Part shown: one piece after another, positions 1 through 64,000 of the stretch
Position numbering within the stretch: the stretch's first letter is position 1
Layout: every line of letters starts with the position of its first letter
Source: an uncultured Staphylococcaceae bacterium
GTDB lineage: Bacteria; Bacillota_I; Bacilli_A; RFN20; CAG-826
NCBI GenBank assembly: GCA_964371305.1
Contig: CAYJLA010000002.1
Coordinates: 6,236 to 70,235, forward strand
DNA: 64,000 nt
Reading direction: 5' to 3'
The notes under the pieces: generated by a model
What the model was told of the DNA's origin: nothing
Seen by the model: the letters and a program-made list of their open reading frames with translations, nothing else
Database searches by the model: none
Made by a program: the position numbers and the translations under genes

Positions 1-1
1 G

Positions 2-1087
2 TTAATTAGTTTAACGGTTACATCATGTGTTAATGATTCTGTGTCAAACCTTTCAAGCATCTCAGACAATTCAAGTACAACTGACGCTAATAAACATGAA
101 TGGAATGAAACAACAAAAAAACTTTTAATAGATAACTTTGGTGAAGTGATTCCGTTTATTAAATTGAACGATGAATATACAAGTGTGTATGATGAGGTTT
201 CTGGTGTTCTTGTTATTAGTGATTACGGTTCAAGTATAGTGAACGATTACAAATCTGTACTAGATGAAAGTGGCTTTAAAGAAAGAAATGTATTAGACAG
301 CGCATATTACGTTAAAGATTCTGCCATAAGTGACGATTCTGAACTTTCCACACTTCTTAATTACGCTAACGGAAATTATATCTCCATAAGACTAATTCCC
401 AAAACATCTTTTTCATTTGGGTGGCCAAACGAAATTATACAAGATGTTTTAAGCACTAATAACGCTTCAGATATTGATGTTCCGCAATATCATAACCTTG
501 GAATAGTTACATATGTTAAAGATAGCAGTGGTATTGTGATGGCTTTTAATAGTAATACTAATGCACTTGAAACATATAACGATTTATTGTTAGCTAGTGC
601 AGATACACATTGGGTTATTGATAGTGATTCTATTGAAGGAATTATGTATTCTTATGCACTTGATTTTAGTGAGCGTATTTCCATTAGCATTTCAAGTATA
701 GAAAAAGGGAGTTATATTATTTCTATAACAACTAACATAGTCAAAAAATCGTATGATTTAATTTCTGATACTTTTCCAACTAATGAATTAAGCATTCTTT
801 TCGGAGCAAGCAATTTAAATTTAATACCAAAACCAGAAAATATCGGTAATTTTGGTTATAAGATGAAAATTGATGAAGAAAATAGTTTTGTAGAAATCAA
901 AACAGCTACTGAAAAAATATCTATTAATACACTGAATAATTATAAAGATCTACTGATCGAAAGTGGTTGGTCTATTAATGAGATAGATAATGTAACAGAA
1001 GCAAAGAATGACAAATTCAAAAACTGTATAATTAAAATATATTTAAGTAATAATTCGTTGGCCATTAAATATAATAAAATAAGTTAA
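2..1087 (+). CDS. hypothetical lipoprotein (5' end truncated by window edge)
   Basis: Frame continues to window start; N-terminal LISLTVTSC lipobox in frame; TAA stop at 1085-1087; no recognisable domain. Confidence 0.6.
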   Translation, partial: LISLTVTSCVNDSVSNLSSISDNSSTTDANKHEWNETTKKLLIDNFGEVIPFIKLNDEYTSVYDEVSGVLVISDYGSSIVNDYKSVLDESGFKERNVLDSAYYVKDSAISDDSELSTLLNYANGNYISIRLIPKTSFSFGWPNEIIQDVLSTNNASDIDVPQYHNLGIVTYVKDSSGIVMAFNSNTNALETYNDLLLASADTHWVIDSDSIEGIMYSYALDFSERISISISSIEKGSYIISITTNIVKKSYDLISDTFPTNELSILFGASNLNLIPKPENIGNFGYKMKIDEENSFVEIKTATEKISINTLNNYKDLLIESGWSINEIDNVTEAKNDKFKNCIIKIYLSNNSLAIKYNKIS

Positions 1088-1092
1088 ATAGT

Positions 1093-1986
1093 TTATTTTT
1101 CACTATTAAATATATATTCATCAATTTCTTCTTGAGTTAGAGAGTTTAATAATTGCTTTGGGTTTTCTAGATAACTTTTGAATAATTGAATTGTTTTAGC
1201 ATAATAAAAACCATGCGCAATTCTTTCATCAATTGTCATTGATAGTGGCAGAATTTCTTTTATCACAAGTTCATCATTTATTACTAAAGGACGTTTTGAT
1301 ATTTCACCAATTGTAAGAAATATTGAGTTAGTTCCTCTATTAGTTAAGTGGTGATAGCTAGCATTTAATTTTATTGAGCCTAAATTAGATATAAATACCG
1401 ATGAGTAATTCATATCAACTTTTGCAAGTGATTTTGGATACCACCCCCTATAATCTAAAAAGTTCAGAAAGCTAACTAAAGTTCTTACTAAAAAATGAGG
1501 CAATCTAGATATCGCTTTTAATTCTTGTGTTGACGGATCTAACTCAATTTCACGATTTTTGATTACTTCATGCACAATTTTCTCATGGACGCTTATAAGG
1601 GACTCGTTCTTGTCAAAATACATCATTGCCATTGCTTCACGAGCCGAATCTTTAAATTCTTTCTTTATTACAAATGATAAAGAATAATTATTTCTCTCGT
1701 AAAACTTTTTACCTTGTATAAAGTAATTCATTTTCGGTCTTAAAACGAGAGTTCTTAAAATTGCAGCTGAAACAATATGAAACGTTGTGAATCGCTTCGA
1801 CTTATCGGTAACACCATCATTTAATTCTTGCAACAAGTTATTTATTGCATCCATAGTTACAAATTCTTCAATGTATCCTTCATTGTCGCATCTATTTGGA
1901 TACATGCAACCCATCATGATATTTAGTGGTGGTTGATTTTTTAATCTTTTGCCATCATAACGATCGCCAAACTTTCTCTTTGCCAT
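1093..1986 (-). CDS. stand-alone 2-oxoacid dehydrogenase E2 / CAT-like acyltransferase catalytic-domain protein (putative)
   Basis: N-terminus MAKRKFGDRYDGKRLKN... typical of free E2-catalytic-domain proteins of Firmicutes; likely start is the internal ATG at 1986 (GGGAAG RBS-like upstream) rather than ORF-track start 2043. Confidence 0.5.
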   Translation of the reverse strand: MAKRKFGDRYDGKRLKNQPPLNIMMGCMYPNRCDNEGYIEEFVTMDAINNLLQELNDGVTDKSKRFTTFHIVSAAILRTLVLRPKMNYFIQGKKFYERNNYSLSFVIKKEFKDSAREAMAMMYFDKNESLISVHEKIVHEVIKNREIELDPSTQELKAISRLPHFLVRTLVSFLNFLDYRGWYPKSLAKVDMNYSSVFISNLGSIKLNASYHHLTNRGTNSIFLTIGEISKRPLVINDELVIKEILPLSMTIDERIAHGFYYAKTIQLFKSYLENPKQLLNSLTQEEIDEYIFNSEK

Positions 1987-2089
1987 TTCTTCCCTTTCGT
2001 TCAAAGTAAAACACACAAAACAAATCCGTTTTACAAGAAACACTTCTATTACGTTTATTTTACTTCAAAAATTAGACTAATAAAATACA

Positions 2090-2965
2090 CTATTTAAGAT
2101 TTGGGATTTCAGGGAATGGTCTTTCAATACCCAAAGATACCCAGTATATGGCTCCAGCCCCAGGACCTACATGTAAATACATAGATGGAGATAGTTGCGT
2201 TTCAATATATTCAAAGCGACCAATTCTTAAAAATAAATATTCTTTTAGGTTATCAACAGGAGCTTTGCTATCTGAATAACCCATAATAATAGGATATAGT
2301 TTATTAACAGGATATTTTTCCATTTCATTTACGATTATATCAAAAGCTTGTTTAGTGCCACGTCCTTTACCTGCGACTCCGCCTTGACCATTTGGGAAAT
2401 AAACAACAGGTTTAAATCTTAAGAAGCTACCTAAAATAGCTTCCATTCTTGAAAGTCTTCCACCTCTATATAGATGATCAAGACTATCAACAATTGAATA
2501 AATATGAATATGTGTGCACAACTCTCTTAAATAATTAGCTAATTCAGCCAATTTCATTGCATCGCGAAGTCTTACTGCTTCCCTTGTTAATATTTCAAAA
2601 CCACCAACAAACAGCTTTGAATCAACAATTTCAATATGTTCATAATTTAACATTTCTTTAGCAAGTATTGCAGATTGATAAGTTCCAGAAGCTAAACTAG
2701 ACATTGTTATACAAAGTATCGCGTCGCCGCTTGTCTTTGCTTCTTCAAACACTTTCAAAAACATATCCGGTGAAGGTTGAGAAGTTTTTGGTAGTTTTTT
2801 AAGCCCGGCTATCATAGGAATAAATTCATCTATAGAAACATCAACATTATCTTGATATGACTTATCAGTAAAATTTATTGAAAGGGGAACGATTGTAATA
2901 TCTAGTTTTTTAGACATTTCTGGTGAAATGCAATTAGCGCTGTCTGTAATTATTTTTATTTTCAT
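2090..2965 (-). CDS. DegV family fatty-acid-binding protein
   Basis: MKIKIITDS... TSQPSP motif, length 291 aa, typical DegV/FakB architecture. Confidence 0.85.
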   Translation of the reverse strand: MKIKIITDSANCISPEMSKKLDITIVPLSINFTDKSYQDNVDVSIDEFIPMIAGLKKLPKTSQPSPDMFLKVFEEAKTSGDAILCITMSSLASGTYQSAILAKEMLNYEHIEIVDSKLFVGGFEILTREAVRLRDAMKLAELANYLRELCTHIHIYSIVDSLDHLYRGGRLSRMEAILGSFLRFKPVVYFPNGQGGVAGKGRGTKQAFDIIVNEMEKYPVNKLYPIIMGYSDSKAPVDNLKEYLFLRIGRFEYIETQLSPSMYLHVGPGAGAIYWVSLGIERPFPEIPNLK

Positions 2966-3251
2966 CTAAGTAACCTCCTTAAAGATGTGTATTACTATTG
3001 TAGCAGTATTTTAATTTATATTATCACTACTATTATTATTAATATAGTAGAGAAAATATTTTTTAACTCTACTGTCAGTAGAAATCGTGTGTTAATCACT
3101 ATCTATTAGTATATATTATGCCAAAACTTTAAATTAAACGTATTAATAATGTGTTAATTATTTATATATTGAGCAAAGTTACAATTTAAAATAATTTTGC
3201 AATAATAATATAATTATTATATAATTGAAAAACGAAATAAGGACAATTATT

Positions 3252-4928
3252 ATGAATTTATATAAGAAAATATTTATTGCAACTACATTGTTAGTGTTAA
3301 CAAGTTGCGGTATATCAACAGAACTATCAAACAACACAAATAATAATACAAATAGTGATACAACATTTCCGGCAACTGATCCAAGTATATCGGTTAGCGC
3401 TGGTAATGTAAGTATACCTGAGGATGGTAACTCTATTCATTTAAAGGATAGCGGATCATCTACAAATTCAAGCAATGTTATCATAACTGGTGATAATATC
3501 GAAATAACTGAAATAGGCGAATACTATATTACAGGCTCTTTAAGTAATGGGAGTATTTTAATTACTGCAACCGTAGACTTAGCTGATATTTCTAATGATA
3601 CTGTAGTTTTGAACATTAACGGCGTAAGTTTAACCTCTAGTACAAAAACTCCAATTAACAGCACTTCTGATGCTAAATTAAAAATAAGAAAAGTTGAAGG
3701 GTCAACTAATATTATTACTGACAATAGAACTCGTTCAACCGATACACTATATGATTATAACAACAACGGTGAAGGTGCAATTTTTTCCAATAAAAGAATG
3801 GATATCATTGGACATGGAACACTACAAGTTAAAGGACTATATAATCATGGATTACAAAGTGACAAAACTATCGGTGTAAAAAATGGTAAGTTATACATTC
3901 AAGCATACAATGAAGCAATTAGAAGTGATGTGGGTATTCATGTTGGAGAGTACGATGAACAAACGAATGCTTTGGAAGGTGGATATGTACAAATTTCAAC
4001 AACAACTGGTCATGGTTTGTTTTCAAACGTTAAAACAAATGATGTTGTTGATGAAAGATTTGGGATTTATGTTTGGGATGGTGAATTAATTATAAATGCA
4101 ATAGAAGGTGACGCTATTAAAAGTGAAACCGATGTTTACATTAAAGATGGCAATCTTACACTGAGCACAAGCAACTATTATGTAGCTATTCAAGATCAAG
4201 AGATTGAAAAAGCTGGTAATGGCGATGCTATTCAAGCCGATTACGATTTAACAATTGATGGTGGTAACATTAACGTTGTAAAATCATATAAAGGTTTTAA
4301 AGCACTAAATATTTACATTAATGGTGGCACTCATAAAATAGTTTCAGAAGGTGATGGTATTGCAACAAACATATTGGCGGAAATGTCATCAAGCATTGAA
4401 TCAACAATTGTCATCGCTGGCGGAGTTACATCTATTTTGAGTTTTAAAGACGGCATGCAGCTTGAAAAAGGTGGGGAAATGACCGGTGGCACACTTGCCA
4501 TTTCTTCAGGAACTGTTGGTATCAAGTCGGATTTTAATAACTTTATAGTAACTGGCGGAACACTTTTTGGACAATTCAATCATATTATTGGTCGTGTGAA
4601 TTTTACGGGTACCCAAATTGTTAAAACTAGCTATTTAAATGTGAATACAACAAGTAACTTGGTCGAAGAAGGTTCATATTATGTTGCAAAACTTGACGGT
4701 ACAAATATATCACATGCATTACAGGTTGAACTAGATCTACAAAATCATTATGCAGACAATAAACCTGCATATGAATTAGCAGCTAAATATATGTTTTATT
4801 CGACACCTGGAATTAATGATGCGTACAGCATTCAAATTGGAAAATGTAGTAATCTTAGTGGACAAACAGAAATTATAAATAACTTATCATCTGGAGGAAC
4901 ATCAAGCGACTTTGTTCGTTTTAGTTAA
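3252..4928 (+). CDS. beta-helix carbohydrate-binding-domain lipoprotein (Cthe_2159/DUF4353-like)
   Basis: AAGGA RBS 9 nt before ATG 3252; LVLTSCG lipobox; repetitive G-x-x-I/V-x-I beta-helix-like rungs; resembles Cthe_2159-family proteins. Confidence 0.5.
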   Translation: MNLYKKIFIATTLLVLTSCGISTELSNNTNNNTNSDTTFPATDPSISVSAGNVSIPEDGNSIHLKDSGSSTNSSNVIITGDNIEITEIGEYYITGSLSNGSILITATVDLADISNDTVVLNINGVSLTSSTKTPINSTSDAKLKIRKVEGSTNIITDNRTRSTDTLYDYNNNGEGAIFSNKRMDIIGHGTLQVKGLYNHGLQSDKTIGVKNGKLYIQAYNEAIRSDVGIHVGEYDEQTNALEGGYVQISTTTGHGLFSNVKTNDVVDERFGIYVWDGELIINAIEGDAIKSETDVYIKDGNLTLSTSNYYVAIQDQEIEKAGNGDAIQADYDLTIDGGNINVVKSYKGFKALNIYINGGTHKIVSEGDGIATNILAEMSSSIESTIVIAGGVTSILSFKDGMQLEKGGEMTGGTLAISSGTVGIKSDFNNFIVTGGTLFGQFNHIIGRVNFTGTQIVKTSYLNVNTTSNLVEEGSYYVAKLDGTNISHALQVELDLQNHYADNKPAYELAAKYMFYSTPGINDAYSIQIGKCSNLSGQTEIINNLSSGGTSSDFVRFS

Positions 4929-4933
4929 GTTAT

Positions 4934-5656
4934 ATGGCGGGCTCATTTAAAAGAAAAGAACTAAAATACTTAGTAAATGATGTGCAAATGAAGACTCTTT
5001 TGGATGCGGCAAAACAATATACAGAATTCGATAAATTTTCAGTAAACGGAGAATTTTACCATATAAAAAATGTTTATTTCGATAATGTAAATAGCGATAT
5101 GATTCGCTTATCCGTAGGAAAACCAAAATTCAAAGAAAAAATTCGCGCAAGACAGTACGGTTTTGACGAAACACTTCCAATTTACTTAGAGTTGAAGAAA
5201 AAAATTCAAGGAATTGTGGTCAAAAGAAGAATATCTATTTCAAAAGATGACTTTACTAAATTTTGTATAGACAATACATTGCCAGAAAAAAACAAACCAT
5301 TAAATAAATTTATTTGCGAAGAAATTAAGTTTTGCATGCAAAAATTTGGTAAAATAATACCGATGATACAAATTAATTATGATCGTCTCGCATTATTCAA
5401 TAAAGAAGGTCAACCATATTTAAGGATGACATTTGATAAAAATTTGAAAGCGAAAAGAAAAAATATTGATTTTAAAGAAGGTGAAATGTATTATTTACTA
5501 GATGAAGGAACCTATATTGTAGAAATCAAAGTAAAAGATGCCACGCCTTTATGGTTGACAAAAGTATTAGGTGAACATCAAATTTATAGAGCATCGTATT
5601 CTAAATATGGTAAAGAATACCAAAATTTATATTTATTAAATGATAAGGAGAATTAA
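4934..5656 (+). CDS. VTC (polyphosphate-polymerase-like / triphosphate tunnel) domain protein
   Basis: N-terminal KRKELKYLV motif and ~240 aa size typical of bacterial VTC-domain proteins; 5 nt after upstream gene. Confidence 0.6.
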   Translation: MAGSFKRKELKYLVNDVQMKTLLDAAKQYTEFDKFSVNGEFYHIKNVYFDNVNSDMIRLSVGKPKFKEKIRARQYGFDETLPIYLELKKKIQGIVVKRRISISKDDFTKFCIDNTLPEKNKPLNKFICEEIKFCMQKFGKIIPMIQINYDRLALFNKEGQPYLRMTFDKNLKAKRKNIDFKEGEMYYLLDEGTYIVEIKVKDATPLWLTKVLGEHQIYRASYSKYGKEYQNLYLLNDKEN

Positions 5657-5659
5657 TTT

Positions 5660-6367
5660 ATGGATATGTTTAAATCAGTATTTGATGTATTTTCTGGAAC
5701 TCAGACTTACATCGCAATCGTTTTGGTTATACTAGTAGCATTATTGCTTGGTCTATTGATAGCGTTAGGTTACTGGTTCATTAATCGAAATAGTTTTATG
5801 AACAAGCAAGTTGCAATCGCTATAGTTGTTATTCCAGCTAGTTTGTCAATTTTTATGGCCTTATTTAACTTAAGAGCTACGGAGTTAGCAGTTTCATTCG
5901 GTGCTAGTATTTTGGTATCTGGATTATTCATAACAAGGTTTAGAAGTGCTCCTGTTGAAATACTTGATTTGGCGTTAATATCGTTATCTACATTTGTAGG
6001 ACTTGGTGCTGGATTAGGGTATATTTCATATGCTGCAATTGGTGCAATAGTTGTAATAGGTGCATATGTTGGTGTTTCTCACATTAAATTATTTAAACAT
6101 GATAACTGTGAAAAAGACGTTAGGATTTTGGTGCCAGAAAGTCTAGATTATGAACACTTATTTGATGATATATTTAAACAATATTGCGTAAGAAAAACTT
6201 TGGTTAAAACTAAGACAATCGATTATGGACAACTATTTGAGTTAAGATATATTGTAAAGTTTAAAAATAATATCAATGAAAGAGAATTTATTGATAAGAT
6301 TAGAATTTTAAATGGAAATATGATGGTTATTGTCGCTGCAAGAAACCTAAATGTAGTTCAAAAATAA
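5660..6367 (+). CDS. DUF4956 domain membrane protein
   Basis: 4 TM N-terminal half, TRFRSAP and LFELRY motifs, soluble C-terminal half; characteristic partner of VTC-domain genes. Confidence 0.6.
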   Translation: MDMFKSVFDVFSGTQTYIAIVLVILVALLLGLLIALGYWFINRNSFMNKQVAIAIVVIPASLSIFMALFNLRATELAVSFGASILVSGLFITRFRSAPVEILDLALISLSTFVGLGAGLGYISYAAIGAIVVIGAYVGVSHIKLFKHDNCEKDVRILVPESLDYEHLFDDIFKQYCVRKTLVKTKTIDYGQLFELRYIVKFKNNINEREFIDKIRILNGNMMVIVAARNLNVVQK

Positions 6368-6368
6368 C

Positions 6369-7433
6369 ATGGAAAATATTGAAGAAGTAAAACAGCAGAC
6401 AAGATTTCAAAAAGCAATTGCCTATCTATCAATTACATCATCTGGTATGGCACTTGGTCTTTTTGCAACACTTATTATCGGCGTAGTTATAAGTGAAGTA
6501 GGTAAAGCTATTGGATATGTTCCAATTGATCAAATTGGAATTATTTTAAAGTCGCTTATGGGCGCTGGAATAGCTTTAGGTATTGCTCTTACATTAAAAC
6601 AAAATAGTTTACTTGAAATAGTATCATGTATGGTTGTTGGCGCTATTGCTACATCACTTACATATAATGATACTTATCAATTCACATTTGCTTTAAATTC
6701 AAATGGCAATCCATTGATGGCTTATTTAGTTGTTATTATTACAATTGCACTTACTAAGTTAATTTTAATTAAAAAAACACCAATTGATATTATTTTGGTT
6801 CCTTTGTTATATGTAGTAATAGGTTCTTTAATTACGTTTGGATTAATTATACCAATTACAATTATTATTGATGGTATAGAGATATTTGTAAGCACTGCTA
6901 CAACATATCAACCGTTTTTAATGGGAATTGTAATTGCGGTGGTTATGGGTATGTGTTTAACTGCTCCTATATCTTCAGTCGCAATAGCAATAGCAATAAA
7001 TTTATCTGGTATTGGTGGTGGCGCAGCAGCAGTTGGTTGTTGTGTTCAAATGGTTGGTTTTGCCACCCAATCTGCAAGAGAAAATAACATAGGAAAAGTT
7101 TTGTCGGTAGGCATTGGGACATCTATGCTTCAGTACTCAAATATAATCAAAAACCCACGTATTTGGTTGCCTACAATTATTACTTCAGCAATACTTGGGC
7201 CGTTATCAACAACTGTCTTCATGTTAGAATCTTCATCTATTGGTGCTGGTATGGGAACTTGTGCTTTATTAGGTCCGATTCAACTTATTATTACTACTCA
7301 GAAAATCAATGTAGCACTTGCATGGAGCGGAACAATAGTTCTTTGTATTGTTGCACCAATCATAATGGTGTTTTTGCTTGATTTAGCACTGCGAAAAATT
7401 AACTGGATAAAAGAAGGAGACCTAAGATTATAA
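6369..7433 (+). CDS. polytopic membrane protein, PfoR / PTS-EIIC_2-like (putative)
   Basis: 354 aa, ~10 TM helices, glycine-rich GIGGGAAAVG loop; resembles PF13303 family; assignment tentative. Confidence 0.4.
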   Translation: MENIEEVKQQTRFQKAIAYLSITSSGMALGLFATLIIGVVISEVGKAIGYVPIDQIGIILKSLMGAGIALGIALTLKQNSLLEIVSCMVVGAIATSLTYNDTYQFTFALNSNGNPLMAYLVVIITIALTKLILIKKTPIDIILVPLLYVVIGSLITFGLIIPITIIIDGIEIFVSTATTYQPFLMGIVIAVVMGMCLTAPISSVAIAIAINLSGIGGGAAAVGCCVQMVGFATQSARENNIGKVLSVGIGTSMLQYSNIIKNPRIWLPTIITSAILGPLSTTVFMLESSSIGAGMGTCALLGPIQLIITTQKINVALAWSGTIVLCIVAPIIMVFLLDLALRKINWIKEGDLRL

Positions 7434-7446
7434 GGTCTCTTTTTTA
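7417..7446 (+). terminator. rho-independent terminator (hairpin GAGACCT/AGGTCTC + T-run), overlaps stop codon of 6369..7433
   Basis: 7-bp GC-containing stem 7417-7423/7433-7439, 9-nt loop, TTTTTT 7440-7446; A-rich on the other side, may act bidirectionally for pepT. Confidence 0.6.
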
Positions 7447-7477
7447 ATATTTAAATCAATTTTTGCAGATATTTTTA

Positions 7478-8674
7478 TTAAACTGCTGCGATTTGAAGAG
7501 CGATTTTAACTAAAATTTCCATTTCTTCAAGTACGGCATATTCATGACGAGAATGATGATTATAAGATCCAGTACCAAGATTAATCATAGGTACTCCTAA
7601 GTATGTTATTCTTGCCCCATCAGTGCCACCTCTTATCGGTTTAAATTCATATTTTAAATTAAGTATATCAAATGCTTTTTCTGCACACTTCACGACTTGT
7701 AAGTTGTCTTTTATGACTTCGTACATGTTTAGATATTGTTCTTTTACTTCATATGTAATCTTACTTGTTGGGTATTGATTTTGAATTTTATTAATACATT
7801 CAATAATTGCTTCAACTCTATTTTTTGCAAGGTTCAAATCATGATCTCTAATTATCAGTGAAAATTTTATTTCGTCACTGGTGCCATTGATGTCACATAA
7901 ATGATAAAAACCTTCTCTATTTTCAGTGTAAAAAGGAGTTTCTTTTGGAGGCAATATGTTTGCCAATTTAGAAAATACTTCAATTGCGTTAACCATTATA
8001 CCTTTTGCATCTCCTGTATGAATCGAAACGCCGGTAATTGTAATATCCATTCCGAAAGCATTAAAGTTTTCTATATTTATTTCATTGTATGCTCCTCCAT
8101 CAAAAGTGTATGCATACTTAGCTTTAAATAAATCATTATTAAAGTAATCTGCTCCTCTACCAATTTCTTCATCTGGTGTAAAAAGTATGTAAACAGTACG
8201 CCTTAGTTGTTGAGGTAACTTAACATACCGTTCAATGAAATCCATTATAATTGCGACACCGCACTTATCATCTCCGCCAAGTAACGTTGTTCCATCAGTA
8301 ACAATTAATGTTTTGCCAATATGATTATTTAATGTTGGGTAATTAATAATATCTATTTTGTATTCTTTATTCAAAGCAATATCTTGTCCATCATAATTTT
8401 CAATTACTCTTGGCATAACATTTTTACCACTAACATCGCTTGCAGTATCTACATGAGCACAAAATCCAATAGCGTCATATTTTAGATTTCCTTCAATAGT
8501 GCAATATAGGCGTCCATATTTATCTAAAATAGGAGTGAGGCCAAAATTTTTCAATTGTTCTAGCAAGATATTTTGTAAGACTAATTGATTCGTAGAGGAT
8601 GGTGTAGAAAGGCTATTTTCATCCGAAGTAGTATATATTTTTGTATATTTTATAAAATTATCAAGTAATGACAT
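7478..8674 (-). CDS. pepT: peptidase T (tripeptide aminopeptidase, M20B)
   Basis: Full-length similarity pattern to PepT (metal-binding His/Asp/Glu blocks, ~400 aa); GGAG RBS before ATG at 8674. Confidence 0.88.
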   Translation of the reverse strand: MSLLDNFIKYTKIYTTSDENSLSTPSSTNQLVLQNILLEQLKNFGLTPILDKYGRLYCTIEGNLKYDAIGFCAHVDTASDVSGKNVMPRVIENYDGQDIALNKEYKIDIINYPTLNNHIGKTLIVTDGTTLLGGDDKCGVAIIMDFIERYVKLPQQLRRTVYILFTPDEEIGRGADYFNNDLFKAKYAYTFDGGAYNEINIENFNAFGMDITITGVSIHTGDAKGIMVNAIEVFSKLANILPPKETPFYTENREGFYHLCDINGTSDEIKFSLIIRDHDLNLAKNRVEAIIECINKIQNQYPTSKITYEVKEQYLNMYEVIKDNLQVVKCAEKAFDILNLKYEFKPIRGGTDGARITYLGVPMINLGTGSYNHHSRHEYAVLEEMEILVKIALQIAAV

Positions 8675-8851
8675 AATGTATCTCCATTCTAATAACATTA
8701 TATCTTAATTTATGACATATATGTCGTATGTTTATTGTTATAATACGTTTCAAGAAAACAGTAACTAAAGTTATATAAAAGTTGTTTTATTAATTTATTA
8801 TTATTATTAAAGCAAAGGGCTTACTTAATGTACATTTAAGAGGATTGTAAT

Positions 8852-9601
8852 ATGAAGAATATTAAAATTAGATTTTCAACTTTATTGCTTATTGTGCCAC
8901 TTGTTGCAAGTTGTGGTGAAAGTATGACAACGTTGAGAAATCGTGCTTTAGAGACAATTGAAAATATGAATGAATGGAGCAGAAAGGGAACTGTTACAAC
9001 ATATCTTGATGTTGTTGATGAAGGCGCAATTATTGAAGAGGGATCCAGTGTTGATTTTGATGAGCTCGAGTATATAAATTATGAAATGTACAATAGTTTG
9101 GATGGAAACTATAAAATATATCAACAAGTATCTTATGATAGAGATAATTCAACATTATATATTATAAACTTTAACGAGTTTAGTGGGACTAATACCATCG
9201 CAAAAGAACAACTGGATTATAATGCTGCAAAGAATGATTTTATGGAATTGGCAAATGATAATAAGTGGACATATATTTTTGATAACACCCTGCATACATT
9301 AAAAGAATCACTTAATAATAGCGAGTTTGATTATTATCACGGCGATAATGAAGGTGGTTCAACATATGTTCTAAAAGATGAAAAAAATCATATGTTTAGA
9401 TATCAACCTGAAAATGAATATATATTTTATGTTGTAGATGGTGGTGCTGATTTTGTAGGCAATAATGATGATCAAACAACAGCTGTTATTTTAGATAATT
9501 TTGAAATTACTAATTCATTTCTTGATCTTGCTACAAAAAACAATGTATCAATAGAAGAATTCTTAAGTAATATTGAACAATATAACTTTGACACAAACTA
9601 A
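8852..9601 (+). CDS. hypothetical lipoprotein
   Basis: MKNIKIRFSTLLLIVPLVASCG signal peptide + lipobox; acidic Asn/Asp/Tyr-rich mature part. Confidence 0.6.
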   Translation: MKNIKIRFSTLLLIVPLVASCGESMTTLRNRALETIENMNEWSRKGTVTTYLDVVDEGAIIEEGSSVDFDELEYINYEMYNSLDGNYKIYQQVSYDRDNSTLYIINFNEFSGTNTIAKEQLDYNAAKNDFMELANDNKWTYIFDNTLHTLKESLNNSEFDYYHGDNEGGSTYVLKDEKNHMFRYQPENEYIFYVVDGGADFVGNNDDQTTAVILDNFEITNSFLDLATKNNVSIEEFLSNIEQYNFDTN

Positions 9602-9686
9602 ATAGTTGTACACATTATTTGAACTCAATTATACATATAACTTTATTTTTACTAATTATAATTGTATTATAATATACGGAAATATT

Positions 9687-10184
9687 ATGTGGAATAAAGA
9701 GAATTTAAACTTAATACAATTTAATCCTTACACTGAGATAAAAAACGTGTGGTTTTTATTAACCATTAAAAGTGGCGATAAATACAATTCAATGACTTGC
9801 TCCTGGGGAAGTACGGGCGTGTTATGGAATAAAAATGTATTTAATGTTTTTGTAAGGCACTCTCGCTACAGTCATGAGTTCATTGAAAGTGCTGAATATT
9901 TTACTATTTCTTTTTTTGATTTAGATAAAAGATCGATTTTGCAAGAATTAGGCACAAAAAGTGGAAGAGAAATCGATAAAATGAACATTAAAGGTATAAC
10001 ACCTATTGAAATAGAACCAGGGTGTATTGTCTATGAAGAGGCTTTTAAAGTAATTACATGTAAAAAATTACATAAAACTTTGATTGATATTTCATCACTG
10101 GAAGATATTAAAACTACATTTTACCCTAAAAACGATATGCATGATATGTATATTGGAGAAATTTTAAATATATACACCAAATAA
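9687..10184 (+). CDS. flavin reductase-like (FMN-binding split-barrel) domain protein
   Basis: MWNKENLNLIQFNPY... pattern typical of flavin reductase family; start moved to ATG 9687 (first 27 codons of ORF-track call are AT-rich, no RBS). Confidence 0.55.
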   Translation: MWNKENLNLIQFNPYTEIKNVWFLLTIKSGDKYNSMTCSWGSTGVLWNKNVFNVFVRHSRYSHEFIESAEYFTISFFDLDKRSILQELGTKSGREIDKMNIKGITPIEIEPGCIVYEEAFKVITCKKLHKTLIDISSLEDIKTTFYPKNDMHDMYIGEILNIYTK

Positions 10185-10195
10185 AGGAGATTTTT

Positions 10196-11902
10196 ATGTT
10201 TGATTTTATGAAAGAGTTTGATAAGTGGAAGAAATACTCATTAGAGGACGCTGACTTAATTAAAGAAATTGAAAATCTTAACGAAGTAGATAAAATAAAA
10301 GAACGTTTTATTAAAGATTTAGAGTTTGGTACTGCTGGTTTACGCGGGGAAATCGGTGTAGGCACAAATAGAATGAATATTTACGTTGTTAGAAGAACAA
10401 CACAAGCTCTTGCTGACTATGTTAATGAAAATTATACACAACCAAGTGTTTCCATTGCATATGATTCACGACATAAATCCGATTTATTCTCTAAAGAAGC
10501 TGCAAAAGTGCTTGTGGCTAACGGGATTAGAGTTTATTTGTATGATCGTTTAATGCCGACACCTTTATTATCTTGGGCAGTTAGATATTTTGAGTCTTCT
10601 GCAGGAATAATGATTACTGCATCACATAATCCAAGACAATATAATGGGTATAAAGCATACGACAATAATGGTTGTCAAATTGGCGAAGAAATTGCAAATG
10701 ATATACTTGCTCGCATTTCAAAATTAGATACGCTTAATAGCGCTAAAATAAAAGATTTTGATGAAGCAATTAAAGATGGTAGTATCACATACATAAATCA
10801 AAAATGTATTGAAGATTATTATTCATATTGTAAAGGTTTAATGTTTGATAACAATAAGACTAAAAATATTAAAATAGTTTATTCTGCTATGAATGGGTGT
10901 GGATATGAACCGGTGACAAAGTTATTTGACCAACTAAACTATAAAAACGTAGATATAGTAAAAGAGCAAGCGCATCCAGATGGAGATTTTACAACTGCAA
11001 ATTATCCAAATCCAGAAACAAAAGAAGCCATGTCGCTTGGTATGAAATATCAAAGGGAACTCAATAGTGATATATTCCTTGCAACGGATCCAGATTGTGA
11101 TAGATGCAACGCCAGTATAATGCATAACGACGAAATAGTTTTATTAAATGGAAATCAAATTGGAATAGTTTTATTTAATTATATCTATAATAGGCGTTTA
11201 GAGGCGAAAACTTTACCTAGTAAACCGTTTATCGTAAAAACAATTGTATCGACTGATTTGGTGTCTTTAATTGCGAAAAAACGTGGTGTGGAAGTTATTG
11301 AAACACTCACAGGGTTTAAATATATTGGTGAGGCGATTGAAGATTCAATTATTGACGGTCAAGGAAGAGAGTTTATATTCGGTTTTGAAGAATCGATTGG
11401 GTTTTTATCTGGAACGCAAGTAAGAGATAAAGACGCTGTTAATTCTACATTATTAATTGCTGAAGCCGCTCAATACTATAAAGACCAAAATAAAACATTT
11501 ATCGATGTATTGGATGAACTATATAAAGAATTTGGCTATCACATTTCTCATACAGAAGCATTTAGTTTTCCTGGGCTAGATGGAATGAAAAAAATGGACG
11601 CTATTATCGATGCTTTTAGGAATAAATTTATTAATAGTGTAATGGATTTAGAAGCGTATGAAGATTATTTAACTTCCAAAAAATATTATAGAGATGGACA
11701 TAGCGAAGATATAAATTTACCTAAATCAAATGTCTTATCATTTTACTTTAAGGGTTGCAATAGAGTGTTAGTAAGGCCATCAGGCACAGAACCTAAACTA
11801 AAAATATACTTTATGGCGTGTGGTGAAAACCTAACTAGCGCTAACGAAGCATTGAACCACTATAAAACAATATTTGAAAATATTGTTAAAACATTTAGTT
11901 AA
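10196..11902 (+). CDS. pgcA: phosphoglucomutase / phosphomannomutase family phospho-sugar mutase
   Basis: GTAGLRG, TASHNP active-site serine loop, 568 aa; AAAGGAG RBS. Confidence 0.85.
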   Translation: MFDFMKEFDKWKKYSLEDADLIKEIENLNEVDKIKERFIKDLEFGTAGLRGEIGVGTNRMNIYVVRRTTQALADYVNENYTQPSVSIAYDSRHKSDLFSKEAAKVLVANGIRVYLYDRLMPTPLLSWAVRYFESSAGIMITASHNPRQYNGYKAYDNNGCQIGEEIANDILARISKLDTLNSAKIKDFDEAIKDGSITYINQKCIEDYYSYCKGLMFDNNKTKNIKIVYSAMNGCGYEPVTKLFDQLNYKNVDIVKEQAHPDGDFTTANYPNPETKEAMSLGMKYQRELNSDIFLATDPDCDRCNASIMHNDEIVLLNGNQIGIVLFNYIYNRRLEAKTLPSKPFIVKTIVSTDLVSLIAKKRGVEVIETLTGFKYIGEAIEDSIIDGQGREFIFGFEESIGFLSGTQVRDKDAVNSTLLIAEAAQYYKDQNKTFIDVLDELYKEFGYHISHTEAFSFPGLDGMKKMDAIIDAFRNKFINSVMDLEAYEDYLTSKKYYRDGHSEDINLPKSNVLSFYFKGCNRVLVRPSGTEPKLKIYFMACGENLTSANEALNHYKTIFENIVKTFS

Positions 11903-13820
11903 GAGATAACTCTTTGTTATAAATATTTATTTGAGAATCTAAATCTAAAGTTTCAAATTGAGACATGTATAATTCATAGTACTTGTCTCTTTTTTTCATT
12001 AAGTCAACATGGCTTCCATCTTCAATGATTTGTCCTTTTTCCAACAAGAGTATGCGGTCAGAGTTAATTATTGTTGAAAGTCTATGTGCAATAACAATAG
12101 AAGTTCTTCCAACAAGAATTTCTTTAATGGCATTTTGTATTTGAGTTTCGCTTTCTTGGTCTATGCTACTAGTTGCTTCATCTAAGATTAGTATTTGTGG
12201 ATCACGTATAATAGCTCTTGCAAAAGAAACTAATTGTTTTTGTCCAACGCTTAATTTACTTCCATGATCTTTTATAGAAGTTTCATATCCGTCAGGCTGA
12301 TTCACAATGAAGTCGTGTATTCCGACTATTTTTGCAGCTTTAATAACTTCTTCTTTTGTAGCATTTGGTTTTCCATAAGCAATATTATCAAAATATGTTC
12401 CACTAAATAAAACAGGAGTTTGTTGAACGTATGCAACGTTACTTCTTAATTGACCAACAGACATATCTTTAATAGAAGTACCATCAATTGAAATAAGTCC
12501 TTTTTGAATGTCATAAAATCTACATAGTAAATTAACAAGAGTCGTTTTACCACTTCCAGTTGTGCCAACAATAGCCATGGATGAATGAGATTTAATTGAT
12601 AAGTTAAAGTTTCTAAATATATTTATGTTTTCTACATAGTTAAAGTCAACATCCTTAAATTCAATGTCTCCATTCATCTTAGTGTGTAGTTCAGATTTTG
12701 GTGCGAATATTGAACCATATTTATTAATGACTTCCTCGCTATCAACAATTGCAGGTTTTGTGTCAAATAATGTAAGTAGTTTTTCTGCACTTGCTTGTGC
12801 TGTAACAAATGAAGCATTGATTTCTGATAAAGTCGCAATAGACATATATACTGTTTTTGAAAAACCAATAAATAAAACAAGATTCGCTATTTCGTCAGCA
12901 GCACTTACTCCGCCTCCCGTAATAGTAAACCATGCAACTAAAACAATTAATGCATTAGTTAAACCAGCAACTATTTCAACCGTTGGTCTAAAAAACGCTC
13001 TTGTATTGTAACCTTTTCTCAGACTAACTCTCATATTCTCAGTAATCTCTGCACATTCGTCAAAACATTTTTCTTCAATCGAAAGTGTTTTGATTGTTGC
13101 AATACCATTAATGCATTCGCTTACCCATCTAATAAAATTGCTATAGTTATTTCTCGCAGTTCTAAAATGCTTAAGCATTGTACGCTTAAGTAATGGCGAA
13201 ACAATAATAATCACTGGAGATAAACTAAATGCAATTAATCCAAGTTGCCATGAAACAGAGAACATTGTTATTGCAATGAATGCAATGTCGGCCATTATCC
13301 ATACGAAATGAATTGCAGAGTGTGCAAATATTTCGGCAACGGTCGAAGCATCACTTTGAAGTCTAGCTATTATCCAACCTGCAGGTGTAGTATCGAAATA
13401 GGAGTATGATAAAGTTTGAATGTGTTTAAAACCCTCATATCTAATTGATCTAGTTATGTGAATTTCAAGTTTAAACATGTATTTAAAAGATAAGAATATA
13501 AAAAAGCATTTAAAAATCATTGAACCAACCAAAATTCCTGCAAAACCCCATAAATTTATTCGAAAATTGATTCCAAATATCAAATTGACATTGATTATAA
13601 AGTCATCAATTCCTGTACTTAATGCTAGTGCATCTTCTAAAGATTTAATAGCAGAATTTAATAGCATTGGATTCAATGATGAATCATAAAATGCAGTTAC
13701 TAATAAACCGAAAATGCATATTAAAATATATGGCCATTTTTGCATGGCAAAATGGGCAACTCTAATGTAAGGCCTTAAGTTTAATTTACCTAGTTTGGTG
13801 TCTAAATCTTCTCTATACAT
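11895..13820 (-). CDS. ABC transporter permease/ATP-binding protein (type I exporter half)
   Basis: 6 TM N-terminal domain + Walker A GTTGSGKTT, LSVGQKQ signature, ILILDEATSSID Walker B. Confidence 0.85.
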   Translation of the reverse strand: MYREDLDTKLGKLNLRPYIRVAHFAMQKWPYILICIFGLLVTAFYDSSLNPMLLNSAIKSLEDALALSTGIDDFIINVNLIFGINFRINLWGFAGILVGSMIFKCFFIFLSFKYMFKLEIHITRSIRYEGFKHIQTLSYSYFDTTPAGWIIARLQSDASTVAEIFAHSAIHFVWIMADIAFIAITMFSVSWQLGLIAFSLSPVIIIVSPLLKRTMLKHFRTARNNYSNFIRWVSECINGIATIKTLSIEEKCFDECAEITENMRVSLRKGYNTRAFFRPTVEIVAGLTNALIVLVAWFTITGGGVSAADEIANLVLFIGFSKTVYMSIATLSEINASFVTAQASAEKLLTLFDTKPAIVDSEEVINKYGSIFAPKSELHTKMNGDIEFKDVDFNYVENINIFRNFNLSIKSHSSMAIVGTTGSGKTTLVNLLCRFYDIQKGLISIDGTSIKDMSVGQLRSNVAYVQQTPVLFSGTYFDNIAYGKPNATKEEVIKAAKIVGIHDFIVNQPDGYETSIKDHGSKLSVGQKQLVSFARAIIRDPQILILDEATSSIDQESETQIQNAIKEILVGRTSIVIAHRLSTIINSDRILLLEKGQIIEDGSHVDLMKKRDKYYELYMSQFETLDLDSQINIYNKELSLN

Positions 13821-13832
13821 ATTAATCCTTTA

Positions 13833-15617
13833 TTAAATCCTTGATTGCGCTTTGTATACCTTAGCGTAAAGTTTATTATTTTGAAGTAGTTGCTCATGAG
13901 TTCCTAATTCACTAATAACGCCATTATCTAAAACAACTATTTTATCAGCATCTTTTGCAGTAATCGACCTCTGAGTAATTATAATTGTTGTTGCCTCTTT
14001 TTTATGATTTTTGAGTGATGTTCTAATCATTAAATCGGTTTTTGCATCAACTGCACTTAAAGAGTCATCAAATATAATAATAGGAGAATTTTTTAATATC
14101 GTTCTTGCCATTGCGAGTCGTTGCTTTTGTCCTCCTGATAATGTAATTCCTTTTTCACCAATTTGAGTTTGGTAACCCTCAGCAAACTCAGTGATTGAAC
14201 TATGTACTTGAGTAATATTTGTAGCTTTATATATTTCTTCTAATTCAATATTGTTGTTCATAATTTTTAAGTTATCGTGAACTGATCTTGAGAATAAAAA
14301 TGGCTCTTGTAAAACGGTTGAAATATTATTTCTTAAGTGTTTTTTAGAAATATCTTTTATGTTTATATCATCTATAAATATATCCCCATCACTTACTTCA
14401 TATAAACGCGTAAGAAGGTGTGCTAATGTTGATTTACCTGAACCAGTTCTACCCATAATAGCAATAGTTTCTCCGGGCTGTATAATAAGGTTCAAGCCAT
14501 TTAGAAAATATTTATTATCATCAGAAAACATGTATTTAGCATTTTTAAATTCAATTTTACCAGCTATGATAGGAGTTTTACCACTATCAATATCTTCCTT
14601 CGGGCAATCAAACAACTCATTCATTCTATCAACAGAAACTTGGGCTCTTGCATATTCAGTAAGTGAAGAAGCTGTATCGCGAATTGGCCATACAATAAGC
14701 GTTGCAAAAGTAGTTGAAATAGCAAGCGTTCCAAGTGAAATTACACCTGTTAAGGTTAAATAAATTGCAACAATTTCAACAAGAATCACTTCTGCAAATA
14801 TAAATAAATCGTTAGTTCCAGCAAATAGCGCTCTAACATGTGCCCATTTTAGGAACTTACTAGAATAATCATCTAAAGATTTGTCAAAGGCTTCAAGCTC
14901 CTTTTGTTCGTTATTATACGCTTTAATAAGACGAATCGAATTAAGTGAATCATCAATTTTATCTGTTACTATACTTTCGGATTCATCAACTTTACGATAA
15001 AGTTTCTTCACTTTCTTCATCGTGTAATAGGCTTGGATAAATAAAAACGGGACTAGCACAATAGTTGAAACGGCAATAACCCAATTGGTCAGCATTAAAA
15101 TAGTAAATGAGCAAATAAATATAAAAAGTGTGTATGTTGTAGCGATAAATCTTTGCACAATAAAGTTTCTAAGTACAGTTTCATCTCTCATGCATACTTG
15201 AAGAAGGTCACCATTTTTTCTTGTTTTTAAAAACTCATATGGAAGGCGCTCTATGTGATAAAACAGCTTTAGTTTTGCGTTCACTGAAATTGTTGAATCT
15301 ATTTTTCCAACTAATGTCATTCTTATTATATTAGTTATGGCGAGTAAAACTGCAAAAACAACGACCCCAACTGCTAGGATCCATTGATTGTTTAATATAA
15401 AATCAGTACCACCTAATAATGAAATAACAAACATACCTATTATCCCTTGCTTGTCTGGATATACAATATCTCCAGTAAATGAATCAACAACAACTTTTGT
15501 CATAAATGTAGATAACAAGGTTAACAATACAAAAACGAATAGCAAAATTATCTGCGCTAGGAATACCTTCCTGCATCCCTTTGTTAAATCATACATAAAA
15601 GAAAAATAACGTTTCAT
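13833..15617 (-). CDS. ABC transporter permease/ATP-binding protein (type I exporter half, partner of 11895..13820)
   Basis: TM domain + GRTGSGKST Walker A, LSGGQKQR signature, IIIFDDSLSAVD. Confidence 0.85.
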   Translation of the reverse strand: MKRYFSFMYDLTKGCRKVFLAQIILLFVFVLLTLLSTFMTKVVVDSFTGDIVYPDKQGIIGMFVISLLGGTDFILNNQWILAVGVVVFAVLLAITNIIRMTLVGKIDSTISVNAKLKLFYHIERLPYEFLKTRKNGDLLQVCMRDETVLRNFIVQRFIATTYTLFIFICSFTILMLTNWVIAVSTIVLVPFLFIQAYYTMKKVKKLYRKVDESESIVTDKIDDSLNSIRLIKAYNNEQKELEAFDKSLDDYSSKFLKWAHVRALFAGTNDLFIFAEVILVEIVAIYLTLTGVISLGTLAISTTFATLIVWPIRDTASSLTEYARAQVSVDRMNELFDCPKEDIDSGKTPIIAGKIEFKNAKYMFSDDNKYFLNGLNLIIQPGETIAIMGRTGSGKSTLAHLLTRLYEVSDGDIFIDDINIKDISKKHLRNNISTVLQEPFLFSRSVHDNLKIMNNNIELEEIYKATNITQVHSSITEFAEGYQTQIGEKGITLSGGQKQRLAMARTILKNSPIIIFDDSLSAVDAKTDLMIRTSLKNHKKEATTIIITQRSITAKDADKIVVLDNGVISELGTHEQLLQNNKLYAKVYKAQSRI

Positions 15618-15719
15618 ACAAATGTTATTTTAGTACTATTACCAATTTAATCAAGATTTATTAATATTAATTTTAAATTAAAACTTTATTTGACAATAAC
15701 GAAGTTATATAATTATTTT

Positions 15720-16478
15720 ATGAATAAGTTATTTTTTGGACTGACTGCGTTAATTATTGTTTCTTTAACTTCCTGTGGAACATACTATGGAAGAAGCATT
15801 ACACATGACGAATTTAAAAGTTTGTTACAAAAACAAAGAACGACATTTTATGATTTGGAGAAAATACCACCTGAGGGCGGTTACTTGTTTGAAGAGGTTA
15901 TACAATCGGAAACGGATGAAACACTTAATTACAAACATAAATTGCATACTGCTTATTCCAATACAACATCAAAACTCATGTACACATATGAACAACACGA
16001 TAGGTATGGAAAAAATAATGATACAATTACTAAAACTTGGCGATATGTAAATGATGACAATAAATTTGTAACAGCTGTTAGTCATGAAAATAGTGACATG
16101 ATTATAAAACGGTATTGGGAAATTGGAAATTACGATGAAAATTATGTTCGAGAAGCTTTTAAAATTGAATTGACTCGTTTTTATAATACTTTGATTGAGC
16201 ATGTTGACAATACAAATAGCACAAAGTCGCATGCAAAAGCTGAACATTATGTAAATGGATTATCCGCATATTCTTTTCTTGAATATACAAATTCTAGTAA
16301 ATATAGTGTTGAGGCAGAAATCACATCTTCTTCACCATCTAAAATTGAAATTAAAAGTACTGATAATGATGGAGCAACCTCTACAGAAAAGCACGAATAT
16401 TATTATCAAAATGTTGCTATAAATTTACCTGACTTATCAACATATGCAATGGATTTAGGTGGTTATGTTCCAGAATAA
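15720..16478 (+). CDS. hypothetical lipoprotein
   Basis: MNKLFFGLTALIIVSLTSCG lipobox; ORF-track start 15690 is a TTG; ATG 15720 preferred. Confidence 0.6.
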   Translation: MNKLFFGLTALIIVSLTSCGTYYGRSITHDEFKSLLQKQRTTFYDLEKIPPEGGYLFEEVIQSETDETLNYKHKLHTAYSNTTSKLMYTYEQHDRYGKNNDTITKTWRYVNDDNKFVTAVSHENSDMIIKRYWEIGNYDENYVREAFKIELTRFYNTLIEHVDNTNSTKSHAKAEHYVNGLSAYSFLEYTNSSKYSVEAEITSSSPSKIEIKSTDNDGATSTEKHEYYYQNVAINLPDLSTYAMDLGGYVPE

Positions 16479-17019
16479 CACGCGCAAGCATGAAATAATT
16501 AGATTTGTTATTATTGGTCTACTAGCAACTGCTATAGACTATATATTTTATTCTTTAACATCTTTTTTGCTAACAACTGCAGGAATGGAATCAAGTTCTA
16601 TTTGGGTTACTGTGATATGTACGACCGTTGGTTTTACAATATCAGTTATAGTTAATTATTTATTATCTGTTTCATTCGTTTTCAAATATGCAATGAAAGT
16701 AGAAAAAAACAAAACAAGTATTCATTTTTTAACTTTTATTGTATTAGCATTAGTTGGTCTATTTATTGGTATTGGTATAATGCTTGCGTTTAAATATTCT
16801 ATTTTACCAACTGGTATAGATATAGATGCATGGGCAACACCTGAACTACAACCTGGAGAAAACTGGTTAGTTGCTATTTTATCGACCCCTACATTATATT
16901 TATTTACTCTTGCTTTTGCAGTCAAAACATTGCTTGTTATGGTATTTAATTATGTAAGTAGAAAGAAGTTGTTGTTTAAAGAAATAACAAATGTTGAAAA
17001 TGAAAACAGTACAGTTTAA
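16459..17019 (+). CDS. GtrA family membrane protein
   Basis: RFVIIGLLATAIDYIFY... 4-TM GtrA-like pattern; start ambiguous (GTG 16459 inside AGGTGG, ATG 16465); overlaps upstream gene by 20 nt. Confidence 0.6.
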   Translation: MVMFQNNTRKHEIIRFVIIGLLATAIDYIFYSLTSFLLTTAGMESSSIWVTVICTTVGFTISVIVNYLLSVSFVFKYAMKVEKNKTSIHFLTFIVLALVGLFIGIGIMLAFKYSILPTGIDIDAWATPELQPGENWLVAILSTPTLYLFTLAFAVKTLLVMVFNYVSRKKLLFKEITNVENENSTV

Positions 17020-17581
17020 AAATATATTTTACGATGTTTGCAAGATATTAAACGAAAATGAGATCCTTGCTAGATATGTTGTTGAATTAAAAGGGAAAAA
17101 AGTCGTTTTTGTTTATCACAAACATTTTAATGACTATTTATCTGATTTAAAAAAATTAAAAAAATATGGAATACAAATTCCTAAAATTATTAAAATAGAT
17201 AAAAAAAGCAATTTAATCATTCAAGAACATATTGATGGAATTAGTGTATTCGATTTATTAAAGAATGAAGACTTAGGTGATAAAGTTTTCAATGAAATAT
17301 TTATGATTTATAAGTTTTGTCGTTTTTCAAATATTAACCTAGACTATTCTCCTGATAATTATTTATTTGATGGAAAACGTTTATTTTATACATCTAATTA
17401 TTATGGCGTATTTGAACAAGATGAATCTTTTGAAGATAAGGGCATTTATTATTGGTTATATGGTAAAATATATACTAAGTTGTTGATTGAGCGTGGTTTT
17501 GAAATTAATAAAACTCGATTATTGACCGACCAGGAAGCTAGAAAAAAAGCCATAACAACAGCATTGCTGTATTGGCAGTAG
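16991..17581 (+). CDS. small atypical protein-kinase-fold protein (Bud32/Kdo-kinase/RIO-like, putative)
   Basis: 196 aa; VVFVYHK (beta3 Lys?), IQEHIDG hinge-like, NINLDYSPDNYLF catalytic-loop-like D-x4-N; no canonical DFG; overlaps GtrA gene end. Confidence 0.35.
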   Translation: MLKMKTVQFKNIFYDVCKILNENEILARYVVELKGKKVVFVYHKHFNDYLSDLKKLKKYGIQIPKIIKIDKKSNLIIQEHIDGISVFDLLKNEDLGDKVFNEIFMIYKFCRFSNINLDYSPDNYLFDGKRLFYTSNYYGVFEQDESFEDKGIYYWLYGKIYTKLLIERGFEINKTRLLTDQEARKKAITTALLYWQ

Positions 17582-17587
17582 GAAATT

Positions 17588-18541
17588 ATGAAAGAAAACA
17601 CGATATTATTTGGATTAAATGCGAATAAGACTATAACTAAAGAAGTGTCCAATATTTTAGGCATGGAACTTGGAAAAGTTGATATTTTAAGATTCAATGA
17701 CGGTGAAATTATAACTAAAATTATTAGTCCAGTCAGAAAAAAAGATGTATTTGTGATTCAATCAACATCTGCCCCAGCAAATGATCATATAATTGAGTTA
17801 TTATTATTTATCGATGCTTTAAAAAGAGCTGATGCACACACTGTAAGTGTTATAATCCCATATTTTGGTTACTCAAGGCAAGATAGAATTGCCTCTCCAG
17901 GCGAACCTATATCTGCAAAGATGATAGCGAATATGCTTACTAGCGCTGGTATTGATAGAGTCGTTTCAATAGATTTACATACATCTCAAATTCAAGGCTT
18001 TTTCTCATGTCCTGTTAACGATTTGTCTGCGATTCCATTATTTGCTCAATATCTTAGTAAATTTTTAGAGAATAATAGTGTTAAATTAAGCGATGTAGCT
18101 GTTGTTTCGCCAGATCACGGTTCAATAAATAGAGCTAGAGATTTAGCAACTTTATTGCCTGAATCGCAATTAGTAATTGTAGACAAAAGAAGACCTAAAC
18201 CTAATGAAGTTGAAATTACTAAGTTAGTCGGAAATGTAAAGGATAAAGTTTGTATTATAATTGACGATATTGTTGATACTGCTCAAACTTCTATCAATTC
18301 AGCAAGAGAATTAAAGAATCATGGTGCTAAAATCGTTATACTTGCTGCGACACATGCTGTTTTTGATAATAAATCTTTAAACGATATATTTAGTAGTGAC
18401 ATTTCTACGCTGGTCGTTACAAACACAATAGAAAAGCAAATTGATTCAAGAGTAATATATTTATCTGTTTCCGAAATGATTGCTGATGTAGTTAGTAAAA
18501 TTATGAATAATCATATAATTGATGATTATAGCGTCAAATAG
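17588..18541 (+). CDS. prs: ribose-phosphate pyrophosphokinase (PRPP synthetase)
   Basis: Full-length Prs pattern incl. PRPP-binding loop; 317 aa. Confidence 0.9.
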   Translation: MKENTILFGLNANKTITKEVSNILGMELGKVDILRFNDGEIITKIISPVRKKDVFVIQSTSAPANDHIIELLLFIDALKRADAHTVSVIIPYFGYSRQDRIASPGEPISAKMIANMLTSAGIDRVVSIDLHTSQIQGFFSCPVNDLSAIPLFAQYLSKFLENNSVKLSDVAVVSPDHGSINRARDLATLLPESQLVIVDKRRPKPNEVEITKLVGNVKDKVCIIIDDIVDTAQTSINSARELKNHGAKIVILAATHAVFDNKSLNDIFSSDISTLVVTNTIEKQIDSRVIYLSVSEMIADVVSKIMNNHIIDDYSVK

Positions 18542-18645
18542 TATGAAGAAATCTATGCTTACAAAAAAAGAAGTAATAATATTTGCAATATGTCTTGTAT
18601 TATTGATAGTATTGAGTGTTATGAGTTTTGTCATAACATTCTAAA

Positions 18646-18685
18646 CTGTGTTGCCCTTGCCTCACCACAGTAAAAAAACAAGGAG
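18646..18685 (+). promoter_or_regulatory. candidate preQ1-I riboswitch (H-type pseudoknot) controlling queT translation
   Basis: P1 CUGUG(18646-50)/CACAG(18666-70), 15-nt loop containing CCUUG that can pair with CAAGG of the A-rich tail UAAAAAAACAAGGAG which carries the SD; closely resembles T. tengcongensis preQ1 aptamer tail ...AACAAAACAAGG. Confidence 0.55.
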
Positions 18686-18691
18686 AATAAA

Positions 18692-19198
18692 ATGAATAAT
18701 AGAGATTTTGTTCGCAATGTCGTTACAAATGGCGTTATTGCGGCGTTGTATTTTACAATTACAGCACTTACAGTAGGTATATCCTTTTTAGGAATTCAGT
18801 TTAGATTTGCTGAAATACTGGTACTGTTGTGCTTTTTTAATAAAAAATATATTGTAGGAATAACAATTGGCACAATGCTCGCTAATACTCTTTCACCAAT
18901 CACCATGTACTGGGATATGTTATTTGGAACACTTGCAACTGTGATTTCATGCTTGTGCATCATGTATTCTAAACAATTGCTTGTTGCGCTAATTTTCCCA
19001 ATAGTATTTAATGCCTTTATAGTCGGTGCTGAATTATACTACATTATGCAGTTGCCATTCTGGATTAATGTTGGTTATGTAGCTCTTGGTCAAACAGTTG
19101 TACTTGCGATCGGATATATTGTATATATGACAACTATGAAACAGCCATACTTCCAAAAAACTATTGGCGCTGACCAAAATTTAGAATTCAAATTTTAA
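18692..19198 (+). CDS. queT: QueT family queuosine-precursor transporter (putative)
   Basis: 168 aa, 5-6 TM small membrane protein immediately downstream of preQ1-like element; same locus as tgt/queA/queH. Confidence 0.55.
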   Translation: MNNRDFVRNVVTNGVIAALYFTITALTVGISFLGIQFRFAEILVLLCFFNKKYIVGITIGTMLANTLSPITMYWDMLFGTLATVISCLCIMYSKQLLVALIFPIVFNAFIVGAELYYIMQLPFWINVGYVALGQTVVLAIGYIVYMTTMKQPYFQKTIGADQNLEFKF

Positions 19199-19289
19199 TG
19201 TAAATATTTTTATATAACTAATTGCTCTTTTTTCTTTAAACGTGATAATTACGAGATTATTTCTTGATTAATAAGTTTTTATCTTTTTA

Positions 19290-19336
19290 CAAATATGTGC
19301 AATGTATTTGCAATGCACATATTTGTAAAGTATAAT
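19290..19336 (+). promoter_or_regulatory. sigma-A promoter (TTGCAA-17-TATAAT) embedded in a perfect 12-bp inverted repeat operator CAAATATGTGCA-N12-TGCACATATTTG
   Basis: -35 19308-19313, -10 19331-19336; IR arms 19290-19301 and 19314-19325; directly upstream of antitoxin gene. Confidence 0.6.
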
Positions 19337-19353
19337 GAAAATAGGTGAAATTT

Positions 19354-19608
19354 ATGAAAACAAAAAATATAACATTAAGAATTGATGAAGACATAAAAGA
19401 AAAGGCTGATGCACTTTTTAAAGAACTTGGTATGAGTATTAATACAGCATTTAACCTATTCTTAAAACAAAGTATAAGAAACCAAGCATTTCCTTTTCCA
19501 ATAACTAAGAAGGCGCAAGAAATCGCTATGATAGAAAATGATGATACAGAACTTGATTTGACCGAAACATTCAAATCACTTCAAGCGATGAAGAAAAAAA
19601 GTAAATAG
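19354..19608 (+). CDS. RelB/DinJ family antitoxin (ribbon-helix-helix)
   Basis: NITLRIDEDIKEKADALFKELGMSINTAFNLFLKQ classic DinJ/RelB N-terminus; AGGTGA RBS 5 nt before ATG 19354 (ORF-track start 19345 is GTG within RBS). Confidence 0.7.
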   Translation: MKTKNITLRIDEDIKEKADALFKELGMSINTAFNLFLKQSIRNQAFPFPITKKAQEIAMIENDDTELDLTETFKSLQAMKKKSK

Positions 19609-19627
19609 TTATGTTATAATAAAATAA

Positions 19628-20035
19628 ATGAAGACATATATTATAACAGCAAGCTTAATAGTGTTCTCGTGTGTTCTTGTCGCAGCATATTCAATTTTTA
19701 ATGTCATTTTTCCTTATTGCGAATCATTTTCTTCACCAAATGTCAGCGAAATTACAAATTACTCGATAGTGTATAGGCATGATAATCAAGAGGAAAAAGT
19801 TGAAGCAGAGATAGATTTGCTACTTGAATTTTTTGAAAAGTCAAAACCGACACGCAAAACAAGCTATAATGATTACCCAAACACTAATTCTTATTATGAA
19901 GTTAAAATTAATTTATCAACGAATATATATACATATTTTATTTATCAAAGTTACTTTAGTGTACTTTTAGAAAAACCTTATTATGGTGTATTTAGTATTT
20001 CGCGAGACGTTCTCGAACTATTAAAGCATCCCTAA
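19628..20035 (+). CDS. hypothetical membrane-anchored/secreted small protein
   Basis: 135 aa, N-terminal hydrophobic segment; no toxin-like features; no SD. Confidence 0.4.
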   Translation: MKTYIITASLIVFSCVLVAAYSIFNVIFPYCESFSSPNVSEITNYSIVYRHDNQEEKVEAEIDLLLEFFEKSKPTRKTSYNDYPNTNSYYEVKINLSTNIYTYFIYQSYFSVLLEKPYYGVFSISRDVLELLKHP

Positions 20036-20052
20036 TATTTACATAAGTATAA

Positions 20053-21218
<1,166 letters not shown>

Positions 21219-21219
<1 letters not shown>

Positions 21220-22244
21220 TGGACATTTCTTTATTTGATTTTAATCTGCCAGAAGAATTAATATCCCAAAACCCTTCTATTAAAAGAGATGAATCTAAAT
21301 TACTCATCTGCAATAAGAAAGAACAAACCTTGGAAGATAAGCGGTTTTTTAATATTATTGATTATTTAAAAAAAGGCGACATACTAGTCAGGAATAACAC
21401 AAAAGTTTTGCCTGTAAGACTTTATGGAGTGAAAAAGATTACTAATGCAAAAGTAGAAGTAGTTTTATTAAAAAACATTAAAGATGATATTTGGGAATGT
21501 TTAGTTGGTAATGCCAAAGTTGTAAAAGTAGGGGTAGAAATCTCTTTTGGTAATGATGACTTAGTGGCAAAATGTATCGAAACAAAAGACGAAGGAATAA
21601 GAATATTAGATTTTTCTTATAACGGTATATTCGTTGAAATATTAGATAAAATTGGAAATATGCCATTACCGCCTTATATAAAAGAGCAACTAGTAAGTAA
21701 TGACCGCTACCAGACTATTTATGCAAAGCATATAGGAAGTTCTGCTGCACCAACAGCTGGATTTCATTTTACTGAAGAATTAGTTAGACAACTTGAATTA
21801 ATGGGTGTAGAGATTCTGGATATAACATTACATATAGGATTAGGCACTTTTAGACCGGTAAAAGTAAATAATACAGATGATCATATTATGCATGAAGAAG
21901 AATTTGAAATGTCAGCGGAAGTAGCAACAAAACTTAACGTGGCAAAAAGCGAAGGAAGAAGAATTATTGCTGTAGGAACAACAAGTGTTAGAACCTTAGA
22001 AGCTATATATTCTAAATATGGCACTTTTATAGAAGCCAAAGAGTCAACAAGTATTTTTATCTTCCCTGGTTATACATTTAAATGCGTTGATGCCATCATT
22101 ACTAACTTTCATCTTCCAAAGTCCACACTCATTATGTTAGTTTCAGCTTTTTTAGGAAGAGAATTTGCTTTAAAAGCATATGAACATGCAATCGAGAATA
22201 AATATAAGTTTTTTTCGTTTGGAGATAGTTCGTTTTTGTATTAA
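21219..22244 (+). CDS. queA: S-adenosylmethionine:tRNA ribosyltransferase-isomerase
   Basis: MDISLFDFNLPEELISQNP N-terminus and full-length QueA pattern; start overlaps tgt stop. Confidence 0.9.
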
Positions 22245-22246
22245 TT

Positions 22247-22879
22247 ATGGAAGAAAAAATAAATTATCATAAGCAAATGCTTAAACAATTAGAAGCAATA
22301 GGGAATAGTAAACCAACAATTTTATTACATGCTTGTTGTGGTCCGTGTGGAGCATATCCAATTGTCTTATTGTCGATGTATTTTAAAGTTACAGTATATT
22401 ACAATAGTGAAAATGTGTATCCAATCGACGAATACAATAAACGCTTTTATGCACTAGAATCATTAATAAATCAATTAAATGAAGAAGGCAATGATGTTAA
22501 ACTAGTGAAAAAAGTTACATACATGTATGAAGAATATGAAAAACACTTAGATTTAGTAAATGATCACAGAGAAGGTGGTAGTAGATGTAAGTTTTGCTAT
22601 AAAAAAAGAATGGAAGAAGGGTTTCATTATGCAAGAGAGCATAATTTTGATTACTATACGACTGTAATGACCTCTTCTAGGCAGAAATCTTCTCAAGTAA
22701 TGAATGAGATAGGAAACATACTTAAAGTCCGTTATAAAGGTGTTAATTACCTTAATAGTGATTTTAAGAAAGATGATGGAATCATAAAAGGAAACGAAAT
22801 AGTTTCTAGATGTAACATATACAGACAAAATTACTGTGGTTGTAGATATTCATTACAAGATAGAAAAAACATAAACTAA
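22247..22879 (+). CDS. queH: epoxyqueuosine reductase QueH (DUF208)
   Basis: LLHACCGPC motif, 210 aa, additional Cys residues for Fe-S; adjacent to queA. Confidence 0.8.
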   Translation: MEEKINYHKQMLKQLEAIGNSKPTILLHACCGPCGAYPIVLLSMYFKVTVYYNSENVYPIDEYNKRFYALESLINQLNEEGNDVKLVKKVTYMYEEYEKHLDLVNDHREGGSRCKFCYKKRMEEGFHYAREHNFDYYTTVMTSSRQKSSQVMNEIGNILKVRYKGVNYLNSDFKKDDGIIKGNEIVSRCNIYRQNYCGCRYSLQDRKNIN

Positions 22880-22968
22880 TAATTATATTATTTTATATAA
22901 TATAGGCAAGTGTTTTTTATATAAAAAATTTGTGAAAACGTTTTCATAATAAAAATCATTTTTATGTG

Positions 22969-22997
22969 TTGATTTTATATTTTTATATGTCTAATAT
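22969..22997 (+). promoter_or_regulatory. putative sigma-A promoter TTGATT-17-TAATAT for small gene 23050..23271
   Basis: hexamers at 22969-22974 and 22992-22997. Confidence 0.4.
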
Positions 22998-23049
22998 ATG
23001 ACTGGTTAATTTAAATATTAACCTTAAAGTAAAGAAAGGAGAGAGGACA

Positions 23050-23271
23050 ATGAAGTATTATTCATTAACAGGAGTTGTTGCTGGACAAACTATTCAATTT
23101 AGAAAAAAGTTTAAAAGAAGAAATGACGCAATTAACTATATGTTTAAATATTATGGTAATCATTACTTAGGTAATTTAACTGTTGAAGATACTATTGAAA
23201 TTAAAAAGCATAACGTAGAATATGTTTGCAATCAATACAATAGATTTATTATCTCTAGATCACTAGCATAA
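23050..23271 (+). CDS. hypothetical small basic protein (73 aa)
   Basis: Strong RBS AAAGGAGAGAGG; own promoter and downstream hairpin terminator; no recognisable domain. Confidence 0.5.
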   Translation: MKYYSLTGVVAGQTIQFRKKFKRRNDAINYMFKYYGNHYLGNLTVEDTIEIKKHNVEYVCNQYNRFIISRSLA

Positions 23272-23295
23272 TATGAAACATTATAATCAGTAACC

Positions 23296-23336
23296 AAATC
23301 CCTATAGACTAAAATTTATAAGGGATTTTTTATTTG
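23296..23336 (+). terminator. putative terminator hairpin AAATCCCT/AGGGATTT + T-run
   Basis: 8-bp stem, 17-nt loop, TTTTTTATTTG tail. Confidence 0.4.
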
Positions 23337-23577
23337 TTTTAAAGCGTGTTGTTATATTTATTGAGAAAATCTTCTCGTGGATTCTATTAAATTACAAGAT
23401 TTTTCTCTTTTCTAGACTGCGATTATTATCTTTCTTATTAAATTTGACAATTTTATTTAAAAATGTTTCAATAAAATTAAATTAAAAGGTTAATATATAC
23501 ATATATATATATGTATATTAATATAAAATTGCCCTAATTACATGAACGGGATACAAATTAGTTAAGGAGAAAACTAA

Positions 23578-24372
23578 ATGAAAAAACTTATATATTTGTT
23601 GATGGTTATGGTACTAATTGGATGTACACCAGAAAATATTGGACCTGTTGAAAAAAATTTGATTATAGAAATGGTTGAAAAACAAAAGGAAAATGCGGTA
23701 GACAATACATCTTTTGGATTTACACACTTTGATTATTCTAACGTAGGGACATTTAATAATTCTCATACTGAAGTAATAACAGGAATTGACGGAACCATCA
23801 TTACAGCAAACAAAAATCAGTTATATTACTCTGAAGCTAGTCTATATAATCACGATTATAAACAGTATTTTTATGATGAAGATTCGAGTTATTTTTATAT
23901 ATTAACTGGTAATGAAGAAGATGGAACATATTCTGGCACTAAACAATTGATGAATAAAGCAAGTGCCATTAATTACGTTGATGACAATACTACCTTTAAT
24001 AACGACTATGATAAGTATATAAGCTCCTTTGATTTTATACTTAATATACTAGATACTTATGATGCATATTTTTATAGTGAAAATGGCCGCCTTGGTTTAG
24101 ATGAAGTAAATATAAGTAAAGAATTTGACTTAGTTATTAACCGTCAAAATGAAATTTCATATATTATTCGCTTTAGTAATGAACAAGTCATAAACGTTAT
24201 GAGTTATATGTTGGATGAAAATGATAAAAGAAATAATACAATTTTTTCAAACGAAATAAATGAATGCATCCGTTTTTCGTATATGAACTTAAATGCAGAC
24301 TTTAAAAACATTCTTCAAACCGATCCTAGTGAACTACTTAAATACAACATAACCGATATTACTGTAGAATAA
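23578..24372 (+). CDS. hypothetical lipoprotein
   Basis: AAGGAG RBS; MKKLIYLLMVMVLIGCT lipobox. Confidence 0.65.
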   Translation: MKKLIYLLMVMVLIGCTPENIGPVEKNLIIEMVEKQKENAVDNTSFGFTHFDYSNVGTFNNSHTEVITGIDGTIITANKNQLYYSEASLYNHDYKQYFYDEDSSYFYILTGNEEDGTYSGTKQLMNKASAINYVDDNTTFNNDYDKYISSFDFILNILDTYDAYFYSENGRLGLDEVNISKEFDLVINRQNEISYIIRFSNEQVINVMSYMLDENDKRNNTIFSNEINECIRFSYMNLNADFKNILQTDPSELLKYNITDITVE

Positions 24373-24405
24373 AAAAATCGCAAGAATTATATCTTACGAT
24401 TTTTG
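24371..24405. terminator. bidirectional terminator between convergent lipoprotein genes
   Basis: A7-ATCGCAAGA-loop-TCTTACGAT-T5; one C:A mismatch in stem. Confidence 0.45.
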
Positions 24406-24434
24406 TAGCAAGTAATTAGACAAATACTATTAAA

Positions 24435-26270
24435 CTAAGCCACACCAAGAACAATAGGGGTGTTGTTTGTTGGAATGTTTTCAGGTATATGTTCTCCTGT
24501 ATTTTCTGTATATAGAAACGTTTTTACATCTTGAATACTTGAGTGTATATTTTCGATATAAGAATGGTATTGAATGCCAACATTATCATCTTTAACAATC
24601 ATTTCTATGGTATTAGTAAAACCTATGGTTGGGCTCCCCCCCTTTTGACTAATAGAATATAATTCTTTAGTTCCAAATACATGATTACTAATGCCGCTTA
24701 AAAAATATGAAGCATTAGCTAATTCAACACTTATGTTAGTTGTAGTTGTTGTATCATTGTTGTCAATCATGATATTTACTTCAACTTGTTCACCTCCATC
24801 AATAAAATTAACAGTTGATTGAAACAAACCATCACCAAACCCAGCAATTTCTATGCTTTCAATCTCTTCAACTGAAAATATGTTGTTGCTATAAGTTATA
24901 TTGTTATATATAGTGTTAAATGCATCCGTTTCTGTTTTATACAACAATTCTTGAGTCATTATAAGTGCATCGTGTATATAACCGCTAGTAGTGAAGTCTC
25001 CTCCTATATCATAGAAATGATTAGTAAAATCAATTATTTCTGTATTTTGCTGCATTAAATATGTGTATAAACTTGAATCATTAGTAATTTCTGTAACACT
25101 TTCTGCGTTAGCGTCGTACAATGGTAAATCGTCGCTATCTGCTGGCGGAGTAAGCATAGTAATAAGTTTTTCTATTGCAATATACGAGTTGTGGACAGTT
25201 TCGTATTCGTCAACAGGTCCTTCATCGTCAGTTACACTAGGTATTGGTATTTGACTAACACTGCCTTCATTTCCAAAACCACCTGTAATTGGTATGCTCG
25301 AAAGTGATACAAATTCATCAGTGTCAAATTCGATATTCAATGCTTCATTATATGTTGTTAAAGGTCCGTTTTCCTCAACTAGTTTGTCATACCTTTCTTC
25401 ATTAGTTGTTTTAAGTTTGTCTTTTAATAAAGCGGCACCTGCAAGCATTTCATCATCAGAGGTATTTCCGTCTCTATTTGTAAATTCTTCATCATGTATT
25501 TTGCCATCAGAGAAAACCTCCGCATAAAATGAGTCAAAACCATCTTTTTCCGAATATGTAAATAGTACATTTTTCATAGTAGCAACATTAAAGTATAAGT
25601 GCTGAACTGATTTCTCTTCATTTGTATTAGTTTCTAAAGTATAAGAGAAACCATAGTTAGTTGTAGAATAATCAAATACTTCAAAATAGATATTAACTGT
25701 ACCCTCTAAATCATCTGCAATAGGAACATTCATGGATTCCAAAAACTCTCTTTGATCATAAGTTGTGTGCGAAGTTAGCAAATCTTCACCGTCAAACCCA
25801 GTAATAGTGAAGTTTGTAAGTATGTTTTTAAACGCTGTGAGTAATCCATTAGCATTTACGTTTGATGAAGCAGTAACAGTAGAATTAATGTTATCAAATG
25901 AATAGCTAAATGCTTCATCACCCAATTGTCTCAGAGTTTCTTGCGTTGCTTTTGCAACAACATAATAGACAGAAAGGTACCCCTGATATAACACCTGAGC
26001 ACCACTGCTATCATAAAATTCTCCATTTTCGTACATGTAGTCCATGAATGATGAAACACTATCGAATATGTTATCAACATTCTTCTTTGTGTCAATTGCA
26101 TTTGAACGTCTTGTCTTGGTTGCATTTTCATGGTTTTTAGTAAGTGCAGTGTTTGTTTTGTCGATCATTGCGATACCACGTTGAGCATCTGTTTGCGTAG
26201 GATTGCACGATGCCAGTACAGTAAGAGATAATGCCGCTAATGCAAGCGATGTATAAATTCTTTTTTTCAT
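24435..26270 (-). CDS. large hypothetical lipoprotein (611 aa)
   Basis: MKKRIYTSLALAALSLTVLASCN lipobox; Asn/Thr/Asp-rich mature protein. Confidence 0.65.
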   Translation of the reverse strand: MKKRIYTSLALAALSLTVLASCNPTQTDAQRGIAMIDKTNTALTKNHENATKTRRSNAIDTKKNVDNIFDSVSSFMDYMYENGEFYDSSGAQVLYQGYLSVYYVVAKATQETLRQLGDEAFSYSFDNINSTVTASSNVNANGLLTAFKNILTNFTITGFDGEDLLTSHTTYDQREFLESMNVPIADDLEGTVNIYFEVFDYSTTNYGFSYTLETNTNEEKSVQHLYFNVATMKNVLFTYSEKDGFDSFYAEVFSDGKIHDEEFTNRDGNTSDDEMLAGAALLKDKLKTTNEERYDKLVEENGPLTTYNEALNIEFDTDEFVSLSSIPITGGFGNEGSVSQIPIPSVTDDEGPVDEYETVHNSYIAIEKLITMLTPPADSDDLPLYDANAESVTEITNDSSLYTYLMQQNTEIIDFTNHFYDIGGDFTTSGYIHDALIMTQELLYKTETDAFNTIYNNITYSNNIFSVEEIESIEIAGFGDGLFQSTVNFIDGGEQVEVNIMIDNNDTTTTTNISVELANASYFLSGISNHVFGTKELYSISQKGGSPTIGFTNTIEMIVKDDNVGIQYHSYIENIHSSIQDVKTFLYTENTGEHIPENIPTNNTPIVLGVA

Positions 26271-26538
26271 TAAGTAGTTCTCCTTAATTTAATAATCGAT
26301 TTAATTATATATTAACTAATTACTTTTTACAACGAATAGTACCATGATTGCGAGTAACTATGAATTTAACTTCCATTAGTTGTGGAATGTACAACATTAA
26401 CAAATGGATAGAAGTTGTTTATGCAATTTGTAGATAATTTATAGATATATATTAATTTATAAAGACAATTAAGCATCATGAATTGCGTGTGTATTCCTTT
26501 TAGACTATAATTTTCTTAAGAAAGAAACGAATTTACTT

Positions 26539-27480
26539 ATGAAAAAAATTGTTGTGTTTGGATCATTTATTTATGACTTAGTTACTAGTATGAATCGTTT
26601 TCCAAAAGCTGGAGAATCCGTAATTGGAACGACATTTGAGTCTTTTCCTGGGGGGAAAGGTGCTAACCAGTGCATTGCAGTAAAAAGACTCGGTGGCAAC
26701 GTAGAAATGATTGGTAAAGTTGGAAACGATGAATATGGCAAAAAGTTTATTAATATATTTAAAGAAGAAGGTATTGATGTATCTTCAATAGAAGTTTCCC
26801 AAACAAAGTCTACAGGAGTTGGAAACATCCAATTAAATAAAAAAGGACAAAATAGAATATGCGTTATTTTAGGCGCTAACTTAGATTTCGATTCCGACAA
26901 TTTAGAAAAAAACAAGAAGATTATTGAGAATGCTGATTATTTCTTAACACAGTTTGAAATGGATATTGAAATAACAAATTGCGCAATTAAATATGCAAAA
27001 GAAAAAGGGTTAGTAGTAGTTGTTAATCCTGCACCAGCTAGAGAAATAGATGATGAAATAGTTCACTTAATTGACTATTTAACACCAAATGAAACTGAAT
27101 TGGAGTTCCTTTCTGGTATTAAAATCAATTCAATCGAAGACGCTGTGAATGGGTGCAATGTATTAATAAAAAAAGGTGTGAAGAATTTAGTAGTTACACT
27201 CGATAGCAAAGGATGTCTTTATGTTTCAAAAGAGAAATCATTTTTAGTTCCTGGATATAAAGTTGATAGAATAGATTCAGTAGGTGCAGGAGATTCTTTT
27301 AATGGCGCATTAGTTGTATCTCTAGCAAATGGAAAGAATATTGAAGAGTCTCTTAAGTTTGCAAATGCAATGGGGGCACTTACAGTAACTCAAAAAGGCG
27401 CAATACCATCATTGCAAAAAATTGATGTAGTTAATGAGTTTGTTTGCAATAATAAAAATCTAGAAATTAAATATTTATAA
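26539..27480 (+). CDS. rbsK: ribokinase (PfkB family sugar kinase)
   Basis: GGKGANQ and VGAGDSF motifs, 313 aa. Confidence 0.8.
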   Translation: MKKIVVFGSFIYDLVTSMNRFPKAGESVIGTTFESFPGGKGANQCIAVKRLGGNVEMIGKVGNDEYGKKFINIFKEEGIDVSSIEVSQTKSTGVGNIQLNKKGQNRICVILGANLDFDSDNLEKNKKIIENADYFLTQFEMDIEITNCAIKYAKEKGLVVVVNPAPAREIDDEIVHLIDYLTPNETELEFLSGIKINSIEDAVNGCNVLIKKGVKNLVVTLDSKGCLYVSKEKSFLVPGYKVDRIDSVGAGDSFNGALVVSLANGKNIEESLKFANAMGALTVTQKGAIPSLQKIDVVNEFVCNNKNLEIKYL

Positions 27481-27508
27481 AGAATTTTTGTAAATATATT
27501 TTCCGTTA

Positions 27509-27545
27509 TAGTTTTGTCTACCTTTATAGCAGTTTTGTCATATTT
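27509..27545 (+). promoter_or_regulatory. direct-repeat cis-element copy 1 (tAGTTTTGTC-N12-gcAGTTTTGTC), candidate response-regulator operator
   Basis: Near-identical copy at 53768..53804; related copies at 34440..34473, 44139..44154, 29141..29175, 26413..26444. Confidence 0.5.
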
Positions 27546-27610
27546 TTTTATGCAAATGCTACCAATATAATAAACATATAAGCGTTTACATGCAAAAATA
27601 AGGAGAAAAT

Positions 27611-29095
27611 ATGAAGAAAACAAAACTATTAGTTTGTAGTGCTTTAGTTGCATTACTCGGCGTCACAGTTTTTTCAAGCAGTGTTACAAATAAGAACGTT
27701 ATTGGAACGCATGCTGCTGTTAATTCATCATTTGTAGAAGGTGAAGATAGAAAATTAGATAGCTTAACAGGAAGAGAAAATTTAATTGATGAAACTTTAT
27801 TTGATTACCAAGCAATTGAAGGTGCACACACATGGCAAAATAAAGATGTATTGAGAGTCAATATGAGCAATATTGCAGCAACTCAAAGAATTTATGGTGT
27901 AGCACCTAAATTAAATAGAGTAGGTAGATTAGGTGTGCTTGCCATAGAACTCAAGAGTTCAAATGGAGTAACTTTGTCTGATTTAAATATTAAATACAAT
28001 CGTGGAACATCACCAACTTCATATACTAATGTTACATTAAATTTTGCAGATGCAGTTGATGGTAATGGTAATCCATTGCCTGAAATAACAAATCAATGGC
28101 AAACAATATATATCGATGCAGTTGATTCATTAGATGAAAGTTATTCTGACATTGCTTCATTCATTGGCGATGGAGGTGGTGGATACAGTGATTTCAGTAT
28201 TCTACCAACTCAAGGTACAACTGGAAATCTAGACATCAATTACATTTGGTATGAAATAGAACAAGGATTGGGTTATTACAGCACCGGTGATGTTTATCAA
28301 ATTGACAACTTTGATGGTAGAACAAGTGTTAGTGATGCAACAGGATCAAATGTTTATTGGAGAGATTCATGGGCTGGCGGTACTATCGCTCCTAATAGAG
28401 TTATTTTATACAATACATCTTACTCAGTAGCTTCTCTTACTAATGGTAACGCTGACAATAAATATGGTAACTTAGCAATTAATGCATTTATTGGTAGTAT
28501 TTCAGAAGTAACGCCAATTTATACAACAAACAATGTAGATTTCTTTGAAGGTACTGCTGTTGCGTGGGCTAATTTAAGAGATCATAATAATGTGGAATTA
28601 GGAAGTATTTCTACTTCAGGTTTTGCGACCAAAGTTATTAATTTTGCAAATAGTGGCATTGAATATAGTAATATGGTCGGCATAAAAATTACTGGTTCTA
28701 GCGGTGTAGCAATTAATGAAATTTATTTTACTGGAGAAAACACTGCGGCTAAAGGAATTAATGATTTAGTTGATTATTTATTGCTTGAAGACACAGATGG
28801 CCAATGTAACACAAAGTTCAATACAGCTAAAACAATGTACTTAGGATTAAGTGAAACCGATAAAACTACATTTACAACTGGAACTGATAGAATTGCAGAA
28901 GCCAGAGTTCGTTATGAAGCTTGGGCAACTCATTTAGGACAAAGTGCATACGATGCATCTGAAGTCTTATTAGGTGCACAAGGTGAAATGAATACTAATA
29001 ACATAATTGCGGCTATTTCAATAATTAGTTTGGTAGGTACTTCAAGCATAATATTATTTGTATTCTTGAATAAAAGAAAAACTGTAAAAAGATAA
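27611..29095 (+). CDS. secreted surface protein, paralogue family A, C-terminal TM anchor + KRKTVKR tail
   Basis: Sec signal peptide; shares EDRKLD, APKLN..G..GVL.I.L.S and IDNFDGRTSVS blocks with 29256..31226; C-terminal hydrophobic helix plus basic tail. Confidence 0.6.
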   Translation: MKKTKLLVCSALVALLGVTVFSSSVTNKNVIGTHAAVNSSFVEGEDRKLDSLTGRENLIDETLFDYQAIEGAHTWQNKDVLRVNMSNIAATQRIYGVAPKLNRVGRLGVLAIELKSSNGVTLSDLNIKYNRGTSPTSYTNVTLNFADAVDGNGNPLPEITNQWQTIYIDAVDSLDESYSDIASFIGDGGGGYSDFSILPTQGTTGNLDINYIWYEIEQGLGYYSTGDVYQIDNFDGRTSVSDATGSNVYWRDSWAGGTIAPNRVILYNTSYSVASLTNGNADNKYGNLAINAFIGSISEVTPIYTTNNVDFFEGTAVAWANLRDHNNVELGSISTSGFATKVINFANSGIEYSNMVGIKITGSSGVAINEIYFTGENTAAKGINDLVDYLLLEDTDGQCNTKFNTAKTMYLGLSETDKTTFTTGTDRIAEARVRYEAWATHLGQSAYDASEVLLGAQGEMNTNNIIAAISIISLVGTSSIILFVFLNKRKTVKR

Positions 29096-29103
29096 AATAG
29101 TTC

Positions 29104-29131
29104 AAAGGGCCGATTAGTTTCGGCCCTTTTT
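29104..29131 (+). terminator. rho-independent terminator GGGCCG-loop-CGGCCC + T5
   Basis: GC-rich 6-bp stem 29107-29112/29121-29126. Confidence 0.7.
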
Positions 29132-29255
29132 ATATTAATTTGCAGTTTATTATGCTATTAATGCAGTTTTATGCCATTTATACAAAAGGAAAAGATTGAT
29201 ACAATTTTATTATCGAACAATAGATAATGTTTTAAAATATAAAGGAAGGTAAAAT

Positions 29256-31226
29256 ATGAAGAAATTACTTGTAGGTTTAGGTCTTCTAGGTACATTAGTT
29301 ATTTCGGCAGTGAGTTTCCCTCTAGAAACAAATGCAGCTGGGAAAGAATTTGATGTAGATGAAGATAGGATGCTTGATGATTTCAAGCATGAAGTGCTTG
29401 AAGATACTTCACAGTTTAGTTTAGTTGATGCAACTGGAAACTATGATTACAATAGCGCTAGTTATTTAGATGTTAATATAAACAATAACAACAATACTGT
29501 TAACACAGCTATTTATAAAGCTGCCCCAAAATTAAACACAATGGGAAAAACAGGCGTATTGTCGATTACATTACGTAGTATTGATAGTAGTGTTTCACTG
29601 GCGGATTTAGATTTACATTATAGAGGTGCTAGTGATAAGGACAGCGACACTCTTGCAGTTAATCTTGCTGAAGCGCGTGACCAAGATAACGCAGCGCTAG
29701 ATGAAATTACAGCGAGTTGGACTACTATACACATATCCCCAATGAATTCAGTTGAAGATCAGGCTTATATAAATGGGTATGTTGGTTTGCACCTAGTCGC
29801 TAAACCTAATTTAATTGGCAAATTATCAATTAAAGAAATGTGGTATGCCGAACAGCAAGGAAGTCCATTCAATGCATCTAGTGGAGTTTATCCAATTGAT
29901 AATTTTTCTGGAAGAGAGACTGTTTCTCAAACAAATAGCGAATATCCAAATACATGGTGGAGATTTTCTCATACAGGTGTACTAGCCTCAAACGGCTTAA
30001 CACTTAATGGTGGTACTTATACGGTTGCAAGTGATTCACGTGGTAATGGCGATAATGCACACAGCAATATAGTATTAACGCTCAAAGGCGGTGAAATGGA
30101 TGAGATAAAATTCGTTTATGGTGATGTAACAAATGGATATACATATTCAAAACCATATGCATGGAATGAATTAAAAAATAATGCAGGATCTACATATCCT
30201 AGTATCACTACTCAAGAATTTTATGGTTATATAATTAATTTTGATGCTACTGGTATTGAATCAAACATTGCAGGCATAATGTTAACTGGAACAGGTGTTA
30301 CAATAAAAAGTATATTCTTCACAAGTGAAGCTCCATTAATTCCGGCTACAGAATTTCCTAGAATGAACGCTGATAGTAGGAGAGTGTTTGAAGATTTTAA
30401 TCGCGATATAGTTGGAGCAACAACAACATATATACCAAATACTCCTACAGCAACCGCAGGCGATTTATATTACATTTTATCTTATAGTGGAAGTGAATCT
30501 TTAGCTATGGAAGATAATGCATTAGTATTTGATGGAACAAAATCTCCAGGAACTACAATAAACTATAAATCAAGTGGTAGTCGAAATAATAATGGTACTT
30601 ATCCGTTTGTTGTTTTTAAGATGAAGGGTACTGATGGTGCTAGCTTGAAAAACTTTAGTTTTACAACAATTGATGATAGTGGTAATACAACTGAGCCAAA
30701 ACTATTTAATGAGTTATATAGTGATGTGCAATACAATATACCTGATTTTGACGCGATAGATTATCCATACACCACTTCAGATGGCTGGATGTATATAATC
30801 ATTAATCTAGAATATAGTGGATTCCCAGCAGGATGTCATGGTTTTGACTTCTATTACAGTGGCCCTGGTAAGCTTTATATAGATGAAACATTATATATGA
30901 CAAGAGCAACCGCTGCAGTTGAATACACTGATGTAGTAAGTAGTCTAGAGACACAAAGTGACGTAACTTTGCCAGAAATTGAATATAGTTTAGTTGATCA
31001 ATTGACTATTGGCGAAACTGTTGTAATTAATCCAACATTCACAGATGACATGACTAGTAGTGAAGAAATCACAACTGTCATAAAAGTCAAACATAATGGT
31101 GAATACATTGATTTGACTTCAGAAAATTCTTTTGTTGTTGAACAAGGTAGTTATATAATCATAATCATTGCGATCGATAATAACAATAATACAAATATCT
31201 TGAAACTTTATAGGGAGGTAGCATAA
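29256..31226 (+). CDS. secreted surface protein, paralogue family A (no C-terminal anchor)
   Basis: Signal peptide ...ETNA/AGK; conserved blocks shared with 27611 and 37153 proteins (DNFSGRETVS, EDFNRDIVG). Confidence 0.6.
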   Translation: MKKLLVGLGLLGTLVISAVSFPLETNAAGKEFDVDEDRMLDDFKHEVLEDTSQFSLVDATGNYDYNSASYLDVNINNNNNTVNTAIYKAAPKLNTMGKTGVLSITLRSIDSSVSLADLDLHYRGASDKDSDTLAVNLAEARDQDNAALDEITASWTTIHISPMNSVEDQAYINGYVGLHLVAKPNLIGKLSIKEMWYAEQQGSPFNASSGVYPIDNFSGRETVSQTNSEYPNTWWRFSHTGVLASNGLTLNGGTYTVASDSRGNGDNAHSNIVLTLKGGEMDEIKFVYGDVTNGYTYSKPYAWNELKNNAGSTYPSITTQEFYGYIINFDATGIESNIAGIMLTGTGVTIKSIFFTSEAPLIPATEFPRMNADSRRVFEDFNRDIVGATTTYIPNTPTATAGDLYYILSYSGSESLAMEDNALVFDGTKSPGTTINYKSSGSRNNNGTYPFVVFKMKGTDGASLKNFSFTTIDDSGNTTEPKLFNELYSDVQYNIPDFDAIDYPYTTSDGWMYIIINLEYSGFPAGCHGFDFYYSGPGKLYIDETLYMTRATAAVEYTDVVSSLETQSDVTLPEIEYSLVDQLTIGETVVINPTFTDDMTSSEEITTVIKVKHNGEYIDLTSENSFVVEQGSYIIIIIAIDNNNNTNILKLYREVA

Positions 31227-32533
31227 TGTTTAATATAAAATTAAGACATATAGCGCTTGCAAGTGCTTGTTTACTAATCACAAGTTGTACTTCAGTACCA
31301 ACTGATACAACTAATTCAAGTACTGTAAATCCAAGTGTTGATCCATCAACATCAACTACAGATGAAACTTCAACGCCTAGTGTAACTGACCCTAGTATTT
31401 CCATACCTAGCGTAACTGATCCTAGCACTCCTACTGAAGAAGGATTTAAGAATTTAGATGTTAATAATTATGGACAAATTAACTGGTTTGGAAGAACGTA
31501 TTCTGAAGGTGGAAAAGAATATTTCCATTATTCTAGTAGTGGGTTTGAAGTTAAATTTTATGGTACAAGACTAATTGCTACTATTGGCGCAACAGAACAT
31601 AACAGTGATAAAAATAGACCATACATTGCTGTTTTTATTGATGGAGAAGATGATCCACGAAAAGCAACTACAATTGCGCTTGATAAAGCAGAAGGCGATT
31701 ACATGATTGCTGAAAATTTAGAAGAAGGATTTCATACTATAAGAGTATTAAAAATAAGTGAATCACAATATAGTAAATGTTATTTGAAAAGTGTATCGAC
31801 TGATGGAGAATTTTATACTCCACCTGCCAAAAAAGAAAGAAAAATTGAAGTTTATGGTGCTTCAACCACATGTGGTTTTGGAGTGTTTGGTTTAACTGGT
31901 CCTGAAGCGTTTAGAACAGAAACTGAAAGCTCATTATTCTCATTTGCTGGATTAACTTCAAGAGTTTTTGATGCTGAATATAATTTAGTTAGTGCATCTG
32001 GTTGGGCGATTACACAAAATAAAGCATCTGATGGTGTTTCTATGTTAGATGCATACGATCAAGTAGATTTAAAAAATCCAATGCCTTGGGACTTTGATAG
32101 GTTTGTGCCTGATTTAGTAATGATTAATTTAGCTACTAATGATTCAGTATATATTGATGATGCACCAACCATTGAAGAACGTGAAGCAAGAGAAACAAGA
32201 TACTATAATGGATATATTCAATTCATTGAGAATTTAAGAGCAGCTTATGATAATCCTGAGTTACCTGTCTTAATGATATATGGATTCTTAGATGATCAAG
32301 GTGTAGAAGGGCCTATTAAAGATATAAAAGCTCATTATGCTGCAAAAGGTGACGCATACGTAGATTTTCAGAAAGTTTATAAAGCTAATGCAACTGATGG
32401 ATTTGGTAGCAGCTATCATGCCTCAGCGCTTACTCATATTAGATCAACAGATGTAGTTGTTCCAAAAGTGATTGAGTTAAAGGATAGAGAGTGGGATATA
32501 GTTCACGAGAACATAACAACTCCAAAACTATAA
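31226..32533 (+). CDS. SGNH/GDSL-type esterase lipoprotein with N-terminal beta-sandwich (CE2-like carbohydrate esterase, putative)
   Basis: LITSCTS lipobox, Ser/Thr/Pro linker, block I-like YGASTTCGFG, block III-like NLATNDS; assignment by motif resemblance only. Confidence 0.45.
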   Translation: MFNIKLRHIALASACLLITSCTSVPTDTTNSSTVNPSVDPSTSTTDETSTPSVTDPSISIPSVTDPSTPTEEGFKNLDVNNYGQINWFGRTYSEGGKEYFHYSSSGFEVKFYGTRLIATIGATEHNSDKNRPYIAVFIDGEDDPRKATTIALDKAEGDYMIAENLEEGFHTIRVLKISESQYSKCYLKSVSTDGEFYTPPAKKERKIEVYGASTTCGFGVFGLTGPEAFRTETESSLFSFAGLTSRVFDAEYNLVSASGWAITQNKASDGVSMLDAYDQVDLKNPMPWDFDRFVPDLVMINLATNDSVYIDDAPTIEEREARETRYYNGYIQFIENLRAAYDNPELPVLMIYGFLDDQGVEGPIKDIKAHYAAKGDAYVDFQKVYKANATDGFGSSYHASALTHIRSTDVVVPKVIELKDREWDIVHENITTPKL

Positions 32534-32547
32534 AGTTGTAATTTATT

Positions 32548-32573
32548 AAAGGCAGATTTTCTGCCTTTTTTTA
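32548..32573 (+). terminator. rho-independent terminator AGGCAG-loop-CTGCCT + T7
   Basis: stem 32550-32555/32561-32566. Confidence 0.7.
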
Positions 32574-32735
32574 TCTCTTTCGTAGCAAATGTATTTTAAT
32601 AATATATAACTACGAAATGCATTATTATTAGATTATAAATCAACAATGTTAGGAAATATAACGAAGTTGTTAGGTTAAACTGCATATGTGTTAACATTTG
32701 TTTACTATAGTAAACTTTGTTGTTAATCTAAGTTT

Positions 32736-34442
32736 ATGAAAAACATATATAAACTATTTATTCTCATGTCACTAGTATTAACGGGGTGTAATAGTGTCAC
32801 ACCAGATAATACTGTGTCAAATTCTATAGATCCAGCACCTAGCGAAGAAATAAGTGTTACAACGCCATCAACAACAGATAAGCCACAAATGAAACAGTCG
32901 TATTTAGAAACAATAAATGTTCCATCAGAGATTGAACTTCTTGAGGGAATCACTCTTGAAAGCAATGGCATGAATATACCTGTTATGAAAGTAATGGTTA
33001 ACGATTCTCATGTATTTGAATATCCTGAATCAACAAGAATTGAATCTGGGTACTCGATTGTGTCCTTAGAAGGCAAAGCTACTCTTACATATACATTTAA
33101 TTATGATGTCAATAACGATACAGTTGTATTACCTAGTGATTATAATATTGTGCCTACAGTTGAATCAAATAAAAAAACAGTAAGTTTTGAAATATTTGAC
33201 CCAGGCTATTATGTTATTCAACCAAATAATGATATTTATAAAGCTATACATTTATTTGTAGAGCAAAAAGTTCAAAAAACGACATTAGACTTTGATGATC
33301 CAAATTTAATCTATTTCGGACCAGGAGTTCACAATAAAGATAACTCGCCTTATATCAATGATAAAAACTTTATATCGGTCAAAAGTGGACAAACTATATA
33401 CTTGGATCATGGTTCATTCGTTCAAGGAAGAATACAAGGTTATCAGGTTAATAATGTTACAGTCACTGGTGGAGGTGTATTCGATGGAACACCTTTCAGT
33501 AGAGAAGATGTAATTGTTCCAGTTTCATTTTCAAAAAGTCATGATATTCTTGTTGAAAATATATACTTAATAGATCCAGCAGCCTGGACGCTTCAATATA
33601 ATTTTGTTTGGAATTCTTCAATCAAAAACGTAGCCATTATTTCAAGTAGAGCAAATGGAGATGGCGTAACTTTGCAATCATGTGAGAATATAACTGTTGA
33701 TAATGTATTTGCAAGAGGTTATGACGACAACTTAGTCGTCAAAAATTACGCTTTTCCTTATGGAAATACTGATCCAAATAGTGTTGGGCATTCAAACAAT
33801 ATAACTTTTACAAATTGTGTTCTGTGGACTGACCTAGCTCAGTCAATAGAAATAGGCTATGAAACTTTAGGTGAAGAACTTAGTTATATTACTTTCGATA
33901 ATATCATTATATTAGCTGCTAATCACAAACCAGCAATTTCTATTCACAATGGTAATAGTGCTTTAGTGCATGATATTATATTCAAGAACATAACAGTTGA
34001 GTTTGCAAACATGGGAATGGGAGATGGTGCATACAATAAGGAATTGATAGATTTTAGTTCAATTTATTCAGCGGCATTTTCTGACAAGGCTCAAGGACCG
34101 ACTAAAGTCGGTAATATAGAAGGAGTTCTTGTTGAAAACGTTTTAGTTAAGGAAGTAAGAGAAAATTTAAATATTGAAATTAAACTTTACGGACAAAAAG
34201 ATACAAGAGAAGATTTCAAGGGCATTGTTTCAACTGTAACTGATATCGAATTTAAAGACATCACAATCAAAAATGAAAAATTGACGCTTGGAACGGCAAA
34301 TATTAATGCAAATCAGTATGCAAGTAATTATCGTTTTAGTAATAGCGATAATGAATCCACAGGAAGCTTGATTATATACGAAATCTCTAAAGAAGATCTT
34401 TTGAATTACACAAGCGAAGCAATAGTTAGTATTTTTAAGTAG
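32736..34442 (+). CDS. right-handed beta-helix (pectin-lyase-fold) glycoside-hydrolase-like lipoprotein
   Basis: LVLTGCN lipobox; NVTVTGGGVFDG, RANGDGVTLQSCENITVDN, GYDDNLVVK rungs reminiscent of GH28/GH49/GH87 beta-helix enzymes; family not assignable. Confidence 0.5.
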   Translation: MKNIYKLFILMSLVLTGCNSVTPDNTVSNSIDPAPSEEISVTTPSTTDKPQMKQSYLETINVPSEIELLEGITLESNGMNIPVMKVMVNDSHVFEYPESTRIESGYSIVSLEGKATLTYTFNYDVNNDTVVLPSDYNIVPTVESNKKTVSFEIFDPGYYVIQPNNDIYKAIHLFVEQKVQKTTLDFDDPNLIYFGPGVHNKDNSPYINDKNFISVKSGQTIYLDHGSFVQGRIQGYQVNNVTVTGGGVFDGTPFSREDVIVPVSFSKSHDILVENIYLIDPAAWTLQYNFVWNSSIKNVAIISSRANGDGVTLQSCENITVDNVFARGYDDNLVVKNYAFPYGNTDPNSVGHSNNITFTNCVLWTDLAQSIEIGYETLGEELSYITFDNIIILAANHKPAISIHNGNSALVHDIIFKNITVEFANMGMGDGAYNKELIDFSSIYSAAFSDKAQGPTKVGNIEGVLVENVLVKEVRENLNIEIKLYGQKDTREDFKGIVSTVTDIEFKDITIKNEKLTLGTANINANQYASNYRFSNSDNESTGSLIIYEISKEDLLNYTSEAIVSIFK

Positions 34443-34473
34443 AATAATCTACCTTAATTGCAGTTTTATCAAC
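34440..34473 (+). promoter_or_regulatory. direct-repeat cis-element copy 3 (ATCTACCTT-AATTGCAGTTTTATCAAC)
   Basis: Aligns with 27509..27545 and 53768..53804 copies; immediately upstream of 34523 gene. Confidence 0.45.
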
Positions 34474-34522
34474 TTATGGTTATTTACTAAATATGAGAAA
34501 ATTAAAATGTGAAGGAGTTTTT

Positions 34523-37126
34523 ATGAGCAAAATTACCAAAAAAATATTATTATCAAGTCTTTTATTATCAAGTTTAATCATTGTTGGATGTAGTCCAACT
34601 GTTGATGTTACTGATTCTAATGACAATTCAAATTCAACCGTGACTCCTACCGAGCCGGTTGTAAAAGATGTAGTAAGTACAACTAAGTTGGTTACCTATG
34701 ATGGGCCACAAGTGCTAGAATCTTCCTCTCTTGTTGATATTAAAGTAAATGACACTGAACTATTTGTTTATGAAACAAGAGTAAATCATAACAGAACATT
34801 TTCTTTTGTTGAAGTAGACACTGTTGCGCCAGTAGTAATTTTTGATTTTGAAGGCACAGTTAGTTTAGATCTGACTTTAAAAACTGGAGAAACTGTCGAT
34901 TCAGTCGTTGTAAGGCCTCTTGATTTTGATGTTGATGCTACATTTAGTGGCAGTAGTATAAAATTTGATATTTCATATCCTACAACTTATATTGTTGAGT
35001 ACAATGGATTGACCGACAAGGCAATTCATATTATCGCGAATCCTATAGAGGAAAATCCATTAACAGAAGAAACTGCTGATGTATATATTGGTCCTGGTGT
35101 ATATTCTGCTGGTGCAATACCAGTACAAAGTAATCAAACTGTATATATTGCTGGTGGTGCTGTTGTATATGGTTCTCTTAGGGGAGAAGGTTTAGAAAAT
35201 GTTACGCTTCGCGGTAGAGGTATTATTTCAGGTGCAATATATGAAAGACAAAGCGAAGCACAATTTACAATACCAGTTGAATTTAGACATTCAAACAATA
35301 TAACAATAGAAGGCCTAACATTTCTTGATCCAGCTGGATGGACAATTTTACTTTACAATGCCAACGGTGTAAACATAAATAATATTAAAATAATGACAGC
35401 TAGAGCTAATGGCGACGGCATTTCTATACAAGGGTCTAAAAATGTAACGGTTGATGGAGGTTTTGTTAGAAGTTGGGATGATTCTCTTGTTGTAAAAGCA
35501 GTTGGTAATTATTCAACTGAAAATATATTAATTAAAAATGTATCCGTTTGGACAGACTTAGCACAATCTTTAGAAGTCGGTTACGAAACAAACGGTGACT
35601 ACATTAAAAACGTTACATTTGACAACATTACAGTGTTTCATAATTTTCATAAACCAGTAGCCTCTATTCATGTTTGTGATAAAGCTGATGTAAGTCAAAT
35701 TACGTTTAAAAATATTACAGTTGAAGATGGAGAATTACTTGGAGATGATAGAAATAGTGATGAAGACGATTTGTTGTTTGATCTAACAATTAAATTTCAT
35801 CCATCATGGTCTGTAGGTGCAGGCTCATTTGGTACAATAAAAGACGTATTATTTGATAATGTTAAAGTTATTGAAACAGCTTCAGAAAACTTAATTTCTA
35901 AAGCAGAGGGCGACTCAGCAAGCTCAAATATTGATGGTGTTGAGTATAGAAATATTGAAATTGAAGGCGGTGCAGTTAAGTCATTAGAAGATTTAAATTT
36001 TGTTAAAAATGATTATGTTAGTGATGTGAAAGTTACATCAAATAGCACGACTACTGGAGCTACTCCAATTAGATTATATGAACTAGACTTAAAAGACGAT
36101 TTAGTGAACATAACAAAAACCCCTACAATAGCTCAAGAGGGTGTTCAAGTACCTGAATTTGCAATCAGTAAAGGTGAGCTTCCTTTCATGGGTAGTGAAA
36201 TAGAATTTAATGGTGAAGTTAATGCATATCGTTCCGCAGGTATTACAAATTCAACTCCTGGAAGTGATGGAAGTGGTAGTTTTGCACAAACTGGATACGA
36301 AGCCAGTAATGTTGTAGATGGCGATAGAAATACTATGTTTAAGTCAAAGGACTTCAGTGATGTAGAAAATGAATTTGCAAATCTTGAAATTACCTTCTCT
36401 GAAACACAATATGTTGGTGTTATTCGTCTTATGTTACCTGAGGATAATACATATAGTTATGATTTCATGATAGAAGTTAGAGCTAGACGCGTTGTAGATG
36501 GAGAAGAAAAAGACACATTTTCAAGAATTCTTGCAAGGACATCATATTCAATATCTCCTGCAACAAATAATATAGTTGATATTAAAATAAATCCTTATAC
36601 ATATAAAGCGTTTGAGTTAAGAATGTTCAAACTTGATTCAGTTATGGCGCAAGATAACATTTCTTTAAGCGAAGTAAAATTCTTTGGTCCTTCAATATCA
36701 CACAACAAAGCTATAGTAGATTCTACTCCTTATAGTGATGTTTATGTTCCAAGCAATTTAACTGATGGAGATACTTCTACTTATTATGAAGCATCAAGTT
36801 TCCCTGGATACGTAGTTATCGATTTAGGTGCTGTATACAATGTAAAAGTCGTTACTTTATCATTACCAAGTTCTCTTGCTTGGGGCACTAGAACTCAAGA
36901 AATAGAAATGCTTGGAAGCGATTCAAACGTAGCTTATACAAATTCAACCTCGTTTACTCAATTCCAAGAAAAAACAAATTGTATTTTTGATCCAACTACT
37001 GGTAATAGTGTGAAATTCGAATATGAAAGCGGAGTTTCGCTGAGATTTTTAAAAGTTGTGATACATTCAAATGATATACTTGGCAACTATGGCGGGCAAT
37101 TGTCTGAAGTTTCCGTGTTTGCGTAA
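34523..37126 (+). CDS. beta-helix glycoside-hydrolase-like lipoprotein with two C-terminal F5/8 type C (discoidin) domains
   Basis: GAAGGAG RBS before ATG 34523; LIIVGCS lipobox; catalytic-domain paralogue of 32736 protein (RANGDGISIQGSKNVTVD, SWDDSLVVK); discoidin-like NVVDGDRNTMFKS...LSEVKFFG and LTDGDTSTYYEAS...LSEVSVFA. Confidence 0.55.
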   Translation: MSKITKKILLSSLLLSSLIIVGCSPTVDVTDSNDNSNSTVTPTEPVVKDVVSTTKLVTYDGPQVLESSSLVDIKVNDTELFVYETRVNHNRTFSFVEVDTVAPVVIFDFEGTVSLDLTLKTGETVDSVVVRPLDFDVDATFSGSSIKFDISYPTTYIVEYNGLTDKAIHIIANPIEENPLTEETADVYIGPGVYSAGAIPVQSNQTVYIAGGAVVYGSLRGEGLENVTLRGRGIISGAIYERQSEAQFTIPVEFRHSNNITIEGLTFLDPAGWTILLYNANGVNINNIKIMTARANGDGISIQGSKNVTVDGGFVRSWDDSLVVKAVGNYSTENILIKNVSVWTDLAQSLEVGYETNGDYIKNVTFDNITVFHNFHKPVASIHVCDKADVSQITFKNITVEDGELLGDDRNSDEDDLLFDLTIKFHPSWSVGAGSFGTIKDVLFDNVKVIETASENLISKAEGDSASSNIDGVEYRNIEIEGGAVKSLEDLNFVKNDYVSDVKVTSNSTTTGATPIRLYELDLKDDLVNITKTPTIAQEGVQVPEFAISKGELPFMGSEIEFNGEVNAYRSAGITNSTPGSDGSGSFAQTGYEASNVVDGDRNTMFKSKDFSDVENEFANLEITFSETQYVGVIRLMLPEDNTYSYDFMIEVRARRVVDGEEKDTFSRILARTSYSISPATNNIVDIKINPYTYKAFELRMFKLDSVMAQDNISLSEVKFFGPSISHNKAIVDSTPYSDVYVPSNLTDGDTSTYYEASSFPGYVVIDLGAVYNVKVVTLSLPSSLAWGTRTQEIEMLGSDSNVAYTNSTSFTQFQEKTNCIFDPTTGNSVKFEYESGVSLRFLKVVIHSNDILGNYGGQLSEVSVFA

Positions 37127-37152
37127 CTTAATAATTTAAAAGGAGAAAGTTT

Positions 37153-40062
37153 ATGAAAAAAATTACATTTGGACTAATCAGTTTACTTGCAACCCTTGGG
37201 TTAGTGTTCGCAACTAACGCAGGTGATGCTACAAAAGTAAGTGCAAGAGATTATGATGAAAATTATGACGTTTGGTTAGATGATCTTTCCGGAGACACCC
37301 CTGCAGGAACATTAACAAACGGTGCATTTAATAAAGTGCCATATTTAACAGCACAGGCAAGCGGAGATTTTGGAAAAGATCCAAACGAAGCGCTTTATAA
37401 AGCGGGTATTGGTAGTTTTACTTTTTCGAATTCAAAAGAGGTAACTTTATCAATGAGAATTGGAAATGAAGGAGCACTCAGTTTAGGTGATTTATCTATT
37501 GCGATTAGAGGTGGCGATTCATATGTTCCATATGCTGTTACTTTTGATACTTTATTTACTACTGATGGCGAGTCTATGCCAGCACTTACAAATGAATTTC
37601 AAGATTATACTATAAGTTGGACAACTTCACTTGAAGGAACAGAAATGTACACAGTTGCATCAACTGGAGAACTTTCAACTGTTAATGTTTTATCATCTGA
37701 AATGGTTGGCATTCATATATATTATTCAGGTGAAGGAGATATGACTACACCGTTAGAAATTTCTTCAATTAAATCTGGATCTACTGTAGTCGATGACTTT
37801 AATAGAACCGATGTTAGTTCAACAGTTGGTTGGTCTGGATGGTGGAGAGGTAGTGTTGGAACTATAGTTAATAAGAGTATTCATTTAAATCAAAATGATT
37901 CACAATATGATGTATATGATGATTCAAAGACTGACTTTAGTGGAGTAGTTGTTCTCATAAGTGGTGATAGTACAGGCGTATCTTTTGCAGTACGCAGCAA
38001 CAGTGCGTATTCTTCGTATATCCCATACCTAGATATAAAAGATTACGATAATAATACTGTTGAATCACTAAGTAATGAAAAACAAGCTATTTATATAGAT
38101 GCAGAAAATACATTTTCAATTGTAGATGACATTACAGGGGTTAGCATAAGAGCTGCTACACCAAATGTACATATTTGGGGTATATTTCTTTCAAACAACG
38201 AATCTACACCTGCTGATGTTTCATGGCCGTCACTTGATCTAAAAAACGTGACGTATTTTGATGATTTTAACCGCGCAGATAGAAATAAATTTGAGACGTC
38301 TTACGATGCTTCTCAAGCAGCCTTGACTGATGAAGATAAACAACACGGAGTCGATTATAATATCGCATACGAAGGTGCTGACTATGTTAGTTTAATAGAC
38401 GAAGCTCTTGTTTTTAAACCAAATAATGGTTCTCTTGTAAACTATGGACATGGTGTAAAAACTGATGTTTCTAATAATGATTATTTAGTATTTTCAGTTA
38501 AAACTACTGAAAACGCTACACTAGATGGTTTTAGAGTTAGTATTGGTAACGATATACTATGGGCAAATCAATTTATGTCTGGTAATCAGTTACCAGCAGC
38601 ACAAATTGGGCAAGTAGGATATCCATTTATTGATGGTGAATTTACATGGTTGATTATTGATTTACATCAACATGAAATTAGTCCAAGTAATACAATGGTT
38701 TTCTATTATGAATCAGGTGTAGATGTAACTGGTAATATAGTCATCGACCAAATATTCTATACTAATGCAAAAGACGACTTAAACACCACATCAAGAGTTG
38801 GAATTGAAGAAACTACATATAGTCTTGATGCAGCTAAAGATTTAGGCACTTTTACTAGCACTTTAATAAAAGATACTGTACTTGTCGAAATGGATATGAC
38901 AATTACAGGAACAACTAAAATCGATGGACTAAGTTTAGTCGTTGGCGGAACGGAACTTACTTTTGCTAGTGGACTAATTAACCAATTTGGTGAAGTTATT
39001 CCTACTGAATATAGCGATGAAACATTCAAAGTTACAGTAGACTTATTAGCAAACGGAATCACTTTAGTAGATGGTGCTTCAGTAGTTTTGAAAAATAATA
39101 CAGTTGTCGCAGGAGGAACACTTACTGTTGCAGCAACTTTAAAAGATAGAGTTTTACATAATGTAAGAAATATCATTGCTTCTACAAGCGTTGATACATC
39201 TGGTTATGTTTATGGTGGAGGAATTGATCTTACACAATTGCAATCAAATCTTATTGAATTTAATGTAACTTCCACAAGTGATGTTGTTGATGGTATTTCA
39301 TCATTGAGATTAGAGTTTGTGACCGGAGAATTCTTATTCTTAAATACAGGAACTGTTTATAATCAATATGGAGAATTAATTTCAACAAATTTAATAGCTG
39401 GAGAAAATTCAATTGTTATTGATTTAACGGCTTCAGGAATAGATGTAAATTCAATTAAAGGAGCAGGACATTTTCATGCTGGTGGATGGGGACCTGCTGC
39501 TACCCTTACAGTAGAAATTAATGAAGTTAGTTATAGAAACCTATCTCAAGATGTTACAGAGTTAGAACAGTTTAAAAAATATGATATTGTTGCACCAACT
39601 GTTTCTATGTTTGAAGTCAGCGGATCTACAACCGTAGGAAGTGAATTAACAGTTACTTATAATATAAATGATGATGTTAGTCTTGAAGAAAACCTTACTG
39701 TCAAAGTAATAGTATCTTATGGTAGTGGTATTACATACATGGAAGAAAACATAACTTCAACAATGAAGTTTACTCCAACTGTAGCGCAGGACTATACATT
39801 TACAATTACTGTTACAGATGAAGCGGGCAACGAAGTTGAAGTAGATAAAGTTATTAATATAACTGAAGCAACTACAGAACCTCCAATCACTTCTGAACCT
39901 AGTGTCGGTGAATCAACTACAATCGGTTCAACATCAACTGGCGGCGGGAATAATGAACCAGTTGATAATACAATGTTAATCGTTATACTTTCTTCAGTTG
40001 GTGGGGTTATCCTACTAGGTGGCGTTATATTCTTTGTGATTAACAAAAGAAGTAAAAAGTAA
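37153..40062 (+). CDS. large secreted surface protein (969 aa), paralogue family A modules, C-terminal TM anchor + KRSKK tail
   Basis: Signal peptide ...ATNA/GDA; repeated DDFNRTDVSS / DDFNRADRNKFE modules; Thr/Ser/Pro stalk then hydrophobic helix and basic tail. Confidence 0.6.
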   Translation: MKKITFGLISLLATLGLVFATNAGDATKVSARDYDENYDVWLDDLSGDTPAGTLTNGAFNKVPYLTAQASGDFGKDPNEALYKAGIGSFTFSNSKEVTLSMRIGNEGALSLGDLSIAIRGGDSYVPYAVTFDTLFTTDGESMPALTNEFQDYTISWTTSLEGTEMYTVASTGELSTVNVLSSEMVGIHIYYSGEGDMTTPLEISSIKSGSTVVDDFNRTDVSSTVGWSGWWRGSVGTIVNKSIHLNQNDSQYDVYDDSKTDFSGVVVLISGDSTGVSFAVRSNSAYSSYIPYLDIKDYDNNTVESLSNEKQAIYIDAENTFSIVDDITGVSIRAATPNVHIWGIFLSNNESTPADVSWPSLDLKNVTYFDDFNRADRNKFETSYDASQAALTDEDKQHGVDYNIAYEGADYVSLIDEALVFKPNNGSLVNYGHGVKTDVSNNDYLVFSVKTTENATLDGFRVSIGNDILWANQFMSGNQLPAAQIGQVGYPFIDGEFTWLIIDLHQHEISPSNTMVFYYESGVDVTGNIVIDQIFYTNAKDDLNTTSRVGIEETTYSLDAAKDLGTFTSTLIKDTVLVEMDMTITGTTKIDGLSLVVGGTELTFASGLINQFGEVIPTEYSDETFKVTVDLLANGITLVDGASVVLKNNTVVAGGTLTVAATLKDRVLHNVRNIIASTSVDTSGYVYGGGIDLTQLQSNLIEFNVTSTSDVVDGISSLRLEFVTGEFLFLNTGTVYNQYGELISTNLIAGENSIVIDLTASGIDVNSIKGAGHFHAGGWGPAATLTVEINEVSYRNLSQDVTELEQFKKYDIVAPTVSMFEVSGSTTVGSELTVTYNINDDVSLEENLTVKVIVSYGSGITYMEENITSTMKFTPTVAQDYTFTITVTDEAGNEVEVDKVINITEATTEPPITSEPSVGESTTIGSTSTGGGNNEPVDNTMLIVILSSVGGVILLGGVIFFVINKRSKK

Positions 40063-40080
40063 GATTATTTAATGTTTATA

Positions 40081-40106
40081 AGGAGCAATTTTTTGCTCCT
40101 TTTTTA
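40081..40106 (+). terminator. rho-independent terminator AGGAGCAA-tttt-TTGCTCCT + T5
   Basis: perfect 8-bp stem. Confidence 0.7.
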
Positions 40107-40166
40107 TTGACAAACTACTAAAGTATTTTTGTTTAAATATGAGTTAATAAATGGTAAAATAAATAT

Positions 40167-41381
40167 ATGTATAAAATGATTGTAATTGATGATGAAATCA
40201 TCGTTAGAAGAGGTATTAAAGAAACTATCGATTGGTCTAAACATAATGTTGAAATAATTGGAGATGCTTCAAACGGCCAGGAGGGATATGAACTTATTAA
40301 AAAGTTGAATCCTGATATTGTTATTACTGATGTGAAAATGCCGATTTTGACAGGAACTGAACTTGCAACTAGGCTAAAAGACGATGGTTTTAATGGAATA
40401 GTTATTATTATTTCTGGCTATAAAGATTTTGAATATGCAAAAAGCGCTCTTAGTGCAGGTGTGTTTCAGTATTTACTCAAGCCATTTGCTAATCGTGAAT
40501 TAGAAGAGTGTGTAAACGATGCAATCAATAAACTAAAAGAACGTATGAAAACTGAAAATATATTAGATGTTTTTAGTAGTTCAAAGATAGACTTGAATAG
40601 TAAATTGTTTAGAGACATTGTTAGAAAAAATTATGCTAATATCGATGATATAAGAAATATGTTTGTAATTTCCAATATTGATTTCTTTGATGAATACTGT
40701 ATCGTGATTGGTGTTTTGGATAAAATTGACGAACATTTTTCAAGTGATAGAAAAATGATAAAGTGTATAGATGATGCATTTAATGATCATGAAAATCAAT
40801 ATTTGTTAGGAGTATATCATAACAGAGTCGTCATGGTTACAAACCTTGAACACGATCTAATTATTAAACTTCTTGAGAACGCTTTTAAGCATTTTGAGTT
40901 AATAACTAGCGAATTTACATTTTCTTTCGGTATGAGTGATTCATCCAATACCTTTAGTAACGCTAATGAGTTGTATGAACAAGCAAAAAATATTGCAGAA
41001 AATAAATTATTTACTACTTCTAATTCAATATTAGATAATAGTGGTGAAACAAAAAAATATAAAAAGAATACAGTAGAAATTCTTAAAATAATTCAAACAA
41101 GATACAGTGAAAATCTCACTGTTAAAATTGTTGCTGAAGAAGTTTTGATTAGTGAATCATCGTTAATGCATTTACTAAAGGATGATTTAGGAATGACTTT
41201 CAATGATATTCTAACAACACACAGAATCAATGAGGCCAAAAAACTCCTCCTAAGTTCAAAATATAGAATAAATGAAGTCGCAAGATTAGTAGGATATAGT
41301 GATGATAAATATTTTACTGCTCTATTTAAGAAAAAAACAGGCTTAACTCCATCAAAATTTATATTAGCGAATGAACAATAA
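40167..41381 (+). CDS. two-component response regulator, REC + AraC-type HTH (YesN-like)
   Basis: IVIDDE...ITDVKMP phospho-acceptor region; C-terminal AraC HTH (GYSDDKYFTALFKKKTGLTPSKF). Confidence 0.8.
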   Translation: MYKMIVIDDEIIVRRGIKETIDWSKHNVEIIGDASNGQEGYELIKKLNPDIVITDVKMPILTGTELATRLKDDGFNGIVIIISGYKDFEYAKSALSAGVFQYLLKPFANRELEECVNDAINKLKERMKTENILDVFSSSKIDLNSKLFRDIVRKNYANIDDIRNMFVISNIDFFDEYCIVIGVLDKIDEHFSSDRKMIKCIDDAFNDHENQYLLGVYHNRVVMVTNLEHDLIIKLLENAFKHFELITSEFTFSFGMSDSSNTFSNANELYEQAKNIAENKLFTTSNSILDNSGETKKYKKNTVEILKIIQTRYSENLTVKIVAEEVLISESSLMHLLKDDLGMTFNDILTTHRINEAKKLLLSSKYRINEVARLVGYSDDKYFTALFKKKTGLTPSKFILANEQ

Positions 41382-43104
41382 TAAAAGTAAGAAATCAATC
41401 TCTGTTGTGCTATTTACATCTATTAGCGTTCTTTTTGTCTCAATATTTATTATAGTTGTTACAAGTGTATTTATAACTGTGAATATAGCTACTGGTAATT
41501 ATAGTAAGAATAATTTTACTACATCTGCAAACAAGGTTGATGATACATTATCCGAAATCTTATATTCAATAACAGCTACTCATGTTTTAACTTTCAATGA
41601 CGAAGGAATTTCTGAATTTTCATTAGTCGATGACAATAGTAAGCAAGTATATTTTGAAAATTTATATAAAAATGGGTCAATTAATAACGAGAATTATGTT
41701 GGTATGAGTTTGTACTTTGAAGATAAAACTTACATATCAAGTCAAGCCGTCCCCTTTCTTGGTAAAACCGAAATAGATGCAGTTAACAATAGTAGCAACT
41801 ACATGGTTTATGTAAGTACTATTTCTTCCAGTGATGAATCTATGATAGTTTTTGGTAAAAAAGTTCAATACTCATTAGCATCTGAATCAGTAGGGGTTGC
41901 ATTTTACTATTTAAAAGAGAGTGTTATATTAAAAGTTTTGGATTTGATTAATGTTGAAGGCTCCGAAACATTTTTGGTCACTAATGATGCTTATGGTGTT
42001 GCACATCCTAATGAGGAACTTAATGGAATTTACTTATACAATTTTGAATTTGCTAGGTATTTGGGCTCCAACTCAGTCGAGGAGTTTGGGAATTATAATG
42101 GTAAATATTCTATTTTTTCGTTAAGTTCTATGCACAAAACTAATTATGCATATGATTTAGACTTTACAATCGTGTCCGCAACTCCGTTTTACTCTGTGTA
42201 TGGAAGCATCATCATTACGTATTTGATTGTAGGTATTATCGCGCTTATTTCACTCGCACTAAGCATTACATTTGGTATTTTAATTTCTAAAAAAATAATT
42301 AATCCATTGATCAGTCTTTCACACAAGGTAGGTGAATATTCACCTTTACAAGACACAATATTAACTAAAGTAGTAGATAACAAGAACGAAGTATACATTT
42401 TAGAAGAATCTTATGATTTAATGATGGATAGAATTAGAAATTTAATGAACCAATCAATTCGTGATATGGAAACGAAAAGAAATTTAGAACTAGAAACTCT
42501 ACAAATGCAAATTAATCCGCACTTTTTATATAACACATTAGATGCAATTGCATGGATGGCCAAATTTAAAGATGAAAAAGACATCGAACAATTAGTAATT
42601 GAATTATCAAAGTTTTATAGAGTTTCGCTTCATAAAGGAGCAAAGTTTATTAAAGTAAGTGAAGAAATGGAAATTATAGACCATTTTATGAAAATAGAGC
42701 TGGTAAGATTTCCTAATAAATTTACGTATGATTTAAATATAGATGAAGATGTAAAAAATGCTCAAACTCTTAAACTTATATTACAACCTATAGTAGAAAA
42801 CGCAATCAAGCATGGATTAGCTTCACTTAATAGAATTGGACATATTGATATAACTGTCTCAAGAAGTAACGATAATATCATATTCATTATTAAAGATGAT
42901 GGTGTAGGTTTTGATTTTGATGATTCTTCGTTTTTGGATAGGAAAAATGATCCAAGCTATCATGGTGGCTATGGATTGTATAATGTACAAGAAAGAATAC
43001 ATTTAGAGTATGGTTCGCAATATGGCATTGAAGTTGATTCAATAAAAGATCGTGGAACAAAGGTTATAGTTAAAATACCATTTATATATCATTCTGTTGA
43101 TTAA
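41371..43104 (+). CDS. sensor histidine kinase (YesM-like; 2 TM + extracellular sensor + HAMP + His_kinase/HATPase)
   Basis: INPHFLYNTLDAIAW H-box, N/G boxes (IVENAIKHG, DDGVGF, GYGLYNV); overlaps RR stop by 11 nt. Confidence 0.8.
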   Translation: MNNNKSKKSISVVLFTSISVLFVSIFIIVVTSVFITVNIATGNYSKNNFTTSANKVDDTLSEILYSITATHVLTFNDEGISEFSLVDDNSKQVYFENLYKNGSINNENYVGMSLYFEDKTYISSQAVPFLGKTEIDAVNNSSNYMVYVSTISSSDESMIVFGKKVQYSLASESVGVAFYYLKESVILKVLDLINVEGSETFLVTNDAYGVAHPNEELNGIYLYNFEFARYLGSNSVEEFGNYNGKYSIFSLSSMHKTNYAYDLDFTIVSATPFYSVYGSIIITYLIVGIIALISLALSITFGILISKKIINPLISLSHKVGEYSPLQDTILTKVVDNKNEVYILEESYDLMMDRIRNLMNQSIRDMETKRNLELETLQMQINPHFLYNTLDAIAWMAKFKDEKDIEQLVIELSKFYRVSLHKGAKFIKVSEEMEIIDHFMKIELVRFPNKFTYDLNIDEDVKNAQTLKLILQPIVENAIKHGLASLNRIGHIDITVSRSNDNIIFIIKDDGVGFDFDDSSFLDRKNDPSYHGGYGLYNVQERIHLEYGSQYGIEVDSIKDRGTKVIVKIPFIYHSVD

Positions 43105-44092
43105 TTTTGCTGTGTAATTCAATTAGTGGTTTTTTGATAAAATATGCCATTTTAGCAGATATAATAATAGTAAACGCCATAATAATAATGTCAACAGAGA
43201 GAAAAATTATTATTAACATATTTGTATTGTAGTACTTGTTCTGTTCAGGAATTATTACAGTAAAATCAATAGCGTTAGTTAAGTTTATTTTTGAATATAA
43301 TTTTCCATTTAGATTACTAATCATTTTTTCACTATATGGATATGAAACATCATACATATCAATATCTTCACTAACTAAATATAATATTGATGTATTGTCT
43401 GAAATATATGTATTTCCGTTTTCAAAAAAAGTGTATTCAGATATGTCGAAAATCGTTGAGTATAAATAATTGGTGTCGTAGTCTGCAACGATATATCCTA
43501 TAACATTTTCATTGCCATCATATACCTTTAAAAATAGAGAAAGTAATCCCAATGAATCGTTATAAGGTTGCATTAAATAGTTGTTGGCAATAGCTTTATT
43601 TCTAATAAATATAGTTGATGTATCTGATGAACTTATAAAAGAAGAAAATCGCACAACTTGTTGTAGTTCAACTAGAGTTGCTGGGCCGCCAATTGAACTA
43701 CTTGAAACTATTCTATTATCGGTGGTGTATAAAGAGATTCCAAGTAAAGAATTATAGGTTACAGAAATCACATTTATATAATCTTGCGTTTCTTGATATG
43801 AACTAGATCCACTAATATAGTTTTTTATAATTTGGTTATTAGAAACTCCTTGTAAAGTAGAATATATAATTTGATTGTGCAGCTGAAATGAATTCGAAAT
43901 AACTTGAGTTTCACTCATAGTATAACTATCAAAATCTCTCATATAATAAAAATGCATGTTTACAATTGTAACTATTGTGATCAAGACAACAAAAAAAGAA
44001 ACAGCACTAATAAACAATGTTTTAACTTGAAAGCTTAATCTTTTAAACATAAGTACATTTAAAGTATAACAAAATGAAGTCAAAAACAACAA
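43082..44092 (-). CDS. sensor-domain-only paralogue of the adjacent YesM-like kinase (truncated after HAMP start; possible gene remnant)
   Basis: TM1 + extracytoplasmic domain + TM2 + FIKKPLIELHSKI aligns with kinase residues DFTIV...ISKKIINPLISLSHKV; no H-box/HATPase; 3' end overlaps kinase gene by 23 nt convergently. Confidence 0.45.
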   Translation of the reverse strand: MLFLTSFCYTLNVLMFKRLSFQVKTLFISAVSFFVVLITIVTIVNMHFYYMRDFDSYTMSETQVISNSFQLHNQIIYSTLQGVSNNQIIKNYISGSSSYQETQDYINVISVTYNSLLGISLYTTDNRIVSSSSIGGPATLVELQQVVRFSSFISSSDTSTIFIRNKAIANNYLMQPYNDSLGLLSLFLKVYDGNENVIGYIVADYDTNYLYSTIFDISEYTFFENGNTYISDNTSILYLVSEDIDMYDVSYPYSEKMISNLNGKLYSKINLTNAIDFTVIIPEQNKYYNTNMLIIIFLSVDIIIMAFTIIISAKMAYFIKKPLIELHSKINQQNDI

Positions 44093-44138
44093 TGAGTTGA
44101 ATATTGAATACTGTTTAAATAGAGCATGAATAAATAAA

Positions 44139-44154
44139 TGCAGTATTGTCTACC
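44139..44154 (+). promoter_or_regulatory. cis-element half-site copy (TGCAGTATTGTCTACC) upstream of sugar-binding protein gene, followed by extended -10 TGtTATAAT
   Basis: matches GCAGTTTTGTCTACC core of copy 1. Confidence 0.4.
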
Positions 44155-44224
44155 AAAAAACACTTTTTATAGTATTAAAAAGGCTATTTTGGGTTGTTAT
44201 AATACAAATAGGTAGGTAAATTAT

Positions 44225-45637
44225 ATGAAAAAATTAATTAAATCATTATTAATGTGTGGAGCAATGGCCAGCGTAATTGCGTTTACAACTGGTTGTAGCG
44301 AAGATGATGGAGTTGTTCAAGTAAGAATAGGGATGTGGCCAGCTGCACAATTAACACAAGACATAGCAATGTTTAACAATTGGAAAACTGAGTTCGAAAG
44401 AGATAATCCTGGATATGAAATTATTGCTGATAACTATGAATATGATCCTAGTACAGTAGTGGCCAAAGCTCAATCTAAAACGCTTCCTACGGTGTTTCAA
44501 ACATGGTTTACTGAACCAGAAATGTTAATAAACTCAAGATATATAAGAGATATTACTCCTCAACTTAATGAATTAGGTTGGCTTGATAAAATGGATGTAA
44601 AAATGAAAGACATTTTATCAAGAGATGGAAAAACTTACGGTGTACCAAGAGACGGTTATGGACTTGGTATGGTTATGAACTTAGAACAACTGGAGTTTTA
44701 TGGAATTTTAGAAGACCTAGATGGTGATGGAAAAATTGATATACATGATGAAGATGGTCAGCCGCTTTATCCTACGACTTTTGAAGAATTAAGGCAATTA
44801 AGTGTCGATATAGATAGTGCAAGTGATGGAATGGTCAAAGGTTCACTTATTTTATCCTCAAATAAAAATGGAGGATGGCAATTTTCTAATATAGCATGGA
44901 ATTTTGGTGCTGAATTACAAATAAAAAATAGTGAAGGTAAATATGTTGGCAATCTTGCAAGTGATGAATCAGTTGATGCATTAGAATATATACAAGATCT
45001 TGCCCAAAATGACTTATTACTTGATAATACCGCAGTCGTTTATAATGATTGGACAAGGTTTATTTCCGGACAAGTTGCAACTGCTTTTGTGGGAAATGAT
45101 GTTGTAGCAAATGCTGTTACGCAAGGTGGCGTAGATTTAGACAAGATAGCATTTGTACCAATGCCAGCTGGTCCAGATTCACAAAATGCATTGTTTGGTG
45201 GAACTCCTTATGTTTTTGCTAATAATGCTACTGATGAAGAAGTTATGGGCGCCTTAAAGTTTCTTGAATATATGGGTAGATCTCCAGAAGACTCTGATAT
45301 TGCAGAAGAGGCATTAGAAGAAGGAGCACAACTTTCACAAGCAAAGTCAATACCTATTTTGCCTTCAATTAAGCCATGGACAAACGATGAATATCTAACC
45401 TTAACTAAAAGTATTGAAGATAAGTACGTTAATGTAGAGATGGATTATTTTAAAGATTTCTATGATTCAATCTATACAATTAGACACGACGAAGAACCTT
45501 ATTTCACACAGGCAATGTATTCGTTGTTAGATAATTGTATACAAGAAGTTCTAGATGATCCATATTCAGCTAATGCTAAAACATTATTGGAAACTGCAAA
45601 CAGTCAATTTAACAACCAATATATGTCCAATTTATAA
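44225..45637 (+). CDS. sugar ABC transporter substrate-binding lipoprotein (family 1 SBP)
   Basis: AFTTGCS lipobox; 470 aa extracellular solute-binding protein pattern. Confidence 0.8.
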   Translation: MKKLIKSLLMCGAMASVIAFTTGCSEDDGVVQVRIGMWPAAQLTQDIAMFNNWKTEFERDNPGYEIIADNYEYDPSTVVAKAQSKTLPTVFQTWFTEPEMLINSRYIRDITPQLNELGWLDKMDVKMKDILSRDGKTYGVPRDGYGLGMVMNLEQLEFYGILEDLDGDGKIDIHDEDGQPLYPTTFEELRQLSVDIDSASDGMVKGSLILSSNKNGGWQFSNIAWNFGAELQIKNSEGKYVGNLASDESVDALEYIQDLAQNDLLLDNTAVVYNDWTRFISGQVATAFVGNDVVANAVTQGGVDLDKIAFVPMPAGPDSQNALFGGTPYVFANNATDEEVMGALKFLEYMGRSPEDSDIAEEALEEGAQLSQAKSIPILPSIKPWTNDEYLTLTKSIEDKYVNVEMDYFKDFYDSIYTIRHDEEPYFTQAMYSLLDNCIQEVLDDPYSANAKTLLETANSQFNNQYMSNL

Positions 45638-45649
45638 AAAGGAAATATA

Positions 45650-46609
45650 ATGAAAACAAACTCTCTTACTACTACTAAGACAGTTAAAAACAAGAGGCTT
45701 AAAACGTTGCTTGTTAAGAACTTATCTGGCTGGGCATTAATGTTGCCTGGCTTGATTTTGTTTGTTTTTTTTGTTTGGGGACCGTTAGCTGACAATATCT
45801 TGACATCCTTTTACTCAACAATTGGGTTTGAAAGAGTTGATTTTGTGGGTGTTGCTCAGTATGTACGGGTGTTCGAAGATCCAGAGTTTATAAACGCTTT
45901 AACAAATACCTTTGAATATCTTGGTTGGTCACTATTGATTGGATTTATTATACCTATTTTTCTTGGTTTACTTTTGTCAGAAGTTATTCATTTAAAGGGT
46001 TTCTTTAGGATAGCAATATATTTGCCAGCTGTTTTAAGCGGTGTCGCAACAGCAATACTTTGGGCATATATATTTGATCCAAATGACGGAGGTATGTTGA
46101 ATACAATACTTCAGTCGCTGGGATTACCAACATTAAAATGGACAGATGATTCCGATTTAGTAATTCCTTTGATTGTATTAACAATGACTTGGAAGGGTGC
46201 GGGGAGTACAGCACTTATATATTTAGCGAGTATGCAGTCGATTAATTCGAATTTATATGAAGCGGTCCGCATTGATGGGGCTAACGCGTTTCAAAGAATT
46301 AAAAATATTACTTTACCAAGTATTCTTCCAACTATTTCAACGTTATTTATTCTTCAAGTAATATCTATAATGCAAGTTTTCTATGAGCCTTTATTAATTG
46401 CAAAGGGATCACAAGCTTCAATGACATTGCTTTTACTTGGTTATAACTATGCGTTTGATAGCAAATACTCGGGTAGCGGAGTTGGAGGTTATGGTTTTTC
46501 TACGACTGGCCAATCATCGGCAGTAGCAGTCATTTTAGCTTTAATTATTCTTGGTCTTACAGCTGTATATTTTATAGTTCAACATTTCGTTAAGAAGAGG
46601 TATCAATAA
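45650..46609 (+). CDS. carbohydrate ABC transporter permease (MalF/UgpA-like)
   Basis: 6 TM, EAA-like loop region; operon position. Confidence 0.8.
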   Translation: MKTNSLTTTKTVKNKRLKTLLVKNLSGWALMLPGLILFVFFVWGPLADNILTSFYSTIGFERVDFVGVAQYVRVFEDPEFINALTNTFEYLGWSLLIGFIIPIFLGLLLSEVIHLKGFFRIAIYLPAVLSGVATAILWAYIFDPNDGGMLNTILQSLGLPTLKWTDDSDLVIPLIVLTMTWKGAGSTALIYLASMQSINSNLYEAVRIDGANAFQRIKNITLPSILPTISTLFILQVISIMQVFYEPLLIAKGSQASMTLLLLGYNYAFDSKYSGSGVGGYGFSTTGQSSAVAVILALIILGLTAVYFIVQHFVKKRYQ

Positions 46610-47532
46610 TGAAAATGTATAACAAATTATTGAGTAAGTTCAAGAACAAAGATAAAGAAACATTATTAACCAAAAAAGGTGGCGTTTTAACTTTTATTGA
46701 TTATAAACGTCCACTTAATAAATTTATATATATAATCATGATACTTATTCTTGTTAGTGTCGCTTTAACAGCGTTACTTCCAATATTTATATTACTTCTA
46801 TCTTCTTATAAAGGTCCGTCAGAGTTATATGCAATACCTTTTAATTTATTTCCACAAGCTTTTGATATAACAAAAATGTTTACTGTTTGGCAGGAAGTTC
46901 AATTTGAAAAGTATTTGTTCAATACTTTAATCGTTTGTTTTGGAGCTGCATTCGTTGGCGTAATAGTAAATGGATTGCTTGCATATTCAGTATCTGTGGT
47001 AAAGCCATGGGGACATAAATTTTTCTACATTTTAATTATGGCTTCGTATATGATACCTGGCATACTTTCAATTGTGCCATTGTATTCATCAATAGTTAAC
47101 TTATCGCTTACAAATACATATATACCTTTATGGTTTGTAATGGGAGCAAATGCATTTTATTTTATATTATTTAAAAATCATTTTGATTCAATTCCGGGTG
47201 CTCTTATAGAAGCTGCAAGGGTTGATGGTGCTAGTAACATAAGAATATTTTTTAGTGTAATTATTCCAATGTCTAAATCTATTATGTTACTTGTTGCAAT
47301 TTTTTCAATTACAACTGCCTGGAATGATTTCTTGCTGCCATATTTAGTACTACAAGATTCGAATATGCAAACAATTATGGTGTTGCTATATCAAAAATCT
47401 GGTGATGCACAATTTTCACCAGATAAATTATTAATGTTATCACTTATCTCAATTATACCTCAAATAATTATCTTTTTTGTGTTTCAAAAACAGATAGTAG
47501 GTAGTGCAATGAGTAGTGGTTTAAAGGAGTAA
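46609..47532 (+). CDS. carbohydrate ABC transporter permease (MalG/UgpE-like)
   Basis: 6 TM, EAARVDGAS EAA motif. Confidence 0.8.
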   Translation: MKMYNKLLSKFKNKDKETLLTKKGGVLTFIDYKRPLNKFIYIIMILILVSVALTALLPIFILLLSSYKGPSELYAIPFNLFPQAFDITKMFTVWQEVQFEKYLFNTLIVCFGAAFVGVIVNGLLAYSVSVVKPWGHKFFYILIMASYMIPGILSIVPLYSSIVNLSLTNTYIPLWFVMGANAFYFILFKNHFDSIPGALIEAARVDGASNIRIFFSVIIPMSKSIMLLVAIFSITTAWNDFLLPYLVLQDSNMQTIMVLLYQKSGDAQFSPDKLLMLSLISIIPQIIIFFVFQKQIVGSAMSSGLKE

Positions 47533-47536
47533 AATT

Positions 47537-49795
47537 ATGGGCAAAATTGCAACAAAATATTTAAAGGTTCACCCTTATAAAATTATTGAAGAAGGTTTTC
47601 ATGAAGAAAGAAATAGAGTGAGTGAGTCCTTGTTCTCACTAAGTAATGAATTCATGGGAATAAGAGGGAGTTTTGATGAAGGCAGCAGTTTGAAAACTTT
47701 ACGAGGAAGTTATTTTAATGGTATATACGACTACCCTTTAACGCCATCTCAAAAATCATATAAAGGGATTGTTGAAAAGACACATTTTATGGTTAACTCA
47801 GTAGACTATTTTAAAGTAAAGATACTAGCTAATGATGAAGTATTAGATTTAGGAAAAATAAATTTTGAAAACTTCTATAGAGAGCTCGATTTATTAAGCG
47901 GTTTATTGACTAGAAAGTTAACTTGGATTTTGCTAAATGGAACAAAGATCGATATTAAGTTCGAAAGATTTCTATCTTTAAAAAAATGTCATAGCGCATT
48001 TCAAAGAATAAGCTTGGTTTCAGATAAAAAAGTCGATATTTGCATTGATTTTTATCTTGATAGCAATGTTCTTCATTGGGGAAAAGATGTGTATCATACA
48101 ATGATTTCAAGCGAAAACACTTGTAAAATGATGTCTTTAAAAACAATGACTAAAACATCAAAACAAACTATCGTTTCATCATGTAAAATTGATACAAATA
48201 TAAATGTACATGAATTGGTTAATGAGGATTTATTGGTTGGTAAAAGATATAAGTTTACTCTTGAAAAAAACGAGCAGATATTTACAAGGTATGTCTCCAA
48301 TTATGTCGCTAGAAATGAAGAAGAATTATTGGTAAATATAGATTCATTAGCTATCAAGAATTTAAATGAAATTTCAAAGTCTGGTTTCGAAGAAGAATTA
48401 AATAACAATATAAAATATTTCGCTAATTTATATGAGCGTTCAGACATTGTCATTGAAGGTGATGATGAAGATCAACAAGGAGTTAGATATTGTATTTTTA
48501 TGCTTGAAACCACATATCATGGTTTTAATGAACTAGACAACATAGGTGCTAAAGGTTTGACGGGAGAAGCATATAGTGGTCATTGTTTTTGGGACTCTGA
48601 AGCGGTATGTTTCCCATATTATTTATTCAACAACAAAAAAGCGGCAAAGAACCTTTTAATGTTTAGGTATAATACTCTTGAAAAAGCTAAAGAGAGAGCA
48701 AAGCAACTTGATTGCGGCGGTGCATGTTATCCTATTGCAACATTAAATGGCGAAGAAGCATGTAATTTATGGCAACATGCATCAACTCAGTTTCAACCTA
48801 CAACTGCTGTGGCATATGCTATATACCATTATATGAATACAACGAAAGATAAAGCTTTTTTAAGAAACTATGGCCTTGAAATGTTATTAGAATGTTCAAA
48901 GTTTTTATTAGATAGAGGTCAATGGGATCAAAAAGGTACATCGTTTGGGTTTTATGGGGTAATGGGACCAGATGAATTTAAAGTAATGGTTAATCACAAT
49001 ACATATACAAATTATATGGCTCAATTTACTTTTCAATATACTTTGAAATGCATTAATAGATCTTCCTTAAAGGATAGTCTATTAAAAAAATGTGGCTTAG
49101 ATGCGAACTTCTTAGATAAAATATCAAAAGCTGCGAAAAGCATGAAAATATTATTTAATTCTAGGACGGGATTATATGAGCAAAATGAAGGTTTTTACAA
49201 TTTACCTCATATTGATATTCATGCAATTCCGCAAACTGATTTCCCACTATATTCTAATTGGAGTTATGACAGAATTTATCGTGGTGATATGATTAAACAA
49301 CCAGATGTTTTGATGTTTATGTTTTTATTCATGTCTAAGTTTTCAGATAAAGTAAAATTAGCTAATTACGATTACTACGAACCAAGATGCATACATGAAT
49401 CTTCACTATCTCCATGTATTCACTCAATATTTGCGTGCGACTTAAAAAAAGAAAATGAAGCCCTAGATTTCTTTGGATTTGCATCTAGATTAGATTTAGA
49501 TGATTATAATAGAAATACAAATGAAGGATTACATCTAACTTCTATATCAGGCGCATGGCTTAATATAGTGTATGGATTTGGCGGTCTTAGAAGTGACTCT
49601 GGAATAGTTTCAATTAACCCATCACTTCCAGCAAGATGGGACTCATATTCATTTAAATTTGTGTATAAAAGAGCTAAAATAACAGTCAAAGTAACTAAAC
49701 ATAAACTTTATATTTCGAATAATGGACAAGATGAATACATTTATATAGATGGCAAAAAGCTTTTAATTACTAAATATGTTGAAATAGATAGATAA
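47537..49795 (+). CDS. glycoside hydrolase family 65 disaccharide phosphorylase (maltose/kojibiose/nigerose/trehalose phosphorylase family)
   Basis: 752 aa; GH65 central-domain blocks incl. GEAYSGHCFWDSE; architecture N-domain + (alpha/alpha)6 barrel + C-domain. Confidence 0.8.
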   Translation: MGKIATKYLKVHPYKIIEEGFHEERNRVSESLFSLSNEFMGIRGSFDEGSSLKTLRGSYFNGIYDYPLTPSQKSYKGIVEKTHFMVNSVDYFKVKILANDEVLDLGKINFENFYRELDLLSGLLTRKLTWILLNGTKIDIKFERFLSLKKCHSAFQRISLVSDKKVDICIDFYLDSNVLHWGKDVYHTMISSENTCKMMSLKTMTKTSKQTIVSSCKIDTNINVHELVNEDLLVGKRYKFTLEKNEQIFTRYVSNYVARNEEELLVNIDSLAIKNLNEISKSGFEEELNNNIKYFANLYERSDIVIEGDDEDQQGVRYCIFMLETTYHGFNELDNIGAKGLTGEAYSGHCFWDSEAVCFPYYLFNNKKAAKNLLMFRYNTLEKAKERAKQLDCGGACYPIATLNGEEACNLWQHASTQFQPTTAVAYAIYHYMNTTKDKAFLRNYGLEMLLECSKFLLDRGQWDQKGTSFGFYGVMGPDEFKVMVNHNTYTNYMAQFTFQYTLKCINRSSLKDSLLKKCGLDANFLDKISKAAKSMKILFNSRTGLYEQNEGFYNLPHIDIHAIPQTDFPLYSNWSYDRIYRGDMIKQPDVLMFMFLFMSKFSDKVKLANYDYYEPRCIHESSLSPCIHSIFACDLKKENEALDFFGFASRLDLDDYNRNTNEGLHLTSISGAWLNIVYGFGGLRSDSGIVSINPSLPARWDSYSFKFVYKRAKITVKVTKHKLYISNNGQDEYIYIDGKKLLITKYVEIDR

Positions 49796-49801
49796 GTATT
49801 T

Positions 49802-51874
49802 ATGAAATTGATAAAGTTTGATTTTGATAAAGAAAAAATAAATTCTTATGGGAATATGTTTTTGATTGGAAATGGTCATATCGGCTATCGTGGTACTTTA
49901 GAGGAGTATCGTGCTAGCGAGTTTGTAGGTCTAAATATTGTTGGTCAATATGATCAATACGAAGATAAATGGAGAGAGTCTCTGAACGCCTTTAATCCTT
50001 TCTTTGTACATGTTAAAGGGGATCGATCTTTTTCAGTTCTTGAAAATAAACCTACTAACCATTGTATTGAACTAGATATCAAAAAAGCACTCTTTTCAAG
50101 ATTTAGTGAATATGATGAATTGATTATAACTTCCAAAAGGTTCGTTTCGCATAATAACCTGGATACTTTATGTATGATTTACACTGTTAAGGCTAAGACA
50201 TCTATCAGTTTAAAAGTTACTTTTGGCATAGATGAAAATGTATGGGACATAAATGGACCGCATTATAAATCAATTGAGCATGGTAGGAATGAAAACAAAT
50301 TAACAATTACAGGAATAAGCAATGAAGGAAAGTATATTAAAACAATTGCCGCATATAAATCAAATAAACCATTTAGGTATAAAAACGGTCTATTTGAAGT
50401 TGATACACAATTAAATAGAGATGAAGAAATCACTATAGAAGTGTGTTCACAAATTATCATCGGAGAAGAACAAAATAGACAAATCACATGCTATGATGAT
50501 GAGTTTGATGCGCATCATAAAATCATGGATAAAAAATGGGAAAACTGCGAAGTGGTAATTGATGGAGATGAAGAAAGTAGAAAATCTTTAGCGTATAGTA
50601 TTTATCACCTAATCATACTTGGAAACAATGAATATACTACGTCTATACCAGCAAGAGGTTTGTCGGGACAAACATATAAAGGTGCAATATTTTGGGATAC
50701 TGAAGTGTTTATGTTACCATTTTTTATACTGACAGATGTAAATATTGCGAAAAAACTAGTTCAATACAGAATAAATACTCTTCCAGGTGCATTAAGAAAG
50801 GCTAAAAGATTTAATTGTGATGGAGCCTTCTATGCCTGGGAATCTCAAGAAACAGGCGATGAAGCCTGCAGTTTGTATAATGTAAGTGATGCTATAAGTG
50901 GAAAACCTATTAGAACATACTTTGCAGATAAGCAAATTCATATATCAGGCGATGTTTCTTTTGGTATTATTCGTTATATTGAGGCTACTGGAGATTATAA
51001 CATTTTGTATGAGGGTGGTTTTGAAACACTCATTCAAATAACAAAGTTCTTTATCAATTATAGTGTATTTAATTCTCAAAAAGACAGATATGAAATACAC
51101 GACGTTATTGGTCCAGATGAATATCATGAAAGAGTAAATAATAACGCTTTTACAAATTACCTTGTTTACTTTACAACAAAGAAGATAATTGATTATGCTT
51201 CTTTACTCGAAGGAGACTATGTAAACAAAATCCTTAGTAAATGCGATTTAAATATAAATGCAGTTGAAAATTATGTTAATAAACTATATTTACCTCAGCC
51301 AAACAATGATAATGTAATTGAACAATTTGATGGCTATTTTGCATTAGAAGATGCCACTGTAAAAGAAGTAAGAAGTAGATTGAAAAACGAAAAGGAATAC
51401 TGGGGCGGAGAAAATGGCGTCGCCACTAAGACAAGAATAATAAAACAAGCAGACGTTATTGCGCTTATGGGAATGTTTCCGGAAGAATTCTCATACGAAG
51501 AATTAAAGGCGAACTACGACTTTTATGAACCATATACTGAACACGGATCTAGTCTTTCAGCATCTATGCATTCGTTGGTGGCGTGTAAAATTGGATATTT
51601 CGATGAAGCATATAAAATGTTTTTAAAATCTGCAACAGTTGACTTAGGCGAAAATCAAAAACAGTGGGCTGGAAGCATATACATTGGTGGCACACACCCT
51701 GCTAGCAATGGTGGTAGTTACTTATCTATTGTATATGGTTTTCTCGGAGTTAGGATAAATAGTAATAAGGTTACATTTGACCCACACTTACCTGATAATT
51801 TTAATGCTATTACATATTCTTATGTTGAGAATAACGTAAAAAAGACCCTAAAATTTATAAACAATAAACAATAA
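49802..51874 (+). CDS. glycoside hydrolase family 65 phosphorylase (second paralogue)
   Basis: 690 aa; GLSGQTYKGAIFWDTEVF block homologous to upstream GH65. Confidence 0.8.
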   Translation: MKLIKFDFDKEKINSYGNMFLIGNGHIGYRGTLEEYRASEFVGLNIVGQYDQYEDKWRESLNAFNPFFVHVKGDRSFSVLENKPTNHCIELDIKKALFSRFSEYDELIITSKRFVSHNNLDTLCMIYTVKAKTSISLKVTFGIDENVWDINGPHYKSIEHGRNENKLTITGISNEGKYIKTIAAYKSNKPFRYKNGLFEVDTQLNRDEEITIEVCSQIIIGEEQNRQITCYDDEFDAHHKIMDKKWENCEVVIDGDEESRKSLAYSIYHLIILGNNEYTTSIPARGLSGQTYKGAIFWDTEVFMLPFFILTDVNIAKKLVQYRINTLPGALRKAKRFNCDGAFYAWESQETGDEACSLYNVSDAISGKPIRTYFADKQIHISGDVSFGIIRYIEATGDYNILYEGGFETLIQITKFFINYSVFNSQKDRYEIHDVIGPDEYHERVNNNAFTNYLVYFTTKKIIDYASLLEGDYVNKILSKCDLNINAVENYVNKLYLPQPNNDNVIEQFDGYFALEDATVKEVRSRLKNEKEYWGGENGVATKTRIIKQADVIALMGMFPEEFSYEELKANYDFYEPYTEHGSSLSASMHSLVACKIGYFDEAYKMFLKSATVDLGENQKQWAGSIYIGGTHPASNGGSYLSIVYGFLGVRINSNKVTFDPHLPDNFNAITYSYVENNVKKTLKFINNKQ

Positions 51875-51895
51875 TAGAAAAAAACTAATAAGTTA

Positions 51896-52567
51896 TTAGT
51901 CTTTATTTTTCTTTGCTAGCGAAAGTTTTTCAATTATTTCAGGATCGTCCGATACATAATCAATATATGAAAATGCTAATCCGCCAATAAAATTGCCAAC
52001 TAGTGATAGACCTAATAAATATAGACCTTCAGGAGTAAAAAATTCGCCAGTAACAGCTAAATAAAAACTTGAAGCAACTACATGGTCAAATCCACATATT
52101 GCAAAAACCATTATAATTATGACAATTAATAAAACGTTATTTTTGAATTTCTTCATTTTTGATAGTGCACCAATTAATACGCCGCACATGATACCCATAG
52201 TAATTATTCCATACCAATCATCCGCAAATCTTTTATCTAAAACTGCAGAAAAGACACTTTCTAGCTCTGTGTGTAATCGTGTAGTCATCATGAAATAACC
52301 AAGCAAAAGACATCCAACAGCATTACCAAGGCAAACAAGTAAACATCTCCAAGTATATTCAAAAAAACTAAAATTTTCTCTTTGTTTAGGAACAAAACTT
52401 GTAAACAGATACAAATCATATTCGATAATAATCAAAATACCTACACTAAATAGTGCATATGCTACAACATCGTTTATGTTGTATGTTGCACCAAAAGCCA
52501 ATGCTCCTAGCCCAATACCTATACCGCCTAAAATACTTTTACTAATAAATTTTATCATTTTGTTCAC
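51896..52567 (-). CDS. small polytopic membrane protein, formate/nitrite-transporter-like (putative)
   Basis: 223 aa, 6 TM, CGFDHVVASS resembles FNT GFEHS(I/V)AN motif; tentative. Confidence 0.35.
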   Translation of the reverse strand: MNKMIKFISKSILGGIGIGLGALAFGATYNINDVVAYALFSVGILIIIEYDLYLFTSFVPKQRENFSFFEYTWRCLLVCLGNAVGCLLLGYFMMTTRLHTELESVFSAVLDKRFADDWYGIITMGIMCGVLIGALSKMKKFKNNVLLIVIIIMVFAICGFDHVVASSFYLAVTGEFFTPEGLYLLGLSLVGNFIGGLAFSYIDYVSDDPEIIEKLSLAKKNKD

Positions 52568-52740
52568 TCATTTCACTTTATAGAAACGTATATTATTATA
52601 ATAATATATTTTGTTATTATCAATAGCTTAATTATCAATTTTACTTTATCGATATAGTCGAAAGTATATGTATATTGATTGAAAAAATAATAATTTAATT
52701 TAAAATTAAAGTAGTCATTTATATTGAAGAGGGAACAAAT

Positions 52741-53715
52741 ATGGAAATACGAAGGAGCGTAGGGCTTAAAGAAATTGCTGCAGAATTAAACATAAGTATA
52801 AATGCAGTATCCAGAGCGTTGAGAGATTGTAGTGATATTTCTGAAAGCACTAAACAAAAAGTAAGGAATGCAGCTATTGAATTAGGTTATGTACCAAATG
52901 CAGTAGCTCAATCATTACGAAATGGCAAGTCAAAACAAATAGGTTTTGTAACAGACACTGTACTTAACCCATTTTTACCGGTGATGTCTGATATCATTTT
53001 GAACAAACTGGAAGAAATTGATTATGGTGGTGTTATTATACCTAATAAAACCGGATTTGATCGTAGCGTAATTGCAAAATGCATATCGCAAAGATTAGAT
53101 GCGATTGTAGCATTTGTTAAGCCTACTCCAGATACAATTGAGTGTGCTAGATTAAACAATTTAAAGATTGTATTTCTTGGAAAATGTGATGAACCTGACG
53201 TTGTAAAATGCGTTTACTTAGATACAATAAAAGGCGGTAGATTAGCAGGAGAACATTTTGTAAAAAATGGACATAAAAATCTTATATATGTATCATTAAA
53301 TGGCGCTGTTGGAAGTAAAAGAAGACAGGAAGGTATTGAAGGATTTGTTGAAACTTTCAATAGTCGTAATGGAGAGCAAATTAAGTTGGAAATTGTTAAG
53401 TTTGAAGAGATGGAAACTAGAGTTCCGGAATTGATAAAGCAAGGTTTTACTGGTATACATACACATAGTGATACAATTGGACTTATACTTGAAAAACATC
53501 TATCTAAATTAGGTTTAAAAGACGGAGTCATGATTATTGGTATTGATGGTGTAGGAAGACATTTATCAATTTGCGAAAAAATTAATTCTATTGTTGGAGA
53601 TTTTAATGAAGGTGGCGAAAAAGTTATAGAAAAACTCAAGTTAATTTTCAACGGCAAAGCTGATGAAGTTGGAGATACAATAATTGACGTAAACTTGATT
53701 TTAGAAGATCAATAG
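52741..53715 (+). CDS. LacI family transcriptional regulator
   Basis: N-terminal HTH LKEIAAELNISINAVSRALRD + periplasmic-binding-protein-like sugar-binding core. Confidence 0.75.
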   Translation: MEIRRSVGLKEIAAELNISINAVSRALRDCSDISESTKQKVRNAAIELGYVPNAVAQSLRNGKSKQIGFVTDTVLNPFLPVMSDIILNKLEEIDYGGVIIPNKTGFDRSVIAKCISQRLDAIVAFVKPTPDTIECARLNNLKIVFLGKCDEPDVVKCVYLDTIKGGRLAGEHFVKNGHKNLIYVSLNGAVGSKRRQEGIEGFVETFNSRNGEQIKLEIVKFEEMETRVPELIKQGFTGIHTHSDTIGLILEKHLSKLGLKDGVMIIGIDGVGRHLSICEKINSIVGDFNEGGEKVIEKLKLIFNGKADEVGDTIIDVNLILEDQ

Positions 53716-53730
53716 AAAGAAATTTAACTA

Positions 53731-53752
53731 AAGGTGCAGAAGCACCTTTTTT
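53731..53752 (+). terminator. rho-independent terminator AAGGTGC-agaa-GCACCTT + T-run
   Basis: 7-bp stem, tetraloop. Confidence 0.7.
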
Positions 53753-53767
53753 AATTTTTATAAATAG

Positions 53768-53804
53768 TAGTTTTATCTACCTTTATAGCTGTTTTGTCAT
53801 ATTT
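53768..53804 (+). promoter_or_regulatory. direct-repeat cis-element copy 2 (tAGTTTTATC-N12-gcTGTTTTGTC)
   Basis: 34/37 identical to 27509..27545; upstream of beta-phosphoglucomutase gene. Confidence 0.5.
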
Positions 53805-53865
53805 ATAATTTTAGCAAATTCATTATAATATTTTATGTATTAATTTATCAAATGAGGAGAAAATA

Positions 53866-54492
53866 ATGAAAGCATTTATATTTGATTTAGATGGTGTGTT
53901 GGTTCACACAGATAATTTGCATTACTTAGCATGGAAAGAAATTGCTGATAAACAAGGAATTGAGTTCAATGAAGAAATAAATAATCTACTTAGAGGTGTT
54001 TCTAGAATGGAGAGTTTAGAAATTATTCTTAGAAAAAGTGATAAAAAGTATTCTCAAGAAGAAAAAAATCAACTTGCAGAAGAAAAAAACAACGTATACA
54101 AGAAATATTTAGAAACTATGTCTCCTAACGATCTTGACTCCGGAGTCTTAGACTCATTAAATATTTTAAAGGAAAAAGGCTACATTCTTGCGATTGGTAG
54201 TTCAAGCAAGAACGCCGTTACTATATTGGATAAACTCGGCATCAAGGCAATGTTTGATGTCATTAGTGATGGAAATAATATTAGAAATTCAAAACCAGAT
54301 CCTGAAGTGTTCCTTTATGCAGCCACTAAACTAGGTCTTAGTCCTGAAGAATGCTACGTTGTTGAAGATGCTGTTGCAGGCGTTACCGCAGGAGTCAACG
54401 GCGGCTTTAAAGTAATAACGATTAATGATGCCTACAGCGATGATAGAGCAACATATAGACTAAAAACCTTTAATGAAATTGTCAATATTTAG
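53866..54492 (+). CDS. pgmB: beta-phosphoglucomutase (HAD superfamily)
   Basis: FIFDLDGVLVHTD motif I, HAD motifs; genomic context with GH65 phosphorylases. Confidence 0.7.
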   Translation: MKAFIFDLDGVLVHTDNLHYLAWKEIADKQGIEFNEEINNLLRGVSRMESLEIILRKSDKKYSQEEKNQLAEEKNNVYKKYLETMSPNDLDSGVLDSLNILKEKGYILAIGSSSKNAVTILDKLGIKAMFDVISDGNNIRNSKPDPEVFLYAATKLGLSPEECYVVEDAVAGVTAGVNGGFKVITINDAYSDDRATYRLKTFNEIVNI

Positions 54493-55366
54493 TAGGATTA
54501 TAAAATTTTGGGTCAGTGTTACTATTTATTTCCACATAAATCGCTGTTGAATCATCCGTCATTTTAAACCTAGGATATTTATCTAGAGTAGGGTCTTCAT
54601 TTTGCTTCTCTAATAATATATCAATATGATCTTTTAAGTTATTTGATTGTATGGATAAAATCAAATCATTATAGGTTTCGAATGCTTTCACAGTAGTTAC
54701 CAATTCAGCAAAGCCATCTGTCATAAGCAAAAAAGAATGAATTTGATTCAAATCAAAATATCTAGACTCTGCATTTTTTACTCCCATTCCGTTTGGATCA
54801 CATGTTTGATAGCCGTCTTCAGTATTTTTTAAAGAACGAACATGTTTAATTCTATCTTTAACTTCATCTGTTGATAATGCTTCAATCATTGATATGTTAT
54901 TTTCGTCTGCTCTTTTTTTTGCTAATGATATAGTTTCACTATCTAATATTGTAAGGGCTTCGGTATGAATTTCTTCCAAACTGTTATCAAGTTTTCGTAC
55001 TACAGCAGTACAATCGCCTAGTGTGAAAATTTCCATTTGCGTTGAGTTGATGTTTCTTGCAATTAGAATAGAGCAAGAAACATCATTATAACTACTTGGA
55101 AAGGTGGCTTGATTTCTTATATCACTCAAAGTATGTTCTAAACACGTGTACAATGATTGGTCTCTTTTTAATAAATATAATGGTAGCTTAGTCTTAATTT
55201 GATTAACAAACCACTCAGCATTAAAATATTTGTCACCATTAACTGGAGTTGCTCCATCAATAACAAAGGCATAACCATGTTTTTTATATTGGTCCACAAA
55301 TGCATCTTCATTTGCTCTATCTTTAGTAGAATAGGAAATAGATTTAGTCGCAATACACATAATCAC
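54482..55366 (-). CDS. PP2C-like (PF13672-type) serine/threonine phosphatase domain protein
   Basis: RANEDAF, FVIDGATP, LLMTDGFAEL blocks paralleling PP2C motifs; 3' end overlaps pgmB convergently by 11 nt. Confidence 0.5.
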   Translation of the reverse strand: MIMCIATKSISYSTKDRANEDAFVDQYKKHGYAFVIDGATPVNGDKYFNAEWFVNQIKTKLPLYLLKRDQSLYTCLEHTLSDIRNQATFPSSYNDVSCSILIARNINSTQMEIFTLGDCTAVVRKLDNSLEEIHTEALTILDSETISLAKKRADENNISMIEALSTDEVKDRIKHVRSLKNTEDGYQTCDPNGMGVKNAESRYFDLNQIHSFLLMTDGFAELVTTVKAFETYNDLILSIQSNNLKDHIDILLEKQNEDPTLDKYPRFKMTDDSTAIYVEINSNTDPKFYNPTKY

Positions 55367-56401
55367 CTACAAAACCAAAACCAATATTAAGGAGATAATC
55401 ATTAGTACTACTCCAATACTGATTGCGATAAGTTGCTTTACTAAGTCTTTTTTATTAAAACGGTTGATTATAAGGGAAAACGTTCCATAAACGCAGATGT
55501 TACCACCTAATAGTAATAAAATTAAAAATGCAACATCGTCAGCAACGAAAGAAGTTGATATTTGTATCGAAGTAACTATAAATCCAAGCAAACCTGCAAA
55601 AAACGCGATGACTTCAATGCTGCGCCATGTCGATGAATTAATTGCTTCAGTAACAACTTTAGTAGTTTTCTCTTGCGTCTCTTTTATCGCTTGTAAAGAA
55701 GCTACAAAATTTTTAGTAGTTTTATAATTCATTATTTTAAGTGCATAATTTTTACCTTTAGGGTTTTCATATTTTATTGCAAGAGCAACGCTCTTTAGAG
55801 CCTCTTTATAATCACCTTTATATGCACGAATTCTAGCGCATGTATCATAAAACTTTGCATATGATTCGTTTTGTATTATATCAGTTACCAAATCGATCGC
55901 TGAATCGTAATATTCTTCCAAAATTGTGACATGTTCAGGGTTGTAAAAATATAGATATTCAAAAATTGTGGCAAATAAATCACAAAAGACATGAACAACC
56001 CCAGAATGATTAGGTAAGTCATCAATGTTTTTTCTTGCAACTCTTAAGTATTTTTTGAACATATCGATATTTGTTGAATCGTGGTGGCCATTTTTGATTC
56101 TTTCCAATATAATCATTGACTCAATGTGTTTAAAAATCTTGTATTTTCCAGAAAATTCATCAGAAAAATATTTAACTAACTTTTCTCCTTCATCAAATTC
56201 GAGTAACGTCCTAAAGTGAATACTTAGCACATAAAAATATATGAATTTTTGATCAGCATCTAATTCTTTTTGAGAAAAGTATAAAATTTGTTGAATACTA
56301 TTAGCTTCATCAGTTGTAAGATTATTCGCTATAACAGTTACTTCTCTTTCAAATTCACGAGAGCTAAAATCTCTGCTTTTAATTTTATCAAATATTAACA
56401 T
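55367..56401 (-). CDS. hypothetical protein: cytoplasmic helical/TPR-like N-domain + 3 C-terminal TM helices
   Basis: TPR-like YDTCARIRAYKGDYKEALKSVALAIKY; C-terminal hydrophobic helices; stop abuts PP2C-like gene start; start moved to ATG 56401 (AAGGAG 6 nt upstream). Confidence 0.55.
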   Translation of the reverse strand: MLIFDKIKSRDFSSREFEREVTVIANNLTTDEANSIQQILYFSQKELDADQKFIYFYVLSIHFRTLLEFDEGEKLVKYFSDEFSGKYKIFKHIESMIILERIKNGHHDSTNIDMFKKYLRVARKNIDDLPNHSGVVHVFCDLFATIFEYLYFYNPEHVTILEEYYDSAIDLVTDIIQNESYAKFYDTCARIRAYKGDYKEALKSVALAIKYENPKGKNYALKIMNYKTTKNFVASLQAIKETQEKTTKVVTEAINSSTWRSIEVIAFFAGLLGFIVTSIQISTSFVADDVAFLILLLLGGNICVYGTFSLIINRFNKKDLVKQLIAISIGVVLMIISLILVLVL

Positions 56402-56745
56402 ACTCATCTCCTTATTTATATATACATATTATCACAATAACATATGTTTTTCTATTCAATATACATTATATGTTTACCTCAATAAAAATTACTCTAATTT
56501 CATGATTTTCTTGTATGTTTTTTTGTTAAACTTAGGAGCGAATTTAAGCAAAAAAATACTAAATTCATACATTAAAATTATACGAAAATAACGGTATCAA
56601 ATTCGCCAAAAAATAAAGAAAAAAAGCAAATATTTGCATGCTTAGTATTTAATCTTTGTGTATGTTGTAGTTACATGCTTTATAAATTGTTACCCTAAAG
56701 TATGTATAGTGTTAAAATTTTATTATAAATAAGTCACGATTTTAC

Positions 56746-56774
56746 TTGCATTAGCTATTGTGAATTAGTATACT
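56746..56774 (+). promoter_or_regulatory. S10 operon sigma-A promoter TTGCAT-17-TATACT
   Basis: hexamers 56746-56751 and 56769-56774. Confidence 0.6.
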
Positions 56775-56781
56775 ACTTTTG

Positions 56782-56903
56782 TATGTCGTCACGGAGAAGT
56801 GCGAGGTTGCTGATACACCCACAGGCGTTGTCATGAAGGGGGATCAGGGAATTCACATGGAGTGATACATGCCGCCTGAATAATGAAACAAGGAGGAAAT
56901 TTC
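56782..56903 (+). promoter_or_regulatory. GC-rich structured 5' leader of S10 operon (candidate ribosomal-protein autoregulatory leader)
   Basis: local GC far above genome background; CAGGCG...CGCCTG and CAC-GGAGAAG-GTG stems. Confidence 0.4.
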
Positions 56904-57215
56904 ATGGCTAAAGTTAGGATAATTAGAATTCGCTTAAAAGCTTACGAACACAAAGTATTAGATACAAGTGTTGTTAAGATCTTACAAGCAGCGAAATCTA
57001 CTGGCGCTGGTGTTGTCGGGCCAATTCCGCTACCTACGGAAAAACAAGTGTATACAATTCTTAGAGGTGTACATAAACACAAAGATTCACGTGAGCAATT
57101 CGAAATTCGTACTCACAAACGCTTAATCGATATTACAAATCCAACTAAGGAAACAATCGAAACCTTAAAGAAATTGGATTTACCAAGCGGTGTTGATATC
57201 GATATCAAATTATAG
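56904..57215 (+). CDS. rpsJ: 30S ribosomal protein S10
   Basis: [16 protein letters not shown]...; GGAGG RBS 8 nt before ATG 56904 (ORF-track start 56883 is upstream of RBS). Confidence 0.93.
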
Positions 57216-57225
57216 GAGGTAAAAC

Positions 57226-57933
57226 ATGAAAGCTATTATTGGAAGAAAAGTTGGCATGACCCAAGTATTCGCAGCAGATGGTTCTCAGTACGCAGTTAGT
57301 GTTATAGAAGTTTTACCAAATGTTGTCTCTCAAGTCAAAACACTTGAAAAAGACGGATATGAAGCGGTTCAAATTGGTTACGAAGTTAAAAAAGAATCAA
57401 GAGCGAACAAAGCTGAAAAAGGTCGCGTCGCAAAATCAGGCTTAGCTGTTGCAAAACACTATGTCGAATTAAAAGGTGATGAACTTAAAACTCTTAATGT
57501 TGGCGACACAATTGATGCAAGCATATTTGCAGCAGGAGATGTTGTTGATGTAATCGGAACTTCAAAAGGTAAAGGATTTACTGGCGTTATCAAAAGATAC
57601 GGTCACAAAATCGGTCCTAAAGCACACGGTTCCGGATATCATAGAGGTATTGGTTCGTTCGCAAACAACGGTCGTTGTAATAACCGTGTCTTACCAGGCA
57701 AGAAAATGCCAGGTCATCACGGACACCAAAGAAGTACAATTCTTAACTTATTAGTAGTAGAAGCAAACGCTGCTGAAAACTATATCTTAGTAAGAGGTGG
57801 CATTCCAGGACCTAAAAAAGGACTTATTCAAATTAGAAGCGCTGTAAAAGTTCAACGCAAAACAAAAGAAGTCGTTAAAGAATTAGTAAACACTGCTCCA
57901 GTAGTTGAGCAAGTAGAAGTGAAAGGAGAATAA
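57226..57933 (+). CDS. rplC: 50S ribosomal protein L3
   Basis: GRKVGMTQVF... conserved L3. Confidence 0.95.
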   Translation: MKAIIGRKVGMTQVFAADGSQYAVSVIEVLPNVVSQVKTLEKDGYEAVQIGYEVKKESRANKAEKGRVAKSGLAVAKHYVELKGDELKTLNVGDTIDASIFAAGDVVDVIGTSKGKGFTGVIKRYGHKIGPKAHGSGYHRGIGSFANNGRCNNRVLPGKKMPGHHGHQRSTILNLLVVEANAAENYILVRGGIPGPKKGLIQIRSAVKVQRKTKEVVKELVNTAPVVEQVEVKGE

Positions 57934-57935
57934 TC

Positions 57936-58571
57936 ATGGCCGAAAAGAAATTAAAAGTAGCAGTACTTAATATGAACGGCGAAGAAGTATCATCTCTTGC
58001 ACTTAATAAAGATGTATTCGGTATTGAAGTTAACAAACAAGTTATGTTCGATGCAGTTAAGGTATATCTTGCAAATCGTCGTCAAGCTACAGCAAAAGTA
58101 AAAAATCGTAGCGAAGTTTCTGGTGGTGGTAAAAAACCTTGGAGACAAAAAGGAACTGGTAGAGCACGTGCTGGTTCAACAAGAAGCCCAATTTGGGTTG
58201 GTGGTGGTAGATCATTCGGACCACGTGGTAACCAAAATTACAAAATTTCTCAAAACAAGAAAGAACATAGACTCGCTCTTAAATCAGCTCTTACATTAAA
58301 AGCTGTGGCAGGGTTAGTTGTTGTTGATAGATTGGAAATCGCAGAACCAAAAACTAAATTGGTAGCAAGTGTGTTAAGTAATATCAAAGTTACTTCAAAA
58401 GCGCTTGTTGTTACAGATGCAAATAATGCAAACTTAGCATTAGGCATCCGTAATATTAATAAAGTTAAACTCGTAAATAGTAATAATGTTTCTGTTTATG
58501 ATTTATTAAATGCTAAACAAGTCGTATTCGATTTAGAAGCAATTAAAAAAGTTATGGAGGTACTTGGATAA
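57936..58571 (+). CDS. rplD: 50S ribosomal protein L4
   Basis: conserved L4 pattern, operon order. Confidence 0.95.
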   Translation: MAEKKLKVAVLNMNGEEVSSLALNKDVFGIEVNKQVMFDAVKVYLANRRQATAKVKNRSEVSGGGKKPWRQKGTGRARAGSTRSPIWVGGGRSFGPRGNQNYKISQNKKEHRLALKSALTLKAVAGLVVVDRLEIAEPKTKLVASVLSNIKVTSKALVVTDANNANLALGIRNINKVKLVNSNNVSVYDLLNAKQVVFDLEAIKKVMEVLG

Positions 58572-58906
58572 TGGCTAAAAAAGAAAAAGTAGCAACCGGT
58601 TCATTCGGTAAGCCAACAATTAAAGATTTCGAAGTTATTAAAAAACCTCGTATAACTGAAAAATCTATGGAACTTATGCAAAACTTAAACAAAGTAACTG
58701 TTGAAGTTATGGATACAGCAAACAAAACTGAAATTAAGTTAGCGTTCCAAAGAATATTTGGTGTAAAAGTTGAAGATGTTAGAGTTGTTAACACTCTTGC
58801 AAAAGCAACAAGAAGGGGAGGACGTTATAATGGTCGTATCCCTGGATTTAAAAAGGCAATTGTTACAGTCGCTGAAGGACAAGCAATTGACCTATTTAAA
58901 GAGTAG
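58571..58906 (+). CDS. rplW: 50S ribosomal protein L23 (with ~16-aa N-terminal extension)
   Basis: KKPRITEKS...; TAATG overlap with rplD. Confidence 0.9.
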   Translation: MAKKEKVATGSFGKPTIKDFEVIKKPRITEKSMELMQNLNKVTVEVMDTANKTEIKLAFQRIFGVKVEDVRVVNTLAKATRRGGRYNGRIPGFKKAIVTVAEGQAIDLFKE

Positions 58907-58940
58907 TAAATGCTCTACTTATTATATATAGGAGAAAAAT

Positions 58941-59774
58941 ATGGCAATTAGAACTTACAAACCTACGACACCAAGTCGTAGAAACATGACTAATGCGACA
59001 TTTGAAGAAATCACCAAATCCACTCCTGAGAAATCTCTTACAGTAAGTCTTAAAAAGACTGGCGGACGTAATAACCGCGGAGTAATTACAACTCGTCACA
59101 TTGGTGGTGGACATAAAAGAAAATATCGTATTATTGACTTTAGAAGAAATAAGGATGGTATCATCGGTAAAGTACAAGCTATCGAGTATGATCCAAACAG
59201 AAACGCATACATTGCACTCATTGCTTATGCTGATGGTGAAAAAAGATATATTATCGCACCTGAAGGATTAGTAGTTGGTAATAAAATCATTTCTGGTGAG
59301 ACAGTAGATGTTCGTGTAGGTAACGCAATGTTACTTAAAAACATCCCAGAAGGTAGCGTTGTTCACAACTTAGAACTTACACCACTTAAAGGCGCTCAAC
59401 TTTGTAGAGCTGCTGGTACAAGTGCTCAAATCTTGGGTCACGAAGGAAAATACACAATCGTTCGTTTGGCTTCTGGTGAAGTAAGAAAGATTCTTGGAGA
59501 ATGTAGAGCAACTATTGGTAGAGTCGGTAATGCTGACTTCGCACTTATCAATAAAGGTAAGGCTGGTAAAACACGTTGGTTAGGTACAAGACCTACAGTT
59601 CGTGGTTCTGTTATGAACCCTAACGATCACCCTCATGGTGGTGGTGAAGGTAAATCACCAATCGGGCGTGATGCACCACGTACACCTTGGGGCAAAAGAG
59701 CTCTTGGTGTAAAAACAAGAAAAACAAAGAAAGCGTCATCTAAATTAATTATTAGACGTCGCGGCAAGAAATAA
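58941..59774 (+). CDS. rplB: 50S ribosomal protein L2
   Basis: conserved L2 incl. GGGEGK and [12 protein letters not shown]. Confidence 0.95.
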
Positions 59775-59793
59775 GGCAAAGGAGGAATAAAAT

Positions 59794-60090
59794 ATGGGAC
59801 GTAGTTTGAAAAAAGGACCATTCGTTGATGAACATTTAATGAAAAAGGTCGAAGCGTTAAACGCAAGCGGTCGCAAAGAAGTCATTAAAACTTGGTCAAG
59901 AAGAAGTACAATATTTCCACAATTCGTGGAACATACCTTTGCAGTTTACAACGGACGTGAACATATCACAGTTTATGTAACTGAAGATATGGTTGGACAC
60001 AAGTTAGGAGAATTCTCTCCAACTCGTACATATCACGGACACACAGGGCATACAGCTGAAGATAAAGCAGCTCACGCCTCAAAAAGATAG
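59794..60090 (+). CDS. rpsS: 30S ribosomal protein S19
   Basis: [11 protein letters not shown]... Confidence 0.95.
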
Positions 60091-60100
60091 GAGGTAAGTT

Positions 60101-60514
60101 ATGGCAACTAAAAAAGAAACAGCAACTAAAAAAGTAGCTAAAAAAGAAAAAGTTGAAGAAGTAGCCACAAAACCAATGGTTACTGAAGCAAGTGCAACTG
60201 CTTATGACTTACGTGTTACTCCTCGTAAAGCAAGATTAGTAATTGATTTAGTAAGAGGTAAAGACGTTAGCGTTGCACTCGGCATTCTTGCAAATACTAA
60301 TAAAGCAGCATCACCATTAGTCGCAAAGATCATTAAATCAGCTTGCGCTAATGCAGTTAATAACTTCGGTATGGATGCAAACAGTTTATATGTTGCAACT
60401 ATCTATGCTAATGAAGGTATTAGAATGAAAAGATATCTCCCACGTGCTAAAGGTTCAGCATCTGGGTTAGTAAAAAGAAACAGCCACATCACAGTAGTGG
60501 TAAAAGGAAGGTAG
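60101..60514 (+). CDS. rplV: 50S ribosomal protein L22 (Lys-rich ~28-aa N-terminal extension)
   Basis: core ...RVTPRKARLVIDLVRGK...; extension TKKETATKKVAKKEKVEEV. Confidence 0.9.
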   Translation: MATKKETATKKVAKKEKVEEVATKPMVTEASATAYDLRVTPRKARLVIDLVRGKDVSVALGILANTNKAASPLVAKIIKSACANAVNNFGMDANSLYVATIYANEGIRMKRYLPRAKGSASGLVKRNSHITVVVKGR

Positions 60515-60518
60515 TAAT

Positions 60519-61196
60519 ATGGGTCAAAAAGTAAGTCCAATAGGTTTGCGTGTAGGTGTTACACGTGGATGGAATTCAAGATGGTTTGCTGAAGGAAAAG
60601 ACTTCGCTACATTCTTAGGAGAAGACATTAAAATTCGTAGATTCCTTGTTAAGAGCCTTAAAGATGCGATGTTATCACATGTTGATATTGAACGCGTTAA
60701 AACAGATAAGGGTGTTGAAGCTAATGTCATTTGTCACGTAGCTCGTCCAGGTGTTGTAATCGGACAAGATGGTGCAAACATTAATAAAATTAAAAAACAG
60801 TTATCAAAACTCGTCACTGATGGAAACGTTAGAATGACAGTTGTTGATGTAACTAATCCAGATTTGGATGCTCAACTTGTAGCATATTGGATTGCACACG
60901 AACTTGAAAATCGTGCTAGCTTCCGTACAGTACAAAAGAAAGCTATTCAAAGAGTTAGAAAAGCTGGAGCAAAAGGTTGTAGAACAATCGTATCAGGCCG
61001 TTTAGGTGGTGCTGACATTGCTCGTGGCGAAGGATATAAAGAAGGTATTATACCTCTACATACATTAAGAAGTAACATTGATTATGCTACTGCTGAAGCT
61101 CATACAACATATGGTAGACTTGGCGTCAAAGTATGGATTTGTTTGGGCGATGTTAAAGATGAAAAGGTAGAAGCCAAGAAGGGAGAGCGTGAATAA
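60519..61196 (+). CDS. rpsC: 30S ribosomal protein S3
   Basis: [13 protein letters not shown]... Confidence 0.95.
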
Positions 61197-61609
61197 TGTT
61201 ACAACCAAAAAGAGTTAAGTATCGTAGACCTCATGGTATTAAATATGAAGGTAAAGCAAAAGGCGGTACTGAAATTAACTTTGGCGATTGCGCATTAGTT
61301 GCTTTAGAAGGTGATTGGATCACAGCTCGTCAAATTGAATCTGCTCGTAAGGTGTTAAGTAGAGCTACAAACCGTGCTGGTCAAGTATGGATTCGTATCT
61401 TCCCACATCTTGCAAAAACAAAAAAACCTGCTGAAGTTCGTATGGGTAGCGGTAAAGGTTCTCCAGAAGAATGGGTATCAGTAGTTAAAACAGGCCGTAT
61501 CTTATTTGAAATCGGTGGTGTTAACAAGGAAATTGCATGCGAAGCGCTTAGGCTTGCAGCATACAAACTTCCTATTAAATGTAAAGTAATCACAAAGGAG
61601 GTTAAATAA
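61196..61609 (+). CDS. rplP: 50S ribosomal protein L16
   Basis: [13 protein letters not shown]... Confidence 0.95.
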
Positions 61610-61611
61610 CT

Positions 61612-61812
61612 ATGATGAAGGTAGCTGAAGTAAGAGAATTCTCAACTGAAGAATTAAACGAAAAACTTTACTTCTTAAAAGAAGAGTTATTCAATCTTCG
61701 TCGTAAAAAAGCTGTTGGACAGCTTGAACGTGGTGAAGAAATTAGAAGAGTTCGTAAGGAAATTGCTAAAGTATTAACAGTTATCCGTGAACGCGAACTT
61801 GGAATCAAATAA
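61612..61812 (+). CDS. rpmC: 50S ribosomal protein L29
   Basis: 66 aa, conserved L29 pattern. Confidence 0.9.
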
Positions 61813-61826
61813 GGAGGATGATCAAG

Positions 61827-62111
61827 ATGGAACAAAGATTATCACGTACTACATTCCAAGGTGTTGTAGTCAGTAATAAATGCGACAAAACAATCGTCGT
61901 ATTAGTCGAAACTCATAAAAAACATCCTATGTATTCAAAAAGAGTTAAATATGCTAAAAAATATTATGCTCATGATGAAGAAAATAAGGCAAATATTGGT
62001 GATACAGTCACAATTATGGGTTGCCGTAAATTATCAGCCACTAAAAGATTCCGTTTAGTAAGTATTGATAAATTAGCAGTTAGCGATGTAAAAGCAGCTG
62101 CAGCTGAGTAA
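61827..62111 (+). CDS. rpsQ: 30S ribosomal protein S17
   Basis: start set to ATG 61827 (9 nt after AAGGAGG; ORF-track ATG 61818 abuts the SD). Confidence 0.9.
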
Positions 62112-62125
62112 GGAGGTAACAAAGT

Positions 62126-62500
62126 ATGGTTCAAAATGAAACAAATTTAATTGTTGCTGATAACTCAGGAGCAAAAAAAGTTCGTGTCTTCCGTTTATAT
62201 GGCGGAGGTAATCGTAAATCTAGTGGTATTGGAGATATCGTCTTATGTGCAGTTAAAGAAGCAATTCCTAATGCAAAAGTAAAAAAAGGTGATATTGTAA
62301 AAGTTATTATCGTTAGAACAAAGAAACACATTTTACGTGCTGATGGATCAAGTGTTAGGTTTGATGACAATGCTTGTGTCCTTATTAATAATGACGGAGC
62401 ACCAATCGGTACTCGTGTCTTTGGGCCAGTAGCTCGTGAACTTCGTGAAAAAGGTGAAGGATTTATGAAAATTATCTCCTTAGCACCAGAAGTATTATAA
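62126..62500 (+). CDS. rplN: 50S ribosomal protein L14
   Basis: [18 protein letters not shown]... Confidence 0.95.
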
Positions 62501-62512
62501 GGAGAACTAATC

Positions 62513-62821
62513 ATGAAAATTAAACAAGGTGATAAAGTAATCGTTATAGCTGGTAAAGATAAGGGTAAGGAAGGAATTGTTCAAAAAGTCCACCCACATG
62601 TTGAAAAAGTAGTTGTTGAAGGTGTTGCAGTTCGTAAAAGACATAAAAAACCAACACAACAAACTCCTGAAGGTTCAATCGTGGAAATGTATGCACCAAT
62701 TCATGTATCAAATGTTGCAATTATCGATCCAAAAACTAAAAAACCAACTAGAGTCGGTTATAAAGTCGTTAAAGACAAAAAAGTACGCTATGCCAAAAAA
62801 TCAGGCACAGTACTAGATTAA
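62513..62821 (+). CDS. rplX: 50S ribosomal protein L24
   Basis: [21 protein letters not shown]... Confidence 0.95.
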
Positions 62822-62835
62822 GGAGGAGTAAAACA

Positions 62836-63615
62836 ATGGTTGAAGAAATTAAAAAGACTACTGCAAAAAAAGCTCCTGCTAAAAAGGTAGCTGAAAAAGC
62901 AGAAACAACAAAAACTACAGCAGCTAAAAAAACTACAACAACAAAAACTACAGCAACTAAAAAAGCTCCTGCTAAAAAAGTTGAAGAAGTAGTAGCAGAA
63001 GTTAAGGTTGAAAAAGCTCCTGTTAAAAAGGCAGCAGCTAAAAAAGTTTCTAAAGGAAACAAAGTTGCAGCAAGAACAAACAGATTACATGAGAAATATA
63101 AATCAGTAATCGTTCCATTATTAATGGAAAAATATGGTTATAAATCAGTAATGGAAGTTCCTTCACTTAATAAAATCATTATTAATATCGGTGTTGGTGA
63201 AGCGACTCAAAACTCCAAATTACTTGATGATGCAGTTAAAGAATTAGAAGCTATTGCTGGTCAAAAACCAGTAGTTACTAAAGCTAAAAAGTCTATCGCG
63301 ACATTCAAACTTCGTGAAGGGCAAGCAATTGGTTGTAAAGTAACACTTCGTGGCATTAGAATGTATGAGTTCTTCGATAAACTCGTATCAATCCAACTCC
63401 CACGTGTTAGAGACTTCCGTGGCGTTAGCAAATCTGCATTCGATGGACGTGGTAACTATACATTAGGTATCAAAGAACAAGTTATGTTCACTGAAATCGA
63501 TTATGATAAAATCACAAAATTCAGAGGAATGGACATTGTAATCGTTACAACTGCCAAAACCGATGAAGAAGCATTCACACTCTTACAAGAAGCTGGAATG
63601 CCATTTGTAAGATAG
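62836..63615 (+). CDS. rplE: 50S ribosomal protein L5 with ~80-aa Lys/Ala/Thr-rich (histone-H1-like) N-terminal extension
   Basis: core from [28 protein letters not shown]...; no in-frame ATG between 62836 and the core; GGAGG RBS 9 nt upstream of 62836. Confidence 0.85.
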
Positions 63616-63627
63616 GAGGAATGATCA

Positions 63628-63813
63628 ATGGCAAAAACAAGTAAAAAAATACGTTGTGAAAGACCACAAAAATTTAAGGTCCGTGAATACACACGTTGTC
63701 AACGCTGTGGTCGTCCACATGCTGTCTATTCAAAATTCAAATTATGCCGTATATGTATTAGAGAATTAGCCTATAAAGGTCAAATTCCAGGCTTAAAGAA
63801 ATCATCTTGGTAA
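63628..63813 (+). CDS. rpsN: 30S ribosomal protein S14 type Z (zinc-binding)
   Basis: 61 aa, CQRC...CRIC. Confidence 0.93.
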
Positions 63814-63828
63814 AGGAGGAAAATAACT

Positions 63829-64000
63829 ATGATGTCAGATCCAATTGCAGATATGCTCACTAGAATTCGCAATGCGAATGCTCTAAGACATGAATCTGTT
63901 GCTATGCCTAGTAGCAAAATGAAAGTCGAAATCGCTAAAATCCTCCACGAAGAAGGTTTCGTTAAAGGATACAAAATTAGCGGTGAAACAAAAAAAGAAC
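63829..64000 (+). CDS. rpsH: 30S ribosomal protein S8 (3' truncated by window end)
   Basis: [16 protein letters not shown]... Confidence 0.9.

Follow-up and report, generated by a model that had tools for sequence, protein, structure and literature searches.

We propose that three genes of the window (the whole stretch of 64,000 nucleotides that was analysed), referred to here as P1, P2 and P3, probably encode non-catalytic, mostly membrane-tethered proteins that capture glycan by means of jelly-roll modules and serve a probable alpha-glucan locus. Glycan binding is what we infer from the data below, and the same holds for ligand identity, topology and operon structure. Non-catalytic surface glycan-binding proteins are well defined in the PULs of Bacteroidota but poorly catalogued in Firmicutes and Bacilli, especially in uncultured gut lineages with reduced genomes. 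The family analyzed here marks a conserved and uncharacterised locus with a beta-helix glycanase, an ABC importer and two GH65 enzymes, as well as a beta-phosphoglucomutase in this window.

The original prediction described a paralogous family of exported proteins, and the similarities are indeed far above chance: P1 and P2 share 34% identity over 347 aa (E 2e-42) and P2 and P3 share 24% over 613 aa (E 2e-16). The direct similarity of P1 to P3 is weak, and these two are connected via P2. When the family HMM was run against all ORFs of the window, exactly P1, P2 and P3 were matched and no others. The sequence blocks on which the prediction was based (EDRKLD/EDRMLD, APKLN, IDNFDGRTSVS, IDNFSGRETVS, VDDFNRTDVSS, FDDFNRADRNKFE, KRKTVKR and KRSKK) were all located.

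Each of the three proteins is a chain of mutually homologous modules of ~150-170 aa, opening with a strand of the form hydrophobic-D-[DN]-F-[ND]-R. In profile-profile comparison, module A matched module B with a probability of 93% (E 2e-7), while the other pairs reached 87% (B and C), 83% (B and D2), 74% (C and D1) and 99% (D1 and D2). Across the family, the F of the opening motif is conserved at 92% (modules B and C), the D at 67-93% and the R at 50-60%. The modules are thus truly repeated, as had been claimed, although the consensus given for them, D-x-F-x-(G/N)-R, fits the B modules of P1 and P2 and not the others, where the motif, D-D-F-N-R, has one residue less. In module A, it is found as the variant L-D-D-F/L.

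In P1, the signal peptide (aa 1 to ~35) is followed by module A (~40-215), module B (~225-376, opening IDNFDGR), an ~85-aa segment without module assignment (377-460) and a TM helix (~465-486), behind which the protein ends in the tail NKRKTVKR. P2 is composed of a signal peptide, modules A (~30-205), B (~206-365, opening IDNFSGR) and C (~366-552, opening FEDFNRD), and one more module at the C-terminus (~560-656) that is Ig-like and shows a weak OmpL47-type match. P3, the widely conserved member of the three, contains a signal peptide, modules A (33-205), B (206-352, opening VDDFNRT), C (362-538, opening FDDFNRA), D1 (545-668) and D2 (669-800). D2 is followed by an Ig/PKD-like module (~810-900), and a Thr/Ser/Gly/Pro linker then leads to the TM helix (~941-963), with NKRSKK as the tail. 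The Big_13 and PKD matches of P3 in Pfam are weak, and PKD domains of the PDB are matched by the family profile. P1 and P2 are proposed to be lineage-specific duplicates that would add binding capacity.

Table 1 Coordinates of P1, P2, P3 and neighbouring features in the window.
Feature	Position	Strand	Remarks
P1	27611..29095	+	494 aa; ORF confirmed
P1 C-terminal TM helix (IIAAISIISLVGTSSIILFVFL) and predicted basic cytoplasmic tail NKRKTVKR	29003..29092	+	Kyte-Doolittle maximum 2.39
Intrinsic-terminator-like hairpin directly 3' of P1	29104..29129	+	10-bp stem, 6 GC pairs, T-rich tail TTATATT
P2	29256..31226	+	656 aa; ORF confirmed
CE2_N + GDSL esterase lipoprotein, lipobox TSC	31226..32533	+	Pfam CE2_N E 1.3e-15
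Terminator-like hairpin 3' of CE2-like esterase gene	32548-32568		
Beta-helix glycanase-like lipoprotein, 568 aa	32736..34442	+	GH28 similarity weak
Beta-helix glycanase-like lipoprotein, 877 aa, F5/8 type C (CBM32-like) domains	34493..37126	+	Pfam
P3	37153..40062	+	969 aa; ORF confirmed
P3 C-terminal TM helix (MLIVILSSVGGVILLGGVIFFVI) and basic tail NKRSKK	39973..40059	+	Kyte-Doolittle maximum 2.61
Terminator-like hairpin 3' of P3	40080..40101	+	closes the apparent unit of two beta-helix genes and P3
AraC-type response regulator and YesM-type histidine kinase	40167..43104	+	presumed locus regulators
Lipoprotein solute-binding protein, two ABC permeases, two GH65 phosphorylases	44225..51874	+	
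Beta-phosphoglucomutase	53866..54492	+	TIGR01990 232.6 bits, cut-off 189.4

Hydropathy analysis of P1 and P3 revealed a single hydrophobic segment at either end of each protein, the N-terminal one being an MKK-hydrophobic signal sequence (Kyte-Doolittle 2.15 in P1 and 1.80 in P3). Both proteins do end, as had been noted, in a hydrophobic helix with a basic tail; ahead of this helix, neither protein contains an LPXTG or PEP-CTERM-like motif (the sequence just before it is ...GEMNTNN in P1 and ...NEPVDNT in P3). The description of P1 and P3 as tail-anchored is, however, a misnomer. As both carry N-terminal signal peptides of the cleavable type, they would be type I single-pass membrane proteins of ordinary topology, judging from hydropathy and the positive-inside rule, and not tail-anchored in the strict sense. 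The idea of a new sortase-independent anchor likewise gives way to a plain signal peptide combined with a C-terminal TM helix and a positive-inside tail. A permanent C-terminal TM anchor without a sorting signal is a common and well-known arrangement.

In LPXTG sortase substrates, the C-terminus likewise consists of a hydrophobic helix and, behind it, a Lys/Arg tail, but P1, P3 and 51 TM-anchored full-length relatives lack LPXTG or a variant thereof (LPxT[GAN], NPxT[GN] and [SP]PxTG were absent from a regex scan of these relatives). As no such motif is found before the helix, the helix would serve as a permanent membrane anchor rather than as a sorting signal. A PEP-CTERM, exosortase- or rhombosortase-type sorting domain was considered and rejected, with neither a signature motif nor a sorting-domain HMM match being found; the NCBIfam sorting-domain models matched none of P1, P3 and nine TM-anchored relatives. 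No motif upstream of the helix was common to P1, P3 and their orthologues, and relatives freely exchange the TM helix for an N-terminal lipobox.

This exchange was quantified in 120 full-length members, where 58 contain a lipobox without a TM helix, 47 a signal peptide with a C-terminal TM helix, three contain both and seven neither. The two anchors are almost mutually exclusive (Fisher p 6e-21), and with 58 lipobox-only and 47 TM-only members, nearly every member is thus held at the membrane through either its N- or its C-terminus. Lipobox and TM helix thereby present a clean example of functionally equivalent anchors that involves no new mechanism. In P1, P2 and P3, no suitably placed lipobox ([LVI][ASTVI][GAS]C) was found, while nine other secreted proteins of the window have one. 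P2 shows no C-terminal hydrophobic segment in the hydropathy analysis and thus carries a signal peptide only, with no membrane anchor.

When the AF2 model of P3 was searched with Foldseek, chains of jelly rolls were recovered, and a repeated fold of the module is predicted, although confidence is only moderate for modules C and D (pLDDT 50-76) and the C-terminal parts are modelled with no confidence. Such a beta-sandwich of the jelly-roll type is what CBM families display. The closest Foldseek matches are glycan-binding modules and SGBP-B, with PDB entry 7kwb (SGBP-B type) matched by both models (Foldseek probability 0.90 and 0.87). The matches also include reelin, Cry and Vip3 toxins, phage proteins and CIA30. 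The jelly-roll fold is used also by proteins that bind no glycan.

At the level of sequence, the core modules are covered by none of the models in Pfam, NCBIfam or the PDB. Searches of all PDB chains with a single sequence (phmmer) and with a profile (hmmsearch) gave no match for them, and none of the CBM families in Pfam/NCBIfam was matched by P1-P3 or four relatives. An exhaustive HMMER search yielded a family of only ~170 clusters at 50% identity, all of MAG or metagenomic origin and all without annotation. As the models of these databases leave the core modules uncovered and the database entries are unnamed or called 'hypothetical protein', the sequence family is effectively undescribed, as the original prediction suspected. 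The sole near-match was DUF7908 (PF25485) in module C of P3 (aa 410-479, E 1.6e-5), whose 25.6 bits fall under the gathering threshold of 27; PF25485 is also given for P0005 in the precomputed annotation. This borderline match, covering ~70 of 969 residues, was not accepted as family membership. DUF7908 was not matched in P1 or P2 and is absent from the families matched by 54 relatives.

A Pfam scan of these 54 members revealed as accessory domains only Ig, PKD and Flg_new, and no catalytic domain; CBM74, PUD or glucodextranase domain B were found in single members. That one or more modules are themselves catalytic and act directly on the substrate, forming an undescribed jelly-roll family of glycoside hydrolases, lyases or transglycosylases, is very improbable in our estimate, even though some GH and PL families have this fold and polar and aromatic residues are strongly conserved in the family (e.g., D39 at 93% and W231 at 96%).

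The genomic setting points to glycan utilisation. In 8 of the 9 loci sampled, the P3-type gene lies directly downstream of a gene for a beta-helix protein with F5/8 domains (window, L001, L002-4, L085, L086, L087, L088 and L090). Where the contig is long enough, the next genes encode a regulator, a solute-binding protein, two permeases and two GH65 enzymes; the ABC importer, consisting of the solute-binding protein and the two permeases, was found in the window and in L002, L003, L004, L085, L087 and L088, and the regulator arrangement is identical in L087 and L088. This conserved synteny with glycanase, importer and GH65 genes upholds the earlier assignment of the family to a glycan-utilisation locus. 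It should also be considered when asking if the proteins are adhesins, which would use their jelly-roll chains to bind to mucus of the host, to particles of the diet or to other microbes and would act in colonisation or attachment. The layout does resemble that of Gram-positive adhesins (signal peptide, beta-sandwich repeats, Ig/PKD-like stalk, Ser/Thr/Pro linker and membrane anchor), and the fold matches include proteins that bind no glycan. Nonetheless, the P3-type gene is fixed between the beta-helix glycanase and the regulator/ABC importer genes in 8 of the 9 loci, which stem from diverse metagenomes, and P3 apparently shares a transcription unit with two glycanases; as so strict a linkage to a substrate locus is not normal for general adhesins, we consider this role unlikely.

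As for transcription, the terminator-like hairpin downstream of P1 suggests that P1 forms a separate unit. P2 and the CE2-like esterase, for which the NCBIfam AxeC2-like match is under cut-off, share base 31226 as the last of the one and the first of the other ORF, and are probably in one operon, while P3 appears to be co-transcribed with the two beta-helix genes. The tight pairing of P2 with the esterase and of P3 with the beta-helix genes could also be expected of scaffolds or partner subunits, which would bind the glycanases, the esterase or the solute-binding protein through protein-protein contacts in a surface complex. P2 is itself unanchored and would remain on the cell only with the help of a partner, and the glycanase already has its own F5/8 (CBM32-like) domains. 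Against this, Pfam scans revealed neither cohesin nor dockerin nor any further known interaction module, and the nearest fold matches are glycan-binding modules and SGBP-B, so that scaffolding has, in our view, little probability.

Both beta-helix enzymes weakly resemble GH28 and GH49, and no GH family is assigned to them; the orthologue profile of the 877-aa protein matched GH28 (3jur, E 1e-13) and GH49 dextranase (1ogm, E 6e-7). The solute-binding protein, the ABC permeases and the GH65 pair form the part of the locus that serves uptake and breakdown in the cytoplasm, with the first GH65 matching 6w0p (E 4e-257) and the second 4ktp (E 6e-118). Beta-phosphoglucomutase converts the beta-Glc1P produced by GH65 enzymes. 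The GH65 pair together with this enzyme suggests an alpha-glucan as the substrate, which is possibly acetylated given the CE2-like esterase. In PMC11442529, tandem GH65 pairs are presented as a two-step pathway for alpha-1,3-glucan.

According to our preferred reading, that of glycan capture, P1, P2 and P3 would be exported by Sec through their N-terminal signal peptides. P1 and P3 would then be held at the outer face of the cytoplasmic membrane by the C-terminal TM helix, with the Lys/Arg tail in the cytoplasm, while P2 would be released, or retained only through protein or glycan contacts, and would work paired with the CE2-like esterase. P3 would most probably bind the target polysaccharide and keep it at the membrane beside the lipoprotein beta-helix glycanases and the solute-binding protein of the ABC importer. 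The two GH65 enzymes would act on the imported oligosaccharides by phosphorolysis, which would supply beta-Glc1P for conversion by the beta-phosphoglucomutase.

Among known systems, SusE, SusF and SGBP-B of Bacteroidota PULs (e.g., 7kwb) are similar in being non-catalytic, tethered chains of CBM-like beta-sandwiches (here a predicted fold), and in having their gene inside a glycan-utilisation locus, adjoining a surface glycanase and an importer; as in SGBPs, many P3 relatives are lipoproteins. They differ in that no sequence similarity exists, the host here is of a Bacilli lineage, P1 and P3 are anchored by a C-terminal TM helix rather than an N-terminal lipid, and no SusC/SusD pair lies beside the family gene, an ABC system being found in the window and six related loci. 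Jelly-roll CBM families (CBM8, CBM11, CBM22, CBM6/35/36 and CBM29/30) show no HMMER similarity, in Pfam and all PDB chains, and differ in being appended to an enzyme, whereas the modules make up the entire protein in P1-P3. A further step, on which we remain nearly evenly divided and which we offer tentatively, is that modules A-D could represent one or more new CBM families for a probable alpha-glucan attacked by an unassigned, clan GH-N-like family of beta-helix glycanases, and that P3-type proteins could be the Bacilli/Firmicute equivalent of SusE/F in an ABC-importer locus, with interchangeable lipid and TM anchors. If the modules do bind glycan, new CBM families would be gained, as well as a handle on the substrate and on a new glycanase family.

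Starch adherence (Sas) proteins and other CBM-rich surface proteins of Gram-positive gut bacteria, such as Sas6 of Ruminococcus bromii, carry recognised CBM families (CBM26 and CBM74) and are attached by dockerin or to the cell wall. In concept they resemble P1-P3, being surface proteins with several CBMs that have no catalytic role and dock alpha-glucan to the cell of a Firmicute, but the modules of the family analyzed here lie outside the recognised CBM families and its anchor is a TM helix or a lipid. One member of the family does contain a CBM74-like match.

The three exported proteins of the glycan-utilisation locus, P1, P2 and P3, are encoded by the open reading frames listed in the table below, in DNA with a G+C content of about 31%. 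The positions in the original prediction were exact, and every peptide block it quoted was found. That the three proteins are paralogous is borne out by BLASTP, in which P1 and P2 share 34% identity over 347 aa (E 2e-42) and P2 and P3 share 24% over 613 aa (E 2e-16); direct similarity between P1 and P3 is weak, P2 being the connecting member. When a family HMM was run against all ORFs of the window, P1, P2 and P3 were the only matches.

Features of the window considered in the analysis, in order of position
Feature	Position	Strand	Description
Second cassette	3225-6367		Cthe_2159-type carbohydrate-binding beta-helix lipoprotein, then VTC-domain protein, five-TM protein
Upstream lipoproteins	23578-26270	+ and -	264 aa (+) and 611 aa (-), just upstream of the locus
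P1	27611-29095	+	ORF, 494 aa
P1 separating region	28739-28990		aa 377-460, ~85 aa; single Cys, A-x-x-R-Y motif
P2	29256-31226	+	ORF, 656 aa
First beta-helix lipoprotein	32736-34442		orthologues in related loci L001, L002, L085-L088, L090
Second beta-helix lipoprotein	34493-37126		F5/8 type C domains; orthologues in the same loci
P3	37153-40062	+	ORF, 969 aa
P3 modules D1/D2	38785-39552		H-x-H-x-G-G at module ends
Cache-domain gene	43082-44092	-	past the histidine kinase
Ribosomal protein L22	60101-60514		Lys-rich extension, shorter than that of L5
Ribosomal protein L5	62836-63615		259 aa; ~80-aa Lys/Ala/Thr-rich N-terminal extension

Alignment with relatives shows that all members carry modules A and B behind an N-terminal signal sequence, that P2 and P3 possess an additional module C, after which P3-type proteins carry two or three D modules, and that an Ig/PKD-like module is found close to the C-terminus in P2 and P3. 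Each of modules A, B and C begins with a hydrophobic-D-[DN]-F-[ND]-R strand, and module C ends with an L-x-I-D-x-I-F-F-A strand. Profile-profile comparisons gave homology probabilities of 93% for A and B, 87% for B and C, 83% for B and D2, 74% for C and D1, and 99% for D1 and D2. Residue conservation, calculated across 120 representative relatives and given in P3 numbering, is high at D39 (93%), D44 (77%) and F45 (74%) of module A, at D214 (70%), F216 (92%), R218 (60%) and W231 (96%) of module B, and at D370 (67%), F372 (92%), N373 (57%) and R374 (50%) of module C. As the modules are mutually homologous and the motif is conserved, the repeated D-x-F-x-(G/N)-R modules noticed in the sequence are real, and what the motif marks is the opening strand of the repeating domain. 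The D modules of P3 and its relatives have a conserved H-x-H-x-G-G at their ends (e.g., HFHAGGWG, FHFGGWG, FHIHS), and lipoprotein-type relatives have a short conserved '..PY......Y..' tail past the last D module.

Pfam and NCBIfam yielded no family above threshold for P1-P3 (module C of P3 scored 25.6 bits against DUF7908, below the cut-off of 27), and PDB searches with single sequences gave zero matches, in agreement with the earlier remark that no domain is recognisable. A profile of 54 family members matched only PKD domains, at the C-terminal Ig module, and a module A profile had no match with the E limit raised to 10. Structure prediction, proposed as a check for a repeated fold, points to one. 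The AlphaFold2 model of P1, based on an alignment of 7 sequences, is good for modules A and B (pLDDT 80-94, pTM 0.59) and unreliable for the last 118 C-terminal residues, and the P3 model is moderate, with pLDDT of 70-88 for A and B, 50-73 for C and 56-76 for D, the remainder being poor. With Foldseek, the P1 model matched tandem CBM22 (probability 0.99), CBM8, CBM6 and SGBP-B, a surface glycan-binding protein of B. thetaiotaomicron (0.90), while the P3 model matched multi-jelly-roll proteins, namely reelin repeats and the C-terminal regions of Cry and Vip3, as well as a multimodular xanthanase, SGBP-B and CBM8. The CBM families named in the fold analysis of the models were CBM29, CBM30, CBM22, CBM35, CBM36, CBM6 and CBM86. 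The predicted fold is compatible with glycan binding. The region separating module B of P1 from its TM helix is common only to P0120, the P1 orthologue in L001, and has no Pfam match even at E 10; AlphaFold2 confidence there is about 30, because the alignment placed module C of other sequences at this region.

Word-indexed searches for homologues of the three proteins returned only 5 distinct relatives; the family became visible with an exhaustive HMMER profile search covering 1.84 billion cluster representatives, which yielded 169 proteins with an E limit of 1e-3 and 124 with a limit of 1e-30. Most of these are 800-1100 aa long with the P3 architecture. Only two P1-type proteins came up, P0004 (P1 itself) and P0120, and all P2-type sequences fall into one cluster, so that P1 and P2 are duplicates specific to the lineage and the conserved member is P3. 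Scanning GTDB genomes with P2 gave no relative, and exact-sequence look-up of P1 and P2 returned no contig on record. Every member whose record was consulted derives from a MAG or metagenome and either has no name or is termed 'hypothetical protein'. The literature that was searched describes neither the family nor DUF7908 nor a locus of this type. At the level of sequence, the suggestion of an undescribed family stands. A Pfam scan of 54 members detected Ig, PKD and Flg_new accessory modules, along with single matches to CBM74, PUD and glucodextranase domain B, and no catalytic domains. A hidden catalytic activity of P1-P3 is a rival but unlikely reading.

As for anchoring, Kyte-Doolittle analysis of the three proteins detected a hydrophobic segment at each N-terminus and a second one at the extreme C-terminus of P1 (about aa 465-486, then NKRKTVKR) and P3 (about aa 941-963, then NKRSKK), which P2 lacks. 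The original prediction of a C-terminal TM helix with a basic tail was thus correct, but the term 'tail-anchored' is not strictly accurate, as signal peptides are also present. According to the positive-inside rule, P1 and P3 would be type I proteins that cross the membrane once, with an external ectodomain and a cytoplasmic basic tail. Upstream of the two helices there is neither an LPXTG-like motif nor any other signature, the lack of LPXTG and PEP-CTERM motifs having been stated in the original prediction, and a special sorting signal in the tails was rejected, with zero matches to NCBIfam sorting-domain models. Nine other exported proteins of the window (two of them with starts overlooked by the automated scan) are lipobox lipoproteins, none with LPXTG.

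Among 120 full-length family members, 58 have a lipobox and no C-terminal TM helix, and 47 have a Sec signal peptide together with such a helix. Both a lipobox and the helix were scored in 3 (probably a Cys inside the signal peptide), a Sec signal peptide without the helix in 7 (two of which visibly do have one), and no signal sequence was detected in 5. Since lipobox and C-terminal TM helix alternate (Fisher's exact p = 6e-21), the two anchors can replace each other in attaching the same ectodomain to the membrane, which supports surface localisation. Every TM-anchored full-length member lacks a sortase motif. The idea of a new sortase-independent anchor should accordingly be abandoned: the helix alternates with a lipobox, matches no sorting-domain model and is an ordinary anchor. 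In 14 of 51 TM-anchored relatives (e.g., P0059, P0036, P0074, P0077, P0072, P0101) the helix starts with 'GLSxGAIxGIxIG', and in 12 of 51 (e.g., P0082, P0087, P0091, P0099) a Cys motif, G-C-[GK]-[GS], stands just ahead of it. These motifs, found in neither P1 nor P3 and matching no NCBIfam sorting-domain model, may serve as signals for sorting or lipidation in particular lineages.

The gene order is ribokinase, P1, P2 and a CE2_N/GDSL esterase lipoprotein, followed by the two beta-helix lipoproteins and P3, then an AraC-type response regulator, a YesM-type kinase and a cache-domain protein, and then a lipoprotein solute-binding protein, two ABC permeases and two GH65 enzymes; a LacI regulator and beta-phosphoglucomutase (beta-PGM; TIGR01990 above cut-off) lie further downstream. 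Terminator-like hairpins directly after P1, the esterase gene and P3 suggest three transcription units, the first with P1 only, the second with P2 and the esterase gene (base 31226 belongs to both ORFs), and the third with P3 and the two beta-helix genes. Of nine independent loci, eight (the window, L001, L002-4, L085, L086, L087, L088 and L090) have a family gene immediately downstream of an approximately 870-aa beta-helix and F5/8 gene, the exception being a distant member whose match is restricted to module C. Where the contig continues, the regulator, solute-binding protein, two permeases and two GH65 genes come next. This synteny supports a role of P1-P3 in the glycan locus. General adhesins, also proposed at first, are a rival reading, as is a protein-protein scaffold for the locus enzymes. 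The observation itself was confirmed and its interpretation partly supported. The family does not include a 956-aa Ig-rich neighbour in L087, nor the two lipoproteins just upstream of the locus, which have no Pfam assignment. In L087 and L088, a homologue of the cache-domain protein (30% identity, E 4e-13) is encoded on the plus strand immediately behind the kinase gene, and the opposite strand in the window suggests that this genome has undergone a local inversion.

With regard to the substrate, the first GH65 enzyme matches 6w0p, deposited as 'kojibiose phosphorylase' (E 4e-257), and the second matches the 2-O-alpha-glucosylglycerol phosphorylase 4ktp (E 6e-118). According to a GH65 review, tandem GH65 genes process alpha-1,3-glucan in two steps, first the oligomer and then the dimer (PMC11442529). 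The beta-helix orthologue profile matched GH28 (E 1e-13) and GH49 dextranase (E 6e-7), nothing strong, so that no GH family can be assigned to either lipoprotein; GH87 identity was rejected, as no GH87 chains were matched. Taken together, these matches and the tandem GH65 route indicate that the substrate is probably an alpha-glucan. The beta-helix genes are strictly conserved beside the ABC importer and the two GH65 phosphorylases, with beta-PGM also in the window, and are candidates for an undescribed, putative extracellular alpha-glucanase family.

P1-P3 would belong to a known kind of protein, the surface glycan-binding proteins built of CBM-fold modules; their family is undescribed at the sequence level, and the C-terminal TM anchor of P1 and P3 is ordinary. 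P3 and, by extension, P1 and P2 would be non-catalytic CBM-fold chains on the outer face of the cell membrane that capture the polysaccharide of the locus and offer it to the lipoprotein glycanases and the esterase, functionally analogous to the SusE/F and SGBP proteins of Bacteroidota. The products would pass through the lipoprotein solute-binding protein to the ABC importer and, once imported, undergo GH65 phosphorolysis, followed by beta-PGM.

As for the host, the closest sequences to its ribosomal protein L2 are those of 'Bacilli bacterium' gut MAGs from goat reticulum and Hadza human samples (73-80% identity); identity to the Erysipelotrichaceae protein is about 71%. Two other ribosomal proteins, L5 and L22, carry the extensions listed in the table. 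The beta-helix lipoprotein, VTC-domain and five-TM genes near the start of the window form a second small surface-associated cassette, apparently unrelated to the P1-P3 locus.

Follow-up and report, generated by a model that had tools for sequence, protein, structure and literature searches.

Why should a complete YesM-type sensor histidine kinase have beside it a second gene that seems to encode only the sensor part of such a kinase? This question is raised by one locus in the window, the whole stretch of 64,000 nucleotides from an uncultured Staphylococcaceae bacterium that was analysed here (Table 1). A sequence-only reading had regarded the second gene as a paralogue of the adjacent kinase, and had left two explanations: a decaying duplicate kinase or a stand-alone decoy or co-sensor. 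We found that it is an intact, real and conserved gene, the family of which is uncharacterised. The downstream genes for a sugar-binding protein (SBP), ABC permeases and GH65 enzymes presumably form the operon regulated by the two-component system. No tRNA, rRNA or Rfam match was found in the window.

Table 1. Features of the locus, with positions in the window. Limits of membrane segments and domains are predicted.
Feature	Position	Strand	Details	Basis
YesN-type response regulator	40167..41381	+	receiver and AraC-type HTH	Pfam
Partner YesM-type sensor histidine kinase	41371..43104	+	577 aa	Pfam; homologues
Overlap of the convergent 3' ends of the kinase and sensor-only genes	43082..43104	.	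23 nt	ORF list; kinase gene ends at 43104
Kinase-less sensor protein (CDS)	43082..44050	-	322 aa; ATG 44050; stop TAA 43082-43084	ORF list; NCBI-called product identical
Cytoplasmic tail, like the first HAMP helix (AS1)	43085..43159	-	residues 298-322	hhalign pairing with kinase; NarQ match
TM2	43160..43246	-	residues ~269-297	hydropathy; AF2 helix 269-321
Extracytoplasmic double-Cache (dCache) sensor domain	43247..43948	-	residues ~35-268	AF2; Foldseek; Pfam at family level
TM1	43949..44023	-	residues ~10-34	hydropathy; AF2 helix 2-70
Upstream in-frame codons (TTG 44092 onwards), probably untranslated	44051..44092	-	14 codons	NCBI call and homologues begin at the ATG; family HMM match from ORF residue 15
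Intergenic region, sensor-only gene / divergent SBP/ABC/GH65 operon	44051..44224	.		gene layout
SBP, two ABC permeases, two GH65 enzymes	44225..51874	+	presumed target operon	Pfam

An intact gene of a conserved family

In the ORF list of the window, the ORF at 43082..44092 (minus strand) has 336 aa if it is read from TTG. The ATG at 44050 is most likely the true start, because the NCBI call begins there and the homologues open with the same MF.(K/R)L motif; the codons upstream of it are probably not translated. Residues are therefore counted here from this methionine, which is M15 of the TTG-start ORF, for all membrane segments and domains. Neither a recognisable Shine-Dalgarno sequence nor a promoter-like site was found upstream of the sensor-only gene in the window, and several neighbouring genes were also without them. 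Both promoters and the target site of the regulator are presumed to lie in the intergenic region ahead of the SBP gene. Promoter-like sites on its plus strand, at 44146-44203, were no more numerous than in shuffled sequence.

An exhaustive HMMER search (E<=1e-3) gave a family of 96 representatives of 50%-identity clusters, nearly all of 300-345 aa and aligning from end to end, and none of them has a kinase domain. The window protein aligns with the family HMM over its full length (267 bits), and its orthologues are equally long and end at the same point. A word-indexed protein search was less sensitive: queried with the single sequence, it retrieved nothing but the protein itself, and with alignment A1 it retrieved just two proteins. 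Cultured hosts of family members are Paenibacillus oryzae 1DrF-4 (L013) and Cohnella fermenti CC-MHH1044 (L012). As the databases searched contain no near relative of the source genome, this conservation is shown in distant relatives, the kinases of which are 26-39% identical, rather than in sister strains.

The sensor-only gene is under purifying selection. In one closely related pair of loci, L004 and L007, its dN/dS was 0.09 at a dS of 0.68, and that of the kinase and the regulator in the same pair was 0.04 and 0.07, respectively. The window copy retains all nearly invariant residues of the family.

These results bear on the idea that the ORF is a decaying kinase duplicate, that is, a pseudogene, or a chance ORF. 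Its stop directly after the first HAMP helix, its insignificant pairwise similarity to the neighbouring kinase and the lack of a clear ribosome-binding site would all suit this idea. However, the same truncated architecture and similar length recur in the 96 representatives, dN/dS is low and the invariant residues of the family are intact, the structural model described below is of high confidence, and no remnant of a second kinase catalytic domain was found anywhere in the window. A pseudogene would be marked by a frameshift or truncation against full-length orthologues, by relaxed selection and by patchy conservation, none of which was found. Decay of a duplicate kinase is thus refuted by the conserved family architecture, the dN/dS, the constant synteny and the missing kinase remnant, and we regard the pseudogene or chance-ORF explanation as extremely improbable.

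Membrane topology and predicted fold

The order of TM1, extracytoplasmic domain, TM2 and first HAMP helix that the sequence-only reading had proposed was confirmed by the ORF list, hydropathy and Pfam. A short, basic cytoplasmic N-terminus (MFKRLSFQVK) precedes TM1, and the extracytoplasmic domain has ~235 aa. No Pfam match to His_kinase (PF06580), HATPase_c or HAMP was found in the window protein, in agreement with the claim that it has no H-box or ATPase, and the same three domains were matched by 0/68 family members.

The tail after TM2 ends in ...FIKKPLIELHSKINQQNDI, directly before the stop codon. It carries the family-conserved motif P308-L309-x2-L312-x3-(M/I)316, and hhalign pairs it with the kinase segment INPLISLSHKV. 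Tail length ranges from 22 to 52 aa among the 68 family members (median 26), and it is 25 aa in the window protein. The family profile matches the TM2-HAMP region of NarQ (E 1e-3), with the similarity confined to the TM2/AS1 part. A full HAMP domain (AS1, connector and AS2, ~50 residues) is absent, and only the AS1-like helix is present.

The window protein scores below the gathering cut-off for dCache_1 (PF02743) in Pfam (19.7 bits against 45, E 7e-4), and 36 of the 68 family members match it at E<=0.01, with a best value of 5e-12. AF2 prediction with the family alignment gave a double-Cache fold between two TM helices (pLDDT 95.1, pTM 0.86); the prediction without an alignment was uninformative (pLDDT 40). 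In the model, double PAS-like alpha/beta modules are predicted to sit on a long N-terminal helix, extracytoplasmic and flanked by the TMs, as is typical of dCache. Foldseek against the PDB found dCache domains of chemoreceptors and kinases, namely those of McpB/McpC, CtaA, KinD, PctA and Mlp37 (E 1e-11 to 1e-5), and not a periplasmic solute-binding-protein fold. A phmmer match to the TLR10 TIR domain (E 6e-4) was dismissed, being absent with the family profile and incompatible with the high-confidence dCache model.

The distal Cache module, the N-terminal motif and the AS1-like motif are the most conserved parts of the protein. The conserved residues Y108, R150, Y158, Y163, K175, D190 and Y197 all lie within residues 71-205, which from dCache topology are taken to be the membrane-distal module. 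Their conservation is the one line of evidence that suggests putative small-molecule binding in this module. Their spacing presumably differs from the known amino-acid-sensor motif.

Relation to the YesM-type kinases

The partner kinase consists of TM1, a sensor domain, TM2, a HAMP-like linker, His_kinase (PF06580) and HATPase_c. The ORF had been said to align with the N-terminal third of this kinase. Pairwise, this does not hold: BLASTP of the sensor-only ORF against the adjacent kinase gave an insignificant E of 0.42, so that pairwise similarity alone does not support paralogy. At the level of profiles it does hold. Comparison of alignment A1 with alignment A2 gave a probability of 95.9% (E 5.8e-9), and hhalign of the 68-member family alignment A3 against 10 kinases gave 98.1% (E 7.9e-14) over 295 columns. 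The latter alignment is collinear, with family columns 30-354 on kinase columns 7-327, the N-terminal third of the kinase. The strings on which the earlier alignment had been based are indeed paired in the profile alignments: IDFTVIIPE with LDFTIVSATP, and FIKKPLIELHSKI with KKIINPLISLSHKV.

The family HMM also matches the N-terminal ~330 residues of 50+ YesM kinases with 15-70 bits, and stand-alone members score 104-334 bits. The stand-alone members thus form a clade separate from the kinase N-termini (>=104 vs <=70 bits). By hhalign and the HMM cross-matches, the sensor-only protein has the TM1-sensor-TM2 module that forms the N-terminus of YesM-type kinases. Identity to the partner kinase is only ~15%. 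The proposed paralogy therefore stands as homology of the sensor module, and falls as far as a recent duplication is meant: the profile comparisons indicate remote homology to the YesM-type sensor module generally, and the family is old rather than freshly copied from the gene next to it.

We also considered that the sensor of the partner kinase has degenerated and that the accessory protein is the true sensor. This was unsupported, as a generic YesM-sensor HMM scored partner kinases (32-90 bits) no worse than accessories (1-80 bits). All that remains of the idea is an alignment-dependent hint at the columns of G185 and D190.

Gene arrangement

In all 14 distinct contexts examined, the family member adjoins a YesN-type regulator/YesM-type kinase pair, in three arrangements; L002 repeats L001 and L008 repeats L006, and they are not counted. 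The gene is convergent after the kinase in the window, L001, L003, L004, L005, L006, L007, L010, L011, L012 and L013. It follows the kinase co-directionally in L092, and it is the first gene of a sensor-regulator-kinase operon, divergent from the transporter, in L009 and L091. This is the genetic linkage (14/14 contexts) that is looked for in an auxiliary component of a two-component system. Orthologous loci, in which a full-length second kinase or the absence of the ORF might have been met, had a kinase-less gene beside the kinase in every syntenic case examined. Among at least 80 YesM-type loci from the species genomes listed, only three carry a sensor-only gene, and these have the kinases closest to the window kinase. 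Divergence of the sensor-only protein tracks that of the kinase (r 0.64-0.72), but simple co-inheritance would also be expected to yield such a correlation and such a gene neighbourhood.

The convergent orientation and the 23-nt overlap noted in the sequence-only reading are real in the window, where the end of the kinase gene bears them out. Across the loci, the 3' ends overlap by 4-29 nt in seven of the ten measured, and the other three have gaps of 13, 17 and 250 nt, the last in L012. Convergent overlap is thus common but not essential, because three gene arrangements exist and some loci are co-directional. It is conceivable that overlapping transcription itself is the function, as antisense or transcriptional-interference control of the two-component-system genes, and the frequent overlaps and the lack of a terminator-like site between the two genes in the window would fit such a role at the RNA level. 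However, it is the protein sequence that is under purifying selection, orientation varies (L092 keeps the order but is co-directional, and in L009 and L091 the gene lies upstream), the gap in L012 is wide, and no flanking inverted repeats suggest a switch. An RNA-level role is very improbable, and antisense or interference is at most a secondary effect. The flipped orientation in L092 prompted a search for an invertible element, which found only weak AT-rich inverted matches flanking the gene, and the idea was rejected.

The SBP gene of the locus (44225..45637) is a separate gene at the head of the transporter operon, and SBP, ABC permease and GH65 genes also follow in L001-L004, L006 and L092. 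The sensor-only gene lies between the kinase and the SBP gene in most loci, and in L013 it closes the transporter operon, reading in the same direction as the transporter genes. Both positions would be natural for a membrane protein that serves the ABC transporter or its binding protein, or whose function is unrelated to the two-component system. Against this, L005 keeps the gene beside the kinase with transporter genes absent downstream, the gene heads the regulator-kinase operon away from the transporter in L009 and L091, and the constant neighbour is the kinase/regulator pair. We consider a role outside the two-component system improbable.

Proposed role

It is rather likely that the sensor-only protein acts on the partner kinase as a stand-alone co-sensor or modulator, and so is a third component of one subfamily of sugar-utilisation YesM/YesN systems; the mechanism is inferred. 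The gene probably goes back to the sensor module of a histidine kinase of the YesM type and has probably long been kept separate. A ligand, or a ligand-loaded partner, would be bound in the conserved membrane-distal Cache pocket. The protein would associate with the neighbouring kinase in the membrane through the TM helices, the AS1-like tail and/or the homologous ectodomains, and this association would alter the balance of kinase and phosphatase activity that the kinase shows towards the AraC-type regulator. The regulator, in turn, would control the adjacent ABC transporter/GH65 genes and probably GH28 genes too. Judged by the usual specificities of these two enzyme families, candidate ligands would be alpha-glucosides such as kojibiose, nigerose, maltose and trehalose (GH65) and oligosaccharides with galacturonate (GH28). 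In a stronger form, which we hold only tentatively, this subfamily of Gram-positive, sugar-sensing YesM/YesN systems would be an obligate heteromeric receptor, in which the kinase-less sensor copy provides or gates ligand recognition and signals via contacts at the TM/HAMP level. To our knowledge, a receptor/co-receptor arrangement built from paralogous sensor modules has not been described for bacterial histidine kinases.

The earlier suggestion of a stand-alone decoy or co-sensor is supported as far as genomics reaches, and sequence alone does not separate activation by a co-sensor from damping by a decoy or poison subunit. As a dominant-negative decoy, the protein would form heterodimers with kinase monomers or titrate the ligand; complexes without a complete DHp bundle would result, and it would be a built-in damper or feedback inhibitor. 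TM1, TM2 and the AS1 helix are dimer-interface elements in HAMP-containing kinases, and the sensor-only protein has kept homologues of all three. The 174-bp divergent control region common to the window gene and its presumed target operon fits self-induction, and the last position in the transporter operon of L013 also fits induction by the system itself. On the other hand, the gene is co-directional with the regulator and kinase genes in L009, L091 and L092, which suggests stoichiometric co-production rather than induced feedback, and the conserved polar and aromatic residues of the distal Cache module suggest a specific ligand function, though a decoy would need that too. We regard the decoy as unlikely, and retain the co-sensor or modulator as the preferred reading.

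Among the regulators of carbohydrate uptake in Firmicutes, systems of the YesM/YesN type are some of the most numerous, yet for the most part little is known of how they perceive sugars. The conserved kinase-less sensor that accompanies one subfamily of them gives a concrete and testable handle on sugar perception. It could also reveal how a kinase and a paralogous sensor-only partner together integrate signals at the membrane. In annotation, such 'hypothetical' or 'cache domain-containing' proteins should be treated as part of the two-component system, rather than as truncated kinases or pseudogenes.

Comparison with known systems

The closest likeness is to the sensor module of YesM-type kinases (TM1-dCache-TM2-AS1), with which the protein shares collinear homology over the full length, the same topology and the P-L..L...M motif after TM2. 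Unlike these kinases, it ends after AS1, without AS2, DHp/H-box and ATPase. YycH and YycI are membrane-anchored extracytoplasmic proteins that are encoded with WalK and control this kinase via TM contacts. These and similar auxiliaries differ in fold, have only one TM anchor and are not known to be homologous to the sensor domain of their kinase.

In sugar sensing, SBP third components bind the kinase ectodomain, as in CuaD-CuaS-CuaR (PMC10384115); XylFII-LytS-YesN and other SBP-based three-component sensors have been reviewed (PMC8050422). They resemble the present locus in that the gene for an extracytoplasmic third component adjoins those for a kinase and for the AraC/YesN-type regulator of a sugar ABC operon. 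However, the third component of the CuaD/XylFII type has a periplasmic-binding-protein fold, whereas the one proposed here is a dCache protein with two TMs and with homology to the sensor of the kinase itself. The literature on pneumococcal TCS07/YesMN mentions a co-occurring hypothetical gene, SPD_0156 (PMC7075642); nothing indicates that it belongs to the same family.

RocA of group A Streptococcus modulates CovS/CsrS through its TM domains, which are sufficient for activity and necessary for binding (PMC6635533, PMC7028121). It too is related to histidine kinases without being catalytic, and it acts on a true kinase; by analogy its TM-mediated mode is proposed here. RocA has a degenerate cytoplasmic kinase-like domain, a multi-TM N-terminus and a gene away from covRS, whereas the sensor-only protein has a cytoplasmic part of ~25 residues, is mostly extracellular dCache and is encoded next to the kinase; the likeness is functional, and no sequence relationship is claimed.

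Stand-alone Cache proteins have been described as unusual, since >90% of these domains occur in fusion with a signalling module (PMC12889525). The sCache_heme proteins described in the same paper also have a Cache domain without a fused output module. They come from Gracilicutes, have a single Cache domain, bind haem and are mostly soluble or redox proteins, whereas the sensor-only protein, from Bacilli, has a double Cache domain and two TMs and is tied to a two-component system.

Results

Conservation of the sensor-only gene

The sensor-only gene most likely starts at ATG 44050, giving 322 aa, since both the NCBI call (P0001) and the MF.KL motif conserved at the N-terminus in homologues point to it; no Shine-Dalgarno sequence is present upstream of this ATG, and it is absent from several neighbouring genes too. 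As the sequence-only reading described, the ORF is present and its product has two hydrophobic segments, followed by the tail FIKKPLIELHSKINQQNDI and the stop, with no kinase domains in a Pfam scan; the gene shares 23 nt (43082-43104) with the 3' end of the kinase gene. The dCache_1 match in that scan was sub-threshold only, and NCBIfam gave no match.

Features of the window, with counterparts at related loci (L001, L004, L005 and L006)
Feature	Position	Strand	Evidence or remark
Two long ORFs, 494 and 656 aa	27611-29095, 29256-31226	+	upstream of CE2 esterase and GH28-like genes
Large protein (715-969 aa across loci) directly 5' of regulator gene	37153-40062	+	position kept across distant loci
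Counterparts of the 37153-40062 protein	L001 2086-4629, L004 2531-4678, L005 2044-4713, L006 1324-3903		position
YesN-type regulator, 5' of kinase gene	40167-41381	+	receiver and AraC HTH domains
YesM-type histidine kinase	41371-43104	+	Pfam: His_kinase PF06580 E 5e-25, HATPase_c E 7e-12
Sensor-only ORF, 336 aa counted from TTG	43082-44092	-	
Tandem GH65 genes, 752 and 690 aa	47537-49795, 49802-51874	+	Pfam

HMMER, run exhaustively over 1.84 billion representatives (E<=1e-3), recovered 96 proteins, almost all of them 300-345 aa long with end-to-end alignments, and no ~560-aa kinase was among them. HAMP, His_kinase and HATPase_c were found in 0 of the 68 family members scanned and dCache_1 in 36, and the tails extend 22-52 aa (median 26) beyond TM2. 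In a close pair of loci (L004 and L007), dN/dS of the sensor-only gene was 0.09 at dS 0.68, compared with 0.04 for the kinase and 0.07 for the regulator. The nearly invariant residues Y108, R150, G168, G185, D190 and L309 are all kept in the window copy, and the window contains no trace of a catalytic domain from a second kinase. Thus, the proposal that the ORF is a decaying duplicate kinase is refuted by the conserved kinase-less family, the purifying dN/dS, the intact invariant residues and the lack of a remnant in the window.

Genomic neighbourhood

Homologues of the window kinase were at most 39% identical, so a close relative of the source lineage is absent from the databases searched. 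All syntenic loci fetched via kinase homologues (L001-L008) carry a 314-341-aa convergent gene directly 3' of the kinase gene. The window protein matches the L003 product with BLASTP E 5e-26 and 27% identity over the full length (both 322 aa), and the L001 product with E 1e-19. L010, which was reached from family members rather than kinases, has the convergent layout of the window; at L009 and L091 the sensor-only gene heads an operon, followed by regulator and kinase, that diverges from the transporter. The kinase/regulator pair adjoins the sensor-only gene in 14 of 14 distinct contexts with three arrangements, including L005, where the transporter/GH65 genes are absent; therefore, the constant neighbour of the family is the kinase/regulator pair, and consistent absence from orthologous loci does not apply. 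Convergent 3' ends overlap by 4-29 nt in 7 of the 10 loci measured, and such overlap is clearly not required. Among 80 YesM-type loci listed from species-representative genomes, only three have a stand-alone member, and these are the best kinase matches listed (a Bacilli MAG, Cohnella fermenti and Paenibacillus oryzae); in P. oryzae the gene is the last of the opposing transporter operon.

Mean pairwise identity was 0.195 for the accessory (the sensor-only product), 0.216 for the kinase sensor half and 0.50 for the kinase cytoplasmic half, so that the accessory diverges at the rate of the kinase sensor half. Accessory and kinase distances correlate (r 0.64-0.72), which is consistent with co-inheritance of the two as a unit.

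At L092, the order regulator-kinase-sensor-SBP-permeases-GH65 is identical to that of the window, and the sensor-only gene (5001-5993, +) is co-directional, 4 nt past the kinase stop, whereas that of the window (43082-44050, -) is flipped. A single-gene inversion therefore took place in the history of the locus. The idea of an invertible switch is unsupported, as no inverted repeats flanking the gene were found in the window.

Relation to the YesM kinase

Pairwise BLASTP between the window protein and the adjacent kinase was not significant (E 0.42). Profile comparison gave 95.9% probability and E 5.8e-9 for six syntenic homologues against ten kinases, and 98.1% and E 7.9e-14 over 295 columns for the 68-member family, with family columns 30-354 corresponding to kinase columns 7-327. 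The alignment spans TM1, the ectodomain, TM2 and the first HAMP helix (AS1), and the sequence strings quoted earlier pair up in it. Of the claim that the ORF is a paralogue of the adjacent kinase, collinear homology is thus upheld, but a recent copy is not. With the family HMM, stand-alone members reach 104-334 bits, whereas the first ~330 residues of >50 further kinases of the YesM type reach 15-70 bits. The stand-alone family thus forms a clade of its own that descends from the YesM sensor module, rather than being a recent duplicate of the gene next to it.

Structure and conservation

AF2 gave pLDDT 40 for the window protein without an alignment, and pLDDT 95.1 and pTM 0.86 with the family alignment. 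In the model, residues 2-70 form one helix (TM1 and stalk) and residues 269-321 another (TM2 and tail), with two alpha/beta modules between them. Foldseek against PDB matched double-Cache sensor domains of chemoreceptors and kinases (McpB/McpC, CtaA, KinD, PctA/B, Mlp24/37 and DctB; E 1e-11 to 1e-5), and the family profile weakly matched NarQ TM2-HAMP at the tail (E 1e-3). A single-sequence phmmer match to the TLR10 TIR domain in PDB (residues 125-243, E 6e-4) is regarded as spurious, because the family profile gave none and the region is inside the high-confidence dCache fold.

Conservation peaks at residues 71-205, taken from dCache topology as the membrane-distal module (including Y108, R150, Y158, Y163, K175, D190 and Y197), and is lowest at residues 206-268, the presumed proximal module. 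High distal and low proximal conservation is the usual pattern of ligand-binding dCache domains. The N-terminal MF motif and the P-L..L...M tail motif are also highly conserved. At the G185/D190 columns (window 43082-44050), a G....D pair reaches 93-99% conservation across the accessory family; it is present in most accessory-less YesM kinases and replaced or unalignable in partner kinases, a contrast that is alignment-dependent and at odds with whole-domain HMM scores.

Other features of the window

The protein 5' of the regulator gene comes after a GH28/F5_F8-type-C enzyme gene, and its window copy has hydrophobic segments at both termini. Pfam gave nothing above threshold (weak DUF7908 and Big_13 only); the protein may belong to the same regulon as an uncharacterised surface protein that binds or degrades glycans. 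Neither of the two long ORFs had a Pfam match at E<=1e-3, and the GH65 C-terminal domain was not matched in the second GH65 gene; in the related loci shown, the permeases are followed by one or more GH65 genes. No tRNA genes or Rfam families (gathering threshold) were found in the 64-kb window. G+C is 28-37%, and ~0.37 with strong A-over-T skew past 58 kb. The DNA probably comes from an uncultured bacterium of the Bacilli.

Discussion

The window protein is an intact, selected, membrane-anchored dCache protein homologous to the YesM sensor module, and its family is tightly linked to a YesM/YesN pair. Lacking the domains that define a histidine kinase, the window protein is not one; it also has no complete HAMP domain, is not an SBP, and by fold is a dCache protein. 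Stand-alone Cache proteins are described as unusual, with >90% of Cache domains joined to an output module (PMC12889525). Family members, from Bacilli MAGs, are named only 'hypothetical protein' or 'cache domain-containing protein' in databases, and the full-text literature searched for this point did not describe the family or the gene arrangement. It is well supported that the sensor-only family is a conserved third component, an auxiliary of two-component systems with a putative mechanism.

The window protein may bind something in the distal Cache pocket and modulate the partner kinase by touching it within the membrane, at AS1 or through the ectodomains, acting either as a co-sensor or as a decoy/poison subunit. 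Such modulation would tune how strongly the neighbouring sugar ABC transporter/GH65 genes are expressed, and perhaps the upstream GH28/CE2 genes as well. A degenerated sensor in the partner kinase itself is unsupported by whole-domain HMM scores. Functional precedents for modulation of a kinase by an accessory are RocA, whose TM domains are enough to modulate CsrS/CovS (PMC6635533), and SBP third components such as CuaD, which bind the kinase ectodomain (PMC10384115; reviewed in PMC8050422).
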